Source: an uncultured Planctomycetaceae bacterium
GTDB lineage: Bacteria > Planctomycetota > Planctomycetia > Planctomycetales > Planctomycetaceae
Assembly (NCBI GenBank): GCA_963815195.1
Contig: CAWFGE010000019.1
Location: 64,001 to 128,000, forward strand
Direction: 5' to 3'
DNA length: 64,000 nt
Below are positions 1-64,000 of this stretch, piece after piece; the stretch's first letter is position 1, and each line of letters opens with the position of its first letter. The notes below the pieces were generated by a model that had not been told where the DNA came from, searched no databases, and saw only the letters and a program-made list of their open reading frames with translations. Both the position numbers and the translations under genes were made by a program.

Positions 1-304
1 CGGTGAGGAGCGCATCGATGCGTTCGTTAAGAATGCGATTTTTTTCCTTCCGCGAGAGCGGGGAACTGCCGTTGGCGACGAACACTCCCGAGCCCCGCCG
101 CGTTTGCACGACGCCTTCGGACTCGAGTTCCCGATAGGCCCGGGCCACGGTGTTGGGATTGATCATCAACTGCTCGGCGAGCCGGCGGACCGAGGGGAGT
201 TTTTCCTCGACCTCCAGCCGCCCCGACGCGACCAGGAACTTCACCTGGTTCACGACCTGCTGGTAATAAGGCGTGCCGTCGGCTTCGTTGACATAAATCT
301 GCAT
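1..304 (-). CDS. GntR family (YtrA subfamily) transcriptional regulator, 3' end runs off the window
   Basis: Not in the ORF track. Manual translation from ATG 304 gives MQIYVNEADGTPYYQQVVNQVKFLVASGRLEVEEKLPSVRRLAEQLMINPNTVARAYRELESEGVVQTRRGSGVFV, a typical GntR wHTH. GGAGG RBS at 311-315. Confidence 0.92.
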   Translation of the reverse strand, partial: MQIYVNEADGTPYYQQVVNQVKFLVASGRLEVEEKLPSVRRLAEQLMINPNTVARAYRELESEGVVQTRRGSGVFVANGSSPLSRKEKNRILNERIDALLT

Positions 305-323
305 CTCGCGCCTCCAATACAAC

Positions 324-343
324 TGTATTAACACAATAATACA
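324..343. promoter_or_regulatory. Palindromic operator TGTATTA-N6-TAATACA, probable autoregulatory site of the YtrA-type regulator
   Basis: Perfect 7-bp inverted repeat about 20 nt upstream of the gntR start. Resembles TGTA...TACA YtrA-family operators. Confidence 0.65.
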
Positions 344-719
344 ATAGGAGTCGCGATGTCAATAGCTGCGGATGCCTGATTTTTCGTGCACGAAGCGAGG
401 TTGCCCGCACGATCGTCCAAGCCGAAGACGCTCTGAAGCCCTGAACAGTAGGCTAGAAAGAACCTTTTCAAAAATTCCCGTCTTTGAGGATTTCGGATAG
501 AAGTTTGGCATTTGGCCCGGTAACATAACGGCAACCGGGATCGATGACATGTCCCATTTGAGAATATTGTCCTTCCTCGCAAAGTGTGCGGGAAAGGATG
601 TTTTATCGGCGAAGAGAGCCCCTCGGTGTTTTTTCATAACGCCCCAGGGGCTTTTTTTGTTGACGCAAACCGTTCAAAAGTGGCGATGAGGAAGTGCCCG
701 CAAATGCGGGAGAACCGAC

Positions 720-1820
720 ATGAAAAATCAAGAGCAAAATCCACCAGCCGTTCTGATCGTCGAGGATGACGCCGATGCCCAGGCCAACCTGCGGGATTTT
801 TTGGAATCAGAGGGATACGAAGTACAATCCGCCCGCACGTTCCGCGAAGCGTTGAAACAGGAACGCCCCGACCGGTTTACCGCGATCCTGCTCGACCGGA
901 CATTGCCCGATGGAAGCGGCGACGATCTGTTGCCCTACTTCCGAAAATCGGCTCCGCAAACCCCCGTGGTCATGATGACGGGCTATGCCCATGCGGACGG
1001 CGCGGTCCTGGCGCTCCGGCACGGAGCGGCGGAGTTTTTGCCCAAACCGTTCGAGCCGGCCATCCTCAAGTTCCATCTCAGCCGCATCCGCGAGCAACAC
1101 CGGATGCGGCAGGAACTGGCGGAATCCCAGCGGAGGCTGCTCCAGTCGGAACGATTGGCGGCGATCGGCCAGACGATCACCGTGATCTCGCATGAATCCG
1201 TTAACAAGCTTTCCACCCTCCGCCTGCTGTTCCACCTGTTGCCCGTGAACTTCGCCCACCGGGATCGCTGCTTGGAAATGATCGGCGAAGGCCGGCAGTG
1301 CGTGGACGACTTGATTCGCTTATTTAAGGACGTTCGCGGATACGCGGCGCCGCTTCACTTGGAAATCGCCTCCTGCGACCTGAGAACCATCTGGCGAAAA
1401 GCGTGGGCGAGCCTGCAAGCCACCTGGCAAGATCGGGAGGTCGTATTTGATGATGACATCGAGACCGGGAATGCCACTTTGATGGGAGATGCGTTTCGCC
1501 TGGAACAGGTTTTCCGCAATCTGTTCGAGAACTCTCTGGCGGCCTGCCCCACGGAGCCCGTCGTCATTCAGATTTCCTGCTCGCGCGGACGGAACGGCTC
1601 GCTCACCGTGGCGGTCCGGGATAACGGACCGGGCCTCCCCGAAGATGATCGGTCAAACATCTTTGAGGCCTTCTTCACGACAAAACCGGAAGGAACCGGC
1701 CTGGGCTTGGCGATCGTCAAGCGTATCATCGAAGCTCATGCCGGGACCATTTGCGTAAGCGATGAGACGACGCAGGGGGCGGAATTTGTCATGGCATTTC
1801 CGCAGGGAAACGGTTGTTGA
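720..1820 (+). CDS. Hybrid response regulator / histidine kinase (REC-HisKA-HATPase)
   Basis: VLIVEDD and [11 protein letters not shown] receiver motifs, H-box ISHE, N-box [28 protein letters not shown]. Confidence 0.93.
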
Positions 1821-1829
1821 TTTTCTAAT

Positions 1830-2801
1830 TCACCGCCCACGAGGCGATTCGCCGGCTTCGGACATCAACGGCGATCCCGCGGGCAGAATCACGGGAAGGC
1901 GGCTCTCGGCGATCTCGAATTCAAAGCGGGTCGCCTCGACCGGTTCTCCGTCGAGATTCATTTGAAACGGCTCCCGGGTTTCGAGCGTGAACGACTTGAA
2001 CTGATAATAATCCACGAACTGGCGGTCTTCGAGGTCCGGATTGGTCATCTCGTGATAAACCGCCCCCCAGCGGGGAAACTCCGCATCGCGCACCAAAACC
2101 AAATCGAGCAGCCCGTCATTGAGCAAGGCCTTCGGCGTCACTTGATAACCGCCGCCGCACTGCCGGCCGTTGCCCACGGCGACCAAGAGCAGATTGCCTT
2201 CCTGAAGATGATCCTCCATCGTCAATCGCGCCTCGTAGGGCCGATAGTTGATGGCGGTGAGCAGGCCCATTAGCGAATACGCGGCCCCGCCCAAGAGTTG
2301 TTTCATCTCGTCGGGCGTGTTTGCCGTGACTTCGGCCCCGAACCCGCCGCTGACGACGTTGACGAAATATCGCCCGTTCATCCGCCCGACATCCATCAAA
2401 CGGACCCGCCCGCCCGCGGCGAGTTTCAACGCTTCCAAGGGCGTGGCGGCACTCAATCCGCTCGCCGCCGCAAAATCGTTGGCGGTTCCCAAAGGCATCA
2501 CGGCCAAGGCGGTTCGCGGGGACGATTCGCCGGCGAGCATGCCGCCCGCGACTTCGTTCAGCGTGCCGTCGCCTCCGCCCGCGACCACCACGTCCACCGC
2601 GTCCTCCACCGCTTCCCGGGCAAAGCGGGCGGCATCGCCGGCTTCCCAGGTGACGCGGACGTCAACCGAAACGCCGGCTTCGCGGATGATTTCGATGGCT
2701 TCGCGCAAACTGGGGAATTTGGCCGTGCGCCCGTGCAGGACAAGCCGCAATCGCCGCTTTTCGGCAAGTTCTGCTCGATCGTCCATCAAATACTCCGGCA
2801 T
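1830..2801 (-). CDS. yegS: YegS/Rv2252/BmrU family lipid kinase
   Basis: RVTWEAGDA, AGGGDGTLNEV, PLGTANDFA, GNGRQCGGG, NLDGE motifs. Start placed at ATG 2801 after a purine-rich RBS. Confidence 0.88.
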   Translation of the reverse strand: MPEYLMDDRAELAEKRRLRLVLHGRTAKFPSLREAIEIIREAGVSVDVRVTWEAGDAARFAREAVEDAVDVVVAGGGDGTLNEVAGGMLAGESSPRTALAVMPLGTANDFAAASGLSAATPLEALKLAAGGRVRLMDVGRMNGRYFVNVVSGGFGAEVTANTPDEMKQLLGGAAYSLMGLLTAINYRPYEARLTMEDHLQEGNLLLVAVGNGRQCGGGYQVTPKALLNDGLLDLVLVRDAEFPRWGAVYHEMTNPDLEDRQFVDYYQFKSFTLETREPFQMNLDGEPVEATRFEFEIAESRLPVILPAGSPLMSEAGESPRGR

Positions 2802-2864
2802 CGCGCGTTCCCTCTCTTCGTCTTCGACGGAAAAACCAACGATTGCTCCGTGCAAAAAAGATGC

Positions 2865-3644
2865 CTATTGCGGCGGAACCCCCAGCGATTTGCCGCCGTC
2901 GATCGCAATCGCGGTCCCCGTGACCATCGCGGCCGCCTCGCAGGCCAGGTACAAAATCGCATCCGCAACTTCATCGGGCCGAATCATCCGCTGTTGAGCG
3001 CGGGCCAAGGGACTCGCCGAGATGAATTGCCGGATCGCCGCCTCGCGGTCCTCGGCCTGGTCCAGGTCGGCGTTCATCATCCCCGTGTCGCCCACAGGTC
3101 CCGGACACACGCAGTTGATGCGAATGCGGTCCTTCGCGTGGCAAAGGGCCAGGCTTTTCGTCATCGCCACCATCGCCATCTTGCTGAGGGAATACACCGG
3201 ATCATGAGCCCGGGGCAACAGGCCCGCGTTGCTGGCGGTGTTGACGATCACGCCGCCCCGCCCGGCATCGAGCATGTGCCGGATGGCATGCTTGGAACCG
3301 AAGAACGCCCCCTTGAGATTCGTCCCCAGGCAGCGGTCCCAATCCTCTTCGCTGACCTCGGTGATCTGTTTGACCATCCCGATCCCGGCGTTGTTGACGA
3401 GAACATCGATCCGCCCCGTCGCCTCGACCGCCTCGTCGATCAATCCGCGAATCGAAGTCTCCTGCCGCACGTCGCAAGACTTCTGGATGATGCCCAGCGG
3501 CCCAAACGCGGCTTCGTTCTGGTCATCGGGAGACAAATCCCCTACGAACACCTTCGCTCCCGCCTGGGCGAACTTCAAAGCCGTCGCCCGTCCAATCCCG
3601 CTCGCCCCGCCCGTCACGACCACAGTGCGCCCGTTAAAGTCCAT
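2865..3644 (-). CDS. SDR family NAD(P)-dependent oxidoreductase
   Basis: TGGASGIG, NNAG, YSLSK catalytic motif, IDGG. Confidence 0.93.
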   Translation of the reverse strand: MDFNGRTVVVTGGASGIGRATALKFAQAGAKVFVGDLSPDDQNEAAFGPLGIIQKSCDVRQETSIRGLIDEAVEATGRIDVLVNNAGIGMVKQITEVSEEDWDRCLGTNLKGAFFGSKHAIRHMLDAGRGGVIVNTASNAGLLPRAHDPVYSLSKMAMVAMTKSLALCHAKDRIRINCVCPGPVGDTGMMNADLDQAEDREAAIRQFISASPLARAQQRMIRPDEVADAILYLACEAAAMVTGTAIAIDGGKSLGVPPQ

Positions 3645-3705
3645 CGGAAGTGTTCCCCAAGGAATAAAAATCAATAACAGCGGAGACCCAACCCGAAGTG
3701 TTTTC

Positions 3706-4446
3706 TCATCGAATTTGCTTTATTACGAACGCCCGCAAGCGGTCATAATGCGGTTGAAACCACCGAACCGGCACGTCGAGCGTCTTTTTCATTTGTTTGA
3801 TTTCCTGTCGGAATGCGCTGTTTTTTAGGCTTGCGAGTTGATGAATCCGCAACAATGACGCGGGGTGGCGGTGTATGACGGCGGGCGTATTGTGCAAGGT
3901 AACAAACGGCAAGCGAGGCGTTTCCCAATGATAAGCGAGGATTCGCCTCCGCCTGTTCGGGGGGCACATTAAAGCCGCGCGCCGAAAACCGACGCAATTC
4001 GTTCTAAGCTGGTTGTCCAATACAGGGCGAAATCGAGCATAGTCAAAATACCAGGAATTCCAAACAAATCCCGGGACCCCGAGCGTATCGGGCAGCATCT
4101 CCCGGAGAGACGGTGCGAAGAAATCGTCGTCGTCACAGGGAACGATCAGCGAACCATTGGGCATTTTCGGGAATTCCCGCTCAAACGCATCAAGCCCCAC
4201 AATGAGTTTCGCCCCGCTGACCTTTTGCAAATTGGATAACGTCTCTTCCCGGATGCGTCTTCTGAATTCCCAATACGGGCATCGAAAGTTAGCGTTCCAA
4301 AAACGTTGAGTCTCGGGACTTAATGCAAAGCGGATGCCGGGCCCGGGCTTGTCCCGCATCGATTGTGTTTGCATTTCGCGTTGATCCGCGTAACGCATTG
4401 CGGTTCTGACAACGATGTAGAGTTCATATTTCATGAGTTGCTGCAT
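3706..4446 (-). CDS. Hypothetical protein with a PCDDDDFF acidic motif (possible GT-A-like fold)
   Basis: 246-aa ORF filling the gap between two same-strand genes. The DxD-like motif is the only recognisable feature. Confidence 0.55.
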   Translation of the reverse strand: MQQLMKYELYIVVRTAMRYADQREMQTQSMRDKPGPGIRFALSPETQRFWNANFRCPYWEFRRRIREETLSNLQKVSGAKLIVGLDAFEREFPKMPNGSLIVPCDDDDFFAPSLREMLPDTLGVPGFVWNSWYFDYARFRPVLDNQLRTNCVGFRRAALMCPPNRRRRILAYHWETPRLPFVTLHNTPAVIHRHPASLLRIHQLASLKNSAFRQEIKQMKKTLDVPVRWFQPHYDRLRAFVIKQIR

Positions 4447-4541
4447 CCGCCCCGGCGTTTCTCAGACGTCAGCGGAGAGCCAGACAGAAATGCGGTCCGG
4501 CTCTCCGCACTCCGCCCGCAACGAGCGTGTAAGCCGACAGT

Positions 4542-4585
4542 AAAGAAGAAAACGCCCCGGCGGAACCGGTTGCTCCATCGGGGCG
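4542..4585 (-). terminator. Rho-independent terminator after the Gfo/Idh/MocA gene
   Basis: On the minus strand, stem CGCCCCG...CGGGGCG followed by TTTTCTTCTTT. Confidence 0.6.
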
Positions 4586-4622
4586 AATCGTTTCATGATC
4601 TGTCAAACGACGGCCGCGTTTT

Positions 4623-5972
4623 TCACGCCTGGACGCCGGCCAGGTGCAGGCCGAAGCCTTCGCGGTATTCGCGTTTGATGAGGTGCTCGGAGTTGGGCAT
4701 GTTCGTGATCTTCATGTTCTTCGCATCCCATTCGACTTTTTGACCGGCTTTGAGGGCGACGTTCCCCAGGAGGATCGTTTCCGTCAAGCGGCCCGCGTAA
4801 TCGAAGTTCGACATGGCCGCCGGCCCGCCTTTGCACGCCGCGGCATATTCGCCGAAGTGGTCGTTGGTCCGGGGCAGCGTGGGTTCGGGCTTTTTGTAGT
4901 CGGCGTATTTGTCTTCGGGAAGCAGGTAGAACTGGCTGCCGTAGTCGTTGGGAGAATACAGCGTGCCTTTGCTGCCGATGACCAGCGAGCCGCTGTCTTT
5001 GAAGGGCTTGCCGTGGAGCAGTTTCTGATCGGGCCGTTTGCCGCCGTCGTACCAGGTGAATTTCACCGGCGGGCGGCCGTTGGATTCGGGGAATTGGAAC
5101 TCGATCCGCGAGTATTTCGGATAGGTTTCGTTTTCGACGATTCCCGACGATTCGACGGCTTCCACGGTGACAGGATCAAACAGGTTGAGGGCCATCACCG
5201 CCATGTTCGCGGTATGGCAGGCCATGTCGCCTAAGGCCCCTGTGCCGAAGTCGAGCCAGCCGCGCCATTTGAACGGATGGTAAACGCCGTTGACGTAAGG
5301 CCGCTTGGGGGCGGCTCCCAGGAACAAATCCCAATGCAGGTATTCGGGGACCGGATCTTCGCCGTCGGGCCGGCCTTGGCCTTGCGGCCAGATCGGGCGA
5401 TTGGTCCACACGTGGACTTCGCTCACATCGCCGAGCGCCCCGGCGCGGATGATTTCCACCGCTTCCCGCAGGCCGGCATGGGCGGTGCCCTGGTTGCCCA
5501 TCTGCGTCGCGACTTTTTTCTTCTTGGCAAGTTCCCGCATCATCCGGGCTTCATACACGGACCACGTCAAGGGCTTTTGGGTGAAGCAGTGCTTGCCCAG
5601 ACTCATCGCCAGCGTGGAGGCCGGGGCGTGCGTGTGGTCGGGCGTGCTGACGGTGACCGCGTCGATCTCCGTGCCCATCTCTTCGAGCATCTGGCGGTAA
5701 TCGGTGAACTTTTTCGCTTTGGGAATCCGGACGGCTTTTTGCTCCAGGCGCTTTTCGTCCGCATCGCAAAGAGCCACCACGTTTCCGAATCGCACGGCCG
5801 AGTCCGTGTCGCTGCTGCCTTTGCCGCCTACGCCGATGCAGGCGAAGTTCAGCCGTTCCACCGGCGAGCGCTCCTGGGCTTCCAACGATTGCGTGCTCAG
5901 CCACCAGGCGGCGGCCCCGGCACCGAGTGCCGACTGTTTGACGAAATCGCGACGTGTCGTTTTCTGAGTCAT
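4623..5972 (-). CDS. Gfo/Idh/MocA family oxidoreductase with Tat signal
   Basis: [11 protein letters not shown]at motif, [29 protein letters not shown]. Confidence 0.93.
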
Positions 5973-6105
5973 GTTGCGTCCTCCAACTAGGGTTCCCGCC
6001 GCGAAAAACGACGGAGCACAAAGAACAAGACCTGGACAAGGTTGATTACCCGACATCATACCAGACATTGTTCCTGCGCCTAGGAAACGGGCATCAGGCG
6101 TGTGT

Positions 6106-6220
6106 GCTCTTTCACCTCCCCTTGCTTGGGGAGGTGAAATCCATCATTCATTCCATTCATTGATCATCACACAAAAAGATCATCCACGTCTACCCCCCCC
6201 CCCCCGATTCGCCGGAAGAG
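6106..6220. repeat. Dispersed intergenic element, copy 1 (hairpin plus TGATCAT palindrome); copy 2 at 59279-59381
   Basis: TTTCACCTCCCC-loop-GGGGAGGTGAAATCC...TGATCATCACACAAAA.GATCATCC.CGTC...CCGATTCGCCGGA.GAG is present in both copies. Confidence 0.8.
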
Positions 6221-6318
6221 ACAAAAATCTCGCATCGGCCGCCCAGCCCTCCTTGGAAAAAATGAGGGCCTATCGCAAATGGATTGTGTGACTCCAGACC
6301 CCGTCATCCCAACGAGAG

Positions 6319-7202
6319 TTACTGCTTCAAACGGTCGATCAGGTAGTCCGTCGAGCTTTTGTACTTGGGATGCGACTGACCGGGATGCACGAGGACCACA
6401 TCGACACCGACGTCTTTAAGTCGTTCCGCGAGTTTGATGCCCATAATTCCCGAATGTGTGGGGTCTTTCGGCGATGCCCCGACGACGGGAACCTCGCCGC
6501 GGTAGAACAGACCAATCGGCGGGTCGTCTTTGGAAACGTGGGCCATCGGAGAATACTCTTTGATCCAGGGCAGAACTTTCTCGCGGTTGTCGATCAGGCT
6601 TTGAATGTTCGGCAACCCGAACGCGTGCGCCCGTAGCTGTAGTTGGGCATCCATTCGCGAAGCTCCTTTGGATCGAGCGAGACTTGGGCCCCATTGACGG
6701 CGGCACAGTCGAGGCGGGTCGATTCTCGCGCGATGGGATCGTCACTGTTCGGATCGGCCAGGTCATCGTGAAATGCCAGCCAAAGCGAAGAACATGTGCC
6801 CGCCGACCCGCCGGTGGCCCCGATCCGTTTTTTGTCGAGGTTCCATTCCTTGGCTTTGGAGCGAACGAATTGCAAAGCGCGGGCCGCATCATGAAGCGGC
6901 GCTTTGACGGGTGGTTCCACTTTGTCTTTGACGCCGTTTTGCACGTAGCGGTAATTGATGGCGACAACCGAGATGCCCTGGTCCAAAAACGGCTTCGGAT
7001 TGGTTTTCTTGTCGCCCGCTCGCCAGCCTCCCCCATGAATGTAGAACACGACCGGAGTCGGTCGATCCGAGTTTGCGGGGTAAAAATCCAACACCTGTCG
7101 CGGATGCTTCCCATAGGCCACATCCTTCAGGGGTTTGAGTTCCTCCGCAAAGCACTCAGGCACCACAAAAACAAGGCTGAGCATCACGAGAATTGACTTC
7201 AT
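6319..7202 (-). CDS. Secreted alpha/beta hydrolase (esterase-like), split by one frameshift near 6630
   Basis: Signal peptide, HGGGW and GGSAG in ORF 6594..7202. The C-terminal half (DPTHS) is in ORF 6319..6654. One extra G restores YGAHAFG. Confidence 0.85.
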
Positions 7203-7248
7203 CTGGCCGGTTCCTTTTCAAAGAGTTTGACATTTCCAGAGCAAGAGT

Positions 7249-7842
7249 TCAGAACTTCCCCGGATTTCCGGGTCTCCGATTTCCCATCCAGCTTGCCGAT
7301 CCGAGGGATAAAAGGCAACCGACCGCGAAGTCGCTTGCAACATCATGGCGCCGACTCAGACTTTTCTCCAACAGAAACGAACTTGTTGGATTTGGTGTCT
7401 TAGCTTCCTGGGCAAGAAGATTTTCTGCGGCCGTAGGCGAATATGTCCGTAGTTGCATCGATTTGGTGCCATCGGACCAGATTTCTTGTGGTCGTTCCGT
7501 CCTCTCAAGGCGACACAAATGGTCCGTTGGGAGAAGTCTGGATTTGAGGAATTCTGAAATGCGTTTCCAAAATGCGGTTTCTAAAAATCGATCGTCTTGA
7601 ACAAAACAAACCTTTTTTATGCGATCCTGGTATTCACCCAAGACGGCAATGGCACCGCCGATATGATCGTTGTGGCTATGAGAGACCACCAATCGCTCAA
7701 CAAACTCTACACCTGAACGACGCAGAAACTGCAATACGATTTGGTCGTTTTGAAGGCCGCAATCGATCACGATTGCCCGGCGCTCTCCAAGCAAGATGAC
7801 TTGGCATGTGCCCTGGCCAGCATCGAGAAAGAACACTTCCAT
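7249..7842 (-). pseudogene. ComEC/Rec2-like MBL-fold hydrolase, C-terminally truncated
   Basis: FLDAGQG, IDCG and SHSHNDHIGG motifs. The sequence degenerates after NPTS and the later metal-ligand motifs are missing. Confidence 0.7.
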
Positions 7843-7867
7843 CCAGCGTTCCTCGAAAGTTGCCTAT

Positions 7868-8062
7868 TTACCACCCAGCTTCAGGCAGATTCTTAGTGGA
7901 ACCAAGCACATCATGAACCAGGCGGTCATATTCCGCCTTGGATTCCTCGGTGCCGTGCGGCCCCAAGTCGAAGTCGCGGCCGTTGATCGTGACGACGGCC
8001 AAGCCGGAGGGCTTGTGATGGCGGTACTTCGGGATGCGTTGAGACATGGCGGCGGCCTCCAA
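7868..8062 (-). pseudogene. N-terminal remnant of a tyrosine integrase
   Basis: PKYRHHKPSGLAVVTINGRDFDLGPHGTEESKAEYDRLV resembles the N-terminus of planctomycete phage-type integrases. No catalytic domain. Lies just downstream of the tRNA. Confidence 0.65.
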
Positions 8063-8164
8063 TCGGTAATCCGGTAAGCTACCGGATTATCCGTGGCTTT
8101 TGGCCGCTCCGCCTGGGTGGAGCGGGTGAGCGTCAATAACGCCCTCAGCAAGATTTCTGAAAAG

Positions 8165-8237
8165 TGGACAGGGGGGGAATCGAACCCCCGACACCAGGAT
8201 TTTCAGTCCTGTGCTCTACCAACTGAGCTACCTGTCC
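8165..8237 (-). tRNA. tRNA-Phe (GAA), CCA not encoded
   Basis: GGACAGGTAGCTCAGTTGGTAGAGCACAGGACTGAAAATCCTGGTGTCGGGGGTTCGATTCCCCCCCTGTCCA forms a full cloverleaf with anticodon GAA. Confidence 0.97.
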
Positions 8238-8322
8238 AAAATGCTTATTCAAAGGTATTTTTGGTGTTTCGATCAATCAGGGCCAAGACGCCACCTAAAC
8301 CCTTTGAGCAGGAGGTGATGTC

Positions 8323-8640
8323 GTGGGCAATCCTATCAAAAAAACTCCGCAACGCAAGTACGCAAACCCCAAACCTCCAAAACCGTATCCGGGATTTCCG
8401 CTCTTCCCCCATGCGTCGGGTCAGTGGGCCAAAAAGATCCGCGGCAAGCTGGTGTACTTCGGCGTCTGGGCTTCACCCGAAGCCGCCCTCGAACGACTCA
8501 ATCGCGAGTGGCCCTATCTGAAAAATGGTCGAACCCCACCCCCCGAACACATTTCGGAAGCGGGCTGTACAGTGCGGGAACTCTCGAACGATTTCTTATC
8601 CAGCAAGAAAGCGAAGCTGCTGGCTGGCGAACTTTCTCCG
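8323..8640 (+). pseudogene. N-terminal remnant of a second tyrosine integrase
   Basis: KPPKPYPGFPLFPHASGQWAKKIRGKLVYFG...TVRELSNDFL...GELSP. The frame then runs into unrelated antisense sequence. GGAGG RBS upstream. Confidence 0.7.
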
Positions 8641-8664
8641 CCGCAAGCAGCGGGTGCCGGATGG

Positions 8665-8763
8665 TCAGAAGACCGCCGTGTTGGCGAGCGTGACCAACAA
8701 GGGATGATACCGCCACGTGCCTTTGTAGGAGATGTCCATCCCGGCTTTGCACTCGCCCGTCGG
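8665..8763 (-). mobile_element. Small IS1380-family transposase fragment
   Basis: Manual translation [29 protein letters not shown] matches my recollection of the segment following the first catalytic Asp of IS1380 transposases. Confidence 0.6.
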
Positions 8764-8778
8764 TCGGGGCTTCCGGCG

Positions 8779-9624
8779 TCAGTAATTTCCGACGGGCTGA
8801 TTGTCGTTGCGTGCGCCGAGTCTTTGCCAGGTTCCCATGGCCGAGCCGACGCCGTCCTGGGCGTTGATCGAGTCGGAAAGAAACTGCACGCTGCCGTCGG
8901 CGAGTGCGAAGTGGGCTCCGCCGGTATGTTGGCTGCCGAAGGCGTTTTGATCTCCCGAATTGATCCGCGTGAGATCGGCCGTCTGGCTCATCAGAAAGTT
9001 GCGGTTGGTGTCGGGGTGATTTGTCGAGCCGCCCCAGATGAAACCCCGGTGACTGAAGTAATCCCGCTCGCCGAATAGGAGCGTGTTGCTGGTCCCGTCT
9101 GACATCTGGATGCTGCTGTTCTGATAGAGGGTGCCGTTGCCTACGGGATTGGAGAGGTTGCTGCCCATGATGCCGATGTAATTGGAAATTCCGATTTCCT
9201 TTTTTGCGTTGACTTGCGGTTTCGACTTGTCATTCCATTCGGGATGGGAGTCGGACGGGCAGTGGAATAGCGCAAGCGTGGTGCGGAGCCGGCTGAGCAG
9301 AGTTCCGTTCGCGAGGTCCATCGTTCCGGACGGTCCCAATGTCTCAAAAAGAGGACGCTGGTCGACGTAGGGCAGGAGCATAGTTCCCCAACCCCAGCCG
9401 GTGTCCACAACATAACCCGACGGAAACTTTCCATGGGCGTCGTGGTAGTTGTGCATCGCCAGCGAGAGTTGCTTCAGGTGGCTTTTGCATTGGGTGCGGC
9501 GGGCGGCTTCTCGAGCCGCTTGAACCGCCGGCAGCAACAGCGCAATCAGCACGGCGATAATGGCGATGACGACCAACAATTCAATCAGAGTGAAGGCCCG
9601 GCGTTTTGTTCTAGGACTTGTCAT
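8779..9624 (-). CDS. DUF1559 family prepilin-type (PulG-like) protein
   Basis: AFTLIELLVVIAII..LLPAVQAAREAARR, CPSD, DGTSNT..GE, H-TGGAHFALA-DGSV (H-X9-DG). Confidence 0.93.
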   Translation of the reverse strand: MTSPRTKRRAFTLIELLVVIAIIAVLIALLLPAVQAAREAARRTQCKSHLKQLSLAMHNYHDAHGKFPSGYVVDTGWGWGTMLLPYVDQRPLFETLGPSGTMDLANGTLLSRLRTTLALFHCPSDSHPEWNDKSKPQVNAKKEIGISNYIGIMGSNLSNPVGNGTLYQNSSIQMSDGTSNTLLFGERDYFSHRGFIWGGSTNHPDTNRNFLMSQTADLTRINSGDQNAFGSQHTGGAHFALADGSVQFLSDSINAQDGVGSAMGTWQRLGARNDNQPVGNY

Positions 9625-9774
9625 GGCACAGTCCCCATTGATACGCGTGAGCGGCAAGGCGCTAGCCGCCGGTTTTGTTCTTCACGTCGCGCCATTGGGG
9701 GGCAGGAGTTCAACGCGGTAATTCAATGAAACCGAGACAACCATAAAATCCCAGGCGTCTTTCTGCCACTGTTG

Positions 9775-9783
9775 TGGTATAAC
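9775..9783 (+). promoter_or_regulatory. Extended -10 element (TGgTATAAC) upstream of the ECF sigma gene
   Basis: TGn-TATAAC lies 40 nt before the TTG start at 9823. Confidence 0.45.
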
Positions 9784-9822
9784 CGGTGGCAGGGGGTTCC
9801 CCCGATATTTGAGGCCACGCCC

Positions 9823-10392
9823 TTGCCCGACGTCACCCGCATCTTGTCGCAGATTGAAGCCGGTGATCCGTCGGCGGGAGAGCAACTCTTACCGCTGGTG
9901 TATGACGAACTGCGAAAGTTGGCCGCGGCCAGGATGTTTCAAGAGAAGCCGGGGCAAACGCTGCAAGCGACTGCATTGGTGCACGAGGCTTATCTCCGGT
10001 TGGTGGATGTCGAGCAGGCCCAGCATTGGAACAGCCGAGGGCATTTTTTCGGGGCGGCGGCCGAGGCCATGCGAAGGATTCTGGTCGAGAACGCCCGGAG
10101 AAAAAGCGGACCCAAAGCGGGTGGCGTGCATTGCCGAATGGAATTGTCGGAAGTGGCGGTGGAAATTCAGAAACGTGACGTGGATCTGATCGCTTTGAGC
10201 GAATCGCTCGACAAGTTGCAAAGCCAGGATCCCCGGGCCGCGGAGTTGGTCAAGCTGCGTTTTTTTGCCGGGTTGACCCGGCGTCAGGCGGCAGAGGCCC
10301 TCGGTATATCTGTCGCAACGGCTGATAATGACTGGGCTTACGCAAAAGGTTGGCTGAAGGCGGAACTTGCGGGAACATTCGGCTCCGGATGA
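9823..10392 (+). CDS. ECF-type RNA polymerase sigma factor (TIGR02999 / ECF43-like, kinase-associated)
   Basis: DVTRIL..LLPLVYDELRKLAA..TLQATALVHEAYLRL..FFGAAAEAMRRILVE..LRFFAGL..W..AKGWL. TTG start after GAGG. Confidence 0.92.
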   Translation: MPDVTRILSQIEAGDPSAGEQLLPLVYDELRKLAAARMFQEKPGQTLQATALVHEAYLRLVDVEQAQHWNSRGHFFGAAAEAMRRILVENARRKSGPKAGGVHCRMELSEVAVEIQKRDVDLIALSESLDKLQSQDPRAAELVKLRFFAGLTRRQAAEALGISVATADNDWAYAKGWLKAELAGTFGSG

Positions 10393-10496
10393 AAAGCTGG
10401 CTTTTTTCCAAAATCTCAAGAATTCGTTAGAGCTTTTGCCGGCCATTCTCGCACTGACTCACAGAACTGTGTCAAAGCGGGAGGTGCAGGCGAATC

Positions 10497-13400
10497 ATGG
10501 CTGGCGAAATCCTCGACGAAAAAGCGATCTTCAACGTCGCCCGGAAAATCGATTCGGAGGAGGCGAGAGCGGAATATCTGCACCAGGTCTGCGGGGCCGA
10601 TGGAAATCTGTTTGAGCGAGTGGACACGCTGCTCCGCGCGTACGAAGAGCAGGCGAGCTTTCTGGAATCGCCCGCCGCCGATAGCTTCTCTCCCACGATT
10701 GATCAACCGCCGTTAGAAGAGCCCGGCACGCAGATCGGCCCCTACAAGTTGCTGCAACAGATCGGCGAAGGGGGCATGGGCGTGGTCTATATGGCCGAGC
10801 AGTCCGAGCCGGTGGAACGGCGGGTCGCCCTGAAGATCATCAAGCCCGGCATGGATACTCGGCAAGTCATCGCGCGGTTCGAGGCCGAGCGGCAGGCGCT
10901 GGCGATGATGGATCATCCCCACATCGCCAAGGTGCTCGACGCGGGCGCGACCGACAGCGGCCGGCCGTATTTCGTGATGGAATTGGTCAAAGGCGTTCCG
11001 ATCACGCAATACTGCGACGAACGCCATCTGACGCCGAAGCAGCGATTGGAGTTGTTTCTTTCCGTGCTCCTGGCCGTTCAGCACGCGCACCAAAAAGGCA
11101 TTATTCACCGCGACATCAAGCCCACCAACGTGCTGGTGGCGGAATATGACGACAGGCCGGTGCCCAAGGTGATCGACTTCGGCGTGGCCAAGGCCACCAG
11201 CCAGAAGCTAACCGAGAAGACCATGTTCACGGAATACGGGCAACTCGTGGGCACGCTCGATTACATGAGTCCCGAGCAGGCCAAGCTCAACCAGATGGAC
11301 ATCGACACGCGGAGCGACATCTATTCGCTGGGCGTCCTGCTCTATGAACTGTTGACGGGCGACACGCCTTTCGATCGTACCCGCCTGCGGTCCGCCGCTT
11401 TTGAGGAGATGATGCGGATCATCCGCGAGGAAGAGCCGCCCAAGCCCAGCACCCGGCTCAGCACCAGCCAGATGTTGGCTTCCGTTTCCGCCAATCGCAA
11501 CACCGAACCCAGAAAACTCAGCACGCTGGTCAAGGGGGACTTGGATTGGATCGTGATGAAGGCCTTGGACAAGGACCGGGGCCGGCGTTACGAGACCGCC
11601 AACGGCTTCGCGGCCGACCTTCAGCGGTATCTGGACAACGAACCGGTCGAGGCTTGCCCGCCGTCTGCGACATATCGGCTGACAAAGTTCGCAAGGCGAA
11701 ACCGGGGCGTACTGTTGACAACAGCGGTTATCGCGCTGGCCTTGGTCTTGGGAACCGCAGTCAGCACGTGGCAGGCCATCCGCGCGATCCACGCGGAGAG
11801 CCAAGCCCGAGACAACGAGACACGCGCAATCGGCGAGGAACGTAAAGCCAACGCCGAAAGAGAACGGGCGGCGGCCAGCGAAAAACAAGCCGAGGCCGAT
11901 TTCCAAAAGGCGCTGGAAGCCGTCGATCGCATGTTGTTCCGCGTCGCGGATGATGCGCTCCGCAACGTGCCCCAAATGGTGCCAGTGCAAGAGAAGGTTT
12001 TCAGGGATGCCGTCGAGTTTTACGAAAAGCTGCTCGCAGATCGTCCCCGTGATCCTAAGTTGCGTTTTGCAACCGCGATGGCCTGCAAGAACCTTATCGG
12101 ACACGATAAGGTTGGCAAACCCCAGAAAATGCTGCAACGCGCCCTGGAAATACTTAACGAACTGCATGAGGAATCGCCTGAGGACTCGGAGGTTCGGCAT
12201 GCTCTCGCGCATTGCTATAACTGGCTGGGATGGAAGGGTGGGGACAGTCTCATTTCAGCGGAAAATTGCCATCGCCGTGCAATCGAGTTGATGCTTCCAC
12301 TGAAGGACTCACGTCCCGAAGACCTGGCACGCAGCTATGGGAGCCTCGCAGTGAATCTGAAGGCACAACGCCGGTTCGATGAGGCCGAGCAGACGTTTCG
12401 AATGGCGCTGGAGTTTGGCTCCGATGACGGGCAGGTTTACCACGGACTGGCGCTTTTGCTGGAACGGGTCGGACGCGTTTCGGAAGCGATCGACGCCATG
12501 AATCGCGCAATTGATGCAGCGCAAAATTCCATCCACGACTCCTCCAAATGGAGAACAAATGCTGAGGAAAGACTCGCTTCCGACCATTCTCACCTGGGTA
12601 GCATGCTGATTCGTGCCCAGCGACCGGAAGAGTCCCTGCCGCATCTTCTGAAGTCTCAACAGATTTATGAACGTCTGGCGCGCGACTTTCCCAGTTTGGA
12701 CCGATTCAGCGGCGCGTTAGACCGGTCACGGGCTGCGTTGGTGGGGGCCTACCACACACTCAAGAAAGATGAAGCTGCTCGGCAGATCCTGGTTCAACTC
12801 CAACCCAGCACGGCGCAGGAATATCTGACACGGGGTAATCTGCGCAAAACGCTGGGGGAGATGCCAGAGGCTCTCGCCGACTACGACAAGGCCATTGAAC
12901 TCGACCCCGCGAATGCCAAGGCGTATTTACAACGCCAGCTTCTCCATCAGGAATTGGGCCAATTCGATCAGGCTGTGATCGATCTGACGCACAGGCGCGC
13001 TCTGATGCCGGAGAGATCGGACATTCACAACAGTCTCGGCGTCGCCCTCGACAAAAAGGGAGATCTGGACGAGGCCATCGCCTGCTACGAAAAGGCTATC
13101 GAACTTGATCCGAATTACGCTCTAGCGCACAGCAATCTCGGCGCCGCGTGGGCGAAGAAAGGATTGCATGACAAGGCCATCGCCTGCGACAAGAAGGCCA
13201 TCGAACTTAGTGAGCAATTGGTCGCTGATTTTCCCGAGAATTCGAGTTACCAGGGGAGTCTGAAGAAGTGCCACGACTCGTTCGCCGTCAACGTTCGGAG
13301 AGTGGACCCGATCGAGCGGGCGGAGCAAGTCCGTCTTGATGCTCTCGCGTTTTACGAGGCGTTGGCCAAACAGTTTCCAAAGCGTTCCGCCGCGCATCGT

Positions 13401-14705
13401 GCGCGAGAGGCCGCCATGCGTGAGAGCCTGGCCGAATTGTTGAAAACGACGAACCGACCTCAGGAGGTCGAGGAGCACTATCGCCGTGCTCAGGCGATCT
13501 GGCAGCAGCTCGTCGTCGAGTTGCCTGAAAAGCCAGAGTACGCGGTCCGTCTCGCGGTCGGCGACACTCGGCTAGGAAAATGGCTTGCCGCTCAAAGTCA
13601 TTTTAAGGCAGCGGAGGCGGCCTACCGTCAAGCGGTTCAAGGATATGAGAAACTCGCCAGGGAATTCCCCAAAAGCAGCGGTTACCAGATCAATCTGGCC
13701 GATTGTCACACGGATCTCGGCGATTTTCTGGCTCGCTCAGCCCGGCTTGGCGAGGCGGAACAATCGCACCGGCAGGCCGTCACGTTGCTGGAAAAACTGG
13801 TTGTGGATGACCCGGGCAATTCTGCCTATCGGGCCAGGCTGGCCCACAAGCAAAACTGGCTCAGCGGCGCGCTCAAGGCGTTGGGCCGCGACACGGAGGC
13901 CGAAGAGGCGATACGACAGGCCCTATGGACTTTCGAGAATCTCGCCGCCGAATTTCCAGAAGTCGCCGATTACCGCTACAACTTAGCTTGGGAGCATCTT
14001 TACCTTTCTAATCAGATGTTGGCTGCCAGTCGGACTGCCGAGGCGGAAAGGGAGAATGCTCAGGCTCTCGATCTGTTCGCGGCCGTCGCCGCCGAGGCGC
14101 CTACGAACGCCAAATACCGTGCAGCATTGGCGTCTACTCATCACAGATTGGCAATGCAATTTTTGGCCGGCCAGCGGTTCGAAGAGGCCGCGAACGCTTA
14201 CGGCCAAGCCGTGGATCTTTCGCGGCAACTGGTCGCCGATTTTCCCACGAAGTCAGAGTATCCCAAGAGTCTCGCTCTCAACTGCAACAATTTGGCTTGG
14301 CTTCTGGGAACGTGTCCCGAGGCTGGCGTCCGCGATGCCGTCCGAGCGGTTGAGCTAGCCGCAAAGGCAGTCGAGTTGGAGCCGAAGCAGGCGATGTATT
14401 GGAACACGCTTGGCGCGGCCGAGTACCACGCCGGCAATTATCGCGACTCCATAAAAGCGTTTGAAAAATCAACTCAGTTAAGCGCCGATCAACCCGAGAA
14501 TGCCCGCAACACGAGCTTCGATGCCTTCTTCCTGGCCATGGCCCACTGGCAACTCGGCGAGAAGGACGAGGCCCGCAAGTGGTACGACCAGGCCGTCGCG
14601 TGGATGGAAAAGAACAGGCCCAAAGATGCCGAACTGCTCCGCTTTCACCAGGAAGCCGCGGAGTTGCTGGGCATCGGTGACACGAATCCCGAGACGAAAA
14701 AGTAA
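10497..14705 (+). CDS. Hanks-type Ser/Thr protein kinase with one TM helix and a long TPR region
   Basis: IGEGGMGVV, VALKII, HRDIKPTN, DFG, YMSPEQ, SDIYSLG, a hydrophobic segment near aa 405-425, then many TPR repeats. Confidence 0.96.
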   Translation: MAGEILDEKAIFNVARKIDSEEARAEYLHQVCGADGNLFERVDTLLRAYEEQASFLESPAADSFSPTIDQPPLEEPGTQIGPYKLLQQIGEGGMGVVYMAEQSEPVERRVALKIIKPGMDTRQVIARFEAERQALAMMDHPHIAKVLDAGATDSGRPYFVMELVKGVPITQYCDERHLTPKQRLELFLSVLLAVQHAHQKGIIHRDIKPTNVLVAEYDDRPVPKVIDFGVAKATSQKLTEKTMFTEYGQLVGTLDYMSPEQAKLNQMDIDTRSDIYSLGVLLYELLTGDTPFDRTRLRSAAFEEMMRIIREEEPPKPSTRLSTSQMLASVSANRNTEPRKLSTLVKGDLDWIVMKALDKDRGRRYETANGFAADLQRYLDNEPVEACPPSATYRLTKFARRNRGVLLTTAVIALALVLGTAVSTWQAIRAIHAESQARDNETRAIGEERKANAERERAAASEKQAEADFQKALEAVDRMLFRVADDALRNVPQMVPVQEKVFRDAVEFYEKLLADRPRDPKLRFATAMACKNLIGHDKVGKPQKMLQRALEILNELHEESPEDSEVRHALAHCYNWLGWKGGDSLISAENCHRRAIELMLPLKDSRPEDLARSYGSLAVNLKAQRRFDEAEQTFRMALEFGSDDGQVYHGLALLLERVGRVSEAIDAMNRAIDAAQNSIHDSSKWRTNAEERLASDHSHLGSMLIRAQRPEESLPHLLKSQQIYERLARDFPSLDRFSGALDRSRAALVGAYHTLKKDEAARQILVQLQPSTAQEYLTRGNLRKTLGEMPEALADYDKAIELDPANAKAYLQRQLLHQELGQFDQAVIDLTHRRALMPERSDIHNSLGVALDKKGDLDEAIACYEKAIELDPNYALAHSNLGAAWAKKGLHDKAIACDKKAIELSEQLVADFPENSSYQGSLKKCHDSFAVNVRRVDPIERAEQVRLDALAFYEALAKQFPKRSAAHRAREAAMRESLAELLKTTNRPQEVEEHYRRAQAIWQQLVVELPEKPEYAVRLAVGDTRLGKWLAAQSHFKAAEAAYRQAVQGYEKLAREFPKSSGYQINLADCHTDLGDFLARSARLGEAEQSHRQAVTLLEKLVVDDPGNSAYRARLAHKQNWLSGALKALGRDTEAEEAIRQALWTFENLAAEFPEVADYRYNLAWEHLYLSNQMLAASRTAEAERENAQALDLFAAVAAEAPTNAKYRAALASTHHRLAMQFLAGQRFEEAANAYGQAVDLSRQLVADFPTKSEYPKSLALNCNNLAWLLGTCPEAGVRDAVRAVELAAKAVELEPKQAMYWNTLGAAEYHAGNYRDSIKAFEKSTQLSADQPENARNTSFDAFFLAMAHWQLGEKDEARKWYDQAVAWMEKNRPKDAELLRFHQEAAELLGIGDTNPETKK

Positions 14706-14875
14706 TCAACAAGTTTGTGCCGCGCGAGTGAGCGGCAAAAAAAGTGACCGGTGAGGATCGAGCCGCCAAGCACCGCCCTCACCGGTCGGAACCCGTCCCC
14801 GGCGATCGGTCTGCGCGCGGGGGCATGGTCTATCCCATCTTATCGCGGACCGCTTTTCAGCGGGAGAGAAAGATC
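14691..14875 (+). repeat. Cargo-leader repeat copy 1 (kinase tail, hairpin, GGAAC-N16-GTCT, second stem, RBS)
   Basis: Arms GACCGGTGAGG 14746-14756 and CCTCACCGGTC 14777-14787, GGAAC 14788, GTCT 14809, CGGGAGAGA RBS. Confidence 0.9.
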
Positions 14876-16024
14876 ATGTCCAAAACATTTCGAGTGCTGG
14901 CTTTGAGTGTCGTCTTGCTGGTGTTCGCGGCAACGGTGTCCCATTTCGCGGAGGCCAAGGGTAAGCCCGGCGGAGGAGGCGGCGACACAACCGGCTATTC
15001 CATTACGGAGCTTACGCCCCCCGCCGGCTTTGACTCAAGTTATGCCAACACTGCCAACGATTTCGGCGAGGTGGCCGGCGACGCCGGTGCTGACGGCTTC
15101 GCACACGCCGCCTATTGGAAAGTGGACTCGGCCGGCCAACTCCTTTCGGCCGTCGCCTTGCCGCAACTGTTCAATCGTGCTAGCCGCGCCTTTGCCATTA
15201 GCAATTCCGGCGACGTGGTCGGCGGGTCCGACGTAGGACTCGATAACGCGGGCGACAGCATCTCTCACGCGGTGCTCTGGAGGCTCGATTCTGCGGGCAA
15301 CGTCACGAACACGACCGATCTGGGCACGCTCGGCGGCGACTACATCTACAGCGGTGCCAACGGCGTCAATGATTTTGGCTACGTCGTGGGATGGTCCCAG
15401 GTCAAAGTAGCGTCGCCCGACGAGGATCCCATGCCGCGGGCGGTGCTGTGGATCGTGGATGGCGACGGCAAACTGCTGAAGGTCGCCGCCCTGGAAACGG
15501 CCGACAGCTATGCCAACGACATCAACAACAGCGGGCAAATCGTGGGCCGAGCCTTCGACCATGCCGCCTTATGGCAGATCGACGTGGAGGGAAACGTGAT
15601 TTTCGCGACGGATCTGGGCACGCTGGGGGGCCGGAACAGCGAGGCTACGGCGATTAGCGAAACCGGTGACGTGATCGGCTACTCCGAGATGGCCGACGGA
15701 GAAGAACATGCCTTCCGGTATCGCAATGGCGTGATGGAGGACCTGGGCACGCTCGGCGGCACAAGCAGCATAGGCAACGGCGCGAACGGCAATGGGCAGG
15801 TCGTCGGCAGTTCGACATATCCCAGGAGCCAAAACTCGTTCGACCGGCACCCTTTCCTTTGGCAGAACGGCGCGATCTCCGACCTGAGCAAGGCGGGCGG
15901 CCGCTCATGGGATCTCTCTCGTGCTTCAGCAATTGATGCGGGCGGCCGGATTGCGGGGACCGGCACGCTCCAGCTCAACGGAAACACCTGGAAGACCCGC
16001 GGATACCTCTTGACCCCCCAATAG
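14876..16024 (+). CDS. Secreted protein with HAF extracellular repeats
   Basis: Signal peptide, then repeated DLGTLGG..S.A..IN..G.VVG..HA(F/V/A)LW units. Confidence 0.88.
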   Translation: MSKTFRVLALSVVLLVFAATVSHFAEAKGKPGGGGGDTTGYSITELTPPAGFDSSYANTANDFGEVAGDAGADGFAHAAYWKVDSAGQLLSAVALPQLFNRASRAFAISNSGDVVGGSDVGLDNAGDSISHAVLWRLDSAGNVTNTTDLGTLGGDYIYSGANGVNDFGYVVGWSQVKVASPDEDPMPRAVLWIVDGDGKLLKVAALETADSYANDINNSGQIVGRAFDHAALWQIDVEGNVIFATDLGTLGGRNSEATAISETGDVIGYSEMADGEEHAFRYRNGVMEDLGTLGGTSSIGNGANGNGQVVGSSTYPRSQNSFDRHPFLWQNGAISDLSKAGGRSWDLSRASAIDAGGRIAGTGTLQLNGNTWKTRGYLLTPQ

Positions 16025-16063
16025 CATCCGTGGCTGGCCCCGCTGGCTTATGAAGCAACACAT

Positions 16064-16242
16064 GAGACGAAAAAGTAATCAACAAGTTTGTGCCGCACGA
16101 GAGCGGCAAAACAAGTGACCGGTGAGGATCAGCCGCCAAGCAAGCCCTCACCGGTCGGAACCCGTCCCCGGCGATCGGTCTGCGCCGAGGGTCTGGTCAA
16201 TTCCATTCTACCGCGGACCGTGTTTCAACGGGAGAGAATACG
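16064..16242 (+). repeat. Cargo-leader repeat copy 2
   Basis: Begins with GAGACGAAAAAGTAATCAACAAGTTTGTGCCGC, identical to the kinase 3' end. Arms 16117-16127 and 16146-16156, GGAAC 16157, GTCT 16178. Confidence 0.9.
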
Positions 16243-16249
16243 ATGTTTC

Positions 16250-17239
16250 GTGTATTCCGAGGTATGCTCCAAGAGGCTGACTAGCGAGGTTTGGCGAACG
16301 GCTTTATGCGTTCCGATGGCGATGATTTGTCTAAACCTCTTTGTTGGTTCGGCACAGGCCGGACCGATGTTCGAGGCCTGGACCGCGCACGGAACGTACT
16401 TCAATGACGATTCGCCAGTGACTGCGGTTGGCAGTTACTCTGCCATCAATCCCGACCTTACTTCAAGTATTGCACTTTCCGAGTTCGCGGTTGCGGGTGC
16501 AGGGTCCGTCAAATCGTTCTCTGAACTGACTTGGAACCAAACAGGCCCCGTGCCGGTGGGAACAGTTGCTGGCGCTGCGTCTTATGCCTACCTGAGACTT
16601 GACGATCTCATGATTACCGGGGGACCGACAAATTCCTATGTCCCCGGTGTCCTGAACCTGCACGTGAGTGGCGGCGTCGGTTCCGGCGCAAGCGCGACTC
16701 CGGAAGGCACTCCGAACCTTTCCGCGGGCGCCACGACGCACGTGGCCTTTTCCGCTGTTTGGGGCGGCGGGCCTTATGGCCAGGGTGGGTTTGGAGGGAC
16801 CATCGATACCCTGGTCGGTTCCAACGGATCGAACTCGACAACCACCTCGGGCATTTTCGACAACTTCGACGGCGATGAACTGGTGAAAAGCCAAGAGTTC
16901 TATCTCCTCGTTGGTAGCCCGTTCGGCTTGACTATGCGGCTCGACACAAACGTCCAAGGATTCGGTACGAGCTACTCCAACGGAACACAGATCGACGTGA
17001 CTGCCCTCGCTGACTTCGGGAATACGATCAGCTTTGCCACCGACGGCCCGGTGTTCGACCTTCCCGACGGCTACACCGTCAACTCCGTCCAAGGGCAAAT
17101 CGTCAACAACCGCTGGCTCGGCGGTGCGCCGTCAAGCCCCGTTCCCGAACCGAATAGCCTCATACTGTGTGCAATTGGGGCTCTCGGCCTCGCCGGCCAC
17201 AACTGGCGTCAACGTACACGCGCGACAAAGTCTGCGTGA
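16250..17239 (+). CDS. PEP-CTERM sorting domain protein (start uncertain: GTG 16250 or ATG 16316)
   Basis: Signal-like ...LFVGSAQA, Ser/Thr/Gly-rich body, C-terminal VPEPNSLILCAIGALGLAGHNWRQRTR. Confidence 0.85.
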   Translation: MYSEVCSKRLTSEVWRTALCVPMAMICLNLFVGSAQAGPMFEAWTAHGTYFNDDSPVTAVGSYSAINPDLTSSIALSEFAVAGAGSVKSFSELTWNQTGPVPVGTVAGAASYAYLRLDDLMITGGPTNSYVPGVLNLHVSGGVGSGASATPEGTPNLSAGATTHVAFSAVWGGGPYGQGGFGGTIDTLVGSNGSNSTTTSGIFDNFDGDELVKSQEFYLLVGSPFGLTMRLDTNVQGFGTSYSNGTQIDVTALADFGNTISFATDGPVFDLPDGYTVNSVQGQIVNNRWLGGAPSSPVPEPNSLILCAIGALGLAGHNWRQRTRATKSA

Positions 17240-17252
17240 TCGCCTACCTAAC

Positions 17253-17377
17253 GCCGGCGAGGAACAGCCGCCAAATAGGCCCACACCGGTCGGAACCCGC
17301 CTCCGGCGCATGGTCTGCGCGGGGGGTCTGGTCAACCCCATTTTACCGCGGACCGTATTTCAACGGGAGAGATAGAT
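17253..17377 (+). repeat. Cargo-leader repeat copy 3 (no kinase tail, degenerate first hairpin)
   Basis: GCCGGCGAGGAACAGCCGCCAA...CACCGGTC, GGAAC 17292, N16, GTCT 17313, ...CCGCGGACCG..TTTCAACGGGAGAGA. Confidence 0.85.
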
Positions 17378-18475
17378 ATGTCCAAAACATTTCGAGTGCT
17401 GGCTTTGAGCGTCCTCGCGACGATGCTCGCGGCGACGGTGTCCCATTTCGCAGAGGCCAAGGGTAAGCCCGGAGGTGACGGCGGCGGCGGGGACACGGGG
17501 GGAGGCACGATTTACTTTAGCAGCAATCCCGGCGGCTTCAGCACGATGGATTCCAATGGCGGCTCTAGAACCTCGCTGGGGATCCACTCCGGTGAGCCGA
17601 GCTTCGAACTGCACAGCGGGCAACGCTGGTACGTGAATGTTCGCGAATTGGCGACCGGAGAGACCTACCCCAACGGGTTGCCCCGGAGTGAACTATTCGC
17701 CTTTAACGAAGGCGGGGCGGTCGTGCAATTGACTAATCAACCTGACCTGGAAGTCTGGTGGCAAGGGTACCGCTGGACTCCAGGGGATAACACGTCTGCG
17801 GGCGATCAGCATGTCTCGTGGACAGCGCGGCGCTGGGAAACCACGACCGACCCCATGACCGGCCAGACTGTGTTTACGGGCAATGTGGTTGATGGAGGCA
17901 TCTACCGCGCAGAGATCTCATTCGCGTTGGGCGAGCCGGTCCTACTCGAACAACCTCCTGTTCCCGTGGTGGCGGTCGAATTGGTTTCCTCTCAGGGTTT
18001 CTGGGAAGCCTATGAGGACGGTCCGACGTTCGCTCCGAACGTGCACTTCCATTCCTGGAGTCCCGGCGGAGCCTTCCTCGTCTACGACCTGCTGGACGAA
18101 CGCAACAAAGGGCTGTGGATCGCTGCCCCGAACAGCAACGATGAGCACCTTCCGGTCTCGTCGACTGGACGGAATCCCGAATGGTCACCGGATGGCGCTC
18201 TGATCGCCTATGATGGCTGGGACGGAATCGAAACAATCAATTTTGACGGCACGAATCCGAAGGCCATCATCTCTTCCACGGCCACGGTCTCCTTCTACGG
18301 GCCGCATTGGTCTCCCACCGGCAGCCACCTGACCTATTCCGCCTTCGATCATTGGTCCAAGCCGTCCGACCCGCTTCCCGGCCGAACTTACGTGTACCGC
18401 GCAACCGCCACGGGGGGTGGGAAGACGAATCTGACCAAGGATTTGAACTCAGCCTCCCCCAGAGCCTGGAGATAA
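17378..18475 (+). CDS. Secreted TolB-like (PD40/WD40-like) beta-propeller protein
   Basis: Signal peptide nearly identical to the 14876 gene. WSPGG, PEWSPDG, PHWSPTG and terminal PRAWR repeats. Confidence 0.82.
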   Translation: MSKTFRVLALSVLATMLAATVSHFAEAKGKPGGDGGGGDTGGGTIYFSSNPGGFSTMDSNGGSRTSLGIHSGEPSFELHSGQRWYVNVRELATGETYPNGLPRSELFAFNEGGAVVQLTNQPDLEVWWQGYRWTPGDNTSAGDQHVSWTARRWETTTDPMTGQTVFTGNVVDGGIYRAEISFALGEPVLLEQPPVPVVAVELVSSQGFWEAYEDGPTFAPNVHFHSWSPGGAFLVYDLLDERNKGLWIAAPNSNDEHLPVSSTGRNPEWSPDGALIAYDGWDGIETINFDGTNPKAIISSTATVSFYGPHWSPTGSHLTYSAFDHWSKPSDPLPGRTYVYRATATGGGKTNLTKDLNSASPRAWR

Positions 18476-18519
18476 TTCGATGGAACCAGGGTCTCCCCAA
18501 AATCTCTGACCCAACAAGT

Positions 18520-18610
18520 GAGACGAAAGAGCGCATGTCGCGGCGAAACAAGTGACCGGTGAGGAACAGCCGCCAGGCAAGCCCTCGCCGGTCGGAACCC
18601 GTTCCCGACA
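18520..18610 (+). repeat. Cargo-leader repeat copy 4 (3'-truncated)
   Basis: GAGACGAAA at 18520, arms 18554-18564 and 18583-18593, GGAAC 18594. The -10 and RBS part is lost. Confidence 0.8.
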
Positions 18611-18654
18611 ACGCACGTCGAACGACGAATTATTTCTCTCGCTTGTCCGCGCCG

Positions 18655-18780
18655 GGCAATCTGGGGCCGGGCATGGTGATCGAGAATTCTCCCGGCAATC
18701 TGACCGGCGGAGCCAGCCCTGCCGCCCGGAATGTGATTTCGGGAAACGGCGTGGGGTTTTCCGGAGTGTTTTCGGGCCTA
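18655..18780 (+). pseudogene. Fragment of a right-handed beta-helix repeat secreted protein
   Basis: GNLGPGMVIENSPGNLTGGASPAARNVISGNG resembles the N.IGG....ARNVISGN repeat of large planctomycete surface proteins. Confidence 0.5.
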
Positions 18781-19230
18781 GAGCTTCTTAATGACATGCA
18801 CGCTCGAGGTCAGTCCGGTTCGGGTCTTGGTCTTTCGCATTAAACGCATCGCGGTCTCGATGGTGTCGAACAGCATGCCTTGGCAGGCCCGCGTGACGTG
18901 CGGAAAGAACCGCCGCTCGATCGGGTTATATTTGGAACAATAGGTCGGATAGTGAGCGACCCGGATCGGCAAGCCAATTTCCCCAGCCAATGCCTCCAAA
19001 TCCTGCTTGAAGATATGGTGTCGATAGTTGTTGCTGCCGCCCGCGTCACAGAGCCAAAGGATTTCCGAGGCATGGGGATAATGCTGCCGGGCGATTCGCT
19101 TCCAATACCAGCGGAAGCTCTCGCAGGCGAATTGGCTGGTCTCATGCGAGGTGCCCAGATTGATGTGTCCATGATTGCGCTTCAAATCGTAGATACCGTG
19201 CGGAATGAGCACGCCGTCGGCCCAAGCGTC
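18778..19230 (-). mobile_element. ISAzo13-family transposase, internal fragment
   Basis: IPHGIYDL..N.G....GTSHETSQFA, LCDAGGSN, HYP.YCSKYNPIERRFF. No N-terminus and no terminal repeats seen. Confidence 0.8.
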
Positions 19231-19563
19231 TGAAACACATTCCGCATCCGCTCTTCGATCTCAGGGTCATACTGATGAAAATACTGAAATGCCATCAATC
19301 CGTTCCTCCGTGGCAAACTTAGTCCTGGTGTCATTCTCCATTTCAATTATAACAAGAATTTCACAGTTGTTTTTTCACCGATCCCAATGGTCCGCACAGC
19401 GGATCCTACTTGGCTTTCGCGCCACCACGAGCCTTGTTATGCTCGGTCTGAGATCAGAAACACCGCTAGGAATAAGTTGATGCCGAATCGCCAGCAGGAT
19501 CTTCGACCGTGGCATGCCACACGACCGTCACGAACTCTCGAATACCCGTAGGAAGACTACGCC

Positions 19564-22365
19564 GTGGATGTACTAATCGGAGAGAAACTACACCAACTTC
19601 GTGCAGACGACATCCTGCGGCTATTGGGAACGGACGCCGAAAGAGGGCTCGACATCCTGGAGATCCAGACGCGTCAGACGCGGTTCGGCCCCAATCTCAT
19701 TCCCGCCGCGAAAGGACACGGACCGTGGATGCGGTTCTTACTGCAATTCCACACACCCTTGGTGTACATCCTGCTGACGGCGGCGGCGATTACGGCACTT
19801 TTGCATGAATGGGTCGATTCGGGGGTGATCTTTGGCGTCGTCCTCGTGAACGCTGTCATTGGATTCCTACAAGAGTCCAGTGCCGCGAAAGCACTGGCGG
19901 CGCTGGCTCAGACGACGTTGACCGAAGCCAGCGTATTGCGTGCTGGCGAGCTGCGGCGAATCTCCTCCACCGAGTTAGTGCCCGGCGACATCGTCTTTTT
20001 GCAGTCCGGCGACAAGGTGCCCGCGGACCTACGGCTATTTCACTGCCGAGACCTTCAAGTCGATGAATCGGCTCTGACCGGTGAATCCGTCCCTGTAAAC
20101 AAACAAGTGGACGTGATGGCTGCTGATGTTTCGCTCGCGGAGCGCCGCAATCTGGCCTATACATCCACTCTTGTGACCTACGGTCAGGCGCGGGGCGTGG
20201 TCTTCGCGACGGGCGCGAGCACAGAGGTGGGGCACATTTCGAAGCTGATTTCCACTGCCGACGTGCTGGAGACGCCGCTGACTCGCAAGATCGCGAAGTT
20301 CAGCCGTCTGCTCATGGTAGTGATTTTAGGATTGGCTGGCGTGACGTTTCTGGTAGGTTGGTTACGCGGGCAACCGGCGTTCGAGATGTTCATGGCTGCA
20401 GTGGCGCTGGCGGTTGGAGCGATTCCAGAAGGGCTGCCGGCGGCGGTCACGATTACGTTGTCGATTGGCGTCGCGCGGATGGCCCGTCGGCGAGCCATTA
20501 TCCGTAAGTTACCCGCCGTCGAGACTCTGGGAAGCACCACCATCATCTGTTCGGACAAGACCGGCACACTCACGGTCAACCAAATGACCGTGAGTGAAAT
20601 CCTGGCGGGAGATTCGCGGTATGAAGTCTCCGGCAGCGGCTATGGCCCCCTTGGCGAGATCAAAAACGTGAGCGAATCAGGCCCCGCCCTGGCCGACAAC
20701 ATCGCTGCACGGGAATGCTTACTGGCGGGCCTGTTGTGCAACGATTCTGCGCTGGCCGAGAAGGCGGGACGGTGGGAGGTTCAGGGCGATCCCACGGAAG
20801 GCGCGTTGATTGCCTCAGCAGCGAAGGGGGGCCTGGACCAAAAGGAATCGTCTGCACGTCTTCCGCGGATCGACGTGATCCCGTTCGAGAGTCAGCATCA
20901 GTACATGGCGTCGCTGCACGAGGGCGAGTCCGCAAAGGGGCGAAAACTGTATGTTAAGGGCGCGGCGGAGGTGGTGCTGTCGAAATCGGTGGCCATGCTC
21001 GACGCGAGTGGTCGCGAGGCTCCGCTGGACGCCGCCGCGGTGCAACGGCAGCTTGAGAGCCTGGCCGTGAAAGGACTGCGGGTGTTGGTGCTGGCCTCAG
21101 CCGACCTGCCGGGCGACACGCAGTCGATCAACCATGCCGACGTGAATGAGCTGACATTGCTGGGGTTGCAGGGGATAATCGACCCGCCGCGCCCGGAAGC
21201 GATCAGCGCGGTGCGGGCCTGCCAGTCGGCTGGAATTCACGTCAAGATAATCACGGGCGACCATGCGCTGACCGCCCAGGCCATTGCCCGACAGCTTGGA
21301 CTGAATGGGCGGGACGCGGCCGAGCCCGAAGGCCCACTGGTACTGACCGGCCGCGATCTAGCGGAGCGATCCGATACCCAATTGATCGACACTGCGGATC
21401 AGGTGGCCGTGTTTGCGCGCGTAACGCCCGAACAGAAACTTCGGCTGGTCCGCGCGCTCCAGGCGGGTGGCCACATCGTGGCGATGACTGGGGACGGCGT
21501 GAATGATGCACCGGCGCTCAAACAGGCCGACATCGGCGTGGCCATGGGGGTCGGTGGCACCGAAGTCGCCAAGGAAGCGGCCGACATGGTCCTGACCGAC
21601 GATAACTTTGCGACCATCGAGGCGGCCGTCGAAGAAGGGCGCGGGGTCTTCGACAACCTGACCAAGTTCATCGTTTGGACTCTGCCCACAAACATGGGCG
21701 AAGGCTTGGTCATCCTGGCGGCGATCTTCGCCGGCACGACCCTGCCAATCCTGCCAGTGCAGATCCTGTGGATCAACATGACCACGGCAGTGCTGCTGGG
21801 ATTGATGTTGGCCTTCGAACCAAAAGAGCCCGACATCATGCAGCGGCCACCGCGCGATCCCAAGACGCCTATCCTCACCGGCGCACTGATCGGCCGCATC
21901 CTGATCGTCTCGGCGATTTTGCTCATCGGCGCGTTTGGATCGTTCGAGTGGGCACTTGGCAAGGGGGCCGAGTGGGGGCGGGACGAGGCGGCCAGCGACG
22001 CCCATGCCCGAACCGTGGCGGTCAATGTGTTCGTGATGGTGGAATTGTTTTACCTGTTCAATTGCCGTTCGCTGACGAAATCGATGTTTCAACTGGGCAT
22101 GTTCTCGAATCTCTGGATCTGGGTCGGTGCGGGGAGCATGGTGGCGTTGCAGTTACTGTTCACCTACGCGCCGTTCATGAACCGGTTCTTCCACAGCGCG
22201 GCGATTGGTTGGGACGCCTGGTGGCGAATCCTGCTGACCGCCGTGGTGGCCTATTTGATTGTGGGGCTGGAGAAGTGGGGTCGGCGGAAATGGGCAGATC
22301 GAGCGTCTGTTGGCGTCATTGCGGTTGCCGATTCCGAAATACGGTCAAAGGGGCCAAAGCGATGA
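19564..22365 (+). CDS. Cation-transporting P-type ATPase (type IIA, Ca2+-ATPase-like)
   Basis: LTGES, AIPEGLP, CSDKTGTLT, KGAAE, DPPR, TGDH, MTGDGVNDAPALK. Confidence 0.96.
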   Translation: MDVLIGEKLHQLRADDILRLLGTDAERGLDILEIQTRQTRFGPNLIPAAKGHGPWMRFLLQFHTPLVYILLTAAAITALLHEWVDSGVIFGVVLVNAVIGFLQESSAAKALAALAQTTLTEASVLRAGELRRISSTELVPGDIVFLQSGDKVPADLRLFHCRDLQVDESALTGESVPVNKQVDVMAADVSLAERRNLAYTSTLVTYGQARGVVFATGASTEVGHISKLISTADVLETPLTRKIAKFSRLLMVVILGLAGVTFLVGWLRGQPAFEMFMAAVALAVGAIPEGLPAAVTITLSIGVARMARRRAIIRKLPAVETLGSTTIICSDKTGTLTVNQMTVSEILAGDSRYEVSGSGYGPLGEIKNVSESGPALADNIAARECLLAGLLCNDSALAEKAGRWEVQGDPTEGALIASAAKGGLDQKESSARLPRIDVIPFESQHQYMASLHEGESAKGRKLYVKGAAEVVLSKSVAMLDASGREAPLDAAAVQRQLESLAVKGLRVLVLASADLPGDTQSINHADVNELTLLGLQGIIDPPRPEAISAVRACQSAGIHVKIITGDHALTAQAIARQLGLNGRDAAEPEGPLVLTGRDLAERSDTQLIDTADQVAVFARVTPEQKLRLVRALQAGGHIVAMTGDGVNDAPALKQADIGVAMGVGGTEVAKEAADMVLTDDNFATIEAAVEEGRGVFDNLTKFIVWTLPTNMGEGLVILAAIFAGTTLPILPVQILWINMTTAVLLGLMLAFEPKEPDIMQRPPRDPKTPILTGALIGRILIVSAILLIGAFGSFEWALGKGAEWGRDEAASDAHARTVAVNVFVMVELFYLFNCRSLTKSMFQLGMFSNLWIWVGAGSMVALQLLFTYAPFMNRFFHSAAIGWDAWWRILLTAVVAYLIVGLEKWGRRKWADRASVGVIAVADSEIRSKGPKR

Positions 22366-22384
22366 GATACGAAAAGCAAGGAGA

Positions 22385-23010
22385 ATGGACATGATAAAAC
22401 GCATTCTGGTGGGATTGGCGGGTACGACCTATACGCGCGTAGCAATTCAACGTGCCGTTACACTGGCGCAATCGCATGATGCTGAGGTGACGGGAGTCAC
22501 CATTCTCGACAGCAGTCGCGTTCGCCGTGATAGCATTGGACTGGTTAAAGCACCGAAGCGCGAGTTGATTCGCGCGGAGCGGCTGGAGATTGCTCGGTCG
22601 CAGATTCAACAGTCCGTCAACGATCTGGAAACTGCCTGCCAGAGAGCCAATATCAAAGACCGGGTCGTCGAGGAGTCGGGCGATGCATTCACGGCGCTAA
22701 TCGCTCTGGCGCGTTACCACGACCTGATGGTGTTCGGCCTGCGCAGTGTCTTCGAGTACGACTTTCTGACCGGCGATCCTGAATCGCTCTTGATCAGGTT
22801 GGTCAGTGCTGGAGTCCGTCCGCTGATTGCGGTATCGGAGAAGCACCGCAGTATCTCGCGCGTGCTGATCGCGTACAGCGGCTCAATGGAGTCGGCCAAG
22901 GCCATGAAGCGGTTCGTGCAAATGCGGTTGTGGCCGGACGCGGAGCTGCGTCTTTTCACGTTTCACCCCTCGAACGACAAGGCTCGTGAACTGTTGGTCG
23001 CCGCGGCGGC
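22385..23010 (+). pseudogene. Tandem-domain universal stress protein, truncated in the second domain
   Basis: IKRILVGL.G...ARYHDLMVFG...RVLIAYSGSMESAKAM. After ELLVAAAA the frame reads antisense through the next gene. Confidence 0.7.
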
Positions 23011-23107
23011 GGTGGCTGGGGTCAGGCTGCCGGAACGGGTATTGAATCAGAAGGCAACGGTATCGGCAGCCTGCCCCCAGACGAGCCAATACGCACATCG
23101 CGAACGA

Positions 23108-23788
23108 TCATTCCGCGATCGGCTTTGCACGCAGGCAGGTGGGTTCGCTTTTCAAAGTTTGGCGGAGAAATGTTCGAATCGTGGCGACATCCGTGAACAG
23201 GCACAGCGGCTGGGGCATTTCGGGATAGCTGCTGATGATCCCGGCCAATTGATTGTCCCGCACCACCGCCCCGCCGCTCTCCCCTTGGATCGGCCGCTGG
23301 TTGACGGCGAGGGGATGGTACAAAAAATCCGTGGGGACGATTCTGCCTTCCGTCACGCGAACTTCACCCCCTTCGGGATAGCCCGCCATAAACACCACCG
23401 CATTGGGAGACAACGGCACGCTCGAAATCGGCAGGCAGCGAAGCTGCGGGATTTCGACCGGAATCTGCAATAAGGCCAGATCGATTCCATTTTCCCGGCG
23501 GGAGCTGACCAGATCGGCGGGAATCCAGCGATTGGCGATGTGGATCGCGATTTCATCCGCCTCGACCAGCACCGCATTCGGGCTGAGCGGAGCCAGCGTG
23601 TGGGCCGCGGTCAAAAACAAATGCCCATTTTCGGGCGTTGTCCCCAAATACACCGCCGACGCCCAGGCCGTGTAAGATCGACAATTCTGCAGGTTGCACT
23701 CGTGCATCGCCACGCGGAGCGGGACGACTTGGGCGAACGCGGACGAACTCAGCGAAGCGAAGATGAGCCACAAAACGACAGTACGCAT
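23108..23788 (-). CDS. Secreted trypsin-like (S1) serine protease
   Basis: Signal peptide ending AFA-Q, LTAAH (His), DLALL (Asp), QGESGG (Ser). Confidence 0.82.
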   Translation of the reverse strand: MRTVVLWLIFASLSSSAFAQVVPLRVAMHECNLQNCRSYTAWASAVYLGTTPENGHLFLTAAHTLAPLSPNAVLVEADEIAIHIANRWIPADLVSSRRENGIDLALLQIPVEIPQLRCLPISSVPLSPNAVVFMAGYPEGGEVRVTEGRIVPTDFLYHPLAVNQRPIQGESGGAVVRDNQLAGIISSYPEMPQPLCLFTDVATIRTFLRQTLKSEPTCLRAKPIAE

Positions 23789-23997
23789 AACGGATTCCTT
23801 TCCAGTTGGGCTTCAAAGCGAGGTTTTCCTGTCATTAAAATCGGCAAACTCGAAATCCGTTTATGACCCAAAACATTGGCGCTGGGCAAAATCTTTTGAA
23901 ATTCGCCGTCCCTGCTTGGTGAGCGTTTCGTTCAGGATTGATCCAACCCCTAGATTACATGGCGGGAATCATGGGGCTGAGGCCCCACGCTCGCCCT

Positions 23998-25341
<1,344 letters not shown>

Positions 25342-25902
25342 CAAGGACTCCGCAGGGAAAAGTGCGGTTTGGGCCGCTTCCGTGGACTGCCCATCTATTC
25401 AAATTAGCTCCATTTTTGGGGGCGGGTCAAGTCGGGTTCTGGGGATTTTTTCTCCTCGGGGATTCCGGCGATTCCCTCGGGCGGCTATGCCGATTTTTGA
25501 TGAACTCTGCATACTTTCCCGCCTTCCCGGACAGTCAACTGGACAGTCCCTGTGGCGGCAATGTTCGCCCCTCAAGCGATTGCACCGGCAGAGAATGACA
25601 AAACGCAATTTCCGCTACAACTTGGCACGCAGAATGCTTGCGAACGGTCGGCCTTGGTTTCGGGTGGGGAAAAATCTGAAAAAATCCACTGCCCCGATGC
25701 CGGGACCACCGTATAATTACTATGGTACATTTTTCCAGTATCTCGCCTGAGTTCTTTTCGCATTTTCACTCAAGTTTTCCACTTCGCCCGGCTTCGTGGT
25801 GCTCCGAATTGGTCTTGGCGAACTGGCACTTTTTCTGCTAGAGTCGGCGGGTTTTGGCCCGGATTCGGCCAAATTTTCGCCGTTGGCAGGGAGATAGCCG
25901 AC

Positions 25903-28900
25903 ATGCCGCATTATGGGACTACAGTCCGTAACTCCCGGTCGAACAAGAAGTTCGGTCGTGGAGTTGTCGCCTCCGCCACAATGGCCTTGTTCGCGGGAGT
26001 GCTGTGTGCCTCCTGGTCGGTCCGGGCCGGAATTGTGCCTTCGGCCATGCTCTGGCTGGCTCCCGCGGCCGCGAATCCGCAGGCGGAGAAAACCGCGGCC
26101 ACCCAAGACGAAGCCGGGCCGTCCGCGGAAGAGGACCGTGCGATCAACTTATTGATGTACCGGGACCGGGACCGCGAGCGGTTGCTGCTGCACGCGGAAC
26201 ATCAATTCCAGGAAGGAAATCTGTCCGCGGGGCTCGAGGACCTGCAGCGGATTTTGGATTTCGAGGAAGACCTGTTCCTGCGGCGGAAGTCGGACGGGCG
26301 TTTGGCGAGCCTGCGGAGCGAGGCCTCCCGGTTGCTGGAGGGCTTGGACGCCGGCCGGTTCGCGGCTTACGAGCGGTTCGTCGATGCCGACGCCGACGTG
26401 CTGCTCCGCGAAGCCGTCCGCCGGCGGGATCCGCGGGTTTACGAGCAAGTGGCTCGGCGGTATTTCCATACCCAGCAAGGGTTTCAGGCGATGCACTGGC
26501 TGGCGACCCGCTGGTTCGATCACGGGCAGTTCAGCCTCGCCGCCCGGACGTGGGATGCCTTGGAAGCCGACCCGCGGCACCATCGCCGGTTGACCCCGGC
26601 CATGCGGGCCAAAGCCCGGCTCGCGCGGAATCTCGGTGGGAAACGAACGACAGAACCCCGGAAAATCATTCAGGTTGCAGACAGCAGCGTCTTCCCGGTC
26701 TCGGCGGGGGAAACGCGGTTGGATGTTTATCCGTCCCTTTCGTCTGGCGTCGAATCCCGCCGACCGCGCGCCTGGCGGATCTTCCAAGGCAGCCCGGACC
26801 GCTCGGAGGGGGCCGCCGCGACGACGCCGTTCTTAACTCCCTGCTGGACGGTGCCTTACGGAGAAACCCCCTCGGATGCCTTGACCGCGACCTTGGAGCT
26901 TTGGAAAGACCGGCAGGGCAAGTCGCTCGAACCTCTTGCCACGGCAGGGTTTCCGATTGTCGTCGGCCAAAAAGTCATCTTTCGGGATTTCCAAGGCATT
27001 CGCTGCGTCGATTTGGCCGACGGTGCCCAATTATGGCGCTACCCTTGCCAAACTTCTTTGCAAAACGAGCTGAATGCTTTGGATGCGAAGTTCGGCGCGG
27101 GGGGCGTGCATTCCTCGCGATCCAGTTCTTACGTCCAGTTGCAAGCGTCTTATGCAGCCAATTCCGTTTTGGGGCTGTTGTCGAGCGATGGGCAGCGGGT
27201 TTACGCAGTGGACCGGGTGGTGCTCGATGGATCCTCGGCGGAGCATGGCTCGCCGGACGAAAACTCGTCCCCGGTCGTCAAGCCGCGAAAGACGAATCAG
27301 CTTTTGGCCTTGCCCCTCTCCGCGGACGGCACATCCAAACCGCAGCCGGTGTGGGCGGTGGGCGGATTGGCGGATGCGGACTCCGCGGAGCCCGCGCTCG
27401 CCGGGCATTTCTTCCGCGGACCGCCTTTGCCCTTCGACAGCCGATTGTTCGCGATCACCGAGTGCCAAAATCAAATCAATCTCGTCGCCTTGGACCCGGA
27501 AACCGGCGGCTTGTTGTGGAAACAAGGCATCGCCTTTGCGGACGAAGCCTTCGAAGTCGATCACGGCCGCTATCCGCTCGCGTGCCCGATCGCGTTTGGC
27601 GACGGCGTGCTCGTGTGCCCCACGCAGACGGGGCTGTTGGTGGGCGTCGACGCCCTCACCGGCACGCTGCTCTGGTCGTATTGCTATGCGGAAGAGCTTT
27701 ATCAAAGCGACAAACGCGGCTGGCGGGAGCGGTTTCGCAAGTCGTGGGGCAACGACGGCTTTCCCGCCGCTCCAAAAATCTTCGGCCGGCGGGTCGTGCT
27801 CTTGCCGCGGCAGTCGGGCGAAATCCATTGCCTCGATGTGCGGACGGGCCGGCGGGTGTGGAAGACGGCCCGCGGCGACGGCGAATACATCGGAGCCGTC
27901 ACCGACGACCTGGTGCTGGTGGTGGGACAACGATATTGCCGGGGCCTTTCCGCGTCCACGGGCGAGCCGGTCTGGACCGCCCGCTACGGGATGCCGGCGG
28001 GTCAGGGCATTCTGGCGGAGGGGCAGTACCTGTTGCCATTGGAAACCGGCCGGATCGCGACGCTCGATTTAGAGACCGGGCGGGAAATCGGTTTGTCGGG
28101 TCTCCGCGGTGCCTCGAAGAATCCACAAACGCCGCCCGAATTGCTGACCGAGCTCACCGCCCGCGTCGGTTTGACTTCGCGGGAATTGCCCGAGGGCTGG
28201 CGGACGGGGAACTTGATCCCGGCGGGAGACCGGATCCTCGCTTCCGGGCCGGCGGGATTGATCGCCTTTCCGCAAACGGGCGACCTCTTGGCGAAGCCGG
28301 TGCGAAACCGGCTTCTCGCATCGCCGAACGATTTCCCGGCCCGGTTGCTCGCCGCGGAGCTTCAGCTCAACCTCGGCCAGTTTGCCGCCGCGAAAACGAA
28401 CCTCGAAACCGTGCTCGCGCCGGGAACGTCGCATCAACTTCGGCCGCACGGGGAATTCCTGTTGAGGGAACTCCTATTCCGGCAACTGGAAACGCAACCC
28501 GCCGATGCGCTGCCGTTGTTGGAGCAACTGGAAACCCTCGTTTCGTCGCCGGCGGACCGCGGGCGGTTTTCGATGTGCAAAGCGGAATATCAGATGCGGA
28601 CATTGATCCGTAGCGCCCGCGACCAGTTGCAGGTGGGCGATGCGGCGAGCGTGATGGAATCCGCCGAGGCCTTGGTCCGTTTGAACGAGGCCGGGGACTT
28701 GCCCTGGCCGCGAAATCCGAACCACACGATCTCGCCGGGCCAATTCGCGGCGCGGTTGATGAGGCGGGTCCGCGAGCAATTGGACCCCGCCCAACTCGCC
28801 CCGATTTCGCAGCACGTCGAGCAAAACTGTCTGGAAGCTCTCGCCAGTGGCGATCGGCGGCGGATGCAACGGTTCTTGACGCTCTATGAAAGCTGGCCGC

Positions 28901-30636
28901 AGTCGGCGAGCGTTCGGCAGCGATTGGCGGAGATGGCGCGGGACGCCGGGGAGTTTCAGCGGGCCGAGTTCCTGTGGCTCAAAAACCAGGGGAGCCGGGA
29001 CCCGGTCGTCCAGGCTCAAGCGACATGCGATTTGATGCAGCTTTGGAGCCAGTTGGGACTGTATTCCGAGGCGGCGGAACTCGCGGAGGAGTTGACGTCG
29101 CCTAAGTTCCGCGACCTGCCGCTGAAGAACGGCAAAACCGCCGGCGAATGCGTTTCGCAGCTTCCCAGAGAGAGCATGCTCGCCCGCGCGATCGGCCGCC
29201 GGCAGTTTCCATCAAAGACGCCGGGCCGGGTGTCGATCCGCGAGGACCGCTGGATTCCGGTCGACGAGGAACTGGTCGATGCCTTCGGCCAATATCGCCG
29301 GGAATTTTCCTTGGAGCCGGGCAGCACGTTTCAGCTTTTGGACAAAGGCTGGGTCGATGAGACCGGCGACGAACCCGAAACCCGCGTGGCGGTCATCGAC
29401 CGGTCCGCGGGCGTGATCGCCGGCAAAGTCCGCGTGCCGCTGCGGAACTCGTATCCTTCGCTGTCCAAAGGCGCCCACGTCGGGCACTTCTTCCCGGTGG
29501 GCAGCGTGAACCGCATGACCGGCGTTTCCCTGTTGGAGATCGCCGACGAAAAACCGCTCTGGAAAGTCAAGCTCGGCGACGGGGCGTCCCATCAGCACAT
29601 CCTCCGCGTGGGGCCGGCGGGACCGGGGTTCTGCGCGTTCCAGGGCCAGCAGGAACTGATCGTGCTCGATCCCGCCACCGGCGAAACGCTGTGGAAGCGG
29701 GCCGACATCGATCCATCGAGCGGCCTTGTCAGCGATCCTTACGCCGGTCTCTTCGGCGATGAAGAAGTCCTCGTGCTCTTCGCCGCCGACCGCTCGTCTT
29801 ATACCGTGTTCCAAACCGACACGGGCGAGGAACTCTACCACGGCGAATTGAAAGTCGATACCGGGCAGATCCGCAGAATCTTCGGCCGGAAATTGTTTTA
29901 CATCGCAGACGCCCCCGCAGGCCGGCGGATGCGGATTTGGGACTTCGGGGCGAACAAGCTGGTGTTCGACCAGCCGGCCGGTTCACGGATTTACACGGCG
30001 ATTACGCCGGAACATGAACTCGTCGTGCTCATCCCGCCCGTCATCGACGGCAAGCCCAATGAAGACAGCGACCAGCCCAGCCGCTTGCAGATTCTCGACG
30101 TGCCCGCGGACCGCGTGCTGCTTGATTTGGCTGTTTCCGCGGAGGACATCAAGAACCTGAATTACGTGCGGGCGTTTCGCGTCGGCGAGTCGTTCTACAT
30201 CAACTTCCAGCGTTCGGTGCAGATGCCGGTGGAACGGCTCTTCAGCTATTACGCCAGCGACGCCTTCCCGCCGGTCGAGAACATCCAAGGCGATCTCTTA
30301 GCAATCGAACCGGCGAGCGGTAAGGTGCTGTGGAAGCGGATGCTGCCCCAGCGGTCGGTGCTCAGGATGCCGCATCTCCGGCTGCCGTTTTTGGTGATGG
30401 TCAGCCGCGTCCGCGACCGCTGGCAAGGCGGGCGGCAGGGCCTGTTGGTGGAAGTCGTCGACGCCCGGACCGGCGAAACGATCGCGGAGAAGGACAACAA
30501 CTTCTCCGACCGCATCGTGCACCTCGCCTACGACCGCGAAGAAGGCCTCTTGGATCTTTACGGCCTCAAAACCCGCATCCGCGTAAGCTTCGGCCCGGAA
30601 ACGGCGAAGCTCCCCACGGAAGACGAGCCCTTGTGA
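25903..30636 (+). CDS. Very large exported protein with PQQ/BamB-like beta-propellers and TPR-like helices (start uncertain)
   Basis: 1577-aa ORF with repeated D..TG..(L/V)W blades in two clusters separated by a helical region. N-terminal hydrophobic segment. Confidence 0.8.
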   Translation: MPHYGTTVRNSRSNKKFGRGVVASATMALFAGVLCASWSVRAGIVPSAMLWLAPAAANPQAEKTAATQDEAGPSAEEDRAINLLMYRDRDRERLLLHAEHQFQEGNLSAGLEDLQRILDFEEDLFLRRKSDGRLASLRSEASRLLEGLDAGRFAAYERFVDADADVLLREAVRRRDPRVYEQVARRYFHTQQGFQAMHWLATRWFDHGQFSLAARTWDALEADPRHHRRLTPAMRAKARLARNLGGKRTTEPRKIIQVADSSVFPVSAGETRLDVYPSLSSGVESRRPRAWRIFQGSPDRSEGAAATTPFLTPCWTVPYGETPSDALTATLELWKDRQGKSLEPLATAGFPIVVGQKVIFRDFQGIRCVDLADGAQLWRYPCQTSLQNELNALDAKFGAGGVHSSRSSSYVQLQASYAANSVLGLLSSDGQRVYAVDRVVLDGSSAEHGSPDENSSPVVKPRKTNQLLALPLSADGTSKPQPVWAVGGLADADSAEPALAGHFFRGPPLPFDSRLFAITECQNQINLVALDPETGGLLWKQGIAFADEAFEVDHGRYPLACPIAFGDGVLVCPTQTGLLVGVDALTGTLLWSYCYAEELYQSDKRGWRERFRKSWGNDGFPAAPKIFGRRVVLLPRQSGEIHCLDVRTGRRVWKTARGDGEYIGAVTDDLVLVVGQRYCRGLSASTGEPVWTARYGMPAGQGILAEGQYLLPLETGRIATLDLETGREIGLSGLRGASKNPQTPPELLTELTARVGLTSRELPEGWRTGNLIPAGDRILASGPAGLIAFPQTGDLLAKPVRNRLLASPNDFPARLLAAELQLNLGQFAAAKTNLETVLAPGTSHQLRPHGEFLLRELLFRQLETQPADALPLLEQLETLVSSPADRGRFSMCKAEYQMRTLIRSARDQLQVGDAASVMESAEALVRLNEAGDLPWPRNPNHTISPGQFAARLMRRVREQLDPAQLAPISQHVEQNCLEALASGDRRRMQRFLTLYESWPQSASVRQRLAEMARDAGEFQRAEFLWLKNQGSRDPVVQAQATCDLMQLWSQLGLYSEAAELAEELTSPKFRDLPLKNGKTAGECVSQLPRESMLARAIGRRQFPSKTPGRVSIREDRWIPVDEELVDAFGQYRREFSLEPGSTFQLLDKGWVDETGDEPETRVAVIDRSAGVIAGKVRVPLRNSYPSLSKGAHVGHFFPVGSVNRMTGVSLLEIADEKPLWKVKLGDGASHQHILRVGPAGPGFCAFQGQQELIVLDPATGETLWKRADIDPSSGLVSDPYAGLFGDEEVLVLFAADRSSYTVFQTDTGEELYHGELKVDTGQIRRIFGRKLFYIADAPAGRRMRIWDFGANKLVFDQPAGSRIYTAITPEHELVVLIPPVIDGKPNEDSDQPSRLQILDVPADRVLLDLAVSAEDIKNLNYVRAFRVGESFYINFQRSVQMPVERLFSYYASDAFPPVENIQGDLLAIEPASGKVLWKRMLPQRSVLRMPHLRLPFLVMVSRVRDRWQGGRQGLLVEVVDARTGETIAEKDNNFSDRIVHLAYDREEGLLDLYGLKTRIRVSFGPETAKLPTEDEPL

Positions 30637-30795
30637 AAAATGCTCCGCCACCCCGGCGGTTGATGAGTTTGGAGGCAGGGGTCGGTTAGCGGGAATCCTG
30701 AGCCGCGAAGCGGCGGCAACAGATGGCAGCCGGCGTCAGCCCGCAGAGCGTCTTCGTGCGCGGGCGTTACAACCAGACACGACATTGAGCCGCTA

Positions 30796-33700
30796 CTAAA
30801 ACGCCTCGTACTGCTTCGGGAACCGAATCACCAGCCAGCGGGCCGCGCAGTTCGTAGGCGGCGTGCCATTTGAGTTCCTCAAACACATCCCGGCGTTTTT
30901 TGTAATACCAATAAGTCGGCGCGGAATCGGCGATTTGCTTGTTGAGCAGTTTGAGCGCTTCGCCAGACCGCCCCAACCGCCGAGCCCGGCGAATGTGCAA
31001 CAGCACATAGTCGGTCTCGGTCGTATCCACCCAGCGGCCGAGCTCCGCGAAGTTCTCCTCAAAGGCCTTGTTATGGGCGGCGGGGTCTTTGATCGGATGC
31101 TTCGCAAGAACATCCGGCAGCTCCATGTAACCGAGTGCCCGCCCCTTGCGGTAGAGGGCGTCGATCAACTCCCCGCGCTCCTTCGCATAAACTTTTTGCT
31201 TCCCGGCGGCCTGGGCATCCTCGGGATTAACATGGGGACGATAAACCAGGTCGAGTCGTTTGGGATCGATCTTCGCAATCACCGCATCCGCGGCCTCGAC
31301 GACTTGATCCAAATGCTCCTTTCGATGTTCCGTCAAATCGAGAAAGTGCAACCTCGCAATCAACACCTCGAGATCGCCGGGACGCTCCTTGAGGATTTCC
31401 TGGGACAGCTTTTCAAATTCCTTTTTCGTATCGAACTTCGCCAGCGATTTCAGATAATCCAGCTTGGCTTGCCAAAGCGTTTCTTTTAAGGTCTTTGCGG
31501 ATTTGGGCGAGACCGTTGTTTCAGCTTTCGCTTGTTTGGCAACGGCGGGCTTGGCGTAAGCGATCGGATAACCGCCGGGCCGTTTGCCTTGGCCGAACTC
31601 TAAATCGTTGGTCTGGCCGAAACTCATGGTGCCGGTGAGGATCGTCGCGTCCTCCGGAACTTGACCGAACTCGCCCGCCGGCGGGGAGGCGAGATAGACA
31701 GAAAGTTTTCCACCCCTGGGCAAGAGCCGATTTCCAATGGAATGCTCGCCGCCGATCGCTGCGGCGCACGAAGGATAAAACGACAGCGAGATCGGTTTGG
31801 CCAGCGCGCGTTCCAGAATCACGGCTTTCGTCTCCAACTCTTTCAGCTTCGAAACGTCCTCGTGCCGGAATTGCAGTTGTAATACGTGCCGGCCCTTGCC
31901 GAGTTTGATCGGTTCGGGAAAAACATCGTCCGTCGCAACGAGCCGTTTGTTTTCATCGAAGAGCATCGCCAATTGGGAGCCATACGGGGATTCATAGAGC
32001 AGGCCGTCGGTCCAGGGAGAGCGGATCGTGACCTGGCCCGGCTTGGCTTCTTCGAACTCATACGTCATCAGCAACTCATAGATCGCGCGTCCGCTCGGCA
32101 GCCGATCTTTCTGTTGGCTCAAGGGGCGGATTTCCTTGGATTTTGGAGCGAGCAGCGTTTGGCTCGATGTATAGGAGGCGCGGGGGGCGATGCCCTCATC
32201 CTGGAGCGGCGCGGAAAGATCGATCCGCGCGACCGGGCGGGACGGCGAGAGCGTCAGATGGTCTTCGGAGGAGTCGATGCCGTGGAAGGTCAAAGACCAT
32301 TCGACCTCGGACTCTCCCAAGCTCGACCAGTACTGGGCGAGGCAGACTTCCAACGTCCGCCCGCCGACGATGGGAATGCTTTGGACCGCTTGGTTGCCCG
32401 GCGAAAGCGAGAGAAACTTTCGCTGCGAATGTTCCTCGAACGAAGCCCCATCCACGAGTTGGACCGTGTGCAGCAAAAACCGCTGGCTGTCCGGCTGGTC
32501 CCCCACGAGCTTGAGCGAAACGTCGGCCCACGTGGCTCCCTGCGGCGCGTGCAAAAATCGGCGTTCGATTTGGCCGGGTTTGAAAGACAGGGTCTCGGAA
32601 ACGGACGAAGTCTCCGCCTGCATCGCCCGCAGGACCGTGATGGGCACTTTCGCGATCGGGCCGCGCGACGGATTGGCGGAATCGACGGCCTGGATCTCGG
32701 CGTAATGGGCGCCCGGTTCGAGCCCGGTGGGATCGACTTTGACCTCGAACGATTGGCCGCTGCCCGCGAGATACAGGTTCGAGCCGACGCTCGCCCACGG
32801 GGCGGTGGACCGCAGGCTCAGCCGCATTTCAAAGTCGATGCGTTTTTTTGCAGGCACCTTTTCGTGGAACACCGGTTCCATGTGAATCTGGTGCATGGAC
32901 GGGGCGCTCGTCTCGGTCGGCTCTCTTAAATAAATCCCGCGGTCCTTGCCGCCGACGGCCGTCACTTTGATGCGAACATCCTCGCCGAGATCGCGGGCGT
33001 GTTCGATGAGATACTGAAAGGCTTTATCGACTTGAATCAATCCGCTGCCCTGCGCGAAGCGTTCTTTGGACTCGATCAACTCGGCCGTGTTTTTGAGAGC
33101 CCGCGCGATCCGCGCCGGCGAATAGGCAATCCTTTTGTCTTTGAGCCCGGAGAGCAACAGGGCGATCGCACCGCAGGCGTTGGGGGACGCCATGGACGTG
33201 CCGTTCATCCGCAGGTTGCGGGTGCGGGTGTAGTTGGGCACCGGGGCGACGGCTCCGCCGGGCGCGAAGAGATCGACGCCCAAGTCGCCGTCCGTGGTGG
33301 GGCCGCGCAAACTCCAGGTATAAGGCATCCCCAACAACGGTTCGCGCAGGGTGTAGGCGTTGGCCATCATCGCCGGCGAGATATAGGCCCCGATTCCGAG
33401 AAGCGACGAGGTCGTTCCGCCCGGCGCACCGACGGTGGAAAGAGCCGGGCCTTCGTTCCCGGCGCTCGCGACAAAGATCACGCCATGCCGATCGACGACC
33501 TCGGAAAATTGCTCCACAAGCCGGCCGTGGTTGGGATAGGAAGTGGGTTCGCCGTAGCTCATGTTGATGAGGTCGCATTGGTGATCGAGCACCGCGCGGA
33601 GTCCGCGCATCAGGGCCGGCCCGGTCTCCATGCCGCCCAATCGCGAGTGCCCGATCTTGATGGAGACGATCTGCGCCCGGGAGCAATCCCGTTGAGTTCG

Positions 33701-34578
33701 GGCTGCGAAGGAAGATTCGCCGCGACGATGCCCGCGACGTGCGTCCCATGCGAACCGCTGGGGGTCACGAGCGACAAGCGGGCACCGCCATCGGAGATGT
33801 TGATGGAAAAATTCAGCCGTTCTTGAAAGGGAAACGACGCATACTGCCGGTCCACGCGATAGTTTGCGAGCAGCGTTTCCTCGCGGAGGTCGCCGTCTTC
33901 GTCGGTATCGACGACGCCGCGCCACTGCGTCCCATCATGGAACACGACGCAATCGTATATCGGGCCGGGGTCGTCGATGTTCTTGACGGTCTGCAACTGT
34001 TCGAGTCGCGTTTCCAGCTCTTTTTTGGATTTGGTCGTCTTGCTATTCGCGATTTTCCGCCGGAGGTCTTCTTCGATCTTGGCGTTTTGTTTGAGGTACT
34101 CTTTGTTGCGGGCCGACTTGAGTTGGGAGACCAGTTCGGGCGGGAAAAAGTCGTATCCGCGCTTCCAACCGAGCCGATAGGTCGCCTTGGGGTTCTGCCA
34201 CTGGGGGTCGAGTTTCAGCGTGCGGCCGGTGAGCCCGGTGAGCGAATTGTCTTTGGCTTTTAAGGGGGCTTCGAGTTCGACGTCGCCGTCGCCCGTGCCG
34301 TCGATCAGGTCGAGGATTTTCGGCTGGCCGTCTGGTGTGGACTTGAGGCCGACGGCTCCCGGATCGACGCCGGTATCAAAGATGGCCACGACGACGCCCC
34401 GCCCATCATACTCCGGATGCTGTTTGAGAAACTTGAGAGCACCGATTTCTTGTTTGGGCAATAAGCCCGCGTGGGAGAAGGCCGATGCTGCCTCGGGCGG
34501 CGTTTGGGCCCACGCCGATTGCCAGGAAATCCAAGACAGGCCCACGCTCCAAATGAAAAAAACTTGCTTAGTCCACAC
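30796..34578 (-). CDS. Tripeptidyl-peptidase II-like S8 protease, split by two frameshifts (near 33677 and 30850)
   Basis: LLPKQEIGA..FL..HPEYDGRGVVVAIFDTGVDPG, HGTHVAGI, SAGNEGPALSTVGAPGG, NGTSMASPNACG, C-terminal W...W....FP..Y..F. Start uncertain; GTG 34578 gives a signal-like peptide. Confidence 0.87.
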
Positions 34579-34878
34579 GATGAGGATTCCCGGATGAAAT
34601 ACACAGACTTTGATCGATGAACCGTAACGGCTCCATCGATTGTTAAGGATCACAACCAAAACTGCCAGCGGAAGCTGTCGCGCAAACAGGACAGGAAGTT
34701 TGCAAGCCTACACTCCAAAACACCGTCCTGGCCGGCGAATAGAAAAAAAACGCCCCGCCGAGGATGCCCGGCGAGAGAAATGGGAAAACTCCAATCGCGT
34801 TATTTTGGGTTGCGACGTATAATTGGGTTGGTTGAAAAGTCCCGTTTCTCTGGTTCGGAACCGCAGAAGGGATGAAAC

Positions 34879-35088
34879 ATGGCGATTTGGCATGTTTTGT
34901 TGTACACAGTGGCGACTGGACTCGCCTTGCGTTCGCTGGCGTCGCTGATGGCGCACCACAAGCAAAACTACGAGCGAATGCGGCGAAAGCGGCTTCAAAA
35001 ACCCGCAGGGCCTGGCTCGCCCCTGGAAAAGCCCGCGCAGGACGCCCCCAGTCCAGAGGCCGCCCGCCGCAAACCCACGGCGGCGTGA
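34879..35088 (+). CDS. Small hypothetical membrane-anchored protein
   Basis: 69 aa, GAAGGGA RBS, hydrophobic N-terminus and basic tail. Confidence 0.55.
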   Translation: MAIWHVLLYTVATGLALRSLASLMAHHKQNYERMRRKRLQKPAGPGSPLEKPAQDAPSPEAARRKPTAA

Positions 35089-35309
35089 CGTCGGCCCTCG
35101 GCGATGGATTTCTCCGTCCCGGCGATTTTTTCGCGGGCCGCGTTGAGAGGAACGCACTCGCCTTCTAAAATTGCGGTTTGGCAACGAAGACCTTTTCGTC
35201 CCAGAAACTGGAAAAAGAGCCGCGCACGCAGTCAGCGGACTCCGCGCAAATCCGCTGACGGCGTGCGCGGCTCTGCAGGCGACACACTTGGCGTTTGGAT
35301 CAGGCCGTT

Positions 35310-36787
35310 ATGACAGACACCGGCAAAGCCCCCCACAATTTTAAGCTCTACATCGAAACCGTCGGCTGCCAGATGAATATGCTGGACAGCGAACTCGTCG
35401 TGGGGGCATCCGCAAACACGGCTACGAGCTGACCCAAGACGTCCGCGAAGCCGACACGGTCCTGTTCAACACCTGCAGCGTCCGCGAACATGCCGAGCAC
35501 AAAATCTACAGCCAACTGGGCCGTTTGAAGCACAGCAAAAAAGGCCGGCCGCAGCAGGTCATCGGCGTCATGGGCTGCATGGCTCAGAAAGATCAAGAGC
35601 TGATATTCGACCGGGCCCCGCATGTCGACATGGTGGTGGGCACCGGCCAGTTGGCGGAGATTCCCGCATTGATCGACCAGGCCCGCGCCCATCGCAACCG
35701 GGAAGTCGCCGTCAGTTTGGGCCGGCGGGACGGCTCGCGGGTGGAAGTCTCGGCGAGCTTTCAAAGCTACGATCCCCTCCGCGAGCCGGAAATGCGGCCT
35801 TCGCCTTTCCAGGCCTTCGTGCGGATTATGATCGGCTGCGACAAGTTCTGCACGTACTGCGTCGTGCCCATGACCCGCGGCCCCGAGCAAAGCCGGGCTC
35901 CCAGCGAAATCGCCCGCGAGGTCGAAGTGCTCGCCGGGCAAGGCGTGAAGGAAGTCACGCTGTTGGGCCAGACGGTCAACAGCTACAAGCACACCGAAAA
36001 CGGCCGGCGGTATCGGCTCTCCGATCTCTTGGAAAAAATCCACGACACGGCGGGCATCTTGCGGCTGAAGTTCGTCACCAACTATCCCAAGGACATGACG
36101 ACCGATCTCTTGGAAGCGATCCGCGATCTGCCCAAGTGCAGCCATTACTTGCACGTGCCGCTGCAGTCGGGCTGCGACCGCGTGCTTGAGGTAATGAAGC
36201 GGGGCTATACGGTCGCGGATTACCGCGAGATGATGCACCGCATCGAAGAGATCACGCCCGGCCATGCGGTGTCCAGCGATTTTATCGTGGGACATCCCGG
36301 CGAGACGGAGGAATCCTACCAGAAAAGCCTGGACGCGATTCGCGAATGGCGGTTCAAGAACAGTTTTATCTTCAAATACAGTCCCCGGCCCGGCACCAAG
36401 GCTTACGAGCTTCTGGCGGACGAGATTCCCGAAGATGTGAAGCGCCGGCGGAACGTGGAGATGCTGGAGCTTCAAAACGAGATCAGCGAGGAAGACAACG
36501 CGGCATTCATCGGCGAGACGGTGGACGTTTTGGTGGAAGGCCCCAGCAAAGCCACGGTGAAAGCCGAGGTTCGCGGCGACACGGCGGAGAATTCCACCGA
36601 CCCGAAAGCGCAATTGGTGGGCCGGACCCGCTGCGATCGGATCGTGGTCTTCGACGGCAACCGCCGGCTCGCGGGCAGCATGGCCCGGATCGCGATCCAC
36701 GATTGCACAGCGACCACGCTCGTCGGGTCGATCGTCACCCGCGAATACCAGCACGGCAGCTCGGAGCTTCTGCCGATTTTGCAGTAA
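35310..36787 (+). CDS. miaB: tRNA-2-methylthio-N6-dimethylallyladenosine synthase MiaB, frameshift in the G-run at 35402-35406
   Basis: YIETVGCQMNMLDSE from ATG 35310, then FNTCSVREHAE, GCMAQ, GCDKFCTYCVVP radical-SAM motif, C-terminal TRAM-like domain. Confidence 0.92.
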
Positions 36788-37240
36788 CTACCCGTTGCGC
36801 TGCAGGTTGATTTCGCTGATCTGGCCGTTCAAGGTCCAAAGGTCATACAGCCAGCCGATGCCGACCAGTCCTCCGGTACAAAGGTAAATCAGGCCGGTGA
36901 CCCATTTCCCCATGTAGAACCGGTGGACGCCGAACATTCCCAGGAACGTCAGCAGAATCCAGGCGACGTTGTAATCGATCGGCCCCGCTGCGTATTCCAC
37001 GTCGGCCTCGCGGTCCATGCCCGGGATCAGGACCAGGTCGATCAGCCAGCCGATGCCCAACAGTCCCGCGGTGAAGAACCAGATCGTTCCGGTGATCTGC
37101 TTCCCGAAGTAGAACCGATGGGCTCCCATGAAACCGAAGATCCACAGGACGTAGCCCATCACCGCCGAGTGCGAATCGTGCGGATGCACGGCGGGGGACG
37201 CTCCGGCCGATCCCTGATGGCTTGTGTTCGCGCGTGTCAT
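36788..37240 (-). CDS. TM2 domain-containing membrane protein
   Basis: Two GxHRFYxGK..TG.....T.G..GIGW..D repeats. Confidence 0.9.
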   Translation of the reverse strand: MTRANTSHQGSAGASPAVHPHDSHSAVMGYVLWIFGFMGAHRFYFGKQITGTIWFFTAGLLGIGWLIDLVLIPGMDREADVEYAAGPIDYNVAWILLTFLGMFGVHRFYMGKWVTGLIYLCTGGLVGIGWLYDLWTLNGQISEINLQRNG

Positions 37241-37530
37241 AATGCATTGCCGGCGGGGAACCGGCTCCTCCTTTCCTGTTCTCAGCCCCAGGGGAAAAGG
37301 CTTCCCCGCGTGTTCGAGGAATCCAAGACAAGACGGTGCAATGTTCATGCCAAGCCCCGACGGGTGGTTATCCCCAACCGGTATTGGCGGCTGAGCTTTC
37401 AGGCTGGCAGAACAGCGAACAATTACCGGTTCTTCCACCAATTGGGGGGAACGGCGCGAAAGCACCGCGCCAGGCGGTTCGTCACGGAAGATGTTCGCCG
37501 TGCGCCGAGGTCACAAACGACGTCGCCGGC

Positions 37531-38649
37531 TTATGTCTGCGTGAGGTCGTACAGCCAGGCTCCGAGCATGCCGGTGAGAATCGGCGACGCCCAGGCCGCG
37601 AGGTCGGCGGGGATCCAATTCACGCGGCCGCAGTAGAGAAACGCCTGCGTCAATGCGTAAATCCCTCCCAGCACGCCCGCGCAAATGGCCATGTTCGTGA
37701 CCAGGCCCCGGCTCTCCTTGCGGAGAACGATCGGCACCGCGATGAATACGCAGAGCACGTTGGCGATCGGCGTCACCAGCCGCTCGTGCAAGTGCATGAT
37801 CTGCCCCTTCACCGACGCCGTGCCGTAGGCGGGATTGCGAATCCGCCGAATCAACTCCGGCGTGCCCACGTACTGGTAGCTTTTGTTCCGATCGCTCAGT
37901 TGATCGAAGCTGACGTCCGTGACGACGAACACATCACGCGGATCGGGCATCGGCTTCACGATCCGCTGCCCCACGGTCGTGAGCGCCAACTCGGAGAAAT
38001 GCGGCGTCACATTGTGCAAATGCCAGCCCGCCGGCCGGTCTTTTGTCTTCTTGTGGTAGGTGGCTTCCTTCGCGTTGAGCGTCGTCAGATCCACGGCGAC
38101 TTCTGGGACGGGCAGCACGAAATTGGCCCCCTCCAACCGCTGGTCTTCCAAAAACAGCTCCGTGCCGTCGATGCGGATGTGGCTGCGGTAATCGTAGATC
38201 GGCTCGACATCTTTGCCGGCTTCGTTCGGCTCGGTGCGGTCCGCCTGCAAGACATAGGCAATTCGGGGGATGACGTATTCCTGATTGAACACGATCAACC
38301 CGTTGACGAGCATGGTTCCGATCACAAACGGCCGCACGAGCCGGAACGTGGGAATCCCCGCGGCCAGGATCGGGGCGATCTCGCAGTTCTTCTGCAAGAG
38401 GCCGAATACGACAATCACCGACACCACCGAGACAATCGCACCGAGCATCTCGAAGAAGGGGCTGAAATGGTAGGCGTAATAGGTCGCCATCGCCTGCATG
38501 ACGATCAGCGGATCGTCTGAGACCTCCTGGTATTCATCGATGTTGGTGAACCCGTCGATCACCACATACAGGCCGTACAAACTCACCAGCAGGATCAAGA
38601 ACACATGCAGGTAGCGACGCAGCAGGTAGCGGTCGAATGTGCTGAGCAT
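37531..38649 (-). CDS. LptF/LptG family permease
   Basis: M.STFDRYLLR, E...ILAAGIP..RL..P, 3+3 TM layout, AAW.P C-terminus. Confidence 0.88.
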   Translation of the reverse strand: MLSTFDRYLLRRYLHVFLILLVSLYGLYVVIDGFTNIDEYQEVSDDPLIVMQAMATYYAYHFSPFFEMLGAIVSVVSVIVVFGLLQKNCEIAPILAAGIPTFRLVRPFVIGTMLVNGLIVFNQEYVIPRIAYVLQADRTEPNEAGKDVEPIYDYRSHIRIDGTELFLEDQRLEGANFVLPVPEVAVDLTTLNAKEATYHKKTKDRPAGWHLHNVTPHFSELALTTVGQRIVKPMPDPRDVFVVTDVSFDQLSDRNKSYQYVGTPELIRRIRNPAYGTASVKGQIMHLHERLVTPIANVLCVFIAVPIVLRKESRGLVTNMAICAGVLGGIYALTQAFLYCGRVNWIPADLAAWASPILTGMLGAWLYDLTQT

Positions 38650-38943
38650 AAGCCGGCCGTTCCGGGGGAAATCGGAGAAGGGGAGATCGGGAGAAGGGGA
38701 GATCGGGAGACGATCCGAAACCTTCCCGTCTTGCCCTGCAAAATCGCGCGGCGGATTACAAGCCAATTCGCGGCAAGGGTCAAGGCCAGATTGGAAGCTG
38801 CGGAGACTGGGCCAAATTGTGAAACCCGTCGCCAACCGGGGCGGTCGGAGTTTGACGCGGTGTGAGGCGTTCTCTATGCTCCAAGGCAGAGACAAATCCC
38901 CCCTTTGGCGTATCGTCCCCCATCACGGAGCGCAGCAACGGTC

Positions 38944-40608
38944 ATGGAACAGGTACAGAAATCTTCGCGCCGGCGTTGGATCGGCTTGCTGGTCATTGTG
39001 GCGGTCTGGGTGATTGGGGGCGTCCTCCAAGCGGTGCTTTGGGACCACTTCGCCGACAACCGCACCACGCAAGTGATGAGCGTGTACATCATCGTCCCCA
39101 CCGCGGTGTTTTGCACGCTCGTGTGGTTTACGTTTTTTTCGGGGCTTCGCGTCGTCACCAAACTCGCGACGTTCGGTTTCCTTGGGCTCTGCGGCCTGGC
39201 CTTTGTCGGAGCGTTTCGCTTTCAGGGGTTTGACGGCGATTTCGTTCCGCGATTCACCCCGCGCTGGAAAATGACGGCGGAGGAAAAATTCCTCGCGGCC
39301 CGCCGGGCCGAAGCGGAATACGAAGGCGATCCCCCGATTCTGGAAAATGCGGACAAACCGCTTGCGATCCAACCGGGCGATTGGCCGCAGTTTCGCGGTC
39401 CCGAAGGCAACGGCGCGGTGACGGGCGTCCCATTGAAAACCGACTGGGAAGACGGGCCGCCAGCTTCGGTGTGGCGAAAGCGCGTGGGGCCGGCCTGGTC
39501 GTCGTTTGCGGTCGTCGACGGCCTGGTGTTTACACAAATGCAGATCGGCGAGAACGAGAGCGTCGTCTGCTGCGACCTGGAAACCGGCAAGGAAGTCTGG
39601 GTGCACAAAGACGAAGGCGTCCGATTTGAAGAAGCGCGGGCCGGCGTCGGTCCGATGGGCACGCCGACGTTTTACCAAGGCCGGCTTTATACATTGGGGG
39701 CCACGGGCATTCTCAATTGTCTCGATCCCAAAACCGGCCAGAAGTTCTGGTCCACGAACATCCTCAAAGATGCCCATGCCGAGAACCTCACCTGGGGGAT
39801 GGCCGGTTCGCCGTTCGCTTATGAGGGGAAGATCATCGTGAACCCCGGCAGCGACGGCGAACACGACAGTTCCGTTGCCGCGTACGATTGGGAGACCGGC
39901 AAAAAACTCTGGTCAGGCGGCCGAAACCCCGCGAGTTATAGCACGCCGGTCGTGGCGACGGTCGACGGCGTCGAGCAGGTTCTGATGTTCGACGGCCTGG
40001 GATTGACCGGGCACAGCCTTCAGGATGGCTCGCCGCTTTGGCACAAGGAGTGGAAGAACATGCACAATATCAACGTGGCGAAACCCATCCTGCGGGACGA
40101 TGGCGCGATCTTCATCAGCACGAGCTACGGCGAGGGCAGCGCGCTTTTGCGCGTCGCCCGCGATGAAGCCGGCAAGTGGAAGAAGCCCGAAGAGACCGAT
40201 TGGAAAACCAATCGCACGTTCAAGCTCAAATTCGGCGACGCCGTCGTCCAGGACGGTTTGATGTACGGGCTGAGCGAAGGCATTCTGACCTGCCTGGATC
40301 TCAAGACCGGCAAAATCGTTTGGCGGGAACGCGGGGACTTTGGGTTCGGGCAGCTCATTCTCGTTGACGGCGTGCTGGTCATCCTTTCGGAGGAAGGCGA
40401 AGTCGTGCTGATCGAAGCCTCCAAGAAACATCCGGAACTGCTTAGATTCCAGGCCATCCAAGGCAAAACCTGGGGACACCCCGCGTATGCCCACGGCCGG
40501 CTTTTGGTGCGGAACGCAGAAGAAATGGCCTGCTACGATTTGCGTCCCGCGAAATCGGCCTCCGCGGAGGACGCCGCCCTGCCCGCCCAAGAAGAGCGGG
40601 CGAATTAG
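38944..40608 (+). CDS. Membrane-anchored PQQ-binding-like beta-propeller protein
   Basis: Three N-terminal TM helices, DWPQFRGP, repeated D.ETG...W blades, SYSTP, TWGHP. Confidence 0.88.
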   Translation: MEQVQKSSRRRWIGLLVIVAVWVIGGVLQAVLWDHFADNRTTQVMSVYIIVPTAVFCTLVWFTFFSGLRVVTKLATFGFLGLCGLAFVGAFRFQGFDGDFVPRFTPRWKMTAEEKFLAARRAEAEYEGDPPILENADKPLAIQPGDWPQFRGPEGNGAVTGVPLKTDWEDGPPASVWRKRVGPAWSSFAVVDGLVFTQMQIGENESVVCCDLETGKEVWVHKDEGVRFEEARAGVGPMGTPTFYQGRLYTLGATGILNCLDPKTGQKFWSTNILKDAHAENLTWGMAGSPFAYEGKIIVNPGSDGEHDSSVAAYDWETGKKLWSGGRNPASYSTPVVATVDGVEQVLMFDGLGLTGHSLQDGSPLWHKEWKNMHNINVAKPILRDDGAIFISTSYGEGSALLRVARDEAGKWKKPEETDWKTNRTFKLKFGDAVVQDGLMYGLSEGILTCLDLKTGKIVWRERGDFGFGQLILVDGVLVILSEEGEVVLIEASKKHPELLRFQAIQGKTWGHPAYAHGRLLVRNAEEMACYDLRPAKSASAEDAALPAQEERAN

Positions 40609-40733
40609 GCCTCCGGTTTGCACGATCGTGACGGGAATGGCGGCGGCCTGGAGAGATGTGAAGTCGGTTGCTCTCGGCAAACGATAGTCAGGGATAAAGG
40701 TTTTCTTTATCTGCAAACTTTCGCCAGACGCCG

Positions 40734-42353
40734 ATGGCCGCACCGCTCGCAAAAACCTTCCAAACCCTCACCACCACCGCCAATCCGTTTGCGGGGGAGG
40801 TGCTCGTGGCGGCGCTCGATGTTCCCCTCCCGAGCATTCAACGGGAAGCGGTCAAATCGCTGGTCAGCCGGGGCGCGGTCCGGGAACAGATGGAGGCCAT
40901 TCGCCGGTATCGAGAATTCCCCGCCGCGGTCCGCCGGGAGTTGGAAGAATCCGCCCAATCGCTCGTTCCCGCCCTGCGCCACAGCCTGTTGGTCGGCCGC
41001 GGCGAATTGGAGCGGGCCGCCTTGGAACTCACCCGCGCGGGAGAAGCCTACGGCGTCATCGAGGACTTGCTGGGCGTGCTTCGCGGGGCGAATGCGGAGC
41101 TTCAAACCGAAGCGGTCGAAACGCTCCGCCATCTGGTGAACCGGTTGTATGGGCATCTGCACGGGCACCAGACATCGGAATCGGCCAGTCTGAGGAACGC
41201 GTCCCAGATCCAGCATTTGACATTGACGGCCTTGGTCGAGGCCTGCCAATACTTTCACGAATTGGCATACCCGGAGGGCGTCGTCGAATCCATTCTGGCT
41301 TTGGGAGGGCCGGGCCACGCCGCTTCGCAAAACGTCCTCAGCCAAGGCAGCGTGGAGTGCCGATCGCTCGCGCGGGAACTCCTGCAAACGAGCCGGCATC
41401 CGGGCGTGATGCGGTTTCTGTTGGATTCGTTCTCGCGGACGTTTCTGCCCCCGAAAGTCGTCGATAGCGTCCAGACCCGCACCGATCCGGAGTTTATCCT
41501 GGCGACGCTGCGGTGGATGCCCAAACGCTTATCGGCGACGCAAGAGCGGAACCTCCGGCAAATCGAGCACATTGCCTGGCTGACCGGGCGCGAAGAGGCC
41601 CTCGAACTCATCCCCGAAGAATTGCAGACGGCGTTGCTGCGGTTCATCGCGGCCACCGGCCTGGACCGGGATCTCAAGACGGCGGTGCGGGAATGGATCG
41701 TCCGCCACGGCTGCCCGGAAGCCCGCAACGAAGCCATCGCGGTCTTGGACGAACTGGACAACGAGACGGTGCAAGAGATCGTGCTGGACGGGTTGGATTC
41801 CGATGATCCCAGCGTCCAGGCCTGGGCCACGGGGCAACTCCGCCCGCAGCACGTTCCCGATGCGCTCAACAAACTGATCGCCCGGCTGGACAGCCCCGAG
41901 GCGTCCGTGCAGGCCGTCGCCCGCCAGGAATTGCAGGGCTTCGATCTGGAATGCCTCCTGTCGCGGTTTGAGGAAATGTCGCCGGAAGCCCGCGCGAACG
42001 CCGGGGCTTTGCTCAAGAAAATCAATCCCAATTATCTTTCCGACCTGACCCACGAGCTAGAGCATCCCATCCGCCGGCATCGCCTGCGGGCCGTGCGCGG
42101 CGCGTTGGCCTTTGGCTGGCATTTGCAGATGTTTCCGTCGCTGTTCCCGTTAATCAACGATGAGGACACGGTCATTCGTCGGGCGGCGATCGAGGTGCTC
42201 GGACACATTCCCGCTCCGGAAAGCATCGCGGCCCTCGTTGCCTTAAAAAACGATCCCAGCGTACGCGTCCGCGAATCCGTCAAGCGCGCCCTCGCCAACA
42301 TCCGCACTCAGGAACTGCTCGACGTGCCCTTGGAGTCCCTGCGCTCGTCCTGA
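40734..42353 (+). CDS. HEAT repeat domain protein
   Basis: Helical repeats LDSDDPSVQAWA, LDSPEASVQAVA, DEDTVIRRAAIEVLG, DPSVRVRESV. Confidence 0.82.
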   Translation: MAAPLAKTFQTLTTTANPFAGEVLVAALDVPLPSIQREAVKSLVSRGAVREQMEAIRRYREFPAAVRRELEESAQSLVPALRHSLLVGRGELERAALELTRAGEAYGVIEDLLGVLRGANAELQTEAVETLRHLVNRLYGHLHGHQTSESASLRNASQIQHLTLTALVEACQYFHELAYPEGVVESILALGGPGHAASQNVLSQGSVECRSLARELLQTSRHPGVMRFLLDSFSRTFLPPKVVDSVQTRTDPEFILATLRWMPKRLSATQERNLRQIEHIAWLTGREEALELIPEELQTALLRFIAATGLDRDLKTAVREWIVRHGCPEARNEAIAVLDELDNETVQEIVLDGLDSDDPSVQAWATGQLRPQHVPDALNKLIARLDSPEASVQAVARQELQGFDLECLLSRFEEMSPEARANAGALLKKINPNYLSDLTHELEHPIRRHRLRAVRGALAFGWHLQMFPSLFPLINDEDTVIRRAAIEVLGHIPAPESIAALVALKNDPSVRVRESVKRALANIRTQELLDVPLESLRSS

Positions 42354-42368
42354 AATCCACCGGTCGAA

Positions 42369-42515
42369 AAATCCGAATCTCGAAAGTCGAAACAAAATCC
42401 AATGACTGAGATCTCAACCTCCAAACCCTGCGAACCAGGTGGATTTCATCAATCTGCGATTCGAGGGATTTATTTGAGACATTCGGATCTGGAATTATGG
42501 ATTTGCTTCGGATTT
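42369..42515. repeat. AT-rich imperfect palindrome built of AAATCCG/CGAAA-like short units
   Basis: Left AAATCCGAATCTCGAAAGTCGAAACAAAATCC versus right GGATTTATTTGAG..TTCGGATCT..GGATTTGCTTCGGATTT. A similar left arm occurs at about 63644-63670. Confidence 0.45.
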
Positions 42516-42587
42516 GCACCAGAGAACGCGCAGAGTTGCGCACGCTGATTTCACCGCCGACATACGATTCCGTCGTGAGGACTCCCC

Positions 42588-43103
42588 ATGATCCCCGCCG
42601 CCTTCCGCTTCGAGTTTTGCTTCAGCCTCGCCGGTGCCGACCGGCTGGCCGATGCGGCGGCATCCGTTCTTGCGTTCGCGACAACCGTGGATATTTCCAA
42701 TTCCGTCAATCGCTGGTTTCGGCGGTCGGGTTCGCTTTCGGAAAACGGCATCCTCATCGGGATCGTGCTGGCGATTGTGTCGCTTTGGATGGGGCTCTAT
42801 TTTTGGGACCGATCCCGCAAACCAAAACGCGGGGCCGGGCTCGACCGCGAAGGACTGTTCACGCAGCTTTGCCAATTGCACAAACTCTCCCGCGCCGAAC
42901 GGCAACTCCTCAAGACCGCGGCCAAATTCCACAGGCTCGACCAGCCGGCGCTCGCGTTCGTCAATCCGAACATCCTGCTGGACTATGCCGAAGCCTCCCC
43001 CGGCGTCACCTTGGAAGTGCGGGCGCTCGTGGACCGGCTCTACGGCGACGGCCTCATTCAAGAAATCGTCGATCAAACCATCGCCATCCGACACGCTCCG
43101 TAA
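42588..43103 (+). CDS. Hypothetical single-pass membrane protein
   Basis: GAGG RBS, TM segment ILIGIVLAIVSLWMGLYFW, helical C-terminus, coding-like codon bias. Confidence 0.7.
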   Translation: MIPAAFRFEFCFSLAGADRLADAAASVLAFATTVDISNSVNRWFRRSGSLSENGILIGIVLAIVSLWMGLYFWDRSRKPKRGAGLDREGLFTQLCQLHKLSRAERQLLKTAAKFHRLDQPALAFVNPNILLDYAEASPGVTLEVRALVDRLYGDGLIQEIVDQTIAIRHAP

Positions 43104-43109
43104 CGGCGG

Positions 43110-44600
43110 TCATTCATAATTCCACTTCAGCGACCACGGGTCGTTCGTGCGTTTTTGGAAGGCTTGCACCTTCGCTTGCAGCTCTTTCAACTTGTCGGCG
43201 TATTTCGGATCCGTGGCGAGGTTTTGGATCTCCTGCGGATCCTTTTTCAAATCGTAAAGCTCGTGCCGCTGCCGATAGAGGTACTGGTAAACCGCCCGCT
43301 CACCGTAGTTCTCCGCATGGGTGTCTAACACTTCCTGCCAGGTGGGAGAGCGATAAAGGTCGGAAGCAAACGGGTAAGGCAGCGGGTGGGCGATGTTGAA
43401 GATGTATTTGTAATCGCCGCTGACGACCGCCCGCATCGGATAATACATCGTGATCTCGTGGAAGGTGTGGGACGCATAGTTCTCGTTCCAACCCGCGGGA
43501 TGCTCCTCTTCCAAGACCTTAAGAAACGATCGGCCGTGGAACTTGTAAGGCACCCCTTTGCCTCGCCCGGTGGTTTGGCGCTCGCCGGTGTTCTCGCCCG
43601 GGCGAACCGGCGGGCCGGGCTTGGGCTGGGCGCCACAATAATCCAGAACGGTGGGGGTGATGTCGGTCCACATCACCACGGCATCGTTGGTGACGCCCTT
43701 CTTCTTCGCGGAGGGCGCGCGGACGATCAACGGCAAGTTCATGCCCGGCTGATAGAGGTTCGTTTTCGCGCCGGGCCAAGGCGGGCCGTTGTCGCTGAGA
43801 AAAATCACCAGCGTGTCATCTTTGTGGCCGGTGTCGTCGAGGGCGTCCAAAAGCTGGCCCACGCCCTGGTCCGCCCGCGAGATCGCTTGATAGTATTCCG
43901 CCAATTCCTTCCGCGCGGTGAGCGTATCGTTCATCCACGCCGGCACGATGACCTCTTCGGGCTTGTAGGTGATCTTCTTCACGCCGGGATAATAGTCGGG
44001 GTCGTCGTTGTGATTCGCGAAGCCGTCCGGACCGCCGCCGCGGTGCGGGTCGCTGGTGCACCAATACAAAAAGAAGGGGCGCTCGTCCTTTTCTGCAATC
44101 CAGTCCCTGGCGTTCCGAGCCATGCGGACCGAGTTGCGATTCCCCTGAATGCCCTGGTTCCGGTATTCCTCGAAGTGATACACATACTCCGGGGCGAGAT
44201 GATACTTGCCGATGGAGCACGTCCGATAACCCGCTTCGCCCAGAATCACCGGCAGCGATTGCACCGTCTCATAAGTGCTGAAGTGATTGTAACCGTGCGC
44301 GTGCCCGTAATGTCCGGTGGCGTGATTGTAGAGCCCCGACATCAACACCGACCGGCTCGCGCTGCAACTGGCGGTCGTGCAACCGGCCCGCGTGAACCGG
44401 ATGCCTTCAGAAGCCAGGCGGTCGATGCCGGGCGTCTTGGCGACTTTGTTTCCATAACATCCCGCTTGAAAACCCAGGTCGTCCATGACGATCACGACCA
44501 CGTTTTTATGATTCGTCTCCGCCGCGTTCGCGGTTTGGGTCAGGCTTCCGAAGGGAAGCAGGGCCATCGACCAAACCGCCAAACAGAACATCGCGCGCAT
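43110..44600 (-). CDS. Exported sulfatase (N-sulfoglucosamine sulfohydrolase-like)
   Basis: [24 protein letters not shown] (CxAxR formylglycine motif), GKYHL, SDNG, ELYDL..DP.E..NLA. Confidence 0.92.
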
Positions 44601-44681
44601 GAATCTCTCCCGGTGTGTCGCATGTGATGAAATACATTCGTGAAGAAGAAGTATAACATCCCCCACGGCCAGAATCATTGC

Positions 44682-44762
44682 TGGGTGGCACGCCCTGAGG
44701 AACGAAGGGCGTGGTCTTAGCGACTCGGCACGCCCTTCGCTGCGCTCAGGGCGTGCCACCCA
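44682..44762. repeat. REP-like long palindrome
   Basis: TGGGTGGCACGCCCTGAG...CGAAGGGCGTG / CACGCCCTTCG...CTCAGGGCGTGCCACCCA between proS and the sulfatase. Confidence 0.75.
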
Positions 44763-44781
44763 ACATCACTCTTGGTTCGCG

Positions 44782-46530
44782 TTACGCCGGGACGCGGGCG
44801 GCTTCTTCCTGGCGGCGGGTTTCGAGCATCTTGAGCACGGTTTTAACGCCCTCGGCGACGGGGACTTTGTCGGGAGCCTCTGCGGTGCGCCATTGGATTT
44901 CGACCTCGCCGTTTTTGAGGCCCTTGCCGCCGATGACGACCCTGAGCGGAATCCCGATCAAATCCGCATCCTTGAACTTGAAGCCCGGCCGGGCGCTGCG
45001 GTCGTCGAACAGCACATCGACGCCGGCTGCGGTCAATTCCTCGTAATAGCGGTTGGCGACGCTCTGCACCTCGTCATCATCCATGTTGAGCGGAATCACC
45101 AGCACGGAATAAGGGGCGATCGACAGCGGCCAGATCAGGCCGTTGTCGTCGTGCGACGTCTCGGCGGTCGAAGCGATAATGCGGTTGATGCCGATGCCGT
45201 AACAGCCCATGATGATCGCGTGCCGTTTTTCCTTCTCATCGAGAAACCGCGCATCGAGGGCTTCGCTGTATTTCGTGCCCAGCTTGAACACATGCCCGAC
45301 CTCGATGCCGTGGACGAGTTCCAGCGTGCCGGCGCAGTTCGGGCAAGGATCGCCCTCGGCCGCGTTTCGCAGATCGTAGGTCGTCGCGACGTGATAATCC
45401 CGCCCCGCGTTGACGCCGGTGTAATGGGCATCGGCGGCATTCGCCCCCGTGACGGCGTTCACGATTTGTGGCACATCGTGGTCGGCGATGATCGGACAGC
45501 CAATCCCCACCGGCCCCGCAAAACCGACGGGGGCCCCGGTGACTTTCTCGATCGTCTTCTCATCCGCGAATTCCAAAGACTCGGCCCCAAGCGCCCGGCG
45601 GATTTTGCCTTCGTTGGCCTCGCGATCGCCTCGAATCAGCACCGCGACGGGTTTTCCATCCGCCGAGTAGATCAAGGTCTTGATCATCGTTTTGGGATCG
45701 CATTTCAACAGCTTGCTGACCTGCTCGATGCTGGTCGTGCCGGGTGTCTTAACGAGCTTAAGGTCGGTGGACAGGTCAGGCGACATTGGATCGCTAGCCA
45801 AACGGCCGGTTTCGGCGCGTTCGAGGTTGGCCGCGTAGTTGCATTTCGGGCAGCGGACGATGCGGTCTTCGCCGTTGGGCGAAGGCACCATGAACTCGTG
45901 CGACGCATCGCCGCCGATGGGGCCGCTCTCGGCTTCCACCGGCAGATAATCCAGCCCGCAGCGGGCGAAAATCCGGCAGTAGGCCCGGTACATCTTCTGA
46001 TAGATTTCATCGAGCTGCGCGAGATTCGTGCTGAAGCTGTACGCGTCCTTCATCAGAAATTCGCTCGTCCTGAGAACGCCGAACCGCGGGCGTTCCTCGT
46101 TGCGGAATTTTGTTTGAATCTGGTACAAGGTCAACGGCAGTTGGCGGTAGCTTTGGATGTGCTGGGCCACGAGGTCGGTGACGACTTCTTCGTGCGTGGG
46201 GCCGAGCGCCAAATGGACTTTGCGGTCGCCGCGGGGAATTTCAAAGTTGATCAGCACGTTGCCGAAGGCCTCCCGCCGGCCCGTCCGCTCAAACAGATCG
46301 ATCGGCTGGAGAGCCGGCATGAACAGTTCCACAGCGCCCGCGGCGTCCATTTCCTCCCGGACGATCGCTTCCGCCTTGCGGATCGACCGCCAGCCCAAGG
46401 GCAGATAGGTATAGGCCCCGGCCATCAGTTGCCGAATCAGCCCCGCCCGCAGCATGAGTTGATGGCTGGGGACCTCGGCGTCGGCGGGGACCTCTTTCAT
46501 CGTGGGGATAAACGTCTTTGACCAACGCAA
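44782..46530 (-). CDS. proS: Proline--tRNA ligase (bacterial type with editing domain)
   Basis: [68 protein letters not shown] start 46530. Confidence 0.97.
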
Positions 46531-46611
46531 GGCAGCATCCTTTCCAGGGGGAATCAAACCGAATGCGGATCAAAAACCGCAGCCGGCAAACCTTTATTTA
46601 AATATAAATCG

Positions 46612-46911
46612 ACGGGCCGGCATTTTAGCAGACCCCCCGGCCCCCAAAAAGGTTCGATGGTCTTATTCCTGTTCCTCAAAATCTAAGCGGTTGGGTGGCT
46701 GGGGCGAAGATTTCTCTGTGAATAAAAGTTAGGCAAGCGAATACTGGGGCGATGGACGCGAGAGAAACAACACCCATCGTCCCAGCTTTCGGAACGCATT
46801 TTCGCTTGATCCATTCCTTTGCGCCCGAGCCACCCGCCGGCGCCGCCCGGAAATCCTAAACATACGGGGCGGCATTTTAGCAGACGCCCCGGCTCCCAAA
46901 AAGGTTCGATG
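46612..46911 (-). repeat. Two ~48-bp direct repeats upstream of proS, each with an extended -10 (TGCTAAAAT)
   Basis: ACGGG.CGGCATTTTAGCAGAC.CCCCGGC.CCCAAAAAGGTTCGATG at 46612-46659 and 46864-46911. Confidence 0.75.
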
Positions 46912-46949
46912 CGGGCAATTCCCCACGGCCTGATCCGGATGATGCGAGA

Positions 46950-48569
46950 TTACGGCCCCGTGAACGGTGGCGGAGTCGCGCGAAAGCCCTGCTGCAACCA
47001 GGACTCGTTCAATTCCTTCGCCATCCGCACGAGCAGATTCTGGACCTGGCGATGCACGCTCACGCGGTTTTTGACGATGAACAGATTGTCGACGATGCGG
47101 ATTCGGCCGTCGCCTTGGGGTTCCCAGGTTTTGGGTTCCACCAGATCATAGATCAACTGCCGAACTTCTTCGGGTTTGGCTGACCCGTGCAGGAGGTAGA
47201 CTTCGATGACCACATCCTCCGGCTTGGGTATTGCGGGACCTTCGAGCGGCGGCGCACCTTTGGCCTTTCTCTCCTTGATATTTTCCCGGAGTCGATCCAG
47301 AACCGCGGCGACCTCGGCTTGAACTCTTTCCGTTTGCCAGATCAAAACCAGGCCCGGCAGCGGTTCGGAAAAGCGGCCTCCGGTTCCGTCGATCTCCTCC
47401 CAAGGCCCCGAGGTTTCATTCCCCAAGGCCCGCTCCAATTGGCCGCGCTCGATCAATCCCGAACGCATCAAATCCCGCACGTCATAACCCACCGTGTGGA
47501 GCTTTTCGTCCGCGGCAATGATGGTGGTGATCGTGAGCGCCCCATCGGAAACAATCGCTTCCAAGCCCAACGGTTCGAGAATCCACCTGAGCACCGATTT
47601 GAACGTCATATCTTTGAGTTCGATTGTGATCGGCTCGTCCGGCGTGAGGCCTTCTTCGATGAGGGCCTGCTCATTCAGCACGATCGGGATTTTCAGTTCT
47701 TTGGCAAAATGAGCGGCGACTTCTTTAAGCGGGGTCTTTTGAAAATCCACCGACACCCGTTTGGCGAACGCCCGGCGGATTTCGAGCGTCTTGCTGTGGG
47801 GCGAAAGGCTGTCGAGGAACACGCTCTGGTCCTTGCCGAACTTGTCGTGGATAAACAACCGCAAGAGTTCGAGCACGCCCGGAATTTCATCGTGCACGCG
47901 TTCCGTTTGTCGGACCGACAGCACGCCGCCGTAGGCTTCCAACTGGCCGCCCGTGCCGTCCACATCGACCCAGGGTCCGCTGGTGTCGTACTCGATCATT
48001 TCTTCCAACCAGGAACGGCTGCGGTCCGTTCGAATCAATGTGTGGGCGCGAGCCCGCGGTTCGTAGCGGTGCGCCTCTTCCCATTTGAGCAAATCCGCGA
48101 TGTCGTAGTGCCGATTGTGAAGCCTTTCCTCCAGGGCGATCAGCGTCGTAATCTCAATCGCTTCGTTCTCGACGTCATAGCCCAGGCCCAGACGCTCCAG
48201 CATCTGGTCCAGAGCTTGTTTGAGCGGAGTCTCTTTCGCCTGGAATGACACCGGCTCATCGATCGCGACGCCTTCTTCCGTCAGCCCCTGTTCGTCGATC
48301 AGGAAGGAGACTCCGGCGGCTTTTTGGATTCGCTCGACCGCTTCGTCGAGCGGGACACTCTTTAGCTCCAATGTGATCGACTTTTCCAGCGCCTCGCGAA
48401 TCCTCGCTTCGGTTTCTCTCTGGGCGCGGGCCAGATCGACAAACGGGTTTAGCGATTCCCCCGCGGCGGCGGTTTCCTCGGCCATCGCCGATTCCTTCGG
48501 TTTCCCGGCGGACTTCTGCACGCAGCCAGCGAGACAGACAATCACAATCGGCCACAAATAACGCAACAT
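46950..48569 (-). CDS. Lipoprotein with repeated STN-like and secretin-N (N3/NolW-like) domains, paralog 3
   Basis: Lipobox LAGC. Two (L.EEG...DEP...L..LGL)+(Y..DL...TSGPW...DGTGG...RQT..V..E) modules. Confidence 0.75.
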   Translation of the reverse strand: MLRYLWPIVIVCLAGCVQKSAGKPKESAMAEETAAAGESLNPFVDLARAQRETEARIREALEKSITLELKSVPLDEAVERIQKAAGVSFLIDEQGLTEEGVAIDEPVSFQAKETPLKQALDQMLERLGLGYDVENEAIEITTLIALEERLHNRHYDIADLLKWEEAHRYEPRARAHTLIRTDRSRSWLEEMIEYDTSGPWVDVDGTGGQLEAYGGVLSVRQTERVHDEIPGVLELLRLFIHDKFGKDQSVFLDSLSPHSKTLEIRRAFAKRVSVDFQKTPLKEVAAHFAKELKIPIVLNEQALIEEGLTPDEPITIELKDMTFKSVLRWILEPLGLEAIVSDGALTITTIIAADEKLHTVGYDVRDLMRSGLIERGQLERALGNETSGPWEEIDGTGGRFSEPLPGLVLIWQTERVQAEVAAVLDRLRENIKERKAKGAPPLEGPAIPKPEDVVIEVYLLHGSAKPEEVRQLIYDLVEPKTWEPQGDGRIRIVDNLFIVKNRVSVHRQVQNLLVRMAKELNESWLQQGFRATPPPFTGP

Positions 48570-48650
48570 GAATACGGGTCCTTTCTCGCTCAATGAGCGG
48601 GGCAGTTTTTCTTCCTCAAATTGTTAGGGCGGGCATCCGTGTCTCCCGAT

Positions 48651-48754
48651 GAACCGGGACTAACGCCCTGCGGCTAATAAATAAATGCTTTCCCATTGGC
48701 CGCCGGGCGCTAGCCCCGGTTCTTTTCCATTAGCCGCCGGGCGCTAGCCCAGGC
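48651..48754. repeat. REP cluster (GCCGCCGGGCGCTAGCCCCGGTTC family): one inverted and two direct copies
   Basis: 48651-48678 is the imperfect reverse complement of 48694-48722, and a third copy starts at 48728. A related sequence lies near 9651-9674. Confidence 0.7.
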
Positions 48755-49137
48755 CGTTAAAAATCTGGTGTTGACGACGATATGTCTTTGCGCAGCTTTT
48801 CGACCGTTCGTAAATTCAACTGTTTCAAATTTGAGAAAAAGGACCGAAGGTCCGGCCCTATGTCAGCCTGGGAACGGGAACGAACAAAATGCCGAAGCCC
48901 CAACGGGGCGGCCCTAAATCGCAATGGGTTGTTCCGTGGCGAGAGTTGCCACATAGGGCCGCCCCCTTGGGGCTTGCGTTTCATTGATCGTCCGTAACCC
49001 AGGGCGGCGCTGCGCTGGCCCTGGGCTGGCATAGAGCCCGGCCTTCGGCCCTAATGCTTTCCCAAAAAAAACGAGAACAAAGGTGGCGCAAGCCAGAACC
49101 CGCGTTTTTAGACTTCAATATCAATTTTTTTACAGCC
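48752..49137. mobile_element. Putative MITE with imperfect terminal inverted repeats, containing a nested long palindrome
   Basis: Left end GGCCGTTAAAAATCTGGTGTTGA versus reverse complement of right end GGCTGTAAAAAAATTGATATTGA (17/23). No coding capacity. Confidence 0.5.
48840..49052. repeat. Long multi-stem palindromic element, copy 1 (copy 2 at 63698-63951)
   Basis: AGGACCGAAGGTCCGGC.CTATGTCAGCC...GAAGCCCCAACGGGGCGG.CCT / AGGGCCGCCCC.TTGGGGCTT...GGGCTG.CATAGAGCC.G.CCTTCGGCCCT in both copies. Confidence 0.85.
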
Positions 49138-49160
49138 CAGGCTAGCCCCGGTTCGTTGAG

Positions 49161-50966
49161 TCATTCCGGATGCTTCGCCGGAGCCACGCGGAAGAAGCCG
49201 CCGGCTCCGCCGCCACCCATGCCCCCGCCGCCGAATCCGCCGCCACCCATGCCCCCGCCGCCGATGTTGCCGTTGCCGTCGCCGAAGGATCCGCCCTGGT
49301 AGGGCGGCTGGTCGGCTTTGTGCAGCTTTTTGAGGAACTCCTCCACCTCGTCCTGCACGGCGTTTTTGTTTTTGACGATCAGCGTGTGATCGATGATCAC
49401 GATGTTCCCCTCGCCGCCTTGCCCGCTCCAGGATTTGGGTTCCACGAGCGCGAACAGGGCTTTCTGCACGCTCTCCGGATCGGAGATGAAATGCATGCGG
49501 TACATTTTCGTCGTGACTTTCTGCGGATCGGGCGGCGCCGGCTCGGCTTGGGCGGCCGGCGTTTTCTGGATCTCTTTTCGCAGGTCCGCCAGGATGCCCG
49601 CGACCTGATTGCGGACTTTTTGCGTCTGGCGGACCACCAACAGACCGTCGAGCGGGGCTGCGACCGAGCCCCCGGTGCCGTCAATATTAATCCAGGGGCC
49701 GGAGGTCTCGTTCGTCAGCAGGTTCGTGAGCACCTGCCCGCGGTATTTGTTCTGATCCAAATCCCGCACATCATAAACCGCGGTGACGAGGCGTTCCTCG
49801 GCGGCGATATTCGTCGTCACATACAACTGCCCGTCCTCGACCAACGCGGTCAATCCCAGCGGATCGAGCTTGACTTTCAAAAGCGACCCGGCCGGCATGT
49901 CTTTGAGGTCCACGTTGACGGGCTCATCGATGGCAATGCCTTCCTCGGTCCAGGCCGGCTCATCGATGTTGACAGGCACGCCGAGCTTCTCGCCCATCTC
50001 GTCCAGGAACTCGTGAATCGGCATGTCCTTACACTTCGCGCTGACGACTTTCACGAGGGCCTTTTTGACCCTTTGATCTTCATCGGTCGCGTAATACGGC
50101 GGATGGATCTCGACGGACTTGGCGGGGAACTCGCGTTTGGTGAATTGCACGAGGGCTTTGAGGAGTTGATCGATCTCCGTCTGCACTTTATGCGTCTGGC
50201 GAATGACGAGATTGTTATTGACATAGGAAATCGAACCGCCCGTGCCGTCTACGGGTATCCACGGGCCGCTTGTATAATTCTGCAACGTGGAAATCAGCCA
50301 GGTCGGCGCGTCCGGCGAGATTGGCGGCAGGTAGCCCGAAGCTCCGAAGCCGCCGCAACCGCCAACGCCGAACTGCACGGGTTGGAGTTCCGAGAAAGGC
50401 CCCTCTCCCGCGGCCTCGGTGCGGTGTTTCTTGGCGTATTCCAGAAGGTCCCCCACCGGATAGGTGCGGGTCACGAGGATGTCCTCCGCGGCGATGAGCG
50501 TGGTGACTTTGACCAGGTCGTCATCGACGATCCACGTCAAGCCCAAAGGCGGCAGAATGCGGTCCAACAGCCGCGCCCCGGCCACGGGTTGGCCCGCGCG
50601 GTTGATCGGCTCGTCGATCGCCACGCCTTCTTCGGCGAGAGCTTGCTCATCAATCATGATGTTCGTGCCGGTCTTCTGGGCAATAAACCCCACGGCATCC
50701 TGCAAAGGAGTGTCCTCAAACATAACCTCCACCGGTTCCCGCAGCCACGCGTCGATCTCCGCCGGGGTCGCCGCGGCCCGGCGGGAAAACTGCACGGGGG
50801 AGGCCGCTTTCTTGCCCTCGGCGTTCTTGTCTTTGGCCTTGGCTTGGGGAGTTGGTTGTTCCTTCGGTTTGTCCTTCCCGTCCGTCTGGGCGGCAAGCGG
50901 ATTCCGCCCGGCGAGGCCCAGCGCGAGAACGCAAAGAAAACCAAGCAGCCGAGGAGAGCGTGACAT
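49161..50966 (-). CDS. Exported protein with repeated STN-like and secretin-N domains and a Gly-rich tail, paralog 2
   Basis: Signal peptide, two STN+N3-like modules with GPW...DGTGG, a third N3-like unit, and a GGGGMGGGGFGGGGMGGGGAGGFF tail. Confidence 0.78.
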   Translation of the reverse strand: MSRSPRLLGFLCVLALGLAGRNPLAAQTDGKDKPKEQPTPQAKAKDKNAEGKKAASPVQFSRRAAATPAEIDAWLREPVEVMFEDTPLQDAVGFIAQKTGTNIMIDEQALAEEGVAIDEPINRAGQPVAGARLLDRILPPLGLTWIVDDDLVKVTTLIAAEDILVTRTYPVGDLLEYAKKHRTEAAGEGPFSELQPVQFGVGGCGGFGASGYLPPISPDAPTWLISTLQNYTSGPWIPVDGTGGSISYVNNNLVIRQTHKVQTEIDQLLKALVQFTKREFPAKSVEIHPPYYATDEDQRVKKALVKVVSAKCKDMPIHEFLDEMGEKLGVPVNIDEPAWTEEGIAIDEPVNVDLKDMPAGSLLKVKLDPLGLTALVEDGQLYVTTNIAAEERLVTAVYDVRDLDQNKYRGQVLTNLLTNETSGPWINIDGTGGSVAAPLDGLLVVRQTQKVRNQVAGILADLRKEIQKTPAAQAEPAPPDPQKVTTKMYRMHFISDPESVQKALFALVEPKSWSGQGGEGNIVIIDHTLIVKNKNAVQDEVEEFLKKLHKADQPPYQGGSFGDGNGNIGGGGMGGGGFGGGGMGGGGAGGFFRVAPAKHPE

Positions 50967-51085
50967 GTTTCATCCTTCCAATCAGAAAAGGCCGGAGATG
51001 TTCCTGAGAATTCTTAAAGGGCGACGATTGCCGGTTTCGGGATTTTTTTGATGGGAAATGACCATTCGAGTATACCAGCCACGGC

Positions 51086-52851
51086 TCAATCGGCGCGCTG
51101 GAAAGATCGCGGCTTCGCCGCCGGCGGGACGCGGAATACGCAACAGCCCATGCAAGGCCACCGAAAGCCCTCCTGTGGATTGCCGTTGTCGTCGAGGTTC
51201 GAGTCGTTCGCACGCCTAAGTTGGGGCGAGCCGTCCGCCCGATAAAGTTGAGTGAGGAGCTTCTCGACTTCTTTCTGCACGGCGATCTGGTTTTTGATGA
51301 TCAGCGTATGATCGACGATCACAATGCTCCCCGTGCCGCCTTGACCGGTCCAGGAGGCGGCCTCGATCAATCCGAGAATGGCGGCCCGCACGCTGGGGAG
51401 GTTGGAGACGAAATCGAGGCGGTACAGTCTTGTGATGACTTTGCGGGGATCGGGCGGAGCCGGCTCGGCGACGGCGGGCATGGGTTTCATTTCTTTTCGC
51501 AATTCCGCGAGCAGAGCTGAAATCTCCGTGTGCACTTTTTGCGTCTGGCGGACGACGAGGAGTCCCGCGAAAGGGGCCTCCACTTTTCCCCCTTCGCCGT
51601 CGATGTTCTGCCAAGGGCCGGAGGTCTCGTTCTCGACCGCTTGGGCGACGCGGGGCCGCTGTTTTGGCGGAGGCCCAAATCCCGCACATCATAAAGCGTC
51701 GTGACGAGCCGTTTCTCGGCGGCGGGGATCGTGGTCACAAACAACTGCCCGTCCACCGCCAACACGGTGAGTGAAAACCGCGTTAGCGCCTGATCGAGCA
51801 CGGACCTGGCCGGGACGTTTTGGAGTTGGGCCGTCACCCTTTCGTCGAGCGAAATCCGCTCCTTCGCCAAGGCGGGCTGGTCGAGAACTAACGGCACGTC
51901 GAGAGTCCAGGCCACTTCATCGAGGAACCGGCCCACCGGCATTTTGTCCGCCGAGATGCTGACGGTTTTCGCGAGGGCCTTTCGGACGGCCTCATCTTCC
52001 TGCGTGCCATAGTAGGGCGGATGAATCGCGACCGCTTTGGGTATCAACGGCACCTGGGTGAATTGTCGAAGCGTTTTAAGAATCTGATCGATCTCGGTCT
52101 GCACTTTATGAGTTTGGCGAACGACGAGGTGGTTTTCGAAGTACGAGATCGAACCGCCCATGCCGTCGATGACAGTCCAGGGGCCGCTGGTGAGATCCTG
52201 CAACAGTGACATCAACCACAACGGCGCGTCCCGCGGGATTGGCTCGTAGGCGGGTCCGCCATCACTGACACCCGGGCCGGGATCCGGGCGGTGGGTCTTG
52301 GCGTATTTCAGAATTTCCGCCACCCGATAGGTGCGGGTGACGAGAATTTCCTCCGCCGCCGACTTCGTCGTTACCTGGATCATGTTGTCATGCACGAACC
52401 ACGTCAGGTCCAGTGGTTCCAGAATGCGATCCAGGCAGCGAGCCAACGCGACGGGCGTTTGGTCGCAGGTCACCGCAACGTCCATCGCCACGCCTTTCTT
52501 GGCGAGGGCCTGTTGGTCGATCACGAAGTTCAGGCCGGTGGCATCGCGGAAGAACTCGATGCAAGCGGCCAGCGGCGTGTCGATGAACTCCGCATCAAAT
52601 CCGGGATCGTTCAACGTCCTTTGAACATCTTCCGCCGACGGCGCGGCGGTTTGGGAAAGCTGCACAACGGACGCGGTTTTCTTCTCTCCGGCCGCCGTTC
52701 CTTTGGTCTTGGCAGGATCGGGCGATTGCTGTACCAACCGCGTTTCGGCGGGGTCCGCCTTCGAGAGCGCCTGCGCGCACAGCGGATTCCGCCCCGCAAC
52801 AGCCGATATCAATAAACAAAAGATCCCAAACTGCAACGCACGCCGCGGCAT
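51086..52851 (-). CDS. STN/secretin-N repeat protein, paralog 1, frameshift at the G-run 51652-51655
   Basis: Collinear with paralog 2. One added base restores ...RVAQAVENETSGPWQNIDGEGGKVEAPFAGLLVVRQT. Confidence 0.75.
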
Positions 52852-53236
52852 GATTCATCCTTCCGGTCAAAAACTCGGGAGTGCTGGCGAGGGCTTTTAA
52901 AATCAGACAGGGATCCCCACCATAAACAAAATGCACCCCGCCCGGCGGATTGTGCAATTTCGCGCGAAAAAACCGAAATCATCGGCCTTTCGAGGCATAT
53001 ATATGTTTAGGTAAAACCAGCAATTCCTGTACGATTCTTCGTGCCTTCGTGGTTTAATCCATTCCAGCACACCACTTAAGTTCATTATTCGCGTCCGACT
53101 CCCCCATTTGAGTTTCCCTCAATTGGCCCGGCAAGACATTCCGATTTTAACAGTAATCCGATTGGGCCTGCGCACTGGATGACGTTGAGCCGTTCCGTGA
53201 CGGGACCACGCCGCATTCCGAACAGGATTCGAGGCC

Positions 53237-54646
53237 ATGCAGGAAACGCAAACACGCGACTCGGCGGGATTGGGAAACAAGACCGAACACTCCGCAGCCG
53301 AGGCGAACTGGGCGGCCGCGGTGGGGATGTCGCCGCTCTTATGGGGCGGAGCGCTCACGGTCGGCTTCTACGAAGCGATCCCCTACCTGCCCGTCAAAAG
53401 CGAATTGGCGAAGCGGTATTTTTGCGGGCACCCGCTGGAATATGCGATCGCGGGATTGTTCTTTCTGGGCATTGCGATCTTGGCGCTCAAGATGTTCCGC
53501 CTGAGCACCGAAAAAGCCGCCCTCGGGGCCGAGGAACTGGGCGAGGCGGATCTCTCCCCCACAGGCGATGCCCTGGAAATGGCCGGCCGGTTGGAAGCCC
53601 ACGCGAAATCTCTGCCCCGCGGCTGGCGGCAGACGGTCTTGCTGCGGCGGATCAGCGATGTGTGCCGGTACGTCAAAGGCCGCCGGTCGGCCGACGGTTT
53701 GGAAGAGCATTTGAAATACCTCGCGGATCAATCCTACGACCGCGCCCACGAGAGTTTCGGGCTGGTCCGCACGATCAATTGGGCGGTGCCGATTATTGGG
53801 TTCTTGGGAACGGTGGTGGGGATCACGCTGGCGATTGCCAACGTCACGCCCGACCAATTGGACACGTCGCTCAACGCCGTCACCGGCGGCCTCGCGGTGG
53901 CGTTTGACACCACGGCCCTGTCCCTGTCGCTGACCTTGGTCCTGGTGTTTTTCTATTTTGTCGTGGAACGCTCCGAGCAGCAGATTCTTTCCCGCGTCGA
54001 AGACTTCGGCAGCCGGCGGTTGGCGTGTTTGTTCCCGATTTCCCGCGGCGGATCGCAGGGAACGCTCGCCGATGTCGAGCACCAGGCGGCCCGGCAGCTT
54101 TTGGAAAAAACGGAAGCCCTGATCACCTGGCAAACGGAGCTTTGGAAAGATTCGCTCGAATCCCTCAGAACGCGGTGGACGGACACGCTGGCCGATCAGC
54201 AGGGGCAGTTGAGCCTGTCGCTTCAGAAAGGCATGTCCTCGACGCTGGCCGATCATTCTCGGCAGCTCGCGGAGCTTCGCGGCGGTTTTATGGACGCATT
54301 TCAAAAGATCACCGAACAAGTGCAACACCAGATCGCCGCGGCCCAGGCCGAGCAGAATCAAAAGATGGATGCGCTGGTGACGGTGCTGTTCGAGAAAACC
54401 ACCGACTGGCAAAAGCAACTGGCGAAGACGACCGCCGTCATGCAGCAGGAGTTGGAGGAACTCAAATCGCACAAAGACGTGCTCCTCAAAGTCGTCGCGG
54501 GCGAAGAGGACCTGGTGCGTCTGCAAAACCGTCTCACCGACAACCTGGAAGCCGTGCGGACGGCCGAAGCCTTCGAGCAGACGCTGCACAGCTTGAGCGC
54601 CGCGGTGCATCTCCTCACCGCCCGCACGCGCCCGAACGCCGCGTGA
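53237..54646 (+). CDS. MotA/TolQ/ExbB proton channel family protein with long coiled-coil C-terminal tail
   Basis: WAVPIIGFLGTVVGI and GGLAVAFDTTALSL TM motifs, followed by about 230 aa of Q/L/E-rich helical sequence. Confidence 0.88.
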   Translation: MQETQTRDSAGLGNKTEHSAAEANWAAAVGMSPLLWGGALTVGFYEAIPYLPVKSELAKRYFCGHPLEYAIAGLFFLGIAILALKMFRLSTEKAALGAEELGEADLSPTGDALEMAGRLEAHAKSLPRGWRQTVLLRRISDVCRYVKGRRSADGLEEHLKYLADQSYDRAHESFGLVRTINWAVPIIGFLGTVVGITLAIANVTPDQLDTSLNAVTGGLAVAFDTTALSLSLTLVLVFFYFVVERSEQQILSRVEDFGSRRLACLFPISRGGSQGTLADVEHQAARQLLEKTEALITWQTELWKDSLESLRTRWTDTLADQQGQLSLSLQKGMSSTLADHSRQLAELRGGFMDAFQKITEQVQHQIAAAQAEQNQKMDALVTVLFEKTTDWQKQLAKTTAVMQQELEELKSHKDVLLKVVAGEEDLVRLQNRLTDNLEAVRTAEAFEQTLHSLSAAVHLLTARTRPNAA

Positions 54647-55024
54647 TGTTATCTATCGAAACAACGCCCGAGCGAATCCCGCAATGCAAATGACCAACGG
54701 GATCAAAAAGAGCAGAATCGGGATCGGATTGGAAATCAGAAAAAGATCGAACCGTTTGCCCGATTTCTTCTTCCATCGCCAAAACGACATAGTGCCCTCA
54801 ATAACTATGAACCGCTACGCGGCTAACCCATGCCAATATTTGCCCTGAGTTTTATTCGTATCATTCGTGGGATTCGTGGTTCCTTGCTTTCCTCTGGGAC
54901 GGCACATTTGCGCTGAACTTAATCTGTGTCCTTCGTGGTTCCTTTTTTCCTCATCTTATCAAAACGTGTGTTGAACGCATCGGATAAATCCTGACGGACA
55001 ATTCTGTCTCAATCGGCGATTGGT

Positions 55025-57707
55025 ATGAGTGGTTCTCGCGCCCGCACCAGCAACTCCGTTTCGCTGTTTCCGTTTCTGGCGGTGCTGGTGTGCGCGATGG
55101 GGGCGCTGATTTTCCTGTTGATCGTGACGACCCGCAGGATTCGCACGGAAGCCCTGGCCAAGGCGGTCGCGGCGCGCGAGGAAAAAGCCCGCGAAGGCAT
55201 CCTTCCTCCCAAAATCGTCCGGCCGGAACTTCCGCTCATGATGCCCGCTCAGATCGAGCCGGAATCAAACGTGGTCGGGCCAATTCCGCCGAAACCGCCC
55301 GAACGCATCGAACCCATTCCGGGACTCGTCGTTTTGGGGCCGAGCCAGTCGGAACCGGTTATGCCTCCGCCGCGGGGCAAAACTCCGTCGGCGGACCCCA
55401 AACCGGTTTGGCCCTCCGCCGTCGCCCAGAAGCCGCCGCGGAACGATCCGAACACGAAGCTTCGCGCAACTCGCAAATCTCAAAGCCGCCCAAGACGCGC
55501 AGCGCAAGCGGATCAAACAAAAAGAACAAGCCGCCGCCAAACTGAAACAGCAAGTCGGCAGCCTCACCGAAGACCTCAAGAAAATCAATTCGGAAATCGA
55601 AACCTTAGCCCGCCAGCGGACCAAAGACCGCGAAACCCAGCTCGAGCTCGAACGCGCCAAGAACCAGATCCTGGGCCAGATCGCGAAGGTCGATCGCGAC
55701 ATCCAGGAAGCGCAAAAACAAAATCTCGGCGCACCGACGAAGTTTCAGGTCGTCCCCTTTGACGGGCACACCGGCACGAATTACCGGCCGATCTTGATCG
55801 AATGCACCGCCGAGGGCATGCGGTTCCAGCCGGAAAACGTGCTGCTCAAGCACGAGGACTTCGACGGCTTCACCGTGGGCAAAAATCCGCTGCTCGCCGG
55901 GGCGCGGGCTTTGTCGGATTATTGGATGAAAATCAGCCTGCGTTCGGGCGGCCGCGAGCCGGAGCCTTACATCCTGTTGATCGTCCGGCCCAGCGGCGCG
56001 AAATATTATGCGGCCCGCCGGCTTCTGGAGCCGCTCGGCCGGCCGTTCGGCTACGAGTTGGTGGAAGAGAGCCTGCCCCTCGAGATCCCCAAAGCCGACC
56101 CCGTGGCCACGGAGCTTTGTAAGCGGGCCGTGGAAGAGGTGCTCAAGGAGCGCGAGGACCTCCAGCGGCTGATCGTCTCGCGCGGACCGGAATCGCTCAG
56201 CCGAAATCCCAACTACCGCGTGATCCGCAAACCCGGCGGCGGGTTTGAGGTGGAATACGATCCGCACGGCCATCCCGCAGAAGGCGACTTCGGCGACGGT
56301 CCCGATCCGTTCGCGAAGAATCCGCTCGGCAGCGAGGGCTTCGATTCGCCCGCCACAGAACCCGGCGAAGGCAGCGGCGGCGGATCTTTCCATCGCCCGG
56401 ACAGCGCGGGAGCCGGCGGTTCGCCGCTCGTGACTCGATTGCCAGAACCCGGCACGGGCGGTGGAACGAATTATGGCTCCGGCACCGGCCGCGCGACGGG
56501 CCCGCAAGGATCCGGAACATCTCGGCGAGGCGAAACGTCCCCAGGAACCCTCGGCACGGGAAGAATTCCGTCCGCGGAGCCGTTCGCCGCGTCGCAACCG
56601 GGCAACGGCTTCGGCACGCGAAACCGCGAACCGCACTTGCTGCCCGATGACCTGATCCGCCGGTCCCGCGGACAACTTCCCTACAACGGACAGGCCGGCC
56701 CGCCCACACCGTCGATGGAGACGCATCACGGAACGCAAGCGGGACCGTTTCCCGGTGCCGAACCGCAACAGACGCCCGAACAATTCGGCAGGGTACAGGA
56801 AGAGCCTGGCCAGGGCGGTTTTCAGAATGATCCCAAAAGCGAAAAACGCGGAAAAGGTTCTCCGTTGCCGGCCGATGAACTGCCCCGGCTCGGAACGCTC
56901 GGCCGCACCGGACCGACAGGCGGTGGAGCGGGCTCTCCCGACCGCAAGGAACTTCTCACGCCCGAGGAACTCATCAACCGCTCGCCGAATTTGATTGCCG
57001 ATCCCCCCGCGAACGGTTCTCCCTCGTCGAACCGCTCGGGTGAACCGGGGCCAACCGGGACGGACGTTGGTTCCGCCGAGCAAGTTCCAGACCAACCGGC
57101 TTCGCCGGGACAAAGGCCGGCTTCGCAGGCGAGTCCCAACCGCGTGAATTCCCCCCATGCCAGCGGGCAAACGCCGCCGGAAATGCCTTTGACTTCTGCC
57201 GATCCCAATAATCATCGGGGAACGCCGTCGAATTTGCGGTCCTTCGGCCGTCCGAGCCAAAGCCAGTCTCCGAGCAGTTCGCCGCCCTCGGAACCGCCGA
57301 GCATGGCCAACCAACCGCCGATGCCGAACTTCTTCAATTTGAACTCCCGCCGGCAGATGGAAAACCGGACGACGCCTTATCAACGCCGGTGGGGGCTGTC
57401 GGATCCCCGCGCGAGCATTGGCTTTGAGCGCGAGGTCACGATTCGGGTCGAACCGAACCGCCTGGTCGTGGGGGATGCGTTCGCCGTCTCGTTCGATGAG
57501 AAAACGACCAAGGACCAGCTCTCCGCAGGCATGCTGGAAGCGGTCGAACGCAAAGTCCGCACCTGGGGCCAACCGCCGCGGAGTTTTTATTGGGTGCCCA
57601 CGATTCACTTCCAATCCCCACCGACGGGCATGCCCATCTACCAGCACATGAACGCCACCGCCAAAACCTGGGGCCTGGAAACCGTGCTCACGGAAACACG
57701 AAATTGA
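55025..57707 (+). CDS. ExbD/TolR-like N-anchored protein with coiled coil and a long Pro/Gly/Ser region, frameshift near 55466
   Basis: SLFPFLAVLVCAMGALIFLL TM. A +1 shift joins to QLANLKAAQDAQ...VVPFDGHTGTNYRPILIEC and ORF 55794..57707. Confidence 0.7.
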
Positions 57708-57720
57708 CAGAAAGCCAAGC

Positions 57721-57950
57721 CACCACGAAACACACGAAACACACGAAAAGATTTAACGCAAAGGCGCAAAGAGAAGGCGCAAAGAACGCAGAGGAACCCA
57801 ACATAGAGTGATGTAGACATTATTCAACAGATGTTAGCTTCCGAGAAGTTCGTGCTCACTTATCGATTTTCATCCCGAGGGAATTCTTTGCGGCCTCTGC
57901 GTCTTCCCTTTGCGCCTTTGCGTTAAATCTTTTCGTGGGATTCGTGTCTT
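57721..57950. repeat. Intergenic palindromic element of CACGAAA and CGCAAAG short repeats
   Basis: Left AAAAGATTTAACGCAAAGGCGCAAAGAGAAGGCGCAAAG is nearly identical to the reverse complement of about 57884-57933. TTCGTG.TTC-type half units also occur near 53035 and 54855-54940. Confidence 0.75.
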
Positions 57951-58003
57951 TTATTGGCGGTCTTTGCATTAAATCTCTTATCTGGTAGCCGGGGACATTC
58001 GTC

Positions 58004-59218
58004 ATGAGTCGCCGCCAAAAAGCCGAGATGGATTTTGGGTCCGATTCGTTTCTGGACATCATCGCGAACATCGTGGGGATCCTGATTATCCTCATCGTGA
58101 TTGCCGGCGTGCGGGTCAGTCAGCAGGCGGCCGAGGTGGCGGAATCCGAGACCACCGGCAGCGCGCGAGCCATCGCGGACGCCGAGCCCGCGTTTGTTCC
58201 GCCCTTGCCGCTGCCCCCCGAATTTCCCAAGGCGGAACCCGCCCTCACGGACGCAGCGCCGCTCGATCCCCGAATCACGGCGGCGATTCTTGCCGCTTCG
58301 GAACCCCAGTCTCCATCCAAGCCGAAGCCTCCGCGGTTGATGCCGGGCTATGTTCCCGATCCTCCCCAACCGATCGCGCCCTCGGCCAAGTTGCTCGATT
58401 CGATCGCGGCTCTCCAAACCCAGATCAAAGACCTCGACCGAGCATCAAAACAGATCGACGGAACCGCCGAGCAATGGCGGAATTGGAAATCCGAATTGGA
58501 CAAGCAAGCCGAGACCGCCCGCAAAACGCTCCAGAACGGCTGGGAATATGCCGACGCGGAGAACCGCAGGCTTCAGGATTTGAAGCGGCACCTGGATCGC
58601 ACCAAGCTCGTGTTCATCGGCAAGCAGCAGGAGTTGGCGAAGGCCGCAGAGCAAACGGCGAACATCGAGACGCTCCGGCACAAGCTGACGCCGGTGAGCC
58701 GGGAAGTCAACGACAACGAAATCCACTTCCACGTCAAGGACAACCGCGTGGCCTATGTGCCGTTGATGGATTTGGTGGAACGCATGAAGCCGCAGATCGC
58801 CCGGCAGAAGGATTGGCTGATGAAGTACCGCGAGCACCGCGGCCGCGTGGGACCGTACCGCGGGTTTGCGTTGGATTATGTCGTGGTCCGCGAGCGAATC
58901 TCGGCCCTCGAGCAAGCCCGCTTAGGCCCGGGCGTGGGGCGGGTGATCCCGATGCTCCTCAAGTTTCATCCGCAGCCCGAACTCGTCCGCGAATCGCTGG
59001 ACGAAGCGCTCCGGCCGGGTTCGGTGTTTATCCGCGAACTGCAATTGGCGGATGTCAAAACCACGCTCACGTTTTGGGTGTACCCGGACAGCTTCGGGAC
59101 GTATCGCAAGCTCAAAGAGTTCGCGCATGCGGAAGGTTTCACCGTCGCCGCCCGCCCGCTCCAGGAAGGCGACGTGATCTCCGCCTCGCCCTGGGGCAGC
59201 AAATCCGCCGGTCAATAA
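58004..59218 (+). CDS. ExbD/MotB-like N-anchored protein with TM Asp and coiled coil
   Basis: FGSDSFLDIIANIVGILIILIVIAG, Pro-rich linker, coiled coil, C-terminal TFWVYPDSF domain. Confidence 0.75.
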   Translation: MSRRQKAEMDFGSDSFLDIIANIVGILIILIVIAGVRVSQQAAEVAESETTGSARAIADAEPAFVPPLPLPPEFPKAEPALTDAAPLDPRITAAILAASEPQSPSKPKPPRLMPGYVPDPPQPIAPSAKLLDSIAALQTQIKDLDRASKQIDGTAEQWRNWKSELDKQAETARKTLQNGWEYADAENRRLQDLKRHLDRTKLVFIGKQQELAKAAEQTANIETLRHKLTPVSREVNDNEIHFHVKDNRVAYVPLMDLVERMKPQIARQKDWLMKYREHRGRVGPYRGFALDYVVVRERISALEQARLGPGVGRVIPMLLKFHPQPELVRESLDEALRPGSVFIRELQLADVKTTLTFWVYPDSFGTYRKLKEFAHAEGFTVAARPLQEGDVISASPWGSKSAGQ

Positions 59219-59278
59219 AGTCGGGTTCTTCCGGCGAAACAGGGGAACGACGACCGTGTGAAAGAAATTCCTGTCCGC

Positions 59279-59381
59279 GCTCTTTCACCTCCCCAATGGC
59301 CCAAAGGGGAGGTGAAATCCGTGGTTGATCATCACACAAAATGATCATCCGCGTCCGCCCCCCGCCGATTCGCCGGATGAG
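59279..59381. repeat. Dispersed intergenic element, copy 2
   Basis: Stem 59283-59294 / 59306-59317, then TGATCAT-N8-ATGATCA. Collinear with 6106-6220. Confidence 0.8.
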
Positions 59382-59489
59382 CGGATTTTTTTCGACTTGC
59401 CGCGACCCAACCGCAATGGCGACAATCAATAACCCGGAAAGGGGGGGCGCGCGCCTTTCCGCGGAACTCAAAGCCGGAGAACTCCCGTG

Positions 59490-61524
59490 ATGCGAACTCG
59501 GTTCTTGCTGCTCCTTCTGTCTGCCGCGGTCTTGCTGGGAAACGTTTCCACGGGATTGGCCGAGGTGCCGACCTGCGAATGGAATGCAAACCAACTCTTT
59601 GACCTCTGTGAAACCGAGGGGCTGGTGCTGTCGGCGGACAAGTCCGCGCTCCAACTGGCGTTCGGGACGGTGGTCGAAGACGACGGGCCGGCCGCCGGGT
59701 ATTCCTATCTTCCGAACCTCGAAACGCTCGACGGCAAAAAACTTGTGCGGAAGATTCTGGTGGCCGATCGCGTGCCGGCCCGCGCGGCCGCGATTCTTGC
59801 GGCCGGGGGCGGCGATTTGGAGTTTCGCTTGAACGGCAAACCGCTGGCTGTCCTGCGAACCCGGCAACTTGGCCCCTATTGGCAGGCTTATGAATTCGAT
59901 CCCGCCTTATTGCGGAAAGGCGAAAACGAAATCATCGCGGCCGGGAAGGGCAAACTCTGGATCGCCCGGAACGAGGACTTCGCCAACGGCTCGCTGACGA
60001 GAAAACAGCATCCCAACCGGAGCGCCAAGAGCACCGACGGCGGCCGATCCTGGAATGACGAGGCCCTGGGCGACCGCGGGAACGCGGACGGCGAATACTG
60101 CCTCCGCCTGGCTCTCGATCAATTCCAGCCACAGGGCCGATTGACCACGCCCGTGCTCGATACAGGCAACCTGAGTAGCAAATTCGTCGGCCGGCCGCTC
60201 GCAGACTGGGGGTCGGTCGAGCTGAAAGTCGATCGGTCGTCCCAAGCTGCAGGCGAGTGCGGGGTTCGCGTTCGTAGCGGCGAAACCGCTGTGCCCGGTC
60301 GCGATTGGACCGAATGGAAGTCGGTTTCCCTCAGCCCGGACGGAGCCGCGGCGCTTCAAGATCTCAAAGGCCGGTTCTTCCAAGTCTCCTGCACATTGCG
60401 GAGTCTCGATCCCCTCAAGTCGCCGCGTTTGCAAAAGTTGTCGCTGAAATCCTCGCCCAAATTCGCCGGGGATTGGACGGACCGGCTCCAAGTGATTGCG
60501 GCCGACAATCCGCCGATCAAACGCAGCTCGATCGAGTTTCGCTACGAGAACTCCCAGCATCCGCTGCTAAAAAAACTTCGGCGGGATTACGATCTGGATC
60601 AATTGGCGGCCGGGGCGGAGTCGGAGTTTGAGGTCATCACGCGGCTCGCGCGGTGGTCTTCCAGCCGCTGGGCGAAGCGGGGCCATCTGGGCGAAGCGTA
60701 TCCGCCCTGGAACGCGCTCGAGATTCTGAAGGATCACGCCGACGGCACGCCGGTGGGCGGCTTTTGCCAGCAGTACAACCTCGTTTTTCTCCAAGCCTGC
60801 CAGAGCCTGGGGATTCCGGCGCGGATGGTTTCGATCGGGCCGAGCGTGTTCACCGACCGCATCCGCAGCGGTCACGAGACGGTCGAGGTCTGGTCGAACG
60901 ATTATCAAAAGTGGGTCTACGTCGATGGAAACACCGCCTGGTACTTCACCGATCCAAAAACGAACATCCCCTTGTCGCTGTGGGAATTGCGGCAGGCCCA
61001 GTTGGACGCCTTCGACAAAAAGCCGACGCCCGCGCCCCGGCTCGTCAAGCTCGCCGAAACCCGCTCCACTTGGGAGGGCCTGGGGAGTTTTCCGGCGTTT
61101 CTCGAATTGCGGTTGGTGCCCCGGAGCAATTTCCTTTCGCAGGCGGCTCCGTTGCCGGTGAATCAGGGCATGCGGGGCTGGTTCTGGACGGGCTACCGGG
61201 TGTGGAGCGACGAGCGGCTTCCCGCGCGGGACATCTATCCTCACCGGATCTTCAAACGCGGAAACTTCGAGTGGCCGGTGAACTGCGTGCACTTCGTTTT
61301 GGAACCGTTGGAGACAGCCGGGACACATCAAAGTGCATGTGGATGTGGAAATGCCCAATCGGAAAATCGTGTCGGCCCGCATCGGGAAAGAACCTGCGAA
61401 GGCCGTCGCCTCCGGGTTCGATTGGCAGTTGCATCCCGGCCGAAACCGGCTCGAATTGACGCCCATCAACCAATCCGGCCGGAGCGGGCGGACCAATTCA
61501 ATCGAACTCCAATACGATCCCTGA
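59490..61524 (+). CDS. Secreted transglutaminase-like domain protein, frameshift near 61314
   Basis: Signal peptide and the triad GGFCQQY / GHETVEVWS / KWVYVDG. A plausible C-terminus (HIKVHVDVEMPN...LELTPINQSGRSG) is in the +1 frame and ends at 61524. Confidence 0.75.
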
Positions 61525-61841
61525 ACACGCAGAATGCGGTGCGCGTCTTGGGATGTGGCAGTGAGTTCCTAAAGCGGAACCGCCTCGCGGGAAATTCCCG
61601 CGCGCCGGGTGCCGTAGGCCTTGCGGTTTTCGCGCGAGTTTCCAAGAATGCGTGGGATTTGCGGGCGAAAACGCCCCATTCTTCACGCCGATCTTCTCAA
61701 CTCTGGGAAATCATTTCTAAGGGTTCTCTAGCTTCTGAGAAAAGCGGCAGGAGGCGGCTTTTGTGGTTGTCAGTTTCCTAAGATCCTGACAGAATTCCGT
61801 CGGCGCTAAGGTTCTGACGATATTTTTTCTTTGAGGATGAC

Positions 61842-62795
61842 ATGGCCAAGAAGAAGTCCACCAAAGACATTCTGGCCGCAGCCCGCGCGCAAGCGGCAAG
61901 TTCCGAAGGCGGTTCGGAAGAGTCTCCGGCCGAGGAAACACCGGCCGGCCAGCCAGCCGAAACTCCCCAGCCGAAGGCTCCGCCAAAGACGGGCGGCGGT
62001 TCGCCCGGATCGACCAAAGACATCCTGGCCGCGGCCCGCGCAGCGGCGGCGGGCGGCGGAAGCAAAACCGCATCCTCTGACAGCCCCAAGCCCGCCGCGA
62101 AGAAGCCGGCGGCAAAAAAAACCGCCGCCGTCGTCGTCGGCGAGAAGCCCTCGGTGCAGGAAATGCTCAAAGCCGCGCGGGAAGGCAAACCCGCTGGCGA
62201 AAAACCGGCCGTTCCCCCGCCGAAAAAGCCCGTCGCGGCCGGGGCGATTCGCGCGGCGAAGAACAAAGCGGCCCAGGAAGATCAAGATCGCCGCGTGTTC
62301 TTGCTGTCGTGGCTGTTCGCGCCGTTTATGCTGGCGTGGATTCTGTTCTCCGGGGCGACGGTCGCGTTTTTGTTGGGGATGGCCCGGTTTATGATGCCCA
62401 ACGTCCTTGTCGAGCCGCCCAGTAACTTCAAAGTCGGCGGTCCCGGCGATTTTTCTGCGGGCACCGTGTCCACCAAGTTCAAGGCGGAATACGGCGTGTG
62501 GGTTGTGAACACCGTCTATCAAGGCAAGCAAATCATCTTCGCCCTCCGGTCCGTGTGCACGCACCTGGGCTGCACGCCAAACTGGCTCGAAGGCGAGCAG
62601 AAATTCAAATGCCCCTGCCACGGCTCGGGGTTCTATATCGACGGGATCAACTTTGAAGGCCCCGCGCCCCGGCCGCTGGAGCGGGTGGGCATCGCCTTGG
62701 CTCCCGACGGCCTCTTGCAAGTGGATAAAAGCCTCACATTCCAGCAGGAAATGGGCCAATGGGAAGACCCCGCCTCCTATTACGAGGTGGCGTAA
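61842..62795 (+). CDS. petC: Rieske [2Fe-2S] subunit of a cytochrome bc complex with a long low-complexity N-terminus
   Basis: CTHLGC and CPCHGS, GPAPRPL, internal DRRVFL twin-arginine motif before the TM helix. Confidence 0.9.
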   Translation: MAKKKSTKDILAAARAQAASSEGGSEESPAEETPAGQPAETPQPKAPPKTGGGSPGSTKDILAAARAAAAGGGSKTASSDSPKPAAKKPAAKKTAAVVVGEKPSVQEMLKAAREGKPAGEKPAVPPPKKPVAAGAIRAAKNKAAQEDQDRRVFLLSWLFAPFMLAWILFSGATVAFLLGMARFMMPNVLVEPPSNFKVGGPGDFSAGTVSTKFKAEYGVWVVNTVYQGKQIIFALRSVCTHLGCTPNWLEGEQKFKCPCHGSGFYIDGINFEGPAPRPLERVGIALAPDGLLQVDKSLTFQQEMGQWEDPASYYEVA

Positions 62796-62866
62796 TCCTT
62801 GGTTGTTTGTGCGTTGTGATTGGCTCAGTCAGGTTCGAGGAAACCTTGGCGGGATAGGAACATTCC

Positions 62867-63640
62867 ATGTCGGTTGGTGACTACATTCGGAATTCGCAGG
62901 TTTGGAAGAGTATCTTTCGGCATCCCGCACCGGTGGATCGGCGAAACCGCTCCATCGTGATGCTGACCAACTTCTTCCTGCATTTGCATCCCGTGTCCGT
63001 CAAGAAGGAAGGCATCGCCTTGTCCTACACCTGGTGTATGGGCGGGATCACCTTCTTTCTGTTCCTGGTGGAAACGCTCACTGGCGTTCTGCTGATGTTC
63101 TACTACCGGCCCACGCTCGAATGGGCCTTCAACGACATCCTGGCCCTCCGCGATGTGCAGACGCTGGGCATCATGCGGGAGATTCACCGCTGGGCGGCCC
63201 ACGCGATGGTGATCACCGTGTGGCTGCACATGTACCGGGTGTTTCTCACGGGAAGCTACAAGCCGCCCCGCGAGTTCAATTGGGTCGTCGGGGTGTTGCT
63301 GTTGGTGCTGACGTTATTGCTGTCGTTCACCGGCTATTTGCTGCCTTGGGATCAGTTGGCGATTTGGGCCATCACCGTGGGCTCCAACATGGCCCGCGCG
63401 ACGCCGTTCCTCGGCAACGAAGGTCCGGGAGCCCAGATATTAAACGTGGGCGGGTTCGACTTGATTACCAGCGGCAGCGATGCCCGGTTTCTGCTCTTGG
63501 GCGGAAGATTCGTCGGCGAGGCGACGCTCAACCGGTTTTACATTCTTCACTGCGTGGCGATCCCCTTGGTTGTCGCGGGGCTGATCGCGATCCACTTCTG
63601 GCGCGTGCGAAAAGACGGCGGCATCAGTCAGCCTTTGTAG
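62867..63640 (+). CDS. petB: Cytochrome b N-terminal subunit (cytochrome b6-like, split type)
   Basis: WCMGGIT, TG..L..YY.P, HRWAAH..V....LH..RVF.TG.YK.PRE.NW, GY.LPWDQ, RFY.LH, H...VRK.GIS.PL. Confidence 0.92.
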   Translation: MSVGDYIRNSQVWKSIFRHPAPVDRRNRSIVMLTNFFLHLHPVSVKKEGIALSYTWCMGGITFFLFLVETLTGVLLMFYYRPTLEWAFNDILALRDVQTLGIMREIHRWAAHAMVITVWLHMYRVFLTGSYKPPREFNWVVGVLLLVLTLLLSFTGYLLPWDQLAIWAITVGSNMARATPFLGNEGPGAQILNVGGFDLITSGSDARFLLLGGRFVGEATLNRFYILHCVAIPLVVAGLIAIHFWRVRKDGGISQPL

Positions 63641-63697
63641 CGGGAAACTCGAAATCCAAAACAAATCCCAATTTCAGTCGTTTCAAATTACGAAAAA

Positions 63698-63951
63698 AGG
63701 ACCGAAGGTCCGGCTCTATGTCAGCCCAGGACGCAGTCCTGGGGAACGGGAACGAACAAATTGCAGAAGCCCCAACGGGGCGGTCCTAAATCGGAGATAG
63801 GCAAGTGCCTCAGTCCGTGGCGAAAGTCGGTATTCCCATTGTGTTTTCCCCCAAGGGCCGCCCCGTTGGGGCTTGCGTTTCATTCATCATCCCGGACCCA
63901 GGGCGGCGCTGCGCTTGCCCTGGGCTGACATAGAGCCGGACCTTCGGCCCT
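63698..63951. repeat. Long multi-stem palindromic element, copy 2
   Basis: Homologous to 48840-49052 with a different central spacer. The short AT-rich left flank (TTTCAAAT...GAAAAA) is also shared. Confidence 0.85.
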
Positions 63952-64000
63952 CAAATCCTGATTTTAATTCCCCCACAGTCTGGCAAGGACGGGTGAGGCC

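Follow-up and report, generated by a model that had tools for sequence, protein, structure and literature searches.

The four direct repeats described here lie in a window of 64,000 nt, the whole stretch analysed, from an uncultured Planctomycetaceae bacterium, and they belong to an element that is specific to the leaders of exported-protein genes behind sigma factor/kinase gene pairs in one planctomycete family. The element is about 150-190 nt long, the leader module itself about 150 nt. The best explanation we can offer, tentatively and with something short of even confidence, is that each repeat may be a leader pseudoknot gated by an antisense RNA of about 94 nt, predicted from sequence to act post-transcriptionally. 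As far as literature searches reach, arrays of such leader modules behind sigma/kinase pairs were not found in print, and no matching family was found in Rfam, in keeping with the preliminary description of this DNA, which did not recognize the arrangement as a named system.

The locus begins with genes for an ECF sigma factor and a protein kinase, followed by three cargo genes, each preceded by a copy of the element (Table 1). The presence of four direct copies, the last one truncated, was borne out by a repeat search and by alignment; the copies start at positions 14691 and 16064 and at about 17253 and 18520. Copies 1 and 2 share 38 nt at 97% identity and 42 nt at 100% (14775-14816 and 16144-16185), and copy 3 is 86% identical to copy 2 over 119 nt, with a degenerate P1 hairpin and no A-run. 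Conservation of the leaders up to the ribosome binding site, claimed at the outset, is likewise seen in copies 1 to 3, all of which reach a start codon at the end of the element, behind GGGAGAG. In copy 2, the ATG at 16243 lies in another frame than cargo gene 2 and starts an open reading frame of 13 codons; the gene has its in-frame start at the GTG at 16250. As for the cargo, the initial assignments to HAF-repeat, PEP-CTERM and TolB-like proteins proved firm for the first, marginal for the second and weak for the third. The first protein begins with a signal peptide and a KGKPGGGGG linker, and the N-terminus of the second is signal-peptide-like. The first 31 residues of the first and third are 84% identical, with no likeness in the rest of the proteins.

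Table 1. Features of the locus in the window (S2 3' box: the downstream partner of the S1 loop; SD: GGGAGAG)
Feature	Position	Strand	Remarks
ECF sigma factor gene, head of locus	9772..10392	+	PF07638 E 1.2e-58; TIGR02999 203 bits (cut-off 126.15)
Ser/Thr protein kinase gene with long TPR region, directly 3' of sigma gene	10497..14705	+	Pkinase E 6e-45 and many TPR families
Element copy 1	14691..14877	+	Left flank overlaps last 15 nt of kinase gene; covariance-model match 14728-14877 (131.6 bits)
Parts of copy 1		+	A-run 14737-14743; P1 14746-14787; S1 ~14788-14831, loop box GGTCTGCG 14808-14815; ATCTTA 14837-14842 (minus strand TAAGAT); S2 3' box CGCGGACC 14844-14851; SD 14862-14868; ATG 14876
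Cargo gene 1, exported HAF-repeat protein	14876..16024	+	HAF_rpt E 1.3e-30; DUF3466 E 3.4e-9
Element copy 2	16064..16245	+	Left flank is a repeat of the kinase 3' end, GAGACGAAAAAGTAA; covariance-model match 16099-16245 (133.7 bits)
Parts of copy 2		+	P1 16117-16156; GGTCTGCG 16177-16184; ATTCTA 16205-16210; CGCGGACC 16212-16219; SD 16230-16236
Cargo gene 2, exported protein, marginal PEP-CTERM tail	16250..17239	+	PF07589 E 0.0011, 19.4 bits (cut-off 20.7)
Element copy 3	17234..17380	+	Covariance-model match 17234-17380 (109.5 bits)
Parts of copy 3		+	P1 17253-17291 (degenerate); GGTCTGCG 17312-17319; ATTTTA 17340-17345; CGCGGACC 17347-17354; SD 17365-17371; ATG 17378
Cargo gene 3, exported protein, weak TolB-propeller likeness	17378..18475	+	TIGR02800 25.5 bits (cut-off 343)
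Element copy 4, truncated	18507..18634	+	Left flank and P1 (18554-18593) present; covariance-model match 18536-18634 (53.1 bits)
Repeat-protein remnant	18646..18777	+	One ...GGxxxxARNVISGN... unit, cut by IS fragment
ISAZ013-family DDE transposase fragment, end of array	18778..19260	-	PF07592 E 2.9e-52 for 18778-19212

The proposed tie between the repeat, ECF/kinase pairs and exported-protein genes holds both in the organism's own genome and in its relatives, and the repeat is not a genome-wide MITE or REP sequence. When the 188-nt unit was compared with the whole genome by BLAST, the four window copies and three weaker relatives were recovered, all other matches having E>0.2. With a covariance-model search also run, five clusters with 12 clear copies in all (E<=1.2e-19) are seen in the 8.9-Mb genome. 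All four assessable clusters lie 2.6-8.1 kb downstream of a sigma/kinase pair, and the fifth is at a contig end. The same genome has 87 kinase matches and only seven loci with a sigma gene of the TIGR02999 type; six of the seven adjoin a kinase gene, and four of these six have arrays downstream, the element being absent from the pairs at C8 and C18. Over genomes G000-G003, G006 and G032, 21 of 24 assessable clusters are found 2.6-5.6 kb downstream of a PF07638 gene on the same strand; one of the others lies divergently beside another sigma/WD40 locus, and for the remaining two no sigma gene lies close by. Of 60 relatives, 10 contain strong matches (E<1e-20); these come from eight genera of the family (f1). 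Among 80 listed public loci found by a pattern of P1 plus loop, at least 67 have a full-length match, and nearly all, with few exceptions, are labelled Planctomycetota (MAG). The arrays have one element per gene, and a small number of cargo families keep recurring: in a scan of 45 cargo proteins, ten have HAF repeats, four are weakly TolB-like, three are of the delta-60 type, three belong to the FDP family, two are prepilin-type and two carry choice-of-anchor Q. Their N-termini are signal-peptide-like or of an Arg-rich/LEDR type.

From 5' to 3', the element consists of an A-run and the hairpin P1, a long hairpin S1 with the loop CGGUCYGCG, an ATTnTA box, and a CGCRGACC box, which can base-pair with the S1 loop through complementarity and is predicted to form a pseudoknot, S2, with it. 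In the alignment fitted to the model, 94.5% of the cells of P1 and S2 are paired, a level reached by none of 500 shuffles and above slid controls (28-50%). Changes on both sides were seen in 14 of the 19 pairs of that same fitted alignment, a count that overstates independent events, as the sequences are related. Without any fitting to the model, the seed alignment, the one used to pick the structure by eye, is 92.8% paired. S2 contains 38 G·U pairs against 5 A·C (35 against 3 in an independent set) and hence fits the sense RNA only. The S2 pairing is supported by this pattern together with covariation, and we infer that it would affect translation. The S1 loop is enclosed by a mean of 10.5 Watson-Crick pairs, with an energy of -17.1 kcal/mol compared to -12.4 with shuffled 3' flanks; sequence by sequence, the signal is modest (median z -1.8, with 25 of 52 elements beating 95% of shuffles), and the mismatches (5 G·U, 13 A·C and 30 other) do not clearly tell the strand. 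The geometry is regular: the 3' box of S2 stops 26 nt short of where the match ends, the start codon, in 46 of 63 elements, and the median distance from the upstream stop codon on the same strand to the beginning of P1 is 54 nt (55 of 58 elements), so that room for a conserved sense promoter is lacking. The consensus also has a conserved U-rich stretch, UUUCAUUnUA. In its stable hairpin shortly past the upstream stop codon and its repetition in an operon-like array, the element is like intercistronic hairpins and REP-type mRNA-stability elements, but only 12 clear copies are present per genome, at one kind of locus, and it is a far larger composite, with a pseudoknot and with promoter and terminator features on the minus strand.

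On that strand, ATTnTA reads TAnAAT, a -10 box of the sigma-70 type, matching at five of five positions in 34 of 48 elements and at four in 12 of 48 (51 and 11 of 68, respectively, in the independent set). In both sets together, TAnAAT with a variable third position is found in 85 of 116 elements; the third position of sigma-70 -10 boxes is likewise variable. About 90 nt beyond it on the minus strand come P1 and a U-run, which together are terminator-like; the corresponding A-run ahead of P1 is a conserved feature, with an A at column 16 in 56 of 59 cases. In P1, A·C outnumber G·U by 26 to 11 (11 to 2 in the independent set), a pattern opposite to that of S2, and in 50 of 52 elements this hairpin has the greater stability on the minus strand (-30.9 compared with -25.2 kcal/mol), an asymmetry that could stem in part from loop composition. 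The predicted antisense RNA, with a median length of 94 nt, forms two hairpins and a U-tail when folded. In two diverged copies, the A-run, P1, S1 and TACAAT are retained and the 3' box of S2 is gone; copies lacking this box are located some 150 nt ahead of DUF1559 genes. By our own reading, no -35 box is recognizable for the predicted antisense promoter. A simple scan for terminators picked up no more than sub-stems of copies 2 and 4, and its total of 5 did not exceed the shuffles (4.6). To judge from the sequence features, the element likely encodes a small antisense RNA.

According to the model, the cargo genes would likely be co-transcribed, on one transcript running from the sigma and kinase genes onward. 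Within each leader, the S1 loop would pair with the CGCRGACC box upstream of the start codon to form the pseudoknot. The antisense RNA, started from the minus-strand TAnAAT and consisting of the complement of S1 and the P1 terminator, would bind the S1 loop and so compete with pseudoknot formation, and each cistron might then be translated only above a threshold, as with the rep genes of IncI-alpha and IncB plasmids. Since the loop is identical in all copies, the antisense RNAs could also act on one another's leaders. One might even speculate that the sigma factor and the kinase have some role in leader control. The idea that each cargo gene brings the same expression signal would thus survive in spirit, the signal looking like a post-transcriptional leader module.

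There is precedent for such a gate. The repZ gene of ColIb-P9 (IncI-alpha) is under the control of an antisense RNA and a pseudoknot. One account describes repZ as governed by competition between antisense binding and pseudoknot formation (PMC8053102). The repZ/repA leaders of IncI-alpha and IncB plasmids are like the element in that the loop of a hairpin has its pairing partner a short way ahead of the ribosome binding site, and in that a short antisense RNA inside the leader, here only predicted, covers the hairpin and not its distal partner. They differ in that no sequence relationship exists and no conserved leader peptide is seen here, and the present locus is chromosomal, with the module repeated before each of several exported-protein genes and associated with a sigma/kinase pair, not with a replication gene.

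Perhaps the element works on the sense strand only, as a cis-acting 5' or intercistronic RNA comprising P1, S1 and the pseudoknot S2, with a protein or small ligand as its binding partner or with a part in setting mRNA processing, stability and ribosome access for each cistron, while the minus-strand likeness to a -10 box and terminator is incidental. We consider this rather unlikely. The covariation and G·U pattern of S2 would suit it, as would the fixed distance to the start codon and the placing of P1 just past the upstream stop codon, in the fashion of intercistronic hairpins, and UUUCAUUnUA could be a single-stranded binding site. It leaves unexplained, however, the greater stability of P1 on the minus strand and the predominance of A·C relative to G·U in that hairpin, the conserved A-run, the TAnAAT box with its variable third position, and the fact that diverged copies retain precisely the minus-strand features while losing the 3' box of S2.

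The position of the elements behind sigma/kinase pairs raises the question of whether they are the target promoters of the neighbouring sigma factor, with a GGAAC-like -35 and a -10 within CGGTC, as in GGAAC-N16-GTC of the window copies; P1 would then be a terminator or insulator of the preceding gene, and the arrays the local regulon of the sigma factor. This is improbable. The -35-like stretch is unconserved (consensus nnGnngCC), varies even inside one array (GGAAGCC, GAGGCC and GATGCC at C16), and makes up the 5' side of the S1 stem, which covaries. A start behind GGTC would exclude the 5' arm of S2 from the RNA, contrary to the G·U evidence, and no similar motif was seen by eye upstream of six sigma genes. 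The sigma factors resemble the kinase-linked planctomycete groups ECF59-62, especially ECF62 (PF07638/TIGR02999), in having a Ser/Thr kinase at +1 with WD40 (locus C12) or TPR (window) sensor repeats and no anti-sigma gene (PMC7826278); the available part of that source reports no conserved target promoter for these groups and mentions no downstream element.

More doubtful still is that the conserved unit is a trans-acting sRNA gene on the minus strand (complement of S1, seed loop CGCRGACCG, P1 terminator), regulating distant mRNAs, with its place in leaders secondary. The architecture of two hairpins and U-tail behind a -10 box would befit such a gene, as would the copies that stand upstream of DUF1559 genes with no 3' box of S2. 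Covariation of the loop with the sense S2 3' box, the fixed distance of that box from the start codon, and the arrangement of one element per gene would go unexplained.

The preliminary description proposed a plug-in locus at which genes are added or exchanged as cassettes through the repeat. One part of this stands: array content is not fixed, as species of the genus differ, and breakpoints between congeners fall at or inside the element. The other part, a dedicated recombination site, fares poorly in view of the lack of a linked recombinase, the fixed geometry and the RNA signatures. That the element is a structured site like integron attC, by which a recombinase inserts or exchanges exported-protein genes, is the least probable reading of all. 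It would account for co-directional genes that are unrelated and have imperfect palindromes of strand-asymmetric fold as their borders, structure being better kept than sequence, for paralogous loci with common flanks and different cargo, and for cargo genes 1 and 3, alike in leader and signal peptide only. The array at C16 and its counterpart in G001 are 90% identical over the sigma, kinase and HAF genes and diverge about 30 nt past the HAF stop codon, and the third unit in G001 is present on another G000 contig, with the breakpoint inside the element. However, an integron integrase is absent, as first noted: of 36 tyrosine-recombinase matches, none is within 20 kb of any array or on C19 or C16, and the nearest to an array is about 29 kb off, on C21. 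Nearby mobile-element genes are only broken ISAZ013 fragments, at two of five arrays. Unlike attC, the element belongs 5' of each gene, with SD and start codon at a fixed distance, and carries an RNA-level pairing signature; its opposite strand has a -10 box and a terminator-like hairpin. No GTTRRRY-like core was seen in the consensus, no rearranged joints were found in metagenome contigs (of very low depth), and the cargo families recur. The case at C12 is a plain tandem duplication of element and paralogous gene. Homologous recombination together with tandem duplication offers the best account of the exchange, and the shuffling seems to be a side effect of having homologous repeats. Under the antisense-gated model, arrays would lengthen as an element and its gene are duplicated in tandem, and would be reshuffled by recombination between homologous leaders, which would give them their cassette-like look.

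The array in the window ends with a truncated element, a repeat-protein remnant and an IS fragment. Copy 4 stops after GGAACCCGTTCCCG, ahead of the S1 loop box, its end lying just past about 18607-18634. This copy had been described as truncated before a beta-helix fragment; the truncation is real, and the fragment has no Pfam match and corresponds to an RNVISGN repeat unit, of which tandem copies occur at C21, C24 and C8 of the same genome (tblastn). A related strain's contig carries about 690 additional bases at position 18645.

The four direct copies of the element (a conserved leader of about 150 nt preceding exported-protein genes) that the preliminary description counted in the window were confirmed by a repeat search and by alignment in register. 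Copies 1 and 2 resemble each other from their first nucleotides on (in the alignment, 38 nt at 97% and 42 nt at 100% identity). The similarity takes in the 3'-terminal 15 nt of the kinase gene, a second copy of which lies downstream of gene 1. Copy 3 begins to resemble both in the alignment at P1, the 5' hairpin of the element, and the 3' limit of copies 1-3 is GGGAGAG plus the start codon. Copies 1 and 2 also contain a further small hairpin, TGCCGC...GCGGCA, 3' of the duplicated end of the kinase gene and 5' of the A-run, a feature peculiar to this locus. A contig of a related strain, from a landfill metagenome, matches both flanks of a point just past copy 4, with about 690 extra bases between them, so copy 4 may owe its truncation to a deletion peculiar to the source genome.

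Positions of the array locus in the window and of related features elsewhere (G000, source genome; other G numbers, related genomes; C, contigs; L, extracted loci)
Feature	Location	Strand	Remarks
Sigma gene	window 9772..10392	+	TIGR02999, 203 bits (cut-off 126.15); PF07638, 198.5 bits (cut-off 21.1)
Ser/Thr kinase gene with TPR repeats	window 10497..14705	+	position +1; starts 105 nt past the sigma stop codon
Copy 1	window 14691
Extra small hairpin, copy 1	window 14706-14744
Gene 1	window from 14876
Head common to genes 1 and 3, in gene 1	window 14876-14968
Copy 2	window 16064
Extra small hairpin, copy 2	window 16079-16114
13-codon ORF in copy 2	window 16243-16284		opened by ATG at the customary start position
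Gene 2	window from 16250		starts with GTG; ATG 16243 out of frame
Copy 3	window ~17253
Gene 3	window from 17378
Head common to genes 1 and 3, in gene 3	window 17378-17470
Copy 4	window ~18520		left flank and P1 retained; sequence stops at ~18607-18634
Single RNVISGN-type repeat unit	3' of copy 4		followed by the ISAZ013 fragment
Point of ~690 extra bases in related strain	window 18645
Broken ISAZ013 transposase gene	window 18778-19260	-
Broken ISAZ013 transposase gene	G000:C12:181538-182460 (L034:3241-4460)
Diverged copy	G000:C12:1113773-1113919	+
Diverged copy	G000:C15:172309-172465	-
LE-x-LEDR-type cargo	L033:6950-9307	-
LE-x-LEDR-type cargo	L089:3778-9279	-
LE-x-LEDR-type cargo	L122
LE-x-LEDR-type cargo	L109
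Elements with extra perfect hairpin	L079 and L090 (G003:C14, G020:C164)
Converging arrays	L083 (G032:C41:191500-210000)

The element is not a genome-wide MITE or REP. BLAST of the repeat unit against the 8.9-Mb source genome returned the four window copies and three weaker ones, and iterated nhmmer found 12 clear copies (E<=1.2e-19) followed by three weak matches, a census with which a covariance model of the element, R1, agrees. The clear copies fall into five clusters, four on the window's contig C19, three on C16, two each on C10 and C12, and one at the end of contig C21; about two or three diverged copies complete the set. The genome encodes seven loci of the TIGR02999/PF07638 sigma type and gives 87 kinase hits, and a kinase adjoins six of the sigma genes. 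All four assessable clusters lie behind such sigma/kinase pairs, the association proposed at the outset: they begin 2.6-4.5 kb past the pair, on the same strand, and reach up to 8.1 kb. The pairs on C8 and C18 lack the element by both nhmmer and the covariance model. When the source genome is taken together with five relatives (G001, G002, G003, G006 and G032), 21 of 24 assessable clusters are found 2.6-5.6 kb downstream of a same-strand PF07638 gene. One of the three exceptions is divergent and adjoins a different sigma/WD40 locus; the remaining two lack a sigma gene in the vicinity.

Directly 3' of each element is an ORF, and the view that these cargo genes encode exported proteins holds up. 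Their N-termini are either signal-peptide-like, often continuing into K-P-poly-Gly, or Arg-rich with the motif LE-x-LEDR, though a crude classing left 29 of 68 as 'other', in part through wrongly chosen start codons. Among 45 cargo proteins, 10 are HAF-repeat proteins, 4 weakly TolB-like, 3 delta-60 repeat proteins, 3 members of the FDP family, 2 prepilin-type and 2 choice-of-anchor Q; three others have single hits, and 18 belong to no family. Within the window, the HAF repeat ascribed to gene 1 stands, the PEP-CTERM tail of gene 2 is marginal, and the likeness of gene 3 to a TolB propeller is weak.

Several features of the cargo deserve mention in their own right. Genes 1 and 3 have their initial 31 residues in common (84%) and are otherwise unrelated; the common part consists of a signal peptide and a K-G-K-P-poly-Gly linker. 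The same head, a signal peptide plus KKP..GGGGG, is found also on HAF and TolB-like cargo of other genera, as though this N-terminal module could be swapped. The second type of N-terminus, W-F/L-x-S-W-L-R followed by an Arg-rich stretch and LE-x-LEDR-x-x-P/L, recurs in many cargo genes, of which the table gives examples, at the head of large repeat proteins behind the element, and resembles an export or sorting signal peculiar to the lineage. A short out-of-frame ORF was noticed in copy 2 alone; it overlaps the GTG start of gene 2 and could represent a frameshift, a leader peptide or nothing.

Matches to the element at E<=0.01 occur in 23 of the 60 relatives searched, and the strong ones, below 1e-20, come from only 10 genomes, which represent 8 genera of a single family, f1; the other families among the 60 give weak hits, the best at 4.3e-7. 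A search of public genomes for the P1 arms plus the loop box returned at least 129 stretches in species genomes. The full-length model matches at 67 of the 80 loci listed (68 matches), nearly all labelled as Planctomycetota MAGs. One listed locus, labelled Syntrophobacteraceae, matches only weakly, and the other 12, labelled as actinobacterial, Chloroflexi or unclassified (UBP12), yield no match of full length and are accidental hits of the pattern. No Rfam 15 family was matched when both strands of window 9000-24000 were scanned with cmscan at E<=5, the sole hit, mir-1992, being due to chance (21 bits against a threshold of 70, and inside the sigma gene). A search of the literature, mostly at the level of abstracts, turned up no paper that describes the element, nor any on sRNAs or start sites of these planctomycetes. 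The element is a structured RNA motif of large size that Rfam 15 does not contain; its pseudoknot is testable, and an antisense RNA is predicted for it.

The consensus of 59 elements reads, in plus-strand order, as an A-run; the hairpin P1 (GGCCGGTGAG...CTCACCGGCC, 11 bp), set off by a short spacer from the long, imperfect hairpin S1, which averages 10.5 Watson-Crick pairs and whose loop of 11-13 nt contains CGGTCYGCG; a U-rich stretch with the 3' end ATTnTA; and, one base farther on, the box CGCRGACC. In 46 of 63 elements, exactly 26 nt, the SD among them, lie between this box and the point at the start codon where the match ends. Since the loop box is complementary to CGCRGACC, their pairing (S2) would form an H-type pseudoknot with S1. 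The eight pairs of S2 are formed in 98% of cells, with compensatory changes, and the 11-bp stem of P1 is likewise maintained by covariation. P1 and S2 together are paired in 92.8% of cells of the seed alignment and in 94.5% of those in 68 model-aligned matches, with changes on both sides at 14 of 19 pairs, in an alignment that is fitted to the model. None of 500 shuffles scored as high, and slid controls reached 28-50%. Because the arms of S1 are out of register in both the MAFFT and the model alignments, that hairpin was assessed by constrained folding of each sequence. It folds at -17.1 kcal/mol, against -12.4 for shuffled flanks, and its pairing is retained across 41 distinct 5' arms of diverse sequence, but the support per sequence is less strong, as 25 of 52 elements fold better than 95% of shuffles.

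Two other interpretations of the conserved parts were rejected. The A-run does not pair at long range with the U-rich stretch, as there are window copies with the A-run that lack the U-run; nor are there CsrA-type sites, for the GGA is not maintained where the box reads CGCAGACC, as it does in many copies. Some elements at two loci in relatives of the source genome have an extra perfect hairpin of 30-45 nt between P1 and S1.

The two conserved helices point to opposite strands. In S2, G·U cells outnumber A·C cells by 38 to 5 (35 to 3 in an independent public set), and since its G·U pairs would be mismatches on the other strand, S2 must be a helix of sense-strand RNA. P1, on the contrary, has 11 G·U and 26 A·C cells (2 and 11 in the public set), and its minus-strand fold is the more stable by 5.7 kcal/mol, in 50 of 52 elements. 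On that strand, P1 is followed after 2 nt by a U-run, the complement of the conserved A-run (A at 66-95% in four columns), so that the two together would make a terminator-like hairpin. A simple terminator scan flagged only copies 2 and 4. At the other end, ATTnTA reads on the minus strand as TAnAAT, resembling a -10 box, with 5 of 5 positions in 34 of 48 elements and 4 of 5 in 12. The public set, whose selection did not involve this box, gives 51 and 11 of 68, or perfect boxes in 85 of 116 elements over both sets. Nothing like a TTGACA -35 box was found at 16-19 nt in the 48 elements, where only a G at -14 recurs (34 of 48), itself a base of the S2 box. The RNA predicted to run from TAnAAT to the U-run has a median length of 94 nt and folds as the complement of S1 plus the terminator. 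These features lead to the prediction, from sequence, of an antisense RNA arising within the element. The favoured reading, at somewhat less than an even chance, is that the element is a sense pseudoknot leader gated by that RNA. A leader functioning in the sense strand only would account for S2, while P1 and TAnAAT speak for the minus strand, and we regard it as unlikely. In the two diverged copies of the source genome the A-run, S1 and TACAAT persist, as does P1, where the changes GGTTGG/CCAACC are compensatory, but the 3' box of S2 is missing; both copies lie about 150 nt upstream of DUF1559/prepilin-type genes, remote from any sigma/kinase pair.

If the element were instead a promoter for the ECF sigma factor, a sequence such as GGAAC-N16-GTC might serve, but this is found in the window copies only. 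Across the family there are no -35 and -10 boxes conserved at fixed spacing (the consensus there is nnGnngCC), and the -35-like part varies within one array and is the 5' arm of S1. The position behind sigma/kinase pairs notwithstanding, such a promoter is distinctly improbable. Inspection by eye of 300 nt 5' of each of six sigma genes showed no element-like motif. By the description in the supplement of PMC7826278, the window sigma factor resembles group ECF62 of the Casas-Pastor classification, for which that supplement gives no conserved motif and no known target promoter or regulon. Other promoters fared no better: a sense sigma-70 promoter, in its best -10 register (cATTnT), would require TGCGCG as -35 box, and in a sigma-54 promoter (GG-N10-GC) over CGGCnT...ATTGT the -13 position would be the variable n. 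The median distance from the upstream same-strand stop codon to the start of P1 is 54 nt (minimum 10), and the 59-element consensus has nothing conserved 5' of the A-run; cargo genes are therefore probably transcribed by read-through from the sigma-kinase genes. That the elements constitute a family of trans-acting sRNAs is very unlikely, given a box held at a fixed distance from the start codon of the adjoining gene.

Among known designs, the closest to a pseudoknot leader with an antisense gate governs repZ/repA in plasmids of the IncI-alpha and IncB types, where, according to PMC8053102, an antisense RNA binds a leader hairpin and blocks a pseudoknot required for translation. The element would have three corresponding parts in identical order, among them a hairpin loop whose complement lies a short way 5' of the ribosome binding site, at a fixed distance from the start codon; the antisense RNA is a predicted part. 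The two have no sequence in common, so the likeness is one of mechanism, not homology, and unlike the plasmid leaders the element is found 5' of each of the exported-protein genes that follow a kinase-linked ECF sigma factor. A design otherwise known from plasmid copy-number control would then have been reused on chromosomal genes for secreted proteins.

The content of arrays differs among close relatives, and the differences fall at element boundaries. The array on C16 and its counterpart on G001:C38 are 90% identical across sigma gene, kinase gene, one small gene, the first element and a HAF gene, and part company about 30 nt past the HAF stop codon. In the G001 array, unit three (an element with an FDP gene) matches the end of contig C21 at 91% identity, with a breakpoint within the element, between P1 and S1. 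C12 has two tandem units with paralogous genes where one locus in G002 has a single unit, and two further G002 loci have flanks in common with C12 and different cargo. Between C10 and its G003 counterpart, element-gene-element is maintained, and the difference begins after the second element.

Of the cassette array originally envisaged, then, the sigma/kinase link, the exported cargo and the variable content survive, but dedicated cassette machinery does not. A whole-genome search with PF00589 for tyrosine recombinases (IntI) yielded 36 matches; C19 and C16 have none at all, and the arrays on C10, C12 and C21 have none within 20 kb. Integron attC sites have core sites of the GTTRRRY type at the ends of their palindromes; none was seen by eye in the consensus of 59 elements. 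The only mobile genes near arrays are broken copies of ISAZ013, adjoining two of the five arrays (the genome has five ISAZ013 loci). The runs that match window 14000-19000 include no RNA run; they are four metagenome DNA runs, the best with 0.54 of words. In their short contigs, at a depth of about 4 and none spanning the array, there are no joints between repeat copies and no circles, coverage too thin to speak for or against rearrangement. Breakpoints at element boundaries notwithstanding, it is highly improbable that the element is a recombination site; tandem duplication and homologous recombination between the 150-nt repeats are enough to explain the pattern.

Perhaps, though the chance seems small, the arrays amount to a recombinase-free plug-in expression platform, a functional analogue of the integron built from regulatory RNA. 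A sensor kinase and a sigma factor would stand at the head of the array, and every exported-protein gene would come with an identical portable leader and its own antisense-RNA gate. The common loop would join all cargo in the cell into one RNA network, and the leader would offer a homology handle for duplicating and swapping cargo genes and signal peptides between arrays. Mosaic arrays show how a common leader can drive modular evolution of surface proteins with no dedicated recombinase.

Kinase-linked ECF sigma factors are abundant in Planctomycetota, and the element marks genes directly behind such pairs. It thereby points to a candidate output of this orphan sigma/kinase signalling, namely cell-surface HAF-repeat, propeller, pseudopilin-like and giant repeat proteins, and it provides a handle for experiments on kinase-linked ECF signalling.

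One locus in G032 has two sigma/kinase pairs facing each other, and between them a four-unit and a three-unit array converge, the elements of both being nearly identical to each other.
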